Source: Octopus bimaculoides (Eukaryota). Taken from it: DNA of 54,020 nt. Within the stretch, counting starts at the first letter, position 1; every line of letters begins with the position of its first letter. The stretch spans positions 26,520,274 to 26,574,293 of the forward strand of contig NC_068999.1 of NCBI RefSeq assembly GCF_001194135.2. The letters run 5' to 3'. Of this stretch, positions 1 through 54,020 are shown piece by piece. The translations under genes were made by a program, and so were the position numbers. Under the pieces are notes generated by a model. The model worked only from the letters and a program-made list of their open reading frames with translations. It was not told where the DNA came from and did not search any database.

Positions 1-37
1 ATATATACGTATGTTTGGGTGCGTGTGTGTATATACA

Positions 38-128
38 TCTCTATATATAAAGATGATGCGTAGTCTAGACGGCGTTTTTAGATTTCATTATTCTCTTTAA
101 CCCGGGCAACGCCGGGTATTTCTGCTAG
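38..128 (+). mobile_element. Non-autonomous mini-Helitron (91 bp)
   Basis: A|TCTCTATATATAAAG ... CCCGGGCAACGCCGGG hairpin (101-116) ... CTAG|T. Confidence 0.72.
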
Positions 129-140
129 TATGTATATAAT

Positions 141-3100
141 GTCGTTGTTGTTAGGCCTCTTTACTCCTCTGGGAACATAGGGCTGCAACAGCATTTTTCC
201 AATGGATGTGGTTCTGGGGGATCCTCTTCAGCCTGGCCCATGTCATTCTGGCTGCCCTCACCTCTGCATTGACACTTTTGCACCAAGACTGTTTTGGTTA
301 GCCCACTTTTTGCTTCCCCTGTAGGTTCCAGTCAAGGGCCTGCTTGATGACATTTAGTGCAGGCTTTCATAGCATGTGACCTATCCATCCCCATTTTTGT
401 TTCTTGATATCTGTCACGATTGGGGCTTGTTTTGTCCTGTCCCTCAGTTGTTCATTGGAGACATCCTCTGGCCATCTGATTTTAAGAATGTTTCTGAAAC
501 ATCTGTTAGTGAATGTCTGGCACTTGTGGGTGTTAGTCTTGGTCACTTGCCATGTTTCTGAGCCATAAAGTAGTACTGACTTAACATTTGTGTTGAAGAT
601 CCAGATCTTGTGAAGTGAGAGGGCTGTTGATCTCCAGATTGGTTGCAATGCATTGAAAGCATGTCAGGATTTGTTATTCGGCATTTAATGTCCTCATCTG
701 TCCTGCCATTTTACTGACTACACTGCCCTGGTAAACAAACCTGTCGACGTCCTTGATATCATCCTGGTGTCTTGCTGTCTTTTGTTCACTCTCATGACCT
801 CTGTCTTCTTACTGTTGATCTGGAGGCCAGTCCTCTCCGCTTCTTCTGCAACACGACATAGCTTCTCCTGTGCATATTGCTGCTAGTGGGAGAGAAGACT
901 GATGTCATCTGCGTAGTCTAGGTTTTCCAACTGTTTATCAAAGGGCCACTGGATACCTATCCTCTTGCCTGCTGTGGCTTGTCTCATGATCCAATCAACC
1001 AACATCAAGAATATCATTGGTGAAAGCAAACAACCCTGTTGGATGCTGGTTTGCACATTGAAGGGTTCTGTCAGATTCCCACTGTGGATAACTTGACAGG
1101 TGGCATCTTCATATAGCTGTTGTATGATGATGAACTTTTGTGGGAAGCCGTAATGGTACATCAGTCTCCAGATGACATCTCTGTTGACACTATCAAAGGC
1201 CTTCTGAAAGTAGACAAAGACTGTGTATAGGGGAGTCTGCACTCTAGAGACTGCTTGATGATAATCTGCATTGTTGCAATGTGGTCTGTGCAGGATCTAT
1301 CTTGATGGAAGCCTGCTAGTTCATCACGAAGTGTCTTGTTCAAGGTGGTCATCAATTTCTCAAGGATAATTTTTGTTAATACTTTCCCTAGGATGGATAG
1401 CAGCATGATTCCCCTCCAGTTATTGCAAGATAACAGGTCCCCTTTCTTAGGCAGCTTTACTAGGTGTCCTTTCTTCCAGTCTTCTGGCACTCTCTCTTGT
1501 TCCCAGATCTTCAGGAGAGGGTGCAGCATCTCAGTTGAAGTCTGAATGTCTGCCTTCAATGCTTCAGGAGGTATTGCATTTGGGCTTACTGCCTCTCCCA
1601 ACTCAAGGAACTTGATGGCTTTGGTGATTTCAGTCTTGGTTAGTGGGTTGGTGTTGATGTCTAGAAACTTGGTCAGTTGTGGGGTGTCTGGCAGGACTGA
1701 TTGTGCAGGTCTGTTTTATGTTTCCTTAAAGTGCTCTGCCCATCGTGCTCTCTCTTTTTCGTCACCTGGGATAATGTTTCCATTCTTGTCTTTGACTGGA
1801 TGACTGGGGCTGTTGGCTTTTCCAGCGAGTGTTCTGTTGATCTCGTACAGTCTCTTCATGTTCCTCTGGACTCAATGACATTTCTTAGCTACTCAATGAC
1901 ATTTCTCTTGTCCTTCCTTGCACTTGTCTTCACATTCTGGTTTTTCTCCCAGTAATGTGCTTGTAGTTTTTGCTTCTGTTCTTGATTTTATGTCTGGCTG
2001 ATCTGATCTTTCAGTTGTTTTCTCTCTGTGATCAGCTTCCATGTCTTTGTTGTTTACCACTACTTGTCGTTTTCCCCATGTTGCCCTCCAGACCTCTCTC
2101 TGTCTATGCCACTGTTATTCTATTGTTTCCTCTGCTAATTGTGAAAGTGCACTAAACTTATTCCTCAGTTCAACCTTGAATCTTTTTGCTATTTCTTTCT
2201 CTTTCCGGCTGCATACATTGTACCTGTGTGATGGTCTTCCTGCCCGGTTGTTGTAGGCTTTCAGCTTGGTCCTGAGTACTGCCACTACCAGGTGGTGATC
2301 CAATGCTGTGTCAGCCCCACGTTCCACCCTGATGTCATGCAGGCTCCTTCTCCACTTTCTGTCAATAGTGATGTGGTCAACCTGTTTCTCAGTCTTGCCA
2401 TTAGGGGAAATCCATGTCTTGTAGATTTTCTTGTGGGGAAAGACAGTGCCTCCTATGATTAGGTCATTGAAGGAGCAAAATTCTGTAAAAAGTTTGCCAT
2501 TTTCATTTTTTTCTCCGATGCCACGTCTGTCCATGAACCATTCTCTGACTTTGTTGTCTGTTCCTACTTTTGCATTCAAGTCTTCCATAAGAATCTTCAG
2601 GTCTCTCTTTGGTGTTTTATCCATGACTGCTTGGAGTTGCTCACAGAACTCTTCTTTGTTCACTATATTTGCTGCACAGCACTGTAAGATGGTAACTTTT
2701 CTACTCCGAGTTGAATCTTGCAGTCAGGATCCTTGGTGACATTAGTTCCTAAGACAGCATTGCTTATGTTGCTTCAGGTGTCATCAGCAGTGCTACTCCA
2801 TACCTGTGTGGTTAGACTTCCTCCTGTCCAAAGTAGATGGTGTCACCCGTCGTGAGCCTTGTTCATCCTGTTCCCGTCCATCTTGTCTTGCACAGGTCAA
2901 GAATCTTCAGATTGCAACTTTGCATCTCTCTGCACACTTGTGCACTTTTTCCTGCCTCATATAGGGTTCGGATGTTCCTGGCTGTCAGAAGAGTTGGCAT
3001 GCTGGCTTCCGAAGGTTTTTGCCAGCTCATATCATGTGCTCTACCAGAGAGGACTCTTCCTCGACCACGTCGTTTGGGAGTGCTGTTGCAGTTTCTGTAA

Positions 3101-3290
3101 CAGGTATGTTTTTTTTACTAGACCGGGTTGTTAGCCCAATGCTAAGCCCCTGACCTGGAGGGCCAGTTGAGTACTCTTCATCTGGTCCCTTTTGACCTGT
3201 CTAGCTTGGGTGGCCCTACTAAAAGACAAATCTCCTGGCAGCATAGCTCTCATGGTCATAGAGTCACACAAGCCCCGCAATCAATGACAG
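141..3290 (-). mobile_element. Near full-length, frameshifted RTE-clade LINE (APE endonuclease + RT)
   Basis: EDLNAKVG, DHITI, LDHHLV (EN); WRGIMLL, FQKAFDSV, QGCLLSP, YADD (RT); LLYGSETW, WGWIGH C-terminus; (caa)-like tail; outer boundaries approximate. Confidence 0.9.
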
Positions 3291-3634
3291 GGTGGTACTC
3301 ATCTGCAATGTACATACATATATACATATATATATGTATATATTATATACATGACAGAGTGGTCAGGGTGTTCCACTCATGACTACAAGATCATGGTTTC
3401 AGTTCCTGGACTGGGTAGTATGCTGTGTTCTTGAGCAAAACACTTTATTTCACATTGCTGAGATCACTTCGACCCCTGATATGTGACAGACTATGCAGCC
3501 ATTCAGACATCATTGATTTGATGGAAGAAGTAAACTAATGTACATGCACAAACATTTGATCATGATAAACAAATCCTTTGTGCAGGTTGTTCAGCAAAAA
3601 ATTGCAGAACTCTTTCTCAGACTTGAGAGACTTC

Positions 3635-3810
3635 CATCATCATCATCATTTAACATCCGTTTTCCATGCTGACAGTTTGACAGGAGCTGGCAAGCCAGAG
3701 AGCGGAACCAGGCTTCAATTGGCTGTTTCGGCATTGTTTCTACAGCTGGGTGCCCTTCTTAATGCTAACCACTTTACAGAGTGTACTGGGTGCTTTCTAT
3801 GTTGCACACA
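3635..3810 (-). repeat. Diverged (GAT)n-tailed SINE-like repeat
   Basis: Similar to 53720-53900. Confidence 0.65.
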
Positions 3811-3823
3811 TGTACATAAATAC

Positions 3824-3860
<37 letters not shown>

Positions 3861-4514
3861 CGATAAAGTGTAGATATATATATATATAATTAAAATACTA
3901 GGGAAAAAATTTGAATATTAATAAATATCCAATTTTAATATTTAATATCAGGAAACTAGCGCATTAAATCCTTTTCAGATTTCAGATAATTTTTTCTGAA
4001 TCTCCTGATTCTTTTAATGTGCTAGTTTCCTGATATTAAATTGATATTAATTAATATCCAGTTGTTTACCCTATTATTTTAATTAACCATAACCACATTC
4101 TCAAAGTTGGTAAATTCGATGCAGAAATTATTTTCTGCAGAGATATTTCCGGATTTAGCGCGCCAAAACTAAGACTTTTGAATATTACTATATATAATTA
4201 ATAGAACCATGGTTCTTCACTCGTTGGGAACAACTAGTATATGATTCTGGGAATTATATTTCTTTGGCAGTCCATACTGAAGAGAAACAGATATTTTCGG
4301 TAAGAAAGTATTGATTTTGAAACCTGGTTTATGGATAACTATGTATTTATTTCTATAATTTTCACTAGTCTTGCCCGCTGTTTTTGCTTCGCTAAATTTT
4401 TCTTTGAGAACTATTTGGTGATCTACTTCTAGCACATTAGCAGTCCACTTAGTGGTCTCTTTTATATATACATACACACACACATATATATATATATATT
4501 TATATCTATACATA

Positions 4515-4790
4515 TCTTTTACTTGTTTCAGTCATTTGACTGTGGCCATGCTGGAGCACCGCCTTTAGTCGAGCAAATCGACCCCAGGACTTATTCTTTG
4601 TAAGCCTAGTACTTATTCTATCAGTCTCTTTTGCTGAACCACTAAGTTACGGGGACGTAAATACACCAGCATCAGTTGTCAAGTGATGTTGGAGGGACAA
4701 ACACAGACACACAAATATATACACACATACATATATACGACGGGCTTCTTTCAGTTTCAGTCTACCAAATCCACTCACAAGGCTTTGGTA
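4515..4790 (-). mobile_element. tRNA-derived SINE family A (5'-truncated)
   Basis: Same body and tail as 6690-7065 and 10822-11320. Confidence 0.75.
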
Positions 4791-4961
4791 AGAGCCGAGG
4801 TATAAAAACAACTTTCAGGAACAATAGTGGTTTATTGATGTAGAAGGTTGTAAATTTTTCCCATAACAAAGTTTGATAAGCTGAAAAAAGTTTATTTTAT
4901 AGTTAACAGTTAGCAACTGGAGTTGTGTATGCTTTTAAAAATCAAAAAATTAGGGAACATT

Positions 4962-5169
4962 GCTAGCAGAACCTCGGAAGTTGTAATTACCCAAACAAAG
5001 GGTAATTCGCTAGCTACTTGTTGGGCCAAAGATACCTTAATCAAATGAAGTTTACTGGGGTCCCTTGACAACAATGTGAACTTCATTCGATCAAGATATC
5101 TTTGGTCTGATGAGTAGATGGCAGATTACCCTTTGTTTGGGTAATTACTACTTCTGAGGTTCTGCTAGC
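4962..5169. mobile_element. Fold-back MITE-like palindrome (208 bp)
   Basis: GCTAGCAGAACCTCGGAAGT... / ...ACTTCTGAGGTTCTGCTAGC; arms pair inward to a ~20-nt loop. Confidence 0.8.
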
Positions 5170-5244
5170 TATGAAACATATGTAGCCTGGATTTTCTCTA
5201 TTCCATTCTCTAATTTTGGATATATATATATATATATATATGTG

Positions 5245-6458
5245 TGTAAGGGACGACCGTGCGAACTCAAAAAAGGAGATATGGTGACGAATGGAAAAAC
5301 AGAGGACTCCTTTTATTTAAACGTGTCACACGGTCGAACACAAAATATATATATCAGATATGATGATATACAAGATATGTTATACAACGATAACATAGAT
5401 GACCAGTAATGAAAGACCACAACCNNNNNNNNNNNNNNNNNNNNNNNNNNNNNNNNNNNNNNNNNNNNNNNNNNNNNNNNNNNNNNNNNNNNNNNNNNNN
5501 NNNNNNNNNNNNNNNNNNNNNNNNNNNNNNNNNNNNNNNNNNNNNNNNNNNNNNNNNNNNNNNNNNNNNNNNNNNNNNNNNNNNNNNNNNNNNNNNNNNN
5601 NNNNNNNNNNNNNNNNNNNNNNNNNNNNNNNNNNNNNNNNNNNNNNNNNNNNNNNNNNNNNNNNNNNNNNNNNNNNNNNNNNNNNNNNNNNNNNNNNNNN
5701 NNNNNNNNNNNNNNNNNNNNNNNNNNNNNNNNNNNNNNNNNNNNNNNNNNNNNNNNNNNNNNNNNNNNNNNNNNNNNNNNNNNNNNNNNNNNNNNNNNNN
5801 NNNNNNNNNNNNNNNNNNNNNNNNNNNNNNNNNNNNNNNNNNNNNNNNNNNNNNNNNNNNNNNNNNNNNNNNNNNNNNNNNNNNNNNNNNNNNNNNNNNN
5901 NNNNNNNNNNNNNNNNNNNNNNNNNNNNNNNNNNNNNNNNNNNNNNNNNNNNNNNNNNNNNNNNNNNNNNNNNNNNNNNNNNNNNNNNNNNNNNNNNNNN
6001 NNNNNNNNNNNNNNNNNNNNNNNNNNNNNNNNNNNNNNNNNNNNNNNNNNNNNNNNNNNNNNNNNNNNNNNNNNNNNNNNNNNNNNNNNNNNNNNNNNNN
6101 NNNNNNNNNNNNNNNNNNNNNNNNNNNNNNNNNNNNNNNNNNNNNNNNNNNNNNNNNNNNNNNNNNNNNNNNNNNNNNNNNNNNNNNNNNNNNNNNNNNG
6201 ATCTATTTATAGCATTAAGGAGGCTCACCAGATATCAGAAATATACTCTATCACGTGACCTTATTAAGGGCTGTGATTGGTCAGTTTGCGTTCTGGCGGG
6301 AACGGTTCGAAGAAGTTGCCGATTCGAATAATGATCAGTCACGTGATGACAAGGAATGGGTTCTCTACTACGCTCGCATTTATTTATATTTAAATGAGAA
6401 GATTGTATGTAATGGCGATAGTAGTTTGTATCTAATGGTGGGAGGTAGTTTCACTACA
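5245..6458 (-). mobile_element. Probable solo LTR (interrupted by N gap)
   Basis: TGTAAGG...CACTACA termini, TATGTG on both flanks (within microsatellite, ambiguous), minus-strand TATAAATA 6211-6204 and AATAAA 5317-5312. Confidence 0.55.
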
Positions 6459-6689
6459 TATGTGTGTGTGTGTATTACACACACCATTTTAATATCCACT
6501 TTCCCAGGCTTACATGGGTTGGATGGAGTTTATTTAGGTAGATGATTTTTTTTTTAGACAAAGTTATATTTCTCCATTGCAGAATATTGGAAAAGGATAT
6601 TCATTTACAACAATCATGCAATGTGCAAACAAGGAAACATAAACATACACAAACTAACATATACATTATATATATATATATTGCTTTTA

Positions 6690-7065
6690 TCTTTTACTTG
6701 TTTCAGTCATTAGAATGCAGTCATGCTGGGATACCACCTTGAAGAGTTTTTAGCCAAATGAATTGACCCTAGTGGTTTTTTTTTTAAACCTGGTACTTAT
6801 TCTATCAAGCTCTTTTGCCAAACTACTTAGTTATAGAAGGACATAAACAAACCAGCATTTGCTGACAAGCAGTGGTGGGGCACAAACACATATGTACATA
6901 TACATACAATAGGCTTTTTTTCAGTTTCCATCTAACAACTCCACTCACAAGGCTTTGGTTGGCCTGACACTATAGTAGAAGACACTTGTCCAAGGTGGCA
7001 TGCAGCGAGAGTGAACCTGAAACCATGTGGTTGGGAAGCAAATGTCTTAACCATATAGCCACACC
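6690..7065 (-). mobile_element. Full-length tRNA-derived SINE family A
   Basis: Head with degenerate A box (TGGCTATATGG) and B box (GGTTCACTCTC), body and tail as other copies. Confidence 0.75.
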
Positions 7066-7137
7066 TCTAGTTTTACATATATGCATTTGAGAAATTACGA
7101 TAAATATGAGTGTATGTATGTTATAGACACACACACA

Positions 7138-8315
7138 TAGGTGTTGGACAAAATAATGGAAACACCTTAAAATTTCAAACAAATTTATTTTAATACGGGG
7201 TAGGACTGCCTGTGGCAGTAATTACAGCTTGAATTCTATGAGGTATGGACTCGTACAAAGTTTTTGTCCATTCTTCAGCTAAAACAGTCTCCAGTTCTTG
7301 TAGTGATGATATCGACTTCTTGTTTTCCTAAAATGCACCATAAATGTTCAATAATGAGATCAGATAAGATGTTCAACTCCACTAGAATGTTCCTCATGCC
7401 ATTTAGTAACAACTTTAGCTGTGTGAATTGGTGCATTATCATCCTGAAAGATTGCATTTCCCTCAGGAAACAGTTCTGCAACCAAAGGATGAATTTGGTC
7501 AGATAAAACGCTTAAATAGTCCTGACTATTAATTTTACCATGAAAAGAAACCATTGGGCCAGTGGATTTCCAAGATATTGTCCCCCAGATCATCACAGAT
7601 CCTCCTCCATGTTTAACAGTTGGAAGAAGGCAGTCTGGGTCAAATGCTTCTTTTGGCTGTCTCCACACGTATACTTGGCCGGTGGTCAAAAATAAGGTAA
7701 AGGATGACTCGTCTGAGAAAATAACATTCTTCCACTACTCTAGAGACCAATTCTGTAGGTTTTTTTTACTCCACTCTAGATGCTTTGCAATGTTTGTTTT
7801 TAAAAGTAGTGGTTTTCTGATTGCAGCCCTCCTGTGAAATCCAGCTTCGTGCAGCTCCCAGCAAACAGTTTTTGTGGTCATTAAGCTGTGCAGTAATTTT
7901 GGGAGCTGTACTTTTGTGATCCTTTCTAACAATTCGCATAAGAGTCCAACAGTCCTTATCTGAAAGTTTTGGTTTTCTTCCAGAGTTTTGTTTTAACGAG
8001 GAGGTTTTTCCCTTGTTCTCAAAGGCTGTCATTACTTTCGAGACAGTACTTCTTGATACACCAAACATTTTGGCTGTTTTCGTTACACTAGTGCCTGCCA
8101 TATGAGCACCAACAATTTGACCTCTTTAAAAGTTCAATAGATCTATCATTTTAATTACATTGTTCTGATATCTGAAAAGAAACAGCAATTTTAGCAAAAC
8201 ATATTAAGCAACACTAATAATAAATCCAAAAACAAAAATAAACAAGCTTTTGACAGTTTTATAGATATTTCAAAATCATGATGCTAGGTGTTTCCATTAT
8301 TTTGTCCAAGCTCTG
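7138..8315 (-). mobile_element. Tc1/mariner DNA transposon, defective transposase
   Basis: TIR TTGGACAAAATAATGGAAACACC at both ends, TA at 8316-17; HTH GRKPKLS, TVKHGGGSVMIWG, FQDDNAPIH; frameshifts and deletion. Confidence 0.92.
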
Positions 8316-8448
8316 TATACACACACACACACCCAGAACCATGCTAATAGCTTAGGAGATAAATTTAGAATTTCTCGGTTTTCTGTGAATCGATTTTGAT
8401 AAAACTTTTTCTAGCTGGTTTGTACACTATGTCAACACCATCATTATG

Positions 8449-8612
8449 TTGACAAGCAGTGGTGGGGCACAAACACAGACACATATGTATATATACATAC
8501 AATAGGCTTTTTTTTCTGTTTCCATCTAACAACTCCACTCACAAGGCTTTGGTTGGCCTGACACTATAGTAGAAGACACTTGCCCAAGGTGGCATGCAAC
8601 GAGAGTGAACCT
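8449..8612 (-). repeat. SINE A segment near-identical to ~6860-7020
   Basis: Direct sequence comparison. Confidence 0.8.
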
Positions 8613-8630
8613 CATGTAAAGACAACCACG

Positions 8631-9917
8631 ATTATTCTGTGTAATGTCCTTTCTTTTTTATTTCAGATTCTTCAGTTTTTGGGTGAACCATGCTAATAGC
8701 CCATCTAGACATTTTTTTTGAGAAAATGAAGGGTAATGATACATATTAAGCAAGCATCTAGTATATATTTAAAAGAAACCATAATAATATTATAACATCT
8801 ATTGACATAATGGATTATTTAGTTACATGAGCGCCATTTCAATGGATAACTTCAAAAATCCTATTAGTTATGGAGTCTGCCAATTTCTTAATAGTAGCAG
8901 GTTGTACTGTTTTTGCTGCAGCTTTGATGGTCACCCATAAGACATCTTTCGACGTAAATTGGTGTCCATCGGCATATACATCTTGTTTAATGCTGGACCA
9001 AAGATTTTCGATAGGGTTGAGATCCAGAGATGCGAGCAGCCACACCATCAACCTTTCACCTAGTATGCTGTAAGACCCTAGGAATGTTTGGGTGGTCCTA
9101 GCAGAGTAGGAGGGAGCATTGTCATTTATGAATACAAGATTCCTTAGAAGTGACAGCAGTATGTCATCTAGCCAGGGAGCCAAGACCTCCTTCAGGAGAT
9201 TGCAGTAGGCAGCTGTGGTCACTTTAATTTCTTCAGGCACCCTGACTGGGCCAACAAGTCTATCCCTAATGACACCAGCCCACAACATGACTCCTCTACC
9301 CTGTTGTTGATCTTGTAAACATTGGCGACACTCATCTTCAAAACTGACCCAACCATTTGCCCAACTGTCAGATCCATCAGGGTTGCCCTGGTTTCGCCAG
9401 TGAACAGAACACAATTCATGTCTAACATCATGTACTTTTGGGTCCATTGAAGCCTTAAACTCCCGTGGTGTGGTGTTAAAGGAGGTAGTTTCAGGGGTTC
9501 TCGTATGGAAGCCATGGTCCCGAAGATGCAATTTCTGGTGGTTTTCAATACACAAGGAAGTCTGGAGGTGGTGAAAATGTCTTTGCTTGTTTGTCCAGGT
9601 TTCCCACATAACTTGCAGTCAATATTCCTTAAATCCCTGGCTGTTACAGTCTTGGAAGTTTCACAATCGGATTGTTTCTTCCTTGGTAAAGGGTCCTTCA
9701 GGAATTGTCTAACCGTGTCTACATGATGACCTAATTTCTCCGCAATGACATAAAGAGAGGTTCTTTTAGCACTTTCCTTGATGATCACAGACTTTCCTTC
9801 ATCATTAAGGCCTTTCCCACGTCCCATTGTGCTTAGAGAAGAGAGACACTATTAGCATGGCTCACCCCAAAACTAAAGAATCTGAAATAAAAAAGAAAGG
9901 GCGTTACACAGAATAAT
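8631..9917 (-). mobile_element. Tc1-like DD37E (TRT/ITmD37E-type) transposon, frameshifted
   Basis: ~69-bp inverted repeats 8631-8699 / 9849-9917; DGSDSWANGW motif, INDNAP-(37 aa spacing)-NPIE. Confidence 0.85.
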
Positions 9918-10821
9918 GAAAACATAACAATTGTGTTGCCATAGTGTGCAAACCAGCTGGGAAATGTTTTAGGAGTAAATAATCAAATAGATAAAATATA
10001 ACTTTTTATCAGGTTAGAGCAGAGTGAATTATAACATATAGTGATGAAATGGATAATATATACTGTAATAAATGATAGAATAAAATAATTATGTTGAGTA
10101 AAGAAATCTAAAAAGGTAAAGATATAAATTTAGTTTAACTAGTATTTCATCATAATAGGTTTTAAGTAAATCATAAGCTATGTAAAAAGCATTGGAGTTG
10201 GGCCCATATAATAAGCATTAGGAAAGGCATCCAGCCATAGAAACCATACCAAAACAGCTATGGAAGCCCAGCTGGCCAGCTCCTGTCAAACTGTCCAACC
10301 CATTCCAGCATAGAAAACAGACATTAACTGATGACGAGATATATGCACTCCCTAACACCAACCACTTTACAGAGTATACTGGGTGCTTTTACATGGTACC
10401 AGCACCCACAAACCTATAAGATTAGGATCACTCAGCTGAAGAGAGATTCAGGGGACATACCTGTATGCAAAGACAACCATGATTTTATTTGGTTTGACAG
10501 GTCTTCTGAAGCACAACAAACTACCAGAAGTCTTGGTCCCATTATCCCCTCTGTGAGGTTCAACGGGTGAAGATCCTTTTTTATTTCTTCCCAGGTCTAC
10601 TCCTTCCATTTAGAGATTGGCACTTCTTGATGCAGCTGTCTTCATTCATGTGCATGACTGTACCAGCACAATCTTCTCTCTTACTACATTTGATGGCTTG
10701 TATGTCCAGGTAGGTTTTCTCTCAAATGTACATGTAAGTTTGTGCAAGTAGGTATGGTTAGACATATATGCATTTATATTTATGGGTGTGTACATCCATT
10801 ACTCTACATTTTCTCTCTTAT

Positions 10822-11320
10822 CTATTACTTGCTTCAGTCATTGGATGGCAGCCATGCTGGGATACTGCCTTAAAGGGTTTAGTTGAACGAATTGACCCCA
10901 GGATTTATTTTTAAGGCTGGTACTCATTCTACTGGTCTTTTTGCTGAACAGCTAAGTTATGGGGTTGTAAACAAACCAACACTGGCTGTCAAGTGGTGGT
11001 GTGGTATAAATACAGACACTCTCTGAGTGGTTGGCGTTAGGAAGGGCATCCAGCTGTAGAAACTCTGCCAAATCAGACTGGAGCCTGGTGTTGCCATCCG
11101 GTTTCACCAGTCCTCAGTCAAATCGTCCAACCCATGCTAGCATGGAAAGCGGACGTTAAACGATGATGATGATGATGATGACAGAATAGACTTCTTTCAG
11201 TTTCCACTAACCTAAACCACTCACAAGGCTATAATAGAAGACACTTGCCCAAGAGGTCATGCAGTGGGAGTGAATATGAAACCAGGTTTCTTACTATACA
11301 GTCATGCCTGCACCTACATT
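10822..11320 (-). mobile_element. SINE A host with nested opposite-strand SINE
   Basis: Family A body interrupted at ~11017-11180. Confidence 0.65.
11017..11180 (+). mobile_element. Young (GAT)n-tailed SINE family B fragment
   Basis: Almost identical to reverse complement of ~53720-53885; (GAT)n tail. Confidence 0.85.
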
Positions 11321-13074
11321 GGTATTTTACTTACCTGTTTATTTAGAGTTTTCTTCTTCTTTCTTTTTGTCTTAATGTATTCAAATCAGTAATGGTTTTC
11401 TGATTAACATAACATAATATTCTTGATTTGGATACACACAGCTTACAAATTAAATTATGTATCACAATTATGAACTTATACATTTAGTAACGTTTATCTT
11501 GATGAAACAGCTGTTAAACACAAAGTATGTTGCTCTTAAAGATCATTATAGCTGATTATGTAAATACATGCAAGTCAGTTTGACCTGGGATTTATTACAC
11601 TCTTAAAGTCGATTTATTTTTTTATGCTTACATATCAATAAATATATATATAAATATACACACATACATAAATACATATACACTGGGGCTGTAGAAGACA
11701 CTTGCTCAAGGTACAGCAGAGAGAGAAGAGAACCCAAAAACTGTGATTACAAAGTACAGTTCTCAACTACACAGCTATGCCTGTACCTAAACACAGTTTT
11801 GTTTGGCCCAAGACGTTAGTGAGAGAGGTTTGCCTTGGTGCAGTACATTATATGCACACACACACATTATATATATATACACATGCATGCATATATACAC
11901 ACTTGTACACAAATACACACACATATATATATACATACCTATACACACATACACACAGGTACAAGTCTGTATTTGTGTGTATACAAATATATGTTGCCAT
12001 TTGTAAATGAAAGTGGAAGATAGTTCTTATGATGTGGTGTAAATTTTATTCAAATATTTATTTAAACTGGCATTGTGGTCACTTCTCTAATTTCACACTG
12101 TGATCTTTCTGGTGACCTGGAAGATCGTAGAGTGTTTAAAGTCAAATAGTCACCAAAATCTTAGTTTAAATAAATATGTGTTTAGAAGAAAAGTAATAAA
12201 TAAGAAACAGAAGAATATGATATCAATTTGATAAATATTGCATGTTATCTTACATTCATGTTTACTGAACTTTAAAACTATCTACATGTAATCACATGCA
12301 GATTTCTGTATATAAATATATTTACAGACATTTCTGCATATACACATGTAAGATAAATTATTTAATTAAACTGTTATACATTAATACATGAAATTTATAT
12401 GAGAATGTATAACAGATGCATTTGTACAGACGTACACATTCAACAGTCACCACAAATTACATATGATATATCGCAATCAATGTATGTTGAAAATATGTTG
12501 AATTATTTTTATTAAGAGTTTTAAAAAAATGGACATTAAAGCTGAAAATATTGGGAATTAAGTAGAAAGTAGTAAGATGCAGTACCTGATGCACAGGCAG
12601 TTCAAAGTATAGGAAAGTGTTAAAAGATTTTTATAGTCACACTTAATGAAATATTCACCTTAGATGTACCAATATATAAAGACTAAATAAATAATGATAG
12701 ATATATTGTTATTTTAGTATCAAAGTATTTTTTAAAAAATTCCACTAATTACAGCAGGTGAGCAAAATCATATTCCTATCACTAGGCAATGTCAGAGATA
12801 TCAGCATGATAATGCAAAACTGAGTTGAATTTAGGTAATACTGATAACTGAAAATATTTGTTTGTAAGTTTTCTGGAGATGTCAGTACAAATTTTTTCTG
12901 ATCAATTTTCCAAATGGTACACATGGTTTTCATCACATTAAATCCTGAAAATACTTTTTGGTATACAATGGTAGCTTGTTGATGACTGTTGGGGAAGATC
13001 GTCTTGTTTTAATGCCTTCTCTCATGATTGACACAGGAGCATTGTTAATCAAAACTTAAAGAACATAAGTGAGT

Positions 13075-13370
13075 TTAGGAATAGAAATCATAGGTGCTAT
13101 CAGGTTCTGTTTGTTCGGTGGGTGTTTTTTCTATATGTGTTGGTGACAAACTAGTGTCTTTTTCTTTAGGAACCTCTTTTGGAAGCTCATATAATGCACT
13201 GTCAGCTCGCATAGGTTGTGGTTGGTAAAGTACTAATGCCATTGACTGAGTTCTTGATTCCTTTTTTTCAATATTTTGAGTTGTTTCTGTGAGTGATGAA
13301 GAACTGTGTGATACGGAATCAATAAAATGGTAACTGGACTTATCAGGAATCTTGAAGGAAATGTTAGTAT
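13075..13370 (-). CDS. USP terminal coding exon (DTNISFKIP...DSTYDFYS*)
   Basis: tttttcag acceptor, correct phase 1, 97 further sense codons then TAA 13077-13075; not in ORF track. Confidence 0.8.
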
Positions 13371-16300
13371 CTGAAAAACAAAGTTTTCATAAGTGAATAT
13401 CACAGAAATGAAATGATAAAATGATCACATTGGAGTTCAAACCTCACTACAAATACCATTGCACACTAAAGCAAGACAGCTAATTGCATCTTACCTAATC
13501 AAATTAACTAAAATGAGTATTAAGTAGTTGGAAGTGGCATACTTCAGTAATTTGGTTTGGTTTTGAAAATGGGTAGTTTTACACAACACTAAATAACTTG
13601 CCACTGGTGATAGCTATGATGTGCTTTTATACACCAAAAAAACCATAGAGTTTTTCACACTTGGTAAACATCACAGTATTTGTGTGTTCTAATGCAGTAT
13701 TTGAGTGTTCTAATACAACATCCACCTTTAAGTGGTGAATATATATATATATACATATATTTTTTTTCAATTTCTCTCTCTATTTTTCCCTCTCATCCCT
13801 TTCTGTTGAAGAGTGTAGACTTGTAACATCAAAGACCTTTCCATTTTCCCTGAGCATCAAACCAATACACCTGCTTGTTGTTCTATCACCTGTCTCCATT
13901 TTTTGTTTTCAGTTCATTTGAATCATATATGTGTATCATCTGGAAATTTAAGGATGAGAATGTCGGCTACATCAAATGGAAAATTCTTTCTAAGACCAAA
14001 CCATATATTAATGATTCAAAAAGATGTTCTATATGCTGGCTTGAAAAACTGTATCCTTTAAAAATCTTAAGAACCATTTGTCACTATGTAAATACTAGGA
14101 ACGAGATTTTTTCTTTGTTTCTGCATTTTACAAAACACATCNNNNNNNNNNNNNNNNNNNNNNNNNNNNNNNNNNNNNNNNNNNNNNNNNNNNNNNNNNN
14201 NNNNNNNNNNNNNNNNNNNNNNNNNNNNNNNNNNNNNNNNNNNNNNNNNNNNNNNNNNNNNNNNNNNNNNNNNNNNNNNNNNNNNNNNNNNNNNNNNNNN
14301 NNNNNNNNNNNNNNNNNNNNNNNNNNNNNNNNNNNNNNNNNNNNNNNNNNNNNNNNNNNNNNNNNNNNNNNNNNNNNNNNNNNNNNNNNNNNNNNNNNNN
14401 NNNNNNNNNNNNNNNNNNNNNNNNNNNNNNNNNNNNNNNNNNNNNNNNNNNNNNNNNNNNNNNNNNNNNNNNNNNNNNNNNNNNNNNNNNNNNNNNNNNN
14501 NNNNNNNNNNNNNNNNNNNNNNNNNNNNNNNNNNNNNNNNNNNNNNNNNNNNNNNNNNNNNNNNNNNNNNNNNNNNNNNNNNNNNNNNNNNNNNNNNNNN
14601 NNNNNNNNNNNNNNNNNNNNNNNNNNNNNNNNNNNNNNNNNNNNNNNNNNNNNNNNNNNNNNNNNNNNNNNNNNNNNNNNNNNNNNNNNNNNNNNNNNNN
14701 NNNNNNNNNNNNNNNNNAGCACCATTTGAGTGTGATCGTTACCTGCGTCGCCTTACTGGCACTTGAAAAAATATTTGAGCAAGGTTGTTGCCAGTGCCGC
14801 TGGACTGGCTCCTGTGCAGGTGGCACGTAAAAAACACTATTTTGAGCATTGCCCTTGTCAGTACTGCGTGACTGGCCCTCGTGCCAGTGGCACGTAAAAG
14901 CACCCACTACACTCTTGGAGTGGTTGGTGTTAGGAAGGGCATCCAGCTGTAGAAACTTTGCCAGATCAGATTGGAGCCTAGTGCAGCCTTCTGGTTCGCC
15001 AGTCCTCAGTCAAATCGTCCAACCCATGCTAGCATGGAAGGCGGACGTTAAATAATGATGATGATGATGAACTGGAAATCGATCCAGGCAGATATCAATA
15101 AAGCACTTAGTTTTAAATGAATTGGGTTAACTATATCAAAAAAATCAGACACCAATAAATGCAAATAGAATACACATCCAAAGTAATTCCTTATGTATGA
15201 CAAGTAGATTCAAATATTTGCTAGAATTTTGAGAAATTCAGAGTATTAGACAACAAAAATACAAAATGTAGAATTGCCAATATTGTACAACGATGCATAA
15301 CTAATAATGGACCATTTTAAATGTTCCTATCTTTTAAATACCAAATGCATTTACTAAGATTTGTAGAATTACCTTTCCTTCTATACTTAAATTGTAGCAG
15401 ACGAACCTATGTACCTCTATTATTATCTCACATTGATACACTATATTTCTCCTTAAACACTGATTTTCTAAAGGACAGATAATTTTGTTTTTACAATTAC
15501 ACAGGTATTTATTCATTTCTATTTGATACTCATGCTTAAAAAGAATTATTACTAATCCCTCTCTCAGAATTGGGTGTTAAGGCAGGATTATTATTAGTTT
15601 TATAATTAACTAGTGGGACCCGTAAATATTTTACAGAATTAATGGTAAGCTTATTGGGTTATTTCTGAAAACTTTATCCAAAGAACCTGAAAGTGTAGCC
15701 TGTGTTGTGTCTGAGTCAAAAGATATTTACTCATCTGCTAATCACTGAAAAGTGAAGGAAATTGGAATACAATGATTACTTAATGCACTTTATATACTTT
15801 ATGCACAATTTTATAGACTTAATACACAACACTCTCCCTCTTTCTCTCTCCTTTTTCTTTTGCTCTTTGCCTTTCCCTTCAACTAATCATGTAAAAGTGT
15901 TACAAATAGGTTAATTAACAGAGGTAAAAAATTTATTACAAAAATAAAAAATTACATTTCACTCACCACTACCCCTCCCACCCCCAGTTCCCAACCAATC
16001 ACGTGGATGTGTTAAGTAACAGAGCGACAAGCAGAGTTATATGATATCAAAATTGGGTGCTAATTTAACTGTATTATCAGAGTCAAAATTACTTTTACTT
16101 AAATGATCAAAATCTAGTTCAGGAAAGTTATCATTAGAGTTAATTTCATGGAGAATTAGGGACTATCTCTGCTCAAAATCTGTAAGCATGAGTAGAATCA
16201 ATAGAGAGAATTATGAAATTCAATCAATAGAACAGCCTGCTCATGAAATTAACACGTAAGAGGCAGAGTACTCCACAGATCCATAGACATGTGTACTGTT

Positions 16301-19300
16301 AATATGGCTCTCTGGGAAGATCCAACATGACACAGAATGTGATAAGGCTGGGACTTTGAAATACAGGTACAACTCATTTTTGCCAGCTAAAATAAAGTGT
16401 CTTGCTCAAGGAGACAATGTGCCACCAAGTATCAAACTTATGACCTTACAATCTTGAGCCGAATACCCTAACCACTTAGCCATGTGTCTTCACCTATACA
16501 CACACCATACACAACAGGCATCCGTTGTTCTTGAAAGACCATTGATCTGCACCTGGGGAGTTTTGTGTCGGTTGTTGATGATGGTGCAGTGACTGCTGTG
16601 GCAGTACAAGCCCACATGAGAGTGGCAGTCTTGAACACTGACTGCATTTGAGGATGCTCTCCACTGGCACATACATACATAGATGTGTACATATGTATAT
16701 GAACCCCTCCTAACAAATCATCTTCCTAATACCGACCTGTCCTTCACTTTTCTGACTATGGAACTATTTCACTCAGCTTATGTACCTCTGAATTCATCCG
16801 TGGCTCTGTGCATCTCCCTTGCACTCTCTTTCTCAACTTCACATTATCTTTGTAGCAACCTATTATCTCCACACCTACGTCCTCCACTTTCACCATTCAC
16901 TACATTTCTCTCTTTTCCCCTATCTCTATCCATCTGCCACTTGAAAAAAAAACTATGCCCACTGTCTGTCCTTCCCAAAATAAATAAGAAACTACTTACC
17001 TTGTCGTACATAGAACAAAACATAAGCGCTACTCAAATGGTCATCTCTCGGCATGTGCTGGCTCACATTCTCATCATTATAGTAGTACCAGTTGTTTTCA
17101 ATAGGGTGTTTACTGTAACAGGTGTAGTGACCAGAATTAGACCCTACAGAAGATAAAAATAAAAATTTGATGAACATGTATATATTAAGTGAAACTGAAA
17201 GCAAATATTATGCCTAAGAATTGAGAATTTATTAGCTTACCTCCAAAATGGCACACAAAACTGTGTAGGTCATAAAGCAAGTTCTTGGTGTGAGGACCAG
17301 AAGTGAACTGACTAAGGTCTAAGTCTTCAAGAGGGAATGTCACTAAATTGTCAATTTTGGTACTTGTAAGTTCATGAAATACAAACCTAAGAAAGAACAG
17401 ACTGATACTATAAACATAATAGCTAAAAAGTAACAAAGAGTTTACTTAAATCTCAAATTGAAATATCACTATAAAGTTAGGACAATTTGCTCTAGGAGAT
17501 TTAGTTTATGCATGGTAGCAATCTTAAATAACATTCAATAACAATGACGACATGAGTGCATGTATCTATAGCATCATCTTTGTAATAAAAGCCTAATGTT
17601 ATATCTGAATGAACTATTCTTTCGCCAGTTTTCTTGGTTTATATTTATTATGGATACCATCCATTAACTGGTACTCTTTAACAACCTTCTATAATTCAGA
17701 CATGCTACATGCCCATAGCAATGTAGTTATTTTATTTGTTGAAAAAATTACATCAAATGCTTTTGAAATAATCTTCTCGACTCAATTCTTTTAAATTAAC
17801 TTTGCATGTCCTCTGGTGCATATTTAATTCTTTTCTTTTCAATTACAGCTGATTGCCCACATGTTCAGTAAAACAGTATTGCATTTATTAAACATAAAAT
17901 TTGTCCTTTGATAGATGAAAAGAAATCTTCATTGACAACACATAACCTCAAAGTTTGCTTTACACTTAATTTCAGTTGGCACTGAAAAATAACTCATTGA
18001 ACATATATATGGTCATAAGTCAAATGAGAAAATATTTGAGGCAATAATTATCAATTTGATAAATATTGAATAAACTTGTTAAAACATAATTATTGTATTT
18101 CATATTTAATATATATTACATTACATTCATAACATATGCTCTATACGTGCCACCAGGTAACAGACTTATGAGCTTATATTACACACTCCAACATTCAAAA
18201 TATCAAAGTAGATTGCATTTTAATTTTACCGTTTTAGATATATAATAAGATTATCAGGATATCGCCAGACAGTCATTGTTTTCTTAGCACGGCAGTTCTT
18301 GGAGCAGTTTGGACAATACCAAGGATTGTGCTCATCTAGTGTTTCACTGAAGAATAAGAAATATTGGAACTGATAGAAAAACTGTTTGTTATTTTCATGA
18401 TAGGTACGCACTGTGATATGATGGTAAGATCTTGAAAAATATCAGAGTGGTTCTTAGTCAGAACTTGACTACATTGCTCATAAAATGAGAAAATGTCAAA
18501 TTTATGCTCTGCTTCTTCTTTTAAAAATGTTAATGATCATGCTTATGTAAGAAACACTTTCGTGTCTAATAATATTGGTCTTCATATCTTTATTTAACAA
18601 TTGTTACAGGCTCTAGATACAGTGAGTCTAAGAAAACAATAATGAATTGACTTATTTTTACATCTTTATGTTAAACGTACTCTAGAGACCCAACAGAATA
18701 TTAATAAGTAACAATGTGTTGCTAATTAATTTCAGAATGATTTCAGTATTTTTATAAAGGGTCCTCCTGGATTAACAAATTCTTAACAAGCAATCTTATA
18801 TATCAGATATATGTTACTTTGTATTTAATGAATAATGCATGCCAGCACAGAAAGCAGACGTTTAAATGATAATGATGATGATTCAATTTAATAAATATTT
18901 AATGAATATTCAGTAAGCAGAATTGATAATAAATATATGATCTAAATATAATAAAATATATAACATAATAAAATTTAAATCTATACATGTAAATCATAAA
19001 TTCACACTAGTATTAATATACAGATACCTTTGCATAAATGCTGTGAAACAATCATGAAGAGACATTGGAGTATTTGGACGTAGGTTTTCCATAGATTCAT
19101 GATCAATTACACACTGCTCCAAGAGCTGACCCTGTTCAGCAGGAACAGTAACAAAAGTAATGGTAAGATGATCACCAGGCTGGAGAGTAACTTGACCAGT
19201 GCGCTGGACAACACAACCAACACATTGGTTTACTGATGGACACCGAGAACACTGTAGACCCTTGAAGATAAAACAAGAGAAAGAGAAAAAAATATTAATG

Positions 19301-22300
19301 AATGTTAAAATAAAATATAAGAATAAATGTAAGAATCTACAAACAGAAGTAGTACAAACCTCTTCCATGGTAAAAGCGATTGTGTATTGCAGGGCTGTAT
19401 GGACAATTTGGTTAACACAATTATACAAAGTGCCACCACTAATGTTGTTAGGAAGGTATAAAATGTGGGGATGACCAATCAATTGCTGTTGTTCAGGATT
19501 TGATTTACTTAGACATCGGAAAGTCAGTGGCACAGCTAAGATTCTAAGAGAAAAATATAGAAAAATATACAGATTATGCTTACACTACATATGGTCATGT
19601 AGTCTCTCATAATAGAACCTGTTCCAATGGTCATCATGCAGTAACAAAGAGTAAGCTTTTATCTTTTTAAAGTTCTAAATAATGTCATATGAATAACGAA
19701 TTAGATGACAGAAAATTAAGGGCCATGAGTTGACTAAATATATGAACACTTAACTAAATGATGAAATTGATAGTCTAAAAGTGAGACTAACTTTTAGTAT
19801 TTTTGTGAATAGCTTATTGCAGAATAGTGCTCCTGACTTCACTCTAACATCATTAATACCATCATTTTATGCCTGCTGTGTATTCAAGCATAAGCCGGAT
19901 GGTTTGACAGAATCTAATGAGAAAGAAGACCATGTTTTGCTCCAACAATTTATGGTGTTCACTTGGCATCCAGCCCTTCCTATTACCAACCTGTTACTTT
20001 ACAGAGTGTACTGGGTGCTTTTTCATGGCACCAGCATAAGTTACAATTAATGTGCAAAACTAAGAAACACCTCCATGACCTGAGAAAGAAAATTAGAGAG
20101 AGAGGGTGGAGACTAGCCAGGTGTTAAGAAGTTAAAGTATGCTGGGAGGAGCAGGTTTCTTGTGAAAAGATACTAATGGGGAAGCTCAGAGAAAGAGCAG
20201 TGTCAGTGGTTTGTGAGGGCAAGTCAGAGAATATTAATAAGGGCTGTGGGATAGGCTAAATAGGAGATTCATAGCTACTCTGTGTTATATGTTGGTGTAT
20301 TGATGCTAGAGAGAGATAAAGAAGGTGTTGAGGAACCAGAGTATATCCTCAAGTCCAAGATGATGAATAGAAGAGTGCATGGTGACAGAAGGATCAGGTC
20401 AGGTGGGTAAAGATTACAAGAAAGTGTAGGAGGTGAAGGTAGTTTGGTGAATGAGGGTCAATAGTATGAATTATTGTTATCAATGGGAAGTGACTCGAGG
20501 CAGAGGAAGTGATGATTGGCAGTACAGAAAGGGTGATATGTATGGTAACATATATGTCGATTTACATTTTTATTATTTAGTGGCTTGGTAGAATTATTAG
20601 AGTATCAAATAAAATGATATGTGGTGTTTAGTCATGACCCTTTATATTCACAGTTCAAGTTCTGCCAAAGTTAACTATCTTTCATCCTTCTGGTTTCAAG
20701 TATAATTAACTATACCCATCAACAATACACTTGTAGTGAGTCAAGGCAGTTCTATTTGGTTGTCATGTATGAGCACTATTAGTACTATGGCAACTTCAGC
20801 CAATTAAAGCTGGCTGCAGATTAATACAAACAGCAGCTTCCGCCCAGCAGTATTTCGCACCGTTTTTTCAATATTTAGCTAGCAGTTAGCAGGAAACTTT
20901 GACAAGTGTGCAGCTATTTTCAGTGGGACTTTGGAAGGACACTACCCCTGATGGCATACTTCAACATGAACAGCTATGTCACTTCACCAACTTAACACAA
21001 TAAACTTCAGGATAACATTAAGCTTGCTTGTCAAATCCAATTATTCTCTATTGATGGAACTTGCCTGTTTAACCTTCTTACTACCTTTATCGTGGTATGC
21101 TTCTACCCATTTGTATAAATATTAAGTCCATTGGCCTTCCTTGACTCCTACATACAATTGCCTACTCTCATTGCAACCCAAATAAATTATGTTTGTTCTG
21201 ATTTATTTGTTGTTTTTCCTCAATGCTTCACAGATGCAACTCTTTTATTGACTTTCCACGTTGTGTATTTATTTGGTAACACACTAAAATTAGTAGCACT
21301 TTACTCAAGTTACATTTGAGCACCAAAACTACTCCATTACATTGGTGACTGATGTGATGTTGGAATATTTCTTTGGGAAATGGGAGATATTCCCCCACTA
21401 AAAAAAATTAATATAATTATGCTCATGAAACAAACACTTTAAAACTACATTTCCTGCATTCTGCTTCATTTGAACTATGTGTGTACATTTAACTGTTTCC
21501 AAGATGGCTACCCATCTTCATGTGTAGCCTTGGGCCAGAGTCAGATGTGCATGCCTCACCCCACTTAGATTTAATTTTTCCTGCTTCCTGCCTTTGGACA
21601 CAACATTGAAGACGATAGCCTTTGATTTTTACAAACACTGCAACTATTGAGGACCTGCCTCCAACTTCTTTTTGATGGCCGCACCATTTTCTTGGCTTAA
21701 TTTTTTCAATGTTCCATCCTTCACTGCCCTGGACTTTCACCTTAACTCACTGAGTTTCACCAGCTCTGCTTCCTGAAGATGATTCTGGCTTGTTTGCACC
21801 TGATTAACTGTTTTATTTTTCGTGGCTGAGATGTACTCACCTTACAGCATTCCTCCTTTCTCCCTGTGTCTCTGATGCAAAGCTATGGTTTGTGGTATTG
21901 CATCAGACACAGCAATCGCTGCTGTATTTCTACTGTTTTTCAGCCATTCTATTAATGATTTCAGGCATCGTGCCTCCTTTGAACTCTTGTGTATAGACTG
22001 CAACTTTTCTTTACATTTCAGTTATTTTTTCGCTTTTCAGGACTAAGACACTTTCGAGCCACGTTTGTCATTCTTGCTTTACATTGTTTCATTTTTCAAT
22101 GTTCATACACACGTTTGCATGCCTGCACAATATGTTATGCTTTCACCAGTTGCTATCCCATGTTCTCTGAGCCCTTGTAAAACACAACTTGCTTCTATTA
22201 GACCTCAGGTTGGTCATGTACTTAATAGAGTTACCTGTCTCTCGCAACATGCCAGCACACCACACTTGTGCTTTTGCTCATCTCTCAAGGCATTTCATAC

Positions 22301-25300
22301 TGAATGCAATCCTGCAAGAAAATTTTCACTGATATTGATTGAGAATACATGCACTCACTTGCCGCAGCTGCCACTTACTCACACTTATTTATACAACCTC
22401 AAGCACACTGCCTCAGTCACGCAATGACTAGCAAATTCCGCACTCACACTGCCTCAGTCACGCAATGACTAGCAAATTCCGCACTCACACTGCCTCAGTC
22501 ATAATGACTGCACACTGTGCACGCAAAGCGACACTGCTATTCAAACTCACCTGAATAGATCCTGTTCTGTAAACATTCCCTGGATTATCTCTCCTGATAT
22601 GCACAATTTTTCTCAGCCTTGCATCACATTCATCAACACAAATACTTCCCACAATCCTGAGTGTTGTTTTTCACTTTCCTGAAATGTCTATTTGCATGCT
22701 TGTTTTGTTTTTCTTGATGCATTCATGTTTTCTTTTTCCAGTGTTTGAACATTTGGTGGCTCTTCATGTATGCAATGTAATTTCCTTTTGCCATTGTTTG
22801 ACAATTTTGCTTTTCTTGCTGTATTAATATATCAACATGCAGTCTGAAGAGGGGTTATGTAGTGAGTCAAGGCAGTTCTATTTGGTTGTCGGGTATTGGC
22901 ACAGTAGTGCTATGACAACTTCAGTCAATTAAAGCTGGCTGTGGTTTAATACAAACAGCAGCTTCTACCCAGCAGTATTTCATACCTTTTTTCAATAGTT
23001 AACTGGCAGTTAGCAGAAGACTCCAACAAGTGTGCAGCTATTTTCAGTGGGACTTTGGAAGGACACTACCCCTGATGGCATACTTCAACATGAACAGCTA
23101 TGTCACTTCACCAACTTAACACAGTAAACTTCAGGATAACATTAAGCTTGCTTGTCAAATCCAATTATTCTCTATTGATGGAACTTGCCTGTTTAACCTT
23201 CTTACTACCTTTATCGTGGTATGCTTCTACCCATTTGTATAAATATTAAGTCCATTGGCCTTCCTTGACTCCAACATACAATTGCCTACTCTCATTGCAA
23301 CCCAAATAAATTATGTTTGTTCTGATTTATTTGTTGTTTTTCCTCAATGCTTCACAGATGCAACTCTTTTATTGAATTTCCACGTCGTGTATTTATTTGG
23401 TAACACACTAAAATTGGTAACACTTTACTCAAGTTACATTCTTACATAGTTACATTCAAACACCAAAACTACTCCATTACTCACTAAAAGCTAATGTTTT
23501 TAGTGTGTTGTTGTGTGTAGGATTGGCAACTGAGTTGACACTCCAAATGTTTAGATGTGTCTCACAGGGTGTGTATTTGAAGATAAAAGGTAACACCTTT
23601 CTCTGGCAAAAAGTAGACCCATAAACATTGTATTGTAAAACATTTGAATTAAACTGATTATACAATTTTAAGATGCTTTAAAAATTAGAGTTTTAATTTT
23701 GGGTTAAAAAATAGAAAACAATTGCATGATATTGTAAACAACACAAGATTTATTCTCAAAAACCAATTAACCTTTCCTGAAGCTGGCCAGTATCAAGTCA
23801 GTAAGTTATTGATTAAGCATTGCATATGAAAGTTTTTAGGAAAGTGTTATAATCAAGTTACAAAAAATCCCCCTCTAGAACAGAAAATTTTTTATACAGA
23901 ACTTAAACTGAACATTCTAAATTTTTAAATTGGTACTTAACTAGTGGGACATTTTGTTGACTACAAAAGTTACCATATATTCAAATGACTGATATTAAAA
24001 CAATATTACAATAAAATGAGAAATTTCATAATTGTGAAGCAAAATGCAAAACATTTCTACAATTCTCCAAGGTGGTGCCCCAGCACGGTCACAATCTAAT
24101 AACTGAAACAAGTAAAAGATAAAGTACCAACTATAATTTTAAATTGTGACTTCTATTAAATTATTGAAATACAAAAAGAGATAACTAGACAACAGATCTT
24201 TCTACTACCACTAACATGTCACTGTCATATAATGTCTTCTGTTATGCTTGCAGGAGTTGGATGGGTTTACCAGCACTNNNNNNNNNNNNNNNNNNNNNNN
24301 NNNNNNNNNNNNNNNNNNNNNNNNNNNNNNNNNNNNNNNNNNNNNNNNNNNNNNNNNNNNNNNNNNNNNNNNNNNNNNNNNNNNNNNNNNNNNNNNNNNN
24401 NNNNNNNNNNNNNNNNNNNNNNNNNNNNNNNNNNNNNNNNNNNNNNNNNNNNNNNNNNNNNNNNNNNNNNNNNNNNNNNNNNNNNNNNNNNNNNNNNNNN
24501 NNNNNNNNNNNNNNNNNNNNNNNNNNNNNNNNNNNNNNNNNNNNNNNNNNNNNNNNNNNNNNNNNNNNNNNNNNNNNNNNNNNNNNNNNNNNNNNNNNNN
24601 NNNNNNNNNNNNNNNNNNNNNNNNNNNNNNNNNNNNNNNNNNNNNNNNNNNNNNNNNNTCATATAATGTCTTCTGTTATGCTTGCAGGAGTTGGATGGGT
24701 TTACCAGCACTGCATCTCACCAATTGTTAAATTCCTTTGAAGTTTAGTCACCATTTCTTTACAAACTTTCCTTATTCTTCATCTACTGAAAGCCCCTTCT
24801 GTTTGGATTGCTTGCCACTTCTTTATCCAAATGTCATCCAACATATGCATTTCTTGTCCACAGCAGTGCAGTTTTCACTTTTGTATATTACTTGTTATTC
24901 TTTTTGTACTGAGTTTTTCACTCAATACATTTGTGCTCCATCATTCACACACACTAACATTATACACCCAAGAAGCAGGCTTACATTTCTTTCAAATCAC
25001 TGCACACACCCAGCATTCAATGTTCATGTTTTTCTATCATGCAACATTGCACTTCATATACAAGCATTATACAATCAGCCTTTCTCTTAGGAAGAAAATC
25101 TATTTGTTGCCAGCATAGGTAACAGCTTCTTTCCGAACTTTTTTTTACCTATTCTTAATCTGGTTTCTACACTTTCTAAACATCCTCCTCCATTGATAAT
25201 TAGGTCAGCTAAGGAGCAGAAGCTAACATATTTCTAGAAAGCCTCTGAGCATTTGAAAGAATATATTTCATTAGTGCTCTTATTTATTAGTACTGTGCAT

Positions 25301-28300
25301 TTGTTAAATATGAAGTTTTTCTGTCAGCTTGCCTGTAATTCCAATGTACCTGTTGTGTAACTATAGTGTATATTAGGTACACCATATGCAATTCTTACCT
25401 ATTCCTTTTCTTCATATTGCATCTGGCTATTTCCAAGATGGCAGCAGAGTCCTAGCTTCTTTCTTTTTTAACTAAAAACATTTTCTCAGTTTTACTTTTA
25501 CAACTTGATTCTAGGCTTTGTTTCTATGTATAAAATTTTTTTCTGTGATTCTGTGACAGATTCATTAATAAGAACTAAGTTATAGCCAGACTCAACCCCT
25601 TCTGTTAGAGAATAATAATAAAGAGGGGATTGAAACTGAATCTTGATGAACACCTATCTGTATGCTAAATTCTTCATGAAACTCATTGCCAACTCTCACC
25701 TTGCTGACAACACCTTTACCTCTGTACTAGGCTTGCATGACTCTCACAAACCATTCATCTACCAAGTTTTATTTGTAATCAACAGATTACAGAGGGTGGA
25801 ATATTAAAAGCCTTCTTCAGGTCAATAAATACTAAGTACAGTGGCTTTGATTTTTCTATTTGAAAGCCATTAAACTAGCTTTGAAATTTATATTATTTTC
25901 TTGTGCATCATTCTCCTTTTTGTAGTTAATATCTTCAACATAAAAGAAAAAGGATGAAATAAGCACAATTACCTTGTTCTTAACCTTTTGCTGTCTGGAT
26001 CAGCCAATGGGACAAATTCCACAGAAGGATTTACGAAAGCAAGACACACCTAGAAAATAGTACAAACAAAATACAGACAAAAGAAGAACTTTCTAAAGTG
26101 TTATTTAATATATCAAGAAATGTAAAAAACATTACATATAAAAAAAAAACTACTTACAGGGCAAGTATAAGAGAAAACACTATGGTGTTTCAGTGACATC
26201 TGCAATAATACAAAAAAAAATATATAAATAAACTAAAATACATCAAAATTTATAAGTAAATCTGAAAGTTATGGAATAAAATGAGTAATCAAATACCTAA
26301 AGTATAAAGTTTGATCTTTGTTCAAAATATACATATTGTTATTCATAAAAGCATTGTGAACAGGTCATAACCTAAAAGGCCCCAATTACAACTATCAAAA
26401 AGTGTGCTGATGTAACCAATAAAAACTTGAAACTGAAAATGATTAGAAAATATACTTGCAACAGGCTGTCACATGCTTATATTTCTTACCTTGGTATCCT
26501 GACACTCTTTTCTCTCCCTCTCTCTATCTACATACATGCACTGTTTTGTATAATATACTCTTGGCTTTTCAAATCACATCTATTTCTAAAACAGGTGTTA
26601 ATCCTTGACTTAAATTTTAATTCAATAATCAACTGGATCAAAGGATGACTGAACTCATGCTCTTGGAGAAAGAATACTTTATACACATGTATACACACAC
26701 ACACACATACACATATCATCATTTTATGTATTTTCCATGCTGGCATGTGTTGGGGGGGTGTGACAAGATCTGACAGGTCAAAACCATGTTTCTGAGGCTG
26801 GTGGATGCCCATCTTAACAATAACCACTTCACAAGGTATTAGGTGCCCCTTTTTCACGGTACCACCAATAGAGGTAGTCTTACCCTTAGCAAAATTAAAA
26901 AGCACCTTCAAAAGCCCTACATTGTCAATGCTCAATTTGATTTATCAACCACTTACAGAGTGTACAAGGGTTTTTTTTCTGTACACCAACACTAGGCTTG
27001 CAAGGTGACAAAGAGACCCCATGACTGAAAGAGAAGATGTTAAAATATGATGAGAAGCAGATATAGTGTGGTGAGAGGAATGATAATGGAGAGAGCAACT
27101 GAGGATACTGTGTTCAACTGAAGGAGACAAAGCAAAAGTAACGCAAAGAGTAATGTCAGGAATTAGTGTAAAAGAGAGAGGGGGAGATGTTATATACCCT
27201 CATTTTATGCCCACTTTCTCCATACCTGCACAATTTGGACAGCATCAAAATCCGACAGTTATACAGGTTGAGTGTTGAGAGGGTGGGATAGAGGGAACTG
27301 ATAGAAACAGCAAGTGTGATGAAAGAGGGTAATAGCAAAGAAAGGGAAAGCAGTGTTGGTGTGTGTGTGTATGAGAGAGTGTGTGTGTGTTATAGTGATA
27401 AAGATGGTGAGATAGAGGTTTAATGAAGTAGTGATGTAGAGCTACTCTATGTTATATATGACCGGTGTATGAGAAGAGGTAAGTTAACATAACCAAGAGA
27501 ACATAGTAAGAGAAGAATCAGGGAGGGTGAGTAGAGGTTACCTCCCAACCCAAGCATCACAATTCAAGATAGAGGAATGAGTAGCAAGATATAGGTGGTA
27601 GTGGGGGTAGAGGGTACTCAATAAGCACAACTTGAGTGCTTTCCTCTGAAGTACTTGTGGTATGGTATGGTGAGTAGAAGTCATGCTAAGGAGATGAGAG
27701 AGTATTGAATAGATAATGGTCAGAGAGGTGATAGTGCACCATTCCACTATCTTAACCAATATTTTGCTAAGGTTATGCAAGAAGCCGAGTCTCATGCAGT
27801 ACCATGTGTTACCAGTTGACAGTTGTTAATAGTTTTTTTCCTACTGCAGTTTTTATGGTGGAAGGAAGACTGGAAGCAACGAGATGATGTCATGTAAGCA
27901 AGTGAGAAGAAAAGTTTTCTCCTGCATTTGGTTTTTCCTGGGGACGTGAGCAGTGACACGCCAGTCATGAAAATAGAGAGGTCGTGACAACATGGGTGAA
28001 GAATTGATCAATCTGCCGGCAGTATCCGATTGCCAGTCGAAGCAAGAACAATTTTATTTATGTGCCTTCAAACCACAAGCTATTTTGGCACATTGTTACC
28101 AGCTGTGGGGGTACGTCCGAGAAGTAGACATTTTATTTTTTGTTGTTGTTGTTCTTGTTCTTTGTAATTGCCACAAAAATCAGAATTGGAACCGGGGAAG
28201 GTGATATGGTGGCCTGGATAAAGAAGGTAAGATTAGTGGCGGATCTGCAGGGAATAAAAAAATGTGGTAAACCTTATGCTGTTGTATTTAGAAGGCAATG

Positions 28301-29966
28301 CATTGAATCTCAAGTTGGAGATGGATGAGGTGAACCAAGAGAGAGCAGAAAAAAATTGAACAGCAGCTGAAGGACATGTACACAGAGGGGACTTTTAAAG
28401 CCTACAGCAAGCTCAGGAAGGTTAGATGGACTGGCGAGCAGATAGATAATTATGTGAGTGAGATTGGTGGGTCTAGCAAGGTTTACTGGAGCAGCAATGG
28501 AGCGGATGGTGAAGCTGGCTTTTGTGACTGGTTTCCTTGACCATATCTTTGTATGTCTGCAGCAGATGCCGGACATCAAAATGATGTCGGTAGGAGAGAT
28601 GATTGATAAATTACATGTATTGATGCAACAGTGACGAAGAGGCGGGTAGTAAACAACGAAAGCAAGAGTCTGGTGAGGCGAATGATCAAGGGACCATGTT
28701 TCAGATGTCAAGGTCCGCACATGGTCAGGGAGTGCACGGAACCAAAGCCAATGGTTGTGTGCTTCCAATGCGGCCACCCTGGGCACATAGCAAAAAATTG
28801 CAAGCAGGGAAATGAAAGAAGGGGACTACTGCGCTGCTAGTTCCCTCCACTATCAATTATTATAATAATAATCCTACCATAACAATTCTGAGCGGCGGGA
28901 CTAGTAATAATTCTTTTAAGCATCAGTACCAAATAGAAGTGCATAATTCTAAAAACAAAATTATCTGTCCTTTAGAAAATTAGTGTTTAAGGAAAAATAT
29001 AGTGTAACAATGTAAGGTAATAACAGGGAATCATAAGGATTATTACATAGGTTTGCCTGCTACAATTTGAAAATCTAGATTTCATAATAATTCTCATTTA
29101 TTTAAGTATAGAAGAAAAGGTAATTCTACAAATCTTAGTAAATGCATTTGGGATTTAAAAAGGTAGGAACATTAAGTATGATTTAAAATGGTCCGGTATC
29201 AATTATGCACCATCATAAAATACTGTAATTCAAAATGTGATCTTTGCCTTGAGGAAATGTATTATATAATAACTTCTAAATTAATATTAAATTACAATGG
29301 TAATTTTACATTGAAATGTTATCACAAATTTAGAAAAGCATTTAAATATTTCAATTCGTAATTTCATATAATGTAATAAGCATAATTTTTCTTAAAATGA
29401 TTGGCATATTCAATAGATAAAAAACTAATTGTTGTGTCATAGAATCTCTATATTTCTAATTGTTGTAACATAGAATTCATGTTTATTTTTTATTCTTTTG
29501 CTATTCACTTATGTCATCAAAAGTTGAATATCAAACTAGCTTCTCTTAGGATATTTCTTCCTAATGTTCTTTTTGTATGTGTTTGTCTACTAGAGATATT
29601 TTCTTAGTTCACTTTGAATTTAACCAATTTGGGACTGCCTTGATAACCTTGTGTTAATATAGATTTTCAGATATATCACTCTGACTGATATTTTCTGTAT
29701 CTAAATATGTTGATACAATTGAAATGATCGTCAGTATTGTATAGTTGAATCACCAATTAAAGATGTGATTTTCTCCATTCTTATACTCTGAATTTCTTGA
29801 AATTCTTGTAAATGATATTTGGATCTACTTATCATACATGAGGATTTACCATGGATGTTTATTCTTCTTGCATTTATTGGTGCCTGATTGTTTGACTTAG
29901 TTAACCTAATTTGTTTAATACAGAGCTTTATTGATATTTGCCTGGAATTTTTAATCCCTTTCACTT

Positions 29967-30010
<44 letters not shown>

Positions 30011-30973
30011 CTTCATCCTCTGACACAAGTTCTCTTCCTCAAATGTCCTGTCCCTCTCATAATTCCTCATCTTGTGAGTTACTTGGTTACCCTGCCTGTG
30101 TTAGTGCCACATAAAAAGCACTGAGTCCACTCTGTGGAGTGGTTGGTTTTAGGAAGGGCATCCAGCCATAAAATCCCTGTCAAACAGACACAGTAGCCTA
30201 GGGTAGATTTTCTACTTGGCAAGCTCCCATCAACCACCCTACCCATGTATGGAAGATGGATGTTAAACAATGATGATGATAATATATAATAATCAATTAA
30301 GGAAACAAAAGATGGATTTGATATTAGTCTTTATTTTGTACAACGATTGTTTTGGCCAATCCTGTGACAGTCTTTTATGGGTGGGATGATGTGCATCATA
30401 TTGTGTTGCATCAGTTTTATCATCTGGGTCATGTCAAATATAAACATGCATGCCTGAACTCAATATTTTTAGCAAGACACCACTTTATGTATGCATGTAC
30501 CTGATGTGACCCAGGCTGCAAAATTGATGCAACACAATATGATGCATATCATCCTCCCATAAAGGACACTTGCAGGATGGGTTGATAGAATAAAGATTAA
30601 TACCAAATCTATCTTCAGTTTCCTTAATTGATTATCTCAACTAACCATGCGGAATTCCTGAAGTAGATCCAAGGGAAATATACTCCAACTGCGGATGACA
30701 CCAGGCAGTCCAAACCGTGCTAGTGCTTTACTCAACACATCAAAATATTGACAAATACCCATTAATCCAAAAATTACACACACACATATCTGAACCACTG
30801 AAATCTACAAGTTTTTTTTATTCTCTCTCTTTATTTTCTCTTAATCCTTTCTGTTGAGAAGCATAGGCTCAAAACATAAAAGACCTTTTCATTTTCCTGA
30901 GCATCAAACTAATACACTTGCTTGTTGTTCATATAACTGTGTGTATGTATGTATGTACGTGTGTGTGTGTGTG

Positions 30974-31005
<32 letters not shown>

Positions 31006-32636
31006 TACATACATACATACATACACACAGACACACATGCATAAATATACATGTGTAAAATATGTCAGAATTTGAACAAGTTTGGTGACACTGCTTTTTT
31101 TAGTAGTTAAATGTTTAAATTTTTTTAGGTGTGTATGTTGTCATTGGGATGCCTAAGCAGGTTGGTAAGACATCATGTGGTGTTGGTGTGTATAATACAT
31201 ACATTGTTTTGGTTCTGTGTATAAAGTAGAAATTATGTTAAAATACTGCTGAGTTACTACTGCCCTTCCTGAACAAAAAATACATTCAATCACAATGTTC
31301 TTTCACACAAAATCTCATACTGCTGTCAGCCAAGTTGAGGTATGGCTGAAGACAAATTGAAGAATAGAAGAAAAAGATGTAATGACATGCTCCAGCAAAT
31401 GGTAAAATAGAAGTTTGTGAAAAACATATCTATTCTATGAAATAGCTGTATGAGAACATTTACTTACTTCAAGACAACTATGACAAAAAGTGCCACTGCA
31501 AGATGTGTGCACCATCAAACTTGTATCAAGTAATTCCTCCAAACAGATGGCACAAGATCGCCAGTGTTCAGCAATGGATGATAAATTAGCAGAGGGTGCA
31601 GACTCCCAACTCATTGGAATGGCTGGCCTTTTGGAATTATCTGTTGTCAAAGACCAATCCCATATTTGGTCAGTCTGCATAGAGTCTGGATCAGGATCAT
31701 TAGTTTTGGACTGAGTTGTAACTGATGAAGAATCACAAACACAAGCATCATCTGTCACGATTGAATCAGGGAATGCAGAGGTAGACATGTTTGTTGTTAA
31801 TGTAGACTGGCTCTGAGGAGTTAATACAGGATCCAAAGATGGCCGTGATAATAGTGGAAGGTTACTACTATCATTTGACTGTGGAGTTACATCAGATTCT
31901 GTTGTGCTCATTGATGTTGTCTTCTGTGGTGAACAGTTACTGGGGCAGAAAGTATCCATATTTGAAAAAATGTCAGGAGATTTTGAAGAACTAGTTTGTT
32001 TGGTGGCAATGCTTTCTTTAGTAGCTAAACTGGAGTTAGCTGTTGGCAGCTTTCCTAAATTGTCTGATGGGGAACTGTCCAGTGAATTTGGAGGAACAGC
32101 CATTTGAAAGGCATAAATTTTTCGAGCAGAATCATTGACAAACCGGAGCAATATATTGTCATCCTAAAAAGAAAATGATCAAAAGAGAACTATATGAAAT
32201 GCTGATGAAGCAGTAGTAGTATTAGTTATCCTTTCTGCTATAGACACAAAGCCTGGAATCCTGGGGAGGGGCTAGTCAATTACATCAACTTCAGTGTGCA
32301 ATGGGTACTTATTTTATCAACCCTGAAAGAAAGGCAAAGCTGATCTCAGTGGAATTTCAATGCAGAACTTAAAGACAGATGAAATGCTGCTAAGCATTTT
32401 GTCCAGTGTGCTTATGATTATGCTAGCTCGCCACCATAATAGTAGTAGTAATCTTTTCTACTATAGGCACAAGACCTCAAATTTTAAGGGAAGGAGCTAG
32501 TTGATTATACTGATCTCAATGCTTATCAACCCTGAAAGGATGAGAGGCAAAATTGACCTCAGCAGAATTTGAACGCAGAACGTAAAGACAGACGAAATGC
32601 CGCTAAACATTTTGTCTGGAATGCTAATGAGTAGTA

Positions 32637-32672
<36 letters not shown>

Positions 32673-35600
32673 GTTTCTGATATTGTTAGAAAACAAACTA
32701 TATCTGATACATATTTTATAGACCCTGCAGAAATAACAAGTGAACTATAGCGTAAACTGTAAAAGGAAAAGAAAAAAACCTTGACTCCACATAGCAATAA
32801 TGATGTCAAGAATGATATTAACAGATCCGAGGTCAAGACATGCAACCTTGGATCATATGGACAGTTTACTAAAGTCATAAAGCATTGATCTCCACAAGAT
32901 ACCTAACTGATAACATATATGGTATGGAAAATAAACAACAATAAAACAAATTGGTCAAATTTGCAAAAGCCATCTCATCAATGCTAGGGTGATTGAATGG
33001 ATACAAAAATATAAAAGGTCTAATATTGTGAACTGGAACATTCAGATTCAACTGTAAGGAATGCAGTGGTATTCAAATGATAAAGCGTGAAGCATAAACT
33101 CTTTGGTTGATAGTCTGGCACCCGATTAATGTATTAAGCTGTGATTCTCATAAAAGATTATATATGAAAAATGTAAATTGTGGTGGTTTAAAGAAGGTCC
33201 ATAAATTTATAATTAGTGTTAGTCAAGGAAGACAGTAAAGATGATAAAAATACTATTGTTACAATGGGAAAAGCTTGACCTTTCAACTTTTGGCTATCCT
33301 AAATGTATTAAAATTCTCCAAATGGTTAAGTAGAGTAAAACAGATGGAGAGCTATATAGGATCATTCAAGTGAAATTCAACAAGGGTCCATCGTGAAGTT
33401 TCTTAGATTTTCTTCAAATTTACACTATTAGTTAATGACAATGGGAGGAGTAATTCCTGAAAATTTCAGCTCCATAGTCAGATTTTATGGTCATTTAAAG
33501 TTTTAGGAAATTTCCAAAATAATGAATTTATTTTATTTTTAGGAGCCCATCATTCTAAATAGGTTTGATACCATAAGCAAGCAAATAACTTTTGATTTAT
33601 TTTGTTTTTTACTGTTGCATGTTATTTCTGTTTTTTTATTTTGCTAGTTTTAATTTTTTTTCAATTTTTGAGGGAAAAATACAGTCTAAGAAACCTTTTA
33701 TAATTGTCTTAACTATCAATATGAGACTAGTAGAATTTTTGACCCCATGAATCTATAAAGGTATTATAAAAGGATGAGGTTCTATTTTCTGATCACATTT
33801 TTGTTGCTGTATAGTCAAGAGGTCATTGTCCAAGGATTTTTAGGTTTGAAAGTTTTCCTAATTGTTGCATATTGATTTCTGGGGCTCTGAACTACTCATA
33901 AAAATGGAAATTTCTATTTTCAGGGGATGAAAATTGATATTTAGAGTAGTTTTAAATGCTGTATTTTTACATTTCTATACTCACCATTAGGTGTATTTTC
34001 AGAGTATATATAGTTTTCACTTTATTGATAAGTTAGTCTGATTAAAAAAAAAAAAAAACCCTCAATTTTCAAACTTTTTCACAGAACCTTGTTAAATTTC
34101 ACTGGAATGACCCAAATATTTCCATCAGATTGGCTGGGAAAATACACAAAAATAACGAATGACAATATCAAGGATAAAAACAATAATACATGATCAATTA
34201 AAAAGCATTATGAAAGCTCTTTGACTTACAAGGACTCGTGAAATGTAATTGTTAACTACTTCAACCATGATGATATCACAGTTTTGCTGGCCTGCCATCT
34301 TTCGCAGTTCAGTTTTGGCTTTATAAATGTTGTCATTTTTGTGCAGTTTTAAGAGATACCGTATGGGCGGAATAGTACGGGTTTGTGTAATAAATATAAC
34401 ACCTGAAAAACATAATTTCAGCCAAGTCTTAGACAAATTTCTGAACATGCACATGGATAATAGAGAATAAAGAGCACCGATTCAAGACAAACAATCTAAA
34501 AAGACTAGAGTGAGTTATGAGAAATATTATTCTAGTTTCTTGCTGTCATCTTGATTTTATAATATGGTATGAACTCAATGACATAAATTAAGAAAACACT
34601 AAGGCACTTCACTCAACTGTTTGTCCTCCATATACATCTCATATTTATATTAGCTCAATCTACAACTCAAGCATACTACAAAATTCTTCTTACACCCAAT
34701 TTTCTACAGTTTATTTGTGCATTAACAATACACATCCAATAGGTACACAGAATTTCTTTTCAGCTGTCATGCATCCCCTGCCCTTTGCTTTTAATGTCTA
34801 TGTTTTGTTATCATGCAGCATTGCACTTCATATGCATGTGTCATACAATCTATCCTTCACATGGAGTAATAATTCCTTTATTTCTAGGAGAGTTAAGAGT
34901 TTCCTGAACTTTTTCAGGCTTATGCTTTTTAACACCCACCTCCATTGCTACTTAAGTTACCTCAGTAAAAGAAACTATTGTAGCGAACTCATAAGAGGCG
35001 GAGAGAGAACATAGGTTCGTTTGCCCGAACAGGAGAAATTGTTGATTTCTCATTGGTTAAAAATTACTGCCCATATACAAATTCTAAACTTTCATTAAAG
35101 AAATCTTTCATGAAGTACGGTTCTTAGAATTCGTGTATGAGCAGTTATAAAAACCCTGATTTTTGGGAAACTCTCCAGTGATTGTTGGGTTGTCAATCAA
35201 ATCCATAACACTCACCCTCTTGAGTATTGGCTAATCTTTATGCCATGTTCAATACTCAAACCTAATAAGATTGAATTGTTGTGAACTCTAGTAGTTAGTA
35301 TGAAAGATTAGTTAGTGTGAATTTTAAGTTGTAAACATTAAAAATAAGATACAGTATTCGTCCCCGACCGTCACACTATCAACTACTTCTCGGGAGTCTT
35401 CCAAGCATTTCAAACAATTTATTATATGGATACTCTTATAGCTAACCACTCCTGCACCCCATAGTTTACATTGAGTAAACCATATATAATTCCTACGGAC
35501 TACTTTCCTGCATACTGATAATGGCTGCTTTCCAGATGGCAGTTGAGTCCTGTTTTCTTTTCTACTCCTTAAAAGTTCCATCTTTATGAGGTTTACTTGT

Positions 35601-38600
35601 AGACCTTTTGGTTCTAATTTTACTTCCATGTTTCCAATTAAAAAAAAAAATTTTTGACAGAGAACTAAGTCAACAACATACAGAAGCTCTGACAGACTGC
35701 TGGTTTCAAACTCATTTGTTATTGCCTGGAGGATGCTGAGATTTGAATTCTGATAGACATCTATCTGCACACTAAACTCTTTGCTGAATTTGTTGCTAAC
35801 TCTTACCATGCTATTGTAATTATTTATATAATTTAAACTCAGCAGTGTATATTGACCTTCATCCCATGCCCAAAACTTTTCTATTCACTACCCATCTAAT
35901 CTAAAAGAAATAAACTGTATATAAAAGAATATCTTTAAAAAGTCGAAGATGGCTGGAAAGTCTAAATGTAATTATGACAAACATCAGTGAGATGGTAAAC
36001 AGTTTGTCAGAATCTGCATTGATACTAAACTGAGACTGCAATACAAACGTTCTGTCTTGAAGTGATCCAACTTAAAACTTACTATCAAAATTTTGTATTA
36101 ATTTACGTTTCAAGCACAGGATTAATAATGATAGTTACTTTACTAAATTCTTCATTATTTTCAAAATTAATTGAAACAAAGGCAGTATTTTCAACAGAAA
36201 TATGCAACAAAAGGGTTCAACACCCAGCAGTTATTTTCACTACATTTGTGTCTAAAAATTTTAGGCAAAATATAAACATTTATTGTCCCATCTCCCATTA
36301 ATCTTGATATGTAGCAGTAAAGAAGAATAAAAGACCACTTTAGGGTACCATCACTGAAATACCATGACATATTCAAAATAGATAGCTAAATCTATGTTGT
36401 GATTATGTACATAGGATTTTTGATTACTGACTGATGGTTCTAATTACACCAGCAGAACTGCATAATGTTTCTGACAAAAATAGCTTTCAGTGGATACATT
36501 TTACAAAGATGTAAATAAGTCACTTACGAATTTGATGTTAGGAAAAGATCATTCTGGTTTTGATAAAGAACAAATGTTAGCCAGTACTGTAACAGTTCAA
36601 AAGAGCAGTAATAAATTCTAATGCTTTTAAAAGATAAAACAAGAAAATTAAGTTATGTAAACTCACAGAGTTGGCGTTCCATAGCATGAGGTATTGGTAC
36701 TGACAAATACATAAAAGGCTCATAAGTTACAGATACATGGCAACACTCAGAGCAGATCACCTGAAGTTTAGAGACATCGGATTAAAGAAAACATTTTACT
36801 ACATATATAACTGTGCAATTTAATATAAGAAATTATAATTTTCAATAAAATTGCTAAGATTAACTTTACCATTTATCAATTTGGTATTGATAAATTATGA
36901 GCAGTAGTGTTCTAATGTTAATTCAGTCAACTATAATCCACCATTGTAAAAGTTGGCTTTGCGTTTAGTCCAAAGAACAAGTATTTTAAGGTTTATCTGG
37001 CCAGATTGGTACCATTATTCCCAGTTTCTCAGGTTGGAGCGAATAGTTTCTTAAGTATGAAATAGTTTTATCAAGACCTAAGTATCATACTGAAGTTGCT
37101 GTGACACATTATTAGGTTCATTTGCTGAACAGTTAAAGGGTTTAATTACGAAACCTAGGGTTATAGTTCAAAAACTCATGCACATATTTATGTATATGAA
37201 TAATATAAAACACAATCATACAATGACTTAAGAAGGAAAAATTGTAAAAATCAAGTAGCATAGGTAACTATGAATTTATTTCAACCAGGGTCCTCACAAT
37301 ATGAAAAATAATTTGAAACCAAATTCCTAATTTGGTAAATTTTAAAGGTTTTTGTTTCTTTTAAATAATTCAGAGTTATGAATTTCTTTGAGACATCCAA
37401 GCAGAATGTTCCACTGCTGGAAGCAGATTTAAAGCATTCCCAGTTATGTGAACCAGAGCTTAGGAAGGATTTGAACAGGGAGAGCCTAATAGACAACTTA
37501 CGGTTCATAACTCTGCTAAACATGGATTTGAAGATTTTGGTGAAGTTGGTAAACATGCTGGCGTTTGTTGTCAGTCATGTACAAACTTTGCAATTACTGT
37601 CAAATCTATCACAACCTCCACTTCATATGGTACATTGTAGAATAGATTTGGAATAGGTCTAGCTTCAATAGGGCATTGATTATTTTGGATACATCAAAAG
37701 CTTATGTCAGAAGAAGCCATCATTGCTTAGTGGTTGTCCTACTACAATTTATAGTGGAATCTGTATGACTGTCCAACTACCTCTTGGTAGTTTCATACGA
37801 TGCATCAAGAATATCACCGCTTTTTTCTTTCATATGCTTTTGGACTGGAGCCATTTTCATGTGACACATCTTTCTGCAGCTTAATGCCAAGTATGCACTG
37901 CATTCTACCAGCTAGACAATGTGACAGTGAAAAGTGAACAATTGCACTTCATAAAGTTAAGAGGAGGACACGAGCAATGATAGTCTGGGATTGATTAGGG
38001 TATTGAAGAAAACAATCTGAGCAGTCTCTTTTGGAAGACTTTCAGATTGGGGATTATAGATAATTTCCAAAAGTTCTCAGCCTGGTAGTGCTACAAGGGA
38101 ACATTGCTTACTTGGGATATAAGCTCTACATTTACTGAAGCTACAGTGGTGAAACCTTTATGAGATGAATGTAATTTTCAGTTACTGTGAATTACTGACA
38201 TGTAGGTTTGTATTGAACAACTACTGTGACAAGGTATATATGTGTGTGAAGATAGGTCTTGCTGCCTTTCTTTGACAAAAAAAAAAGAAGTTATTTTTCC
38301 TCTATTTGATGGCTATGGCATGGAAGACACAGATAGAAAGGTTGAGGACTAGGCTCTTCCTCTTTGGTTAAATTCTCATCAAGTACTGCTTGAAGAGGAA
38401 AACACCCCTTAGTTGTGTATTTCATGTAAGGTGGGTGACAGCAGTTGGGTGATGGAGCTAAATTGGTCTACCCTGATAATGTGACTGTAAAGGACAGCTG
38501 GGAGAGGGCACTTTGTGAGCTTGATGTGGTAGAGTAATCTTGGACTTTGGTGGGTTTCGTCTCAAATTACACAATGTTCTCTCAAACAATGGGGAAGCCC

Positions 38601-41600
38601 TTTTCGTTAAAATTTTGTTACCTAACACTTTTTATTGATTTTGCCTTCTTTTTACTAGATCTAAAAGCTTGTTATTCTTCTTTAGAGTCTTCAATATTTT
38701 TGGCCCTTGTGACCAATAAGGGAAACAATAATAATCACCATTACCATTTACTATTATTACTGTGTTCTCTTTAGCCCTTTAGCATTCAGATTACTCTGTC
38801 AAGTGTCCTGTTCATTTATTCACATCATTTTGAATAAATCATGCACTATCTCATAGCTTTGAGAGCTCGCTGATGTGATTGTTTAGTTTTGGAATGACAC
38901 TGTAGGGTTGGCATGAGAGGATAGATCTGGCCAGTTTGAACATAAAACAGGTAGAATATTTTGGCCAGATTTGGCTGGTTTAAATGCTAAAGGGTTAACT
39001 TTTCAATTTAAAACACTGCCTAGTTTTCTTCTGCTAAGTATGTAGGTAGCTTGATAGCCTTACTTCAGTAATATAACTGATTACACATTTGCAATAATGA
39101 TATATTCCATCACTCCATCAAATTTTAAAATAGAAAGTAAAAATTTGATAAAATGGTAACTTTAAGAGAAGTACTTACAGTATTTTTGAATTGTCCATGG
39201 AATGTACTGACCACAATACTGTTATTCTTGACTAAATGGCTTTCCCAAGAAACATTAGCAGCATCTATATCAGCAGCAGTGAGGCCTTCTTTCAGCCTGC
39301 AATGTTCTGCTAGTGGTAAATTTCTGTTGATTTCATTAGAACTTTGATGTTTACTAGCCTGCTTTTCTTCCAGCCACTCAGAATCCTGTCTTTCTATGAC
39401 TGACTCGTCTCCTCCACTCATTGCTTCTTCTTCTTCATCATCCTCATCTCGCTCCTCTTCCTCTTCCTCTTCATCATCATCCTCTAAAGTCACAGAGCAG
39501 CTTGGTGTAGTCATTACTTCGTCACTTCTCAATGTGCTTTGTTCCAAGTTAAACTTTTGAAGAGCTTGCCTCTTCATGTTTTTCTCATCAACATCTGACT
39601 CTATTTTGATTCTTTTTATATTGTTAATATTAGACCAATCTTCATAGGGAAGTCCTGATGTGCAAGGGTAGTTTTGGTGACACCTTGTTTTCTTATCAAG
39701 TCTAATATTAATGTCTTTTAGCTTTTCTATGCCAGGGGCAAGCTCAGCTTTAGCAGCCTCAGCTCCAATGATTTGTTCTATATTGTTATCACAATTTTCA
39801 GGATTTCTCCGAATTCGATTATCAGATTTTATAAACTTTTCTGAATCAGTCTTGATTTGTTCCTCAGATTCTGAAGCTAGCATATTAGTATTGAGAGTTT
39901 TTGTTTCTTTGGCATAGAAATCCTCCAGACTTGGTAGACATTTGAGACCAAGGGCTAGTGTTGTGGTTGACTCTCCACTACCATTAACATGAGTGCTGTC
40001 GACAAAAGATTGATCATTAAATTGCACAGCAGTTGGTTGAGAGCAAGGTTGTATTAAAGATTGGTTGTTACTTGCAAAATTGATTGCCCTTCTGTTGATG
40101 ACAGTTGCTTCTTCACTGCTACTATTGGCAGCACAACACAATGGCTGTGTTGAGGAGCTAACACGACTTTCAACTGTAAGCATTTTATTAGTGTCTTTGT
40201 TAGGAGACCTTTCAAAGTTGCGTAATGGAGAGATTTGCGCTTTACCTTTGTCAGTACCGAGCTCACTACAAACAGAGGTTACCTCAGTACTGCAACTACT
40301 AGCTACTAGTTCTTGTTCGTGACTAGTATTACTGTGGTTGATGGTTAGTGAAGCTGAGTTAGTATTGTTACTTTCAGTGTACAACTGGTTTTCAGTGAAA
40401 TGAAATGGTTTCTTCAGGCTGCTATTACAGTTTTGATAAATGATAGTGTTACCCATGGACAGTTTTGTTGGGTTTTTTGATAATGAATTGCACTCAGTTG
40501 TTCGATGTATATCTATCTGAGAACTTGATACATGGCTGTTGTTTTGGTTTTGAAGCTGTAATCCTGATGACAATACTTTAGTTCCTTCAGCAGTACTTTG
40601 ACATGATGAAGACACTGTTGAAGAAAAAGATGAGAGGGCTACTACACTTGATGTAACGGCATCATCAACAAGTGGATAGCCTTGTGTTTTAATAAAATCA
40701 GAGGTAGGCAGTGGATTTTGAAAAATATTCCTGTTGTTACAGCATACATTATTTAGTGATTCATGGAGATTATCTAAAAGCAATGTAACAAATTCTTGGC
40801 AGTCGTGCTGAAATAGAAAGAAAACCAAAACTTCATTAGTTAACACAAAATATAAAAATTAACAGAAGCATATTGATGATATTCCATAAACAATAAGGAA
40901 ATTTAGCTCATTGGGTCTCAAGAAGCACTTTTTCCCCTTTATCATAGACAATGTTATACTTTGGGTTTGTCATTTCATTAAAGCTTTCACATAAATATTT
41001 TGTATGCTTTACAGACATAACATTAATTCATCAACCACACTTCATTATAGACAGATAAATAACCTCAAGATGTTATATATGTGTACATCAGTGTTTCTCT
41101 CTCTCTCCTCCCACTACATATAAGAAATATTTTAATTTGATGATTCCATTGTTGGTGCATCGTAGTAACAGAGTGTTCAATGCATGGGATAAAATTGAAT
41201 TTATTTTGATAATACTGGTATTTCCTAGTATATTTTGCATGCATACTCTTAGAATTCATTATTATTGTTGTTATGGTTCTGCTTCGTGCATCAATCATTG
41301 TGTTACTGTAATGTAAAGATATCATAAAAAATATGCAGTGAATAGTATCAATTAAGCTTCTATGAAGAAAAAACCCCAAAAAACAAAAACACATAAAAGC
41401 CTTTCTTCCCACCAAAAACGAAGAAAAACAAACATACAAGATTGAATGAATATAGCAGTTTTCACATTTTTCACAGTTGTTCTCAGAAAGCATCTTCACA
41501 ATTGATTAATGAATGGGAAAAAGTTGGTAGATTAACAGGTTCTCAATATGGAACAGCTCAAACCACACATTCTGTTCCTTACAGATTATAATACAGAAAA

Positions 41601-42166
41601 TATCAGAAACCCATGGGTCTGAGGTAAAACTCAGATTCAATTTAATATTAATAATGGTATTTCCTAGTACATATTCTTACATTGTTCATTTTTCTATGCT
41701 AGCATGGGTTAAATGTATATATTATTGAGGTATTGTTTTACAGCTGGATACGTTTCTGTTCCAAACCCTTACTGGTTTTTCAAATAAGGGATCTCTTATT
41801 TTACATGTCTTCAAAGTTACAGAGCAAGTGGAAGATTTGTTGAGAAAAGTAAGGACAATATCTCTCATAGGGACAGTCTTCCAGAGTGTGTAACATTTGC
41901 ACAAGGTACAGTTTATTGGGAATGGACCTGAAATCATATGGTTGGGAAGCAAACTTTTTAACCACACAGCCAAGTCAGCACCTTACACATATATCTAAAA
42001 TCACACAGACGCACAAGGACATGCATACACATCATTAATGAGTTCATTTCCTAACCACACAGTTCCAAGATCAATTTTGCTGCTTGCCACCATAGGCAAG
42101 TGCCTTCTACTGTGAAGTCAGTATGACCATTACATTGTGAATGAAATTTGGTACGTACATGTGGGT

Positions 42167-42229
<63 letters not shown>

Positions 42230-45200
42230 CACACACAGTTGTTCTTCAGTTCATATTGTCAATTACGTCCACAAGTCACTGTGCAAGTTGATATCATGTA
42301 AATCAAGGGAGATATTTTTTAACTGATGATGATGATGATGATGATAATCATTATCCTTTTTAACACCCGTGTTCCATGATGGTCTGGGTTGGATGGTTTG
42401 ACAGGATCTGATGAGTTAAAGAACTGCACGATGCTCTGATTAATATGTTTTTGCATGATTTCTAAGGCTGGATGTCTTTCCTAGCACTCAGCAATTAACA
42501 GAGACTTTCTTTCAAAGTACCAGCACCAGTGAGGTCACCATGTAATTCACAAGAGTAATGAGTACCTCTTTTATGGAGTGGGAGTAAAGTAAGAGAAGGA
42601 AAGAGCTTTATACTAGGTGTTGAAATGTTCAAGTATCACCAAAGGTACAGGAACTCATTTCATACTGTAGAAGAGACACATGGCTGCATCACATTATATG
42701 AGGATGGGAGTAATTGGGGTGGAGCTGGAAAGAGAGATAGCAATGGTGGTGACGAGGTGTCAGAGTGTACTCTTAAAGTACAAGGAGGTGAGTAGATGAA
42801 CAAGATGGGTGGATGGGTAAAGGTTGCAAGAATGTGTGGGGAGAGTGAAAAGATGGTTAGGGATAGGGATGAATGTAGGGAATGATGTACAAGGGTGGTA
42901 GAGCTTTTAAGTATATTTATAAATTTAAAAATAATTAAATAATTATTTATTGAAATTAGCAAAAAAAAAAAAATGATTATCATGTGTGTGAGTGCCTGTG
43001 TTTATGTTTACACTAGTAAAAACTTTTTTTTTTTAATTTATAAATATAGAGAATATAGAGGGGGATGAAATGCTGCTAAGCATCTTGCACAGCATGCTAA
43101 CAATTCTGCTTTTTTTTTACTAGTGTAAACAAACACTTTTAAAAAAAAATTATAAATATATTTAAAAACTCTACCACCCTTGTACACCATTCCTATCCCT
43201 AACCATCTTTCACTCTCCCTGCACATTCTTGCAACCTTCACCCATCCACCCATCTTGTTCATCTACTCACCTCCTTGTACTTTAAGAGTACACACTGTTT
43301 ACACTAGTATAAGAACCATTGTTTATGTTCTGTTCCTATATGTCCCATAACTTACCAGGTGGACAAATGGGAATTAATCAAATAAGTATTCAATGATAGA
43401 CTACTGATTGATAGATAAAAGATTGTTACTTTTGGGACATTTGAATAATTTATCAAATAAGTTTAACTCTTTAGCATTCACCTTATTCTGTCAAAAGTAA
43501 TGCTTATTTATTCAAATCATTTGCAATTAATCATGCATTATCTTGTAGCTTCAGGATTTCAATGGTGTGTTTGTACATTTTTAGAATGACACTGTAGGAT
43601 AGGTGTGAGAGGTTGGAACTGGTCATTTTTAATATGAAACAGCTTCTAGATCTGTAAATACTGCTTAAAGAACATGGGACCTTAGTGGGAAGATTGTAAG
43701 TATTATTTTTTGACATTTTACTAAATTAAAGAAATGAAAAACTGCTTCAACAAACAGAATAAGGTACAAAAAATGCAATAGTAAACATACCTGTCTGAAA
43801 TCTTGGAATTGAGGATAATACATTCCAAGTGTATTTTTGAAGTCCAAAGGATGGATAAGTGAAAAATGTCCACTCCATACTTTCCTAACTAACTGACAAA
43901 ATTTACCAGTGAGTGTATCTTTGGTTAGATCATCAAACACAAATTGCTCATGGAAATATTTAACAAGATGCATATTGCAAAATAAACATTGAAGTCCTGC
44001 ATTCATGAAACAAGTGTTTCCCAAGTTATAAAAACCACAACATCCATTTGAAGCTGAAGGGCCTAAATGTAGAAAAAATGTTAAATGATAAATATTAAAA
44101 ACTACATACATGCAAACATCGAAAATAAACAATCAGAACAGACAAAATTTCAAGTCATAAACATTTAGAAAATGACAAGAGTTTTGTGCACTCAAAAATA
44201 GTTTCTGTTCTTCTCAGTTAACGAATTTTTGATAGATATTATTATTACATCGCTGAGATTGACTTTCCCTTTCAGCCCTTCGGGGTCGATAAATTAAGTA
44301 TCAGTTAAGTACTAGGGTCGATGTGATCGATTTACTCCCTCCCCACAATTTTCAGGCCTTGTGCCTATAGTAGAAAGGATTATTATTATTATGGTCTTTC
44401 AATAGAGAAACTTCTGGTGAACTGAATCCAAGACTTTCTATTCATTTCAGTTATGTCTGTCAGTCTCGATGCTTTAGATAAATGTTTGAGCATCATTATT
44501 TAAAATTTCTTGTTACTGAAAAATCCTTCAGTATTTTGTGTATGTTAGAAATGATTATAATAACACATCCTTTTAAATTTGATGATGAGGCTGATGTCTA
44601 AGAAATTATTTAGCATCACCATCAAAGAGCTTTAAGGCTTTCGTCAAAGATAATGAGAAACCATCAGCTACAGTATGTGTTGTAGTTACTAGTAATTTGC
44701 TGAGGCAACTGGATTATAGAAACAATTAGAGGAGGTCAGCCGCTTGTATTGTTACCATAGTAAAGACTTATCTCTTAAATGGTAAAATCTACCTCAATGT
44801 AAATGGATATGGTAGGCTAAATAGAAAAGTACTGTGAAAGTGACAAGTACTTTGCTAGCTTGCAATTGTGCAATCAAATTACCCTAGAGGGCCTTGAAAA
44901 AGCAGTGAAAGATAAAAGCCACTCTAGTATTTGGCCTTAGACCCAAGCCACAATAATCTTAATCCACCTTACTATTTGGTTAAGTTTATGTACTCATGTC
45001 AAAACTCATGTGCAGGTAAATGACCACTAAGGTACTAGATTACAAAGGCTTTTACTATGAAACAACTGCTTTAGATATTTGCTAACCTATTCTGTTAATG
45101 TCTTCTCCATCAAGGAAATTTTGAATTATAGAATGCTTGATAACTGAATTGAATGACAAAATAAACTGTATTAGAAATATGAAATTATATACATACAGGG

Positions 45201-47046
45201 TATAAGTATAACAAAATAATATAAAAATATAAGTAAAATAAAACCTCCACAAAGCTGAAGAAACATCACAAAATTCAATAAATATTTTAACATTAACCCT
45301 TTCATTACTGTATTTATTTTGAGATGCTCTGTGTTTCTTTCAATTACTTTAAATATAACAAAGAATTTAGTAAAATAACTTAGTTATTCAGCTAGTGTTA
45401 GGAACATAAATTGTGACTAAGGTTTGGTGGAAAATTTTAATTCAAAACTTATGAAAACAAGACATTTGTACTGAGAGTCTGAGCTGGCTTCAGCCAGGTT
45501 GGTAACGAAAAGGTTAATAATTGTGAAATGCTCTATATACTAACAAAAGTGTACAGAAAGAAATTGTCAGGAAGACTATGACTCTCAGAACTTTTCTGTT
45601 AAAAATAATGATTATATCATGTAACATCACAGGCTACCTTTAATGAACATGGCTATGTATGGACAACACCATTGCTGGTAACACAGGTATAGAAGGAACA
45701 TGAAGTTGTTGAAGAATGGACAGATGGCTGATGAATGGGGCAAAGGTTTTACAAAATGAAAACATTATTTAATAAAATTGCTGTTCTATTTCTTTAGCAT
45801 AGTGAAGATTTTCGACATTTTTCAATAGCAATGCTTCAGTAATTGTAGAGTATTTTATGTAAATTGTGAATTTCTAATTTGCAAGTTGATAGCAACTTGT
45901 ATATTTCCAGTGAATACTTACTTTCAATATCTTTTGGATTTCGGTGCAGAGGTCCAATTGAAGGTAGCAACTCAAAGTCTGAAAATGTTAAGAATATTGC
46001 AATGTATTTTTATAGTCAAATAATATATAAGCCTAAGGATTAGTTAGTATAAAACATAGAGCTTATGAAGAGAACTTGCTTTGCCAATCCTTTGAGACTG
46101 GTGAGCTTAATGCTGTTAATATTCTGTTTAAACTATCATAGCTAATCACTTGCAGGAAAAATGAGCAGGGAAGAAGTAGGTCAAAACAAATTGAATTTTG
46201 TTGCTATTATAACCAGAAGGGAGATATGTTTAAAAGACTTCTAGTTTCAAATTTGTATAAAAATTTTAATATATAATTTTTAAGGGCTTTTTGGGGGTAT
46301 TACAATACCTATTAGAATATAAAGTCAGTATTATTACTAAGTTGCATATATTCCATACCTAGACACTAACCCAAAACTCAGATTAGAATATATATAAGTT
46401 AATATTGTTGCTATATAGAACATATTCCTTACCTAAACACTAACCACAATTCAACATCATAACATACAAAAATCAGTGCTGTTGTTATAGTCATTATATA
46501 TAAAAAGTCAAACTTCTTTTAAAGAATCTTTAGCATATATTTAAAGATTCTAAACATCACAAAACACATATCCTTGATACCCTGAATAATTAAATCACCA
46601 TTACATTAAGCTGGACCCTAAATAATTTAATGTTGTATATAACTTTCAATATTTTTTTTACCTGATTTACTTGCCTCCTGGTCCAAACTTGGCATTTCAT
46701 TGAATAGATCAGAATTTTCAGCAGAGTCAAGATTCACTGGAAGAGAAAAAGGAATAAACAATGAAAATTACAATCTATAACAGCTGTTATATTATTAGTT
46801 TTGAGAAATTAAAGAAGGAATATTATGATATAGAAAAAAAACTAGATTGTTAGGTACCTTATTGGCTTTATGTCCTTCAAATTTTGTACAAATACAGGAT
46901 TGGAATGTAGAAAATAATTTAATATTAAAAAACGTACCATCAAAAAGCAGATTCTGAGATGAAATATGAACATTTTCTATGACATCATCAGTTACTTGTT
47001 TTCTGGAGCAACTGGGTCCTTCAATGTCCATAACTACAGCAGGCAT
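13075..47046 (-). CDS. Ubiquitin carboxyl-terminal hydrolase (USP/C19, USP32- and USP4/11/15-related catalytic domain) with internal RING-like finger; 15 coding exons, 1428 aa
   Basis: Manual splicing: exon lengths 109+75+272+1629+94+173+696+42+77+184+233+117+146+144+296=4287 nt, all GT-AG, phases match. Cys box GFYNLGNTCFMN, QHDCQE, finger Zn pairs CSEC/CPNC, His box GGSNSGHY, WYYYNDE, AYVLFY. Confidence 0.93.
13930..14110 (+). mobile_element. Penelope-like element, GIY-YIG endonuclease C-terminal remnant
   Basis: IWKFKD...IKWKILSKTKPY...KRCSICWLEK matches the PLE EN tail pattern. Confidence 0.65.
14718..15068 (+). mobile_element. SINE family B with internal ~65-70-bp tandem units
   Basis: Repeated GCCAGT..ACTGGC..GTGGCACGTAAAA units, family B tail with (GAT)n. 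Confidence 0.8.
15290..15560 (-). mobile_element. Penelope-like GIY-YIG remnant
   Basis: CNCKNKIICPLENQCLRRNIVYQCEI; inverse copy at 28900-29330. Confidence 0.7.
17000..17143 (-). CDS. USP exon 14, catalytic His/Asp (GSNSGHYT...WYYYNDENV...AYVLFYVRQ)
   Basis: tgtag/GTAAGT, phase 1-1. Confidence 0.96.
17241..17386 (-). CDS. USP exon 13 (FVFHELTSTKIDNLVTFP...YDLHSFVCHFG)
   Basis: ttag/GTAAGC, phase 2-1. Confidence 0.95.
18230..18346 (-). CDS. USP exon 12 (ETLDEHNPWYCPNC...WRYPDNLIIYLKR)
   Basis: Second Zn pair and LKR box; ttcag/GTAAAA. Confidence 0.96.
19028..19260 (-). CDS. USP exon 11 (GLQCSRCPSVNQCVGC...SLHDCFTAFMQ)
   Basis: ttcaag/GTATCT; USP32-like CxxC-x5-CxxC and the pre-finger SLxDCFxAF motif. 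Confidence 0.92.
19360..19543 (-). CDS. USP exon 10 (ILAVPLTFRC...IGHPHILYLP...TMEE)
   Basis: ctcttag/GTTTGT, phase 2-0. Confidence 0.88.
20732..23481 (+). mobile_element. Complete non-autonomous LTR retroelement (Gypsy-like signals)
   Basis: LTRs 20732-21341 and 22858-23481 start TGTAGTGAG; CACT TSD at 20728-31 and 23482-85; PBS TGGTGAC at 21343; PPT GAAGAGGGG just before 3' LTR; no ORF inside. Confidence 0.88.
22404..22509 (+). repeat. 41-bp tandem repeat x~2.5
   Basis: Unit CACACTGCCTCAGTCACGCAATGACTAGCAAATTCCGCACT. Confidence 0.92.
24700..25900 (-). mobile_element. Highly decayed RTE-type LINE RT fragment
   Basis: KPLYLVFIDLKKAF-like RT motif near 25810-25850; C-terminal part similar to ~34690-34860. 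Confidence 0.55.
25973..26049 (-). CDS. USP exon 9 (VCLAFVNPSVEFVPLADPDSKRLRT)
   Basis: ttctag/GTAATT, 77 nt, phase 0-2, joins exon 10 in frame. Confidence 0.85.
26158..26199 (-). CDS. USP exon 8, 42-nt micro-exon (MSLKHHSVFSYTCP)
   Basis: ttgcag acceptor, GTAAGT donor, phase 0-0; supplies Cys7 so that CPVC forms with exon 9. Confidence 0.82.
28150..28840 (+). mobile_element. Decayed Ty3/Gypsy gag with two CCHC knuckles, no pol
   Basis: GEGDMVAWIKKVRLVA, KLAFVTGF, CFRCQGPHMVREC and CFQCGHPGHIAKNC (28697-28801). Confidence 0.75.
28900..29330 (+). mobile_element. Penelope-like GIY-YIG remnant
   Basis: Homologous to reverse complement of 15290-15560; STNLSKCIWDLK...LKW...DLCLEE. Confidence 0.7.
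30075..30280 (+). repeat. Diverged SINE family B
   Basis: GGTTGGTTTTAGGAAGGGCATCCAGC...TGTTAAACAATGATGATG. Confidence 0.7.
30289..30635. mobile_element. Fold-back MITE-like palindrome (347 bp)
   Basis: ATAATCAATTAAGGAAAC... / ...GTTTCCTTAATTGATTAT; arms pair along most of their length. Confidence 0.8.
31468..32163 (-). CDS. USP exon 7: end of UBL, Ser/Thr-rich linker, first six ligands of RING-like finger
   Basis: 696 nt open, tttag/GTAAGT, phase 0-0; ends CAICLEELLDTSLMVHTSCSGTFCHSCLE. Confidence 0.93.
32230..32630 (-). mobile_element. Tandem pair of tRNA-derived SINEs (family C)
   Basis: Two consecutive copies with tRNA-like heads (degenerate B box); opposite-strand copy at 44245-44392. 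Confidence 0.7.
34230..34402 (-). CDS. USP exon 6, inserted UBL-like segment (VIFITQ...EVVNNYISRVL)
   Basis: tttcag/GTAAGT, phase 1-0; resembles the internal UBL of USP4/11/15/32. Confidence 0.9.
36667..36760 (-). CDS. USP exon 5 (VICSECCHVSVTYEPFMYLSVPIPHAMERQL)
   Basis: First Zn pair and the F-x-x-LSVP-type USP box; ttcag acceptor, GTGAGT donor; absent from ORF track. Confidence 0.95.
37400..37620 (+). mobile_element. Tx1/L1-clade RT remnant
   Basis: NLRFITLLNMDLKILVKL resembles the NWRPITLLNxDYKIxxK motif. Confidence 0.5.
38775..38994. mobile_element. piggyBac-type MITE
   Basis: TTAG|CCCTTTAGCATT...AATGCTAAAGGG|TTAA; related decayed copy starts at 43467. Confidence 0.75.
39179..40807 (-). 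CDS. USP exon 4: HDCQEF box, ~500-aa low-complexity insert, SIVVSTFHGQFKNT
   Basis: 1629 nt open frame, tttcag acceptor, GTAAGT donor, phase 0-0. Confidence 0.95.
42170..42225. repeat. (TG)n microsatellite (others at ~47815-47848, ~48927-48995; (AAT)n ~32630-32670; many (TA)n)
   Basis: Direct inspection. Confidence 0.95.
42761..43297. repeat. Local inverted duplication (~150-bp arms, nested inner IR)
   Basis: 42761-42926 is the reverse complement of 43147-43297, with a ~12-bp indel. Confidence 0.88.
43791..44062 (-). CDS. USP exon 3, catalytic Cys box
   Basis: GCCGFYNLGNTCFMNAGLQCL...FQDFRQ; tttag acceptor, GTATGT donor. Confidence 0.96.
44245..44392 (+). mobile_element. SINE family C 3' part with (TAT)n tail
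   Basis: CCCTTCGGGGTCGATAAATTAAGTA core. Confidence 0.7.
45297..45513. mobile_element. piggyBac-type MITE, second family
   Basis: TTAA|CCCTTTCATTAC...GTAACGAAAAGG|TTAA. Confidence 0.75.
46662..46736 (-). CDS. USP exon 2 (VNLDSAENSDLFNEMPSLDQEASKS)
   Basis: ttcttccag acceptor, GTAAAA donor, 75 nt, phase 1-1 bridging exons 1 and 3. Confidence 0.75.
46938..47046 (-). CDS. USP coding exon 1 (MPAVVMDIEG...LLFD)
   Basis: Polypyrimidine tract + AG acceptor (exon starts 47050), in-frame TAA directly before ATG 47046, GTACGT donor, phase 1. Confidence 0.72.
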
Positions 47047-47524
47047 TTATCTAACAAGAATGGAAAAAAAAAAAAAAAATTAAAGTAGCAAAATAAACAG
47101 ATGAGATAAACTGAATTTTTAAAAACTTTTTCCTTGATTTATATAATATTTCCACTATTTGCATAGTTGAGAAAATGTGTCACCATCGTTTTTTTTATAC
47201 TTGCTTTTTCCATGAGAGCATGGCTTTTGATACCTTTTCTGATACCAACTTGTATTTGTTTTCAGGTAAAGTATTTTACTCCAATGGTCTTTGCATATTG
47301 AACTGCTGAGCTGTGGGACATAAATGTCACCACTACCCAAGATATGGATGTGAAGATGCAGAGAGACAAACACCAATGAACACATGCACACACAAACAAA
47401 GGGGGGGGGGTTTCTTCTATCAAATTACATTCAATCCAAGGTTAGAGCAGAAGACACTTGCCAAAGTGCCATGCAGTAGGATCAAATCTTTAAAATCCCT
47501 AACCACACAGCCATACATGCCAGC

Positions 47525-47557
<33 letters not shown>

Positions 47558-47813
47558 GTAGTAAAACAAATGAAAGAAAGAAAAAATTCAACCCCATAAG
47601 GCAAGGAATTAATATAATTTGGGTGTTTGAAACCAGAACTGGTGACTATTGACAATTTTCTTGTGAAGGAATCACTTAAATCTTCAAACAACCATTATTC
47701 CAATATGGTAACTTGAAGAATTGGCTAATTTTCTCTACAAACAAATACACATTTGTGTATTAGGGTAATGAGTAATGAATATATGCATGGAGTGAAAATA
47801 CACAAAGCAGTCA

Positions 47814-47851
<38 letters not shown>

Positions 47852-47854
47852 TTA

Positions 47855-48925
47855 AAGGAATTGGACAAAATAATGCAAAGGGTACTTTTCATTTAACTGA
47901 TTTTTCTATAGGTAATATGACAAATTCAAAGCTTTTATTGTTTTTAATATATGTATTTGTATGTACAAGGTATTATGCATGCTTTATACATCATGATACA
48001 GGCCTATTTTTTTAAATGCAGATATTTAAATAATAAGTTGAAATGCATGATCTATCTAATTTCTAATGAGAGGCCAAATTGTTGGACTACAAATGGCTGG
48101 AGCTGCAGTTACTAAAACTGCTGAATTACTTTATGTTTTGAATAGTATGGTCTCTAAAATAATGTTGACATTCCAAAACAAGCATAATTCTCAATAGAAG
48201 GCAAAGCTCAGAGAGAGGGATTGCAGAAAAAGTGAAACGTACTGTGTCTAAAAAACATTGAACTATGGCAGCAAAAGTGACAGTAGAGCTAAATCACAAC
48301 TTTGCCAACCATTTATAAACCAAAATCCTTCAGTGTGTGGGAGAGCTGCAACTGCTAAACCTCTCTTGTCTTCCATCAACATTGATAAGCAGAAAAAAGT
48401 GTCCTGACTATCAGAAGTAGCCACTGACTCAGTGGGACAATGTCATCTCTGATGAATCATCATTCACCCTTTTGCCCATTTCAGTGTGTTTATATTTGGC
48501 GACAGCTCAAAGAAACCTTCAATCCTGACTGTTTGGCCCCTACCATGAAGTGTGGGTGACTCTGTGATGATTTGGGCAGCTGTATCTCAGATTTCTCCAG
48601 GCCCTTTATTTGTTCAAAATGGCAAAGTTAATGGCAAGAGCTATCTGACTATCTTGGCTGATCAGGTACAAATATTGTCCCCTGATGGTGGTGCAATCTT
48701 TCAAGACGATAAAGTGTTGATTCACATGGCAAATGTTATTCAAAATTGGTAGAAAGAGTACAAAAGTAATGTAGATGACTTGGATTGGCCCCAACAACCA
48801 CCAGATCTCAATGCAATCAAATTTTTATGGCACATATTGGATCAGCAAATTAGGGGCTGCTTCCCTCTACCATTGTCACTGAAGGAACTAAAGTAGATTT
48901 TACTTGAAGAATGGCTCAAAATTAG
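47855..48925 (+). mobile_element. Older, truncated copy of the 7138-8315 Tc1 family
   Basis: TTGGACAAAATAATG TIR remnant; SDESSFTL, VMIWAA, IFQDDK motifs; ends in (TG)n. Confidence 0.75.
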
Positions 48926-48979
<54 letters not shown>

Positions 48980-49542
48980 CGTGTGTGTGTGTGTAGACAG
49001 GGTGTGTGTTTAATAAGCTCACTTTCCAACCATGTAATTCCAGGTCTAGTCTTATTGCATGGAGCCTTGGCCAAGTGTCGTCTGCTGTGGCTCCAGGCTG
49101 GCCATAGCTTTGAGTGGATTTGCTTGGTGGAAACTGGAAGAAACCTATTGTACAAATGGTTGAGCATGCATGCAGCTGTGTATTTGTGCCTCACTGGTTT
49201 GACGTCATATGATAGTTGTAAACAAGTGCCACCATCATACAAATGGTGTCATTTGTTCTCAATCTTCCATGAAAACATTGGAAAATATTATCTTGGCATC
49301 TGGAAAGTGAGGGTCAGTAACAAGAAAAGCCATCTTGCTGTAGAAAATTTGCCTTTTAATTCTATCTAACCCAGGCATGCACAGAAGTGAATGTGCATAA
49401 CAATATAGTTTTTATTAAAGCATTGCTACAAGTTTCAGCATGACATGTATTTTTATAAGACTACCTCATCAAACAAAATATAATTGAACATTATTTATAA
49501 TATCCATGGAAATTTGGGGAGTCCATTAATATATATATATAT

Positions 49543-49975
49543 CACCTTGACCAACCAGTCTGTCAGGCATCCATTTGACACCACTGGTCACAGCACTCTG
49601 TCCATTCCTCTCTGGATCGCGCCTTCCTCATCCATGTGGTCCCAATCGCCCTCCTAAAATCGTAACTCCATCATCATGAAGGCCTTCCAAGTGGTCGTTT
49701 TCGCTCACGTGGGTACCACTCAACAACTGCGCGGGTCCACTGATTATTGGTGAGCCGGGCGACGTGTCCAGCCCATCTAAACTTGCGGCGCGTATATTCT
49801 ATGATGACAGCCCTCGTGCCGGATTTCTGTCTGATGACCTTACTACTGATGTGCTCTCTCAACGAGATTCCAAGCATTGACCTTGCTCTCTCAGTTGTTA
49901 GTCGATATAACGTGACAACTTGTTCAGAATTATCTTTGTGAACAGCTTGTACACGTGAGACAGCAGGCATATGGG
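49543..49975 (-). mobile_element. RTE-type LINE 3' fragment (different subfamily)
   Basis: KFRWAGHVAR...WTRAVVEWYPRERKRPLGRP. Confidence 0.8.
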
Positions 49976-50029
49976 TTAGTAGTTCTTTAGATCTTCTCTA
50001 TCGCTCTTCTTATATAGCAGGATGGTATT

Positions 50030-53000
50030 TGACTCATAGTGGTGGATGGCCACCACTAACACCAGAGACCCCTGCAAAGATATCACACCCATATTCCTAC
50101 CTGACTACTCATATAACAAAAAGGATAGAAAGAGACAACACATGAATATGCAAATTCTATTTGAAAGGTGTCTGCTGGCATGGAGAGGAAGGTGCAGGCT
50201 ACTGTTTTGCACACCAAAGATCCCGCCACATAAACATGAAACAGGGAAGAAACCACCTGCCAAAAGGAATGGACTACACACTACCTGCCCCAAAACGGAG
50301 GTACGCAGATGTAGTGCGTGCTACAAACCAGACCTATCATGTTGAAAGGGCAGCTGCTGAACAACAATCTTTTTTGTGCATGGCACAAAAGATGGTACAG
50401 CAACTGACCTGGCTACAATCTCACAGATGGGACTATCCCCAATACACAAGACCACCACAGCAAATAGACCCAAGGTGGGCACCACTGGCAACAACACACC
50501 CATCACATCGGTGCTCTTACTGAACATCAGGGGACTGTTAACACTTAGTAACAGAACAAAAATCCCTTTCTTGAGAGACCTTGTTGCTTGCAAACAAGCC
50601 TTATGCATAGCACTTACGGAAACACCTGAAACCAGATATAGCAAATGCAGAAATACACATGTCACAGTATGTTGTATTACGGACTGACAGGAAAGAAAGG
50701 AGTCATGGTGGAGTTGCTATGTACATCTGCAAAGACCTCACACCCCAGGTCCTTTTGTTACACTCAAATTCAGTATGTGACACACTAATTGTACATTTAA
50801 GACAACTCAGTGTAGTTATATGTGCTACATATCGCCCTCCAGATGCTCCAAATCATGTAGGCAAGTTTGAAGACCGCCTTACAAAGATAGAAGTTCTAGT
50901 CACATTAGAACAACACATAAGCGTACTTCTTATGGAAGACTCCAAGGAATGACGCAATACGAACAAGGACAGGTGAAGTTCCTCCTGAACCTCGCCAACA
51001 CTTTGTACATGGAACAAATAGTATTAGAACCAACCAGGGCAGGTAACATACTGGATCTCTGCTTCACAAATACTATGGATCTCATCCACAATGTGAAAGT
51101 GACACTGATGCTACTCTCGGATCACAACATGGTAGAGCTGACCAAGTATGGACCAAAGGAAACCATGGACACACAGCCTACAAGAAACTCTCAGAATCTT
51201 TTCAATTTGAACTTCCATAAAACAAACTGGAAACAAATTGAGAAAGAGATCCTCAAACAAAACTGGCCTAAATGTCTCTCCTCACTGGACATCGACATGA
51301 AACTTCAACAATTCATGTCTGTAATGCAAGCCATATGCTACCAATGTGTCCCGGAGAGAAAGGCCACTGTACACAAGAACAAAATCCCCAGGGAGAGGGA
51401 AATTCTTATGAGATGGTGTACAAAAGTTTCAAATCGCCTAAACAAATAAATTGAAAGCAGTGAAAAGTCCCGCCTGAAAATACAACTTCTGGAGATTGAA
51501 AAAAATCTGCAACTCTCCCATGAAAAAGAAAGAGCAGACAAAGAAGCCTGGGCTATAGACAATATAAAATCTAACCCCAGAGCTTTCTACAAGTTTGCCA
51601 AAGAAACAGCTTCAGTGCACTGCAGGATAGGGCCACTCCTCGAAAAAGATGGTACACTAACAGGAAACCCAAGGAGGATAAGTGAAATACTAAATGAGTA
51701 ATTCAAGTGTTTTCACTTCACCCCTAGGGCACTTTCGAGTCAGCAATCCAACTGACTTTTTTACCACTGCAGATATAAAAACAGAGGCAATGATGATTGA
51801 TTACATCGATATAAAGGAAGACGATGTAATAAAGGCTATAGATGAATTGAACCCAAACTCAGCTACTGGCCCTGATGGGTTCCCAGCAATCCTTCTAAAA
51901 GTATGTAAGTGAGTCCTAGCAAGACCACTGCAGTCCCTCTTTCAGAGCTTCATTGCATCTGGCAAACTCCCAAGAAAACTGAAGGAGGGTAAAATATGCC
52001 CTATTCATAAAGGAGGTAGCAGAGTGGANNNNNNNNNNNNNNNNNNNNNNNNNNNNNNNNNNNNNNNNNNNNNNNNNNNNNNNNNNNNNNNNNNNNNNNN
52101 NNNNNNNNNNNNNNNNNNNNNNNNNNNNNNNNNNNNNNNNNNNNNNNNNNNNNNNNNNNNNNNNNNNNNNNNNNNNNNNNNNNNNNNNNNNNNNNNNNNN
52201 NNNATGTCACAAACTGTGTGATCTCGGCATAGTTGGAAAATTGGAAGAATGGCTTCATGACTTTCTGAAGGATAGAAGTCAGGTGGTAGTAGCCAATGGG
52301 GCCACCTCCAATGACACGCAAATAGTGAGCGGTGTTCCGCAAGTCACTGTTTTGGGACCACTATTGTTCATAATGGCCCTCTCAGACATGCCCTCAGCCA
52401 CACAGAGAGCCACGATCACAAGTTATGCAGATGATACAAAAGTCTCACAGGTAATACAGAACCCTGAAGACACTATGCACCCACAATGTGAGCTGGATGA
52501 AATATACAAGTGGGCTGAAAAGAATAGCATGCAGTTTAATGCTGAAAAGTTTCAAGCCTTGTGCTATCAGTATGCAAAACCAAATGCAATACCCATTAAA
52601 TACACTGGACCTCGAGGGACTGCGATCCCAGAGGCACAGTCAGTGCAAGACCTGGGCATTTACATGAGTAATGATACATCCTTTCATGTGCATGTTGCTA
52701 AATTGGCAATAAAATGCAGGCGGCAGACCAGATGGATTCTTTTAGAACAAGAGATCAGGAAACCATGATGGTCCTCTGGAGGACACTTGTCCTAAGCCAC
52801 TTTGACTATTGCTCTCAGCTATGGTCACCAACCAGTGTTAAATTAATCTCAGAACTTGAGGCAATCCAACAAAGCTACACAAAGAAGATAGCCTCTATGC
52901 AGCATATGAGCTATTGGGAAAGACTCAAGAGATTAAGACTATTCCTTAGAGCGTAGGCGAGAAAGATTTGCCATAATATACATCTGGAAGATCCTCAAAT

Positions 53001-53265
53001 GACTTGTCCCAAACTTTGGCATTGAAAGTTACACAAATACTAGAATTGGGTGCCACTGCATAGTGCCAAGGACTCCAAATTTGCCATCAAGATGTGGGAC
53101 AAGATACTACAATAGCCTGGGCTTCGGAGGTCCACAGCTCTTCAATATCTTCCTGAAGGACCTGAGAGGTCAATTCCTGAAAAGCATTCATGAAGTAAAA
53201 TTATGTAGCAACACCAAATGGCGGTGTCCCAGCATGGCCACAGCTCGAGCTGAAACTAGATAAAA
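50030..53265 (+). mobile_element. CR1/L2-group LINE, near full length, decayed (ORF1 remnant, APE EN, RT, 3' tail)
   Basis: LLLNIRGL, GGVAMYI, TYRPP, GNILDLCFTN, SDHN; GVPQVTVLGPLLF, SYADDTK, DYCSQLWSP; A-rich end. Confidence 0.88.
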
Positions 53266-53719
53266 TGAAAAAAAAAAAATGTTTGTGTATGTGTGTGTGT
53301 ATATATATATATGTATGTATGTATGTATATGTATGTGTATATGAGTATGTATATGTATGTATGATAGATCGCTAGCCACTACACATATATATATATATAT
53401 ATATATATGTATGCATATGTATGTATGATACATCGCTAGTGACTACATATTCTTAATTTTCTCTCCTTGTTTCTTTCTGTGTTCCTTTCTGTGGAAGAGT
53501 GTAGGCTTGAAACGTTAAAGACTTTCACTTCACGAGTGTTAAACTAATACATCTGTTTGTTGTTTACACCACCCGTTTTCGTCTTTTGTTTGTTTGTGAT
53601 TTCTCCCCCCCCCTATATATATGTGTGTGTGTGTATATGTATACACGAATGTGTGCATGTATGTATATGTATTGTATGTGTTTTTGTATGTGTTGTGTCT
53701 GTATTTGTATGTGTGTGTG

Positions 53720-54020
53720 TATCATCATCATCATCATCATCGTTTAACGTCCGCTTTCCATGCTAGCATGGGTTGGACGATTTGACTGAGGACTGGTGAA
53801 ACCGGATGGCAACACCAGGCTCCAATCTAAATTTGGCAGAGTTTCTACAGCTGGATGCCCTTCCTAACGCCAACCACTCAGAGAGTGTAGTAGGTGCTTT
53901 TACGTGTCACCTGCACGAAGGCCAGTCAGGCGATACTGGCAACGGCCACGCTCGAAATGGTGTCTTTTATGTGCCACCCGCACAAGCCAGTCCAGGGGCA
54001 CTGGCAACGATCTCACTCGA
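53720..54020 (-). mobile_element. Young SINE family B with internal tandem units (runs off window)
   Basis: (ATC)n tail; near-identity to 11017-11180. Confidence 0.85.

What the first reader, a model, noticed from the sequence alone, without database searches (positions are those of the whole stretch)
26044..31554. RING-like zinc finger embedded inside a deubiquitinase catalytic domain (candidate DUB/E3 hybrid)
Seen: splicing exons 7+8+9 gives CAICLEELLDTSLMVHTSCSGTFCHSCLE|MSLKHHSVFSYTCP|VC, i.e. C-x2-C-x11-H-x2-C-x4-C-x2-C-x14-C-x2-C. It lies between the two halves of the USP finger Zn ribbon (CSEC in exon 5, CPNC in exon 12), after the internal UBL. It keeps RING hallmarks (CxIC-L-E in loop 1, CPxC in loop 2). 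The ligand order is atypical (C2HC5, with His at position 3 and Gly where RING-HC has His), there is no Trp in the helix, and Leu sits at the linchpin position. Established: USP4/11/15/32 carry UBL or disordered inserts here and USP19 carries a MYND finger; I know of no human USP with a RING in the catalytic domain. Inference: a lineage-specific ubiquitin-editing enzyme, or a repurposed RING used for binding. The domain is invisible in the ORF track because it is split over 5.5 kb.
Basis: partly seen in the sequence, partly recalled or inferred. Interest (0 to 1): 0.85.

Follow-up and report, generated by a model that had tools for sequence, protein, structure and literature searches.

The report
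RING finger inside a deubiquitinase
A cephalopod gene encodes a ubiquitin-removing enzyme whose catalytic domain carries a built-in RING finger, the module that normally adds ubiquitin; the arrangement is real, conserved from sponges to amphioxus, not seen in vertebrates here, and I found no study of it.

Summary
A 16-exon minus-strand gene (47046..13075, all GT-AG, 1447 aa) encodes a USP deubiquitinase. Three of its exons (31554-31468, 26199-26158, 26049-26044) splice into C-x2-C-x11-H-x2-C-x4-C-x2-C-x14-C-x2-C, exactly as described.

Two cephalopod orthologues contain the same junction peptides. The isolated motif passes Pfam zf-RING_2 (32.4 bits against a cut-off of 27.3). AlphaFold2 folds it confidently (core pLDDT 94-98). 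All 50 best PDB fold matches are RING or U-box E3 domains. The closest solved RING by sequence is RNF4.

All eight proposed ligands are conserved in 117-119 of 121 homologues. These come from sponges, cnidarians, molluscs, brachiopods, nemerteans, arthropods, echinoderms, hemichordates, amphioxus and tunicates. No named hit is a vertebrate. So "lineage-specific" is wrong: this is an ancient metazoan family.

The catalytic Cys/His/Asp triad is intact. The E2-contact Ile and Pro are near-invariant, but the linchpin position varies (Leu here).

Best reading: an active USP with an E2-recruiting RING in cis, that is, a DUB/E3 hybrid. E3 activity is inferred, not shown. Open-access literature searches found no description of the architecture. 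In most orthologues the RING scores below Pfam's threshold.

The parts
46938..47046 (-). Exon 1; start codon at 47046, with an in-frame TAA directly upstream
   Evidence: aligns with the N-terminus of Argonauta P0129
46662..46736 (-). Exon 2 (small, phase 1-1)
   Evidence: found through P0129 by tblastn; AG/GT sites
45922..45978 (-). Exon 3 (small, phase 1-1)
43791..44062 (-). Exon 4: USP Cys box, GNTCFMN at 44021-44001 (catalytic Cys, residue 98)
   Evidence: (Cys in 112/121)
39179..40807 (-). Exon 5: QHDCQEF motif, then about 500 aa of poorly conserved Ser/Asn/acidic insert, then the start of the fingers
   Evidence: 36% identity to cuttlefish across the insert
36667..36760 (-). Exon 6: first half of the USP finger zinc ribbon (CSEC, 36754-36743)
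   Evidence: (119-120/121 Cys)
34230..34402 (-). Exon 7: internal UBL (first part)
   Evidence: weak USP7_C2 hits at the equivalent place in orthologues
31468..32163 (-). Exon 8: end of the UBL, Ser/Thr-rich linker, and RING ligands 1-6 (CAICLEELLDTSLMVHTSCSGTFCHSCLE, 31554-31468)
26158..26199 (-). Exon 9 (42 nt): RING helix end/loop 2 and ligand 7 (MSLKHHSVFSYTCP)
25973..26049 (-). Exon 10: RING ligand 8 (VC, Cys codon 26046-26044), Leu at the linchpin position, conserved FVPL flank
19360..19543 (-). Exon 11: first half of the post-RING beta-grasp (UBL-like) domain
19028..19260 (-). Exon 12: second half of the beta-grasp domain, with the C4 knuckle CSRCPSVNQCVGC (19251-19213); return to the USP core
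   Evidence: the three Cys columns counted are Cys in 115/121; all four invariant in a 33-sequence subset
18230..18346 (-). Exon 13: second half of the USP finger zinc ribbon (CPNC, 18315-18304)
17241..17386 (-). Exon 14: USP palm
17000..17143 (-). Exon 15: His box (GHYTCY) and catalytic Asp (NDENVS)
   Evidence: His 109/121, Asp 110/121
13075..13370 (-). Exon 16: C-terminal tail and stop codon
   Evidence: C-terminus EPDSTYDFYS identical in Argonauta P0129

Best explanation
**Shown.** The gene encodes a catalytically competent USP-family deubiquitinase. Its core is most like USP4/11/15, but it has no DUSP domain. The catalytic domain is split by a long insertion made of a UBL, a disordered Ser/Thr-rich linker, a RING finger, and a second beta-grasp domain carrying a C4 zinc knuckle.

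The RING is a cross-brace domain with an unusual ligand set. Site 1 is C1007, C1010, C1030 and C1033. Site 2 is H1022, C1025, C1048 and C1051. An invariant His three residues upstream of ligand 4 replaces the canonical His/Cys that normally lies two residues downstream of it.

**Inferred.** The RING docks a ubiquitin-charged E2 through the conserved CxIC Ile and CPxC Pro. One polypeptide can therefore both add and remove ubiquitin. This would let it edit chains on a bound substrate, or act as a ligase that strips its own autoubiquitination. The two flanking UBL-type domains or the USP ubiquitin-binding site may supply what the missing linchpin residue normally contributes.
For: - **Gene model.** It is validated end to end by two cephalopod orthologues.
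- **USP core.** Pfam UCH scores 207 bits. The best PDB matches are the USP15, USP4 and USP11 cores at E about 1e-80. Catalytic Cys, His and Asp, and both CxxC pairs of the finger ribbon, are conserved.
- **RING by sequence.** Pfam zf-RING_2 scores 32.4 bits against a cut-off of 27.3 on the isolated domain. Of 43 family members, 27 hit zf-RING_2, and every family hit is RING-type. A profile search of PDB puts RNF4 first (8.6e-14 for a tandem construct, 1.7e-7 for a single RING), then TRIM32, RING1B and BRCA1.
- **RING by fold.** AF2 gives pLDDT 87 overall and 94-98 in the core, with beta-beta-alpha topology. All 50 top Foldseek PDB matches are RING or U-box E3 domains, with rmsd about 2-3 A over 50-64 columns for nearly all of them.
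- **Conservation.** The eight ligands are conserved in 117-119 of 121 sequences, Ile after C1 in 116/121 and Pro after C7 in 115/121. This holds across Porifera, Cnidaria, Protostomia and Deuterostomia, so purifying selection has been strong and long-lasting.
Against: - No biochemical data exist.
- The residue after C8, which is the linchpin Arg/Lys in most activating RINGs, is Leu here. Across the family it is S 37, N 23, R 16, L 11, G 10, a pattern typical of non-activating partner RINGs.
- The conserved Pro is also present in inactive RINGs, so it does not discriminate.
- Foldseek E-values are modest (9e-3 at best) because the domain is small.
- AF2 gave no information on how the RING sits relative to the catalytic cleft. 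pTM was 0.65 for the RING plus beta-grasp construct.
- In full-length proteins the Pfam RING score falls just below threshold (26.5 bits).
Confidence: 0.45

Rival explanations
1. The RING is a non-catalytic module. It would serve for heterodimerisation with another RING E3 (as in BARD1, BMI1 or MDMX), for substrate or adaptor binding, or for intramolecular regulation of the USP. It might bind an E2 or ubiquitin without promoting transfer, as OTUB1 does with E2s. The protein would then be only a regulated deubiquitinase.
For: The linchpin position is not conserved and is Leu in the window. The ligand geometry is non-canonical (C2HC5, x4 between ligands 4 and 5). The top fold matches include the RING1B/BMI1 heterodimer pair. 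USP4-type inserts are known from the literature to regulate catalysis rather than add a new activity (my own knowledge of Luna-Vargas et al. 2011; not re-read here).
Against: The closest sequence relatives among solved RINGs are active E3s: RNF4, TRIM32, RING1B and BRCA1. Ile after C1 is near-invariant (116/121), whereas, from memory and not checked here, inactive partner RINGs do not keep an Ile there. Asn or Arg occupies the linchpin site in 39/121 members.
Confidence: 0.4
2. The RING has become a purely structural zinc scaffold that stabilises the large insertion, or a zinc or redox sensor. It would have no partner-binding role.
For: The protein carries four predicted zinc sites: the USP ribbon, two in the RING, and the C4 knuckle. 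Zinc modules inside USP inserts such as the USP19 MYND have no established catalytic role (PMC9133600 describes only the architecture).
Against: Surface positions that are not needed for folding are also near-invariant over more than 600 My: Ile, Leu-Glu after C2, and Pro.
Confidence: 0.1
3. Artefact: the three pieces do not belong to one mRNA. They could be a chance motif, a nested gene, or a mis-assembly around the N gap.
For: There is no RNA-seq for this species. An assembly gap lies at 24278-24658, in the intron after the RING exons.
Against: Splice sites are canonical and phases are compatible. The same junction peptides occur in two other cephalopods, and the same contiguous motif occurs in about 117 orthologues, including an intronless transcript-like contig. 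Orthologues run directly from ...KRLRTR into ILAVP..., so nothing is missing in the gap.
Confidence: 0.02

Closest known systems
USP4 / USP11 / USP15 (DUSP-UBL USPs)
   Same: They give the best catalytic-core matches in PDB (E 1e-76 to 1e-81). Their catalytic domain is split at the same place by a UBL plus a disordered insert. The finger zinc ribbon is retained.
   Different: The window protein has no N-terminal DUSP-UBL: only about 85 aa precede the Cys box, and Pfam finds no DUSP. Its insert additionally holds a RING and a second beta-grasp domain with a C4 knuckle.
USP19 (CS domains; USP domain containing a UBL and a MYND zinc finger)
   Same: It is the only well-known USP with a zinc finger inside the USP domain next to a UBL (architecture as described in PMC9133600).
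   Different: Its finger is MYND, not RING. The window protein has no CS/p23 domains and no MYND hit. A comparison with a USP19 sequence recalled from memory showed only core similarity and no match of the RING plus beta-grasp profile. That sequence is unverified, so this is a lead only. Orthology was not established.
RNF4 and TRIM32 RING domains (RING-HC E3 ligases)
   Same: They are the closest solved RINGs by profile. They share the CxIC-[LM]-[DE] loop 1, the helix CxxCLxxSL, the CPxC loop 2, and the beta-beta-alpha cross-brace fold.
   Different: The canonical fourth ligand (His in RNF4) aligns to a variable column, which is Gly here. An invariant upstream His takes its place. There is no linchpin Arg, no RNF4-type C-terminal dimerisation tail, and the RING is embedded in a protease domain.
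A20/TNFAIP3-type ubiquitin-editing enzymes (functional analogy)
   Same: One polypeptide combines a deubiquitinase domain with a zinc-finger ligase element. This is the model for the proposed mechanism (my own knowledge).
   Different: A20 is an OTU protease with an A20-type zinc finger placed C-terminal to the protease, not a RING inside a USP fold. There is no homology.

Membership tests
USP (peptidase C19) deubiquitinases | Cys box with the catalytic Cys (GNTC[FY]MN) | tested here: met
   GNTCFMN at residues 95-101; Cys in 112/121 homologues
USP (peptidase C19) deubiquitinases | His box with catalytic His, plus Asp/Asn | tested here: met
   GHYTCY and NDENVS are present and conserved
USP (peptidase C19) deubiquitinases | Profile match above the curated threshold | tested here: met
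   Pfam UCH 207 bits against a cut-off of 23.9
USP (peptidase C19) deubiquitinases | Isopeptidase activity on ubiquitin | not testable with these tools
   needs Ub-AMC or diubiquitin assays
RING finger (cross-brace zinc domain) | Eight zinc ligands with the canonical spacing C-x2-C-x9-39-C-x1-3-H-x2-3-C-x2-C-x4-48-C-x2-C | tested here: inconclusive
   Eight conserved ligands are present, but the order is C2HC5 and there are 4 residues between ligands 4 and 5. The canonical ligand-4 column is variable.
RING finger (cross-brace zinc domain) | Profile match above the curated threshold | tested here: met
   zf-RING_2 scores 32.4-32.8 bits against 27.3 on the isolated domain. It scores 26.5 bits, just below threshold, in the full-length protein.
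RING finger (cross-brace zinc domain) | Beta-beta-alpha cross-brace fold | tested here: met
   AF2 core pLDDT 94-98. All 50 top Foldseek PDB matches are RING or U-box E3 domains. This is a prediction only, and no zinc was modelled.
Activating RING E3 ligases | E2-contact hydrophobic residue in loop 1 and Pro in loop 2 | tested here: met
   Ile 116/121 and Pro 115/121
Activating RING E3 ligases | Linchpin Arg/Lys (or Asn) after the last ligand | tested here: not met
   Leu in the window; the family has S 37, N 23, R 16, L 11, G 10
Activating RING E3 ligases | E2-dependent ubiquitin transfer | not testable with these tools
   needs E2-panel autoubiquitination or discharge assays
USP4/11/15 subfamily | N-terminal DUSP-UBL module | tested here: not met
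   No DUSP hit at E<=0.1 (run on the 14-exon 1403-aa model; the 44 residues added in the 16-exon model were not scanned). The protein starts about 85 aa before the Cys box, with an in-frame stop upstream of the ATG.
USP19 | CS/p23 domains and a MYND finger | tested here: not met
   No CS or zf-MYND hit
RBR (RING-between-RING) ligases | IBR and RING2/Rcat domains after RING1 | tested here: not met
   No IBR hit. The domain after the RING is a beta-grasp with one C4 knuckle.

The most novel reading that the evidence does not exclude
An ancient family of bifunctional enzymes, present from sponges to invertebrate chordates and absent from vertebrates, in which a RING ligase module is wired into the catalytic domain of a USP deubiquitinase. 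E2~Ub recruited by the RING and the USP ubiquitin-binding and active site would then work on the same substrate, as a natural single-chain ubiquitin editor. It would use an unconventional way of activating E2~Ub without a linchpin, possibly through the flanking UBL-type domains.
Probability: 0.35. Interest if true: 0.8.

Novelty: new variant of a known kind. Interest (0 to 1): 0.62.

Why it matters
Deubiquitinases and RING ligases are usually separate proteins that find each other in complexes. A covalent fusion kept for the whole history of animals would show that coupling the two activities in cis is selectively valuable.

It would also offer a compact natural system for studying ubiquitin editing, ligase self-protection, or E2 regulation of a DUB. 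None of the hits whose names I could see is a vertebrate, and none of them is a fly or a nematode. That distribution, together with a RING that mostly scores below Pfam's threshold, probably explains why the family has escaped study.

Genetically tractable species do carry the gene. Seen here were Nasonia, the ascidian Phallusia, amphioxus, sea stars and sea urchins, and jellyfish.

For the genome scan, the finding shows that a small domain split over three exons and 5.5 kb can be recovered by reading splice junctions.

Tried and rejected
- **RING-only protein search.** No candidate shared enough 5-mers, so it was uninformative. The composite core query then worked.
- **Third word-indexed search, with the RING alignment A1.** It returned only three weak short hits and did not even re-find the family. 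A wasted search.
- **AF2 on the window's own RING plus beta-grasp sequence.** The cuttlefish orthologue (76% identical over this region) was modelled instead.
- **Special relationship with USP19 (MYND replacing the RING).** Tested only with a USP19 sequence recalled from memory. It showed core similarity only, and the RING plus beta-grasp profile scored about 0. Treated as a dead lead, not as a test.
- **RBR ligase idea.** Rejected: there is no IBR, and the downstream domain is a beta-grasp.
- **PHD, FYVE or another treble-clef fold.** Rejected: Pfam PHD E=0.68, and the fold matches are all RING or U-box.
- **Nested gene, or a missing exon in the N gap.** Rejected by phase continuity and the orthologue peptides.
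- **Literature.** Eight searches were run. The seven aimed at the architecture, and two evolutionary surveys of DUBs and the ubiquitin toolkit (PMC5381560, PMC4327156), gave no description of a USP with a RING. Only open-access full text was searched.


Full report
**1. What is in the sequence.**

On the minus strand, 31554..31468 reads CAICLEELLDTSLMVHTSCSGTFCHSCLE and ends at a gtaagt donor. A 42-nt exon at 26199..26158 is flanked by ...tgcag and gtaagt, and reads MSLKHHSVFSYTCP. The next exon starts at 26049 after ...ttctag, with VCLAFVNPSVEFVPLADPDSKRLRTR.

The coordinates 26044-31554 run from the C1 codon to the C8 codon.

**2. The gene.**

I first built a 14-exon model. After comparison with an octopod orthologue I refined it to 16 exons. 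It spans 47046..13075, every intron is GT-AG, all phases are compatible, and it encodes 1447 aa with one terminal stop. An in-frame TAA lies directly upstream of the ATG.

tblastn of the cuttlefish protein P0001 (Acanthosepion pharaonis) recovers the catalytic and insert exons at my boundaries. tblastn of the Argonauta hians protein P0129 recovers every exon. P0129 aligns with the 14-exon model from the first to the last residue (MP..MDIE... to ...EPDSTYDFYS).

Both proteins contain the junction peptides ...CLE|MSLKHHSVFSYTCP|VCLAF.NPSVEFVPLADP.SKRLRTR|ILAVP.... Nothing is therefore missing in the assembly gap at 24278-24658 in the following intron.

A bivalve orthologue (P0003) is one uninterrupted 3.58-kb ORF on a 4.1-kb Logan contig. 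This looks like an mRNA assembly with the RING contiguous. No RNA data for the source species were available.

**3. Domain anatomy.**

| Feature | Evidence |
|---|---|
| USP catalytic core | Pfam UCH 207 bits; no DUSP, CS, MYND or IBR hit |
| Closest solved cores | USP15, USP4, USP11 at E 1e-76 to 1e-81, aligning in two blocks either side of the insertion |
| Catalytic and ribbon residues | Catalytic Cys, His, Asp and the CSEC...CPNC finger ribbon present and conserved |

Between CSEC and CPNC the order is as follows:

- a UBL (exon 7 and the start of exon 8);
- about 180 aa of Ser/Thr-rich linker;
- the RING;
- about 140 aa that AF2 models confidently (pLDDT 87 for the cuttlefish RING plus this domain), which Foldseek matches to beta-grasp/UBL domains: TBCE UBL, USP7 UBLs, and USP15/USP11/USP4 DUSP-UBL.

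This second beta-grasp domain carries a C4 knuckle, CSRC-x5-C-x-GC. The three Cys columns I counted in the 121-sequence alignment are Cys in 115/121. All four are invariant in the 33-sequence subset.

A separate, poorly conserved insert of about 500 aa sits in exon 5.

**4. Is it a RING?**

*Sequence.* The isolated region hits Pfam zf-RING_2 at E=1.1e-7, 32.4 bits against a gathering score of 27.3, and every other hit is RING-type. Of 43 diverse family members, 27 hit zf-RING_2 at E<=1e-3, and all families hit are RING-type. A family profile searched against PDB sequences puts RNF4 first (8.6e-14 for a tandem construct, 1.7e-7 for a single RING). TRIM32, RING1B, TRIM5/2, RNF13 and BRCA1 follow.

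*Fold.* AF2 on a 43-sequence alignment gives mean pLDDT 87, 94-98 in the core, with beta-beta-alpha topology. All 50 best Foldseek matches in PDB are RING or U-box E3 domains, with probability about 1 for most. Nearly all have rmsd about 2-3 A over 50-64 columns. E-values are modest (best 9e-3), as expected for a 50-residue domain.

**5. Ligands.**

In a 121-sequence alignment the eight proposed ligands are conserved as follows (1447-aa numbering):

| Ligand | C1007 | C1010 | H1022 | C1025 | C1030 | C1033 | C1048 | C1051 |
|---|---|---|---|---|---|---|---|---|
| Conserved in | 118 | 119 | 119 | 117 | 119 | 118 | 118 | 119 |

The column that aligns with the canonical fourth ligand (His in RNF4) is variable: C 62, F 25, G 13, A 9. 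It is Gly in the window.

The invariant upstream His is therefore the likely fourth member of site 2, together with C1025, C1048 and C1051. Zinc was not modelled, so the assignment is an inference from conservation.

**6. Distribution.**

The composite-core search found 243 homologues at E<=1e-10. Of the 120 listed, 85 carry the contiguous motif under a generic RING pattern. In the alignment of all 120, about 117 carry it.

Named sources are listed below:

- Cephalopods: Acanthosepion, Argonauta.
- Gastropods: Haliotis, Aplysia, Elysia, Biomphalaria.
- Bivalves: Mytilus, Ruditapes, Tegillarca, Mya, Argopecten, unionids.
- A brachiopod (Lingula) and a nemertean (Lineus).
- Many insect orders, collembolans, crustaceans, spiders, ticks, mites and pycnogonids.
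- Echinoderms: Patiria, Diadema, Antedon.
- Hemichordates (Glandiceps), amphioxus and an ascidian (Phallusia).
- Jellyfish: Rhopilema, and a second medusozoan-like record, P0100.
- Sponges: Corticium, Sycon.

An exhaustive profile search of 1.84 billion representatives gave 110 hits at E<=1e-10. About 65 of the 150 listed hits cover the whole RING-plus-flank profile. The rest are short generic RING proteins that match only the finger.

No vertebrate, dipteran or nematode name appeared among the names I could see. This suggests loss but does not prove it. Nearly all records are called "uncharacterized protein" or carry inconsistent automatic USP names.

**7. Why it was overlooked.**

In full-length proteins the RING usually scores below Pfam's threshold. 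It scores 26.5 bits in the window protein and 16.9-25.1 bits in five of the seven orthologues scanned, with no RING hit at E<=0.01 in the other two. Only 4 of the 120 listed homologues carry a precomputed RING annotation.

Seven literature searches aimed at the architecture, and two surveys of DUB and ubiquitin-toolkit evolution, gave no description of a USP containing a RING. The search covers only open-access full text.

**8. Mechanism.**

*Shown.* The protein has an intact USP triad and a conserved RING fold.

*Inferred.* The positions that contact E2s in characterised RINGs are near-invariant: Ile after C1 (116/121), Pro after C7 (115/121), and the Leu-Glu after C2 (nearly invariant in the 43-sequence subset). 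Since the RING itself does not need these for folding, I favour E2 binding. From that follows a cis-coupled ligase/deubiquitinase, acting either as a chain editor or as a self-deubiquitinating ligase.

*Against.* The linchpin position after C8 is Leu here and varies across the family (S 37, N 23, R 16, L 11, G 10). That pattern is seen in non-activating partner RINGs. The main rival is therefore a binding or regulatory RING. I put it at 0.40, against 0.45 for the hybrid.

I could not determine how the RING sits relative to the catalytic cleft.

**9. Comparison with known systems.**

- **USP4/11/15.** The catalytic core is USP4/11/15-like, but the defining DUSP-UBL module is absent, so it is not a member of that subfamily.
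- **USP19.** This is the known USP with a zinc finger beside a UBL inside the USP domain (PMC9133600). Its finger is a MYND and it has CS domains. A comparison with a USP19 sequence recalled from memory gave only core similarity, which is a lead and not a test.
- **RNF4/TRIM32.** The RING is closest to these but deviates in ligand 4 and in the linchpin.
- **A20.** This is a functional analogy only.

**10. Verdict.**

There is a RING inside a USP, and it is plausibly a DUB/E3 hybrid. It is wrong on one point, because the family is not lineage-specific.

The window's gene is one member of an ancient family that is visible in databases but apparently undescribed. I rate it a new variant of a known kind, of moderate to high interest.

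Noticed in passing
window 19543-19360 and 19260-19028 (-); knuckle 19251-19213: Directly after the RING lies a second conserved domain. AF2 and Foldseek place it with beta-grasp/UBL folds. It carries a C4 zinc knuckle, CSRC-x5-C-x-GC: Cys in 115/121 at the three columns counted, and all four invariant in a 33-sequence subset. The sponge Corticium lacks the knuckle.
   Followed up: partly
window 46736-46662 and 45978-45922 (-): Two small phase 1-1 exons lie between the start-codon exon and the Cys-box exon. They were found only by comparison with the Argonauta orthologue. Skipping both would keep the reading frame, so they could be cassette exons.
   Followed up: partly
window 40807-39179 (-): One 1629-nt exon holds about 500 aa of Ser/Asn-rich and poly-acidic, poorly conserved sequence (36% identity to cuttlefish). 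It is inserted between the QHDCQEF motif and the fingers, making a second large insertion in the catalytic domain.
   Followed up: no
window 883-2663 (-), 7363-8125 (-), 8839-9848 (-), 52241-52768 (+): Transposon debris flanks the gene. There are reverse-transcriptase-like ORFs with a YADD motif, and two Tc1/mariner-like transposase ORFs with DDNAP/NDNAP motifs. I judged these by eye and did not search them.
   Followed up: no
window 5425-6199, 14142-14717, 24278-24658, 52029-52203: Four assembly gaps (runs of N). The third lies in the 6.4-kb intron right after the RING exons. Orthologue continuity shows that no coding exon is lost there.
   Followed up: yes
orthologues P0005, P0024, P0035, P0104, P0109, P0127, P0129: In full-length orthologues the RING scores below Pfam's gathering threshold, or is not reported at all. 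Only 4 of 120 homologues carry a precomputed RING annotation. This probably explains why the architecture is not described.
   Followed up: yes
proteins P0148, P0149, P0151, P0154, P0161, P0165, P0170, P0183, P0188, P0231 (Logan/ENA, no names): A sub-branch of the family has CVICMED...QHNAC.C..C...IKCPGC, with Gly instead of Val/Ile in the last CPxC pair. It comes from unnamed assemblies, so the taxon is unknown.
   Followed up: no
window 26528-31140, 42054-42250, 47485-47892 and 48845-49248: There are many CA/TG-type microsatellites. They read as THTHTH or CVCVCV in translation, and some lie in the 5.3-kb intron that splits the RING.
   Followed up: no
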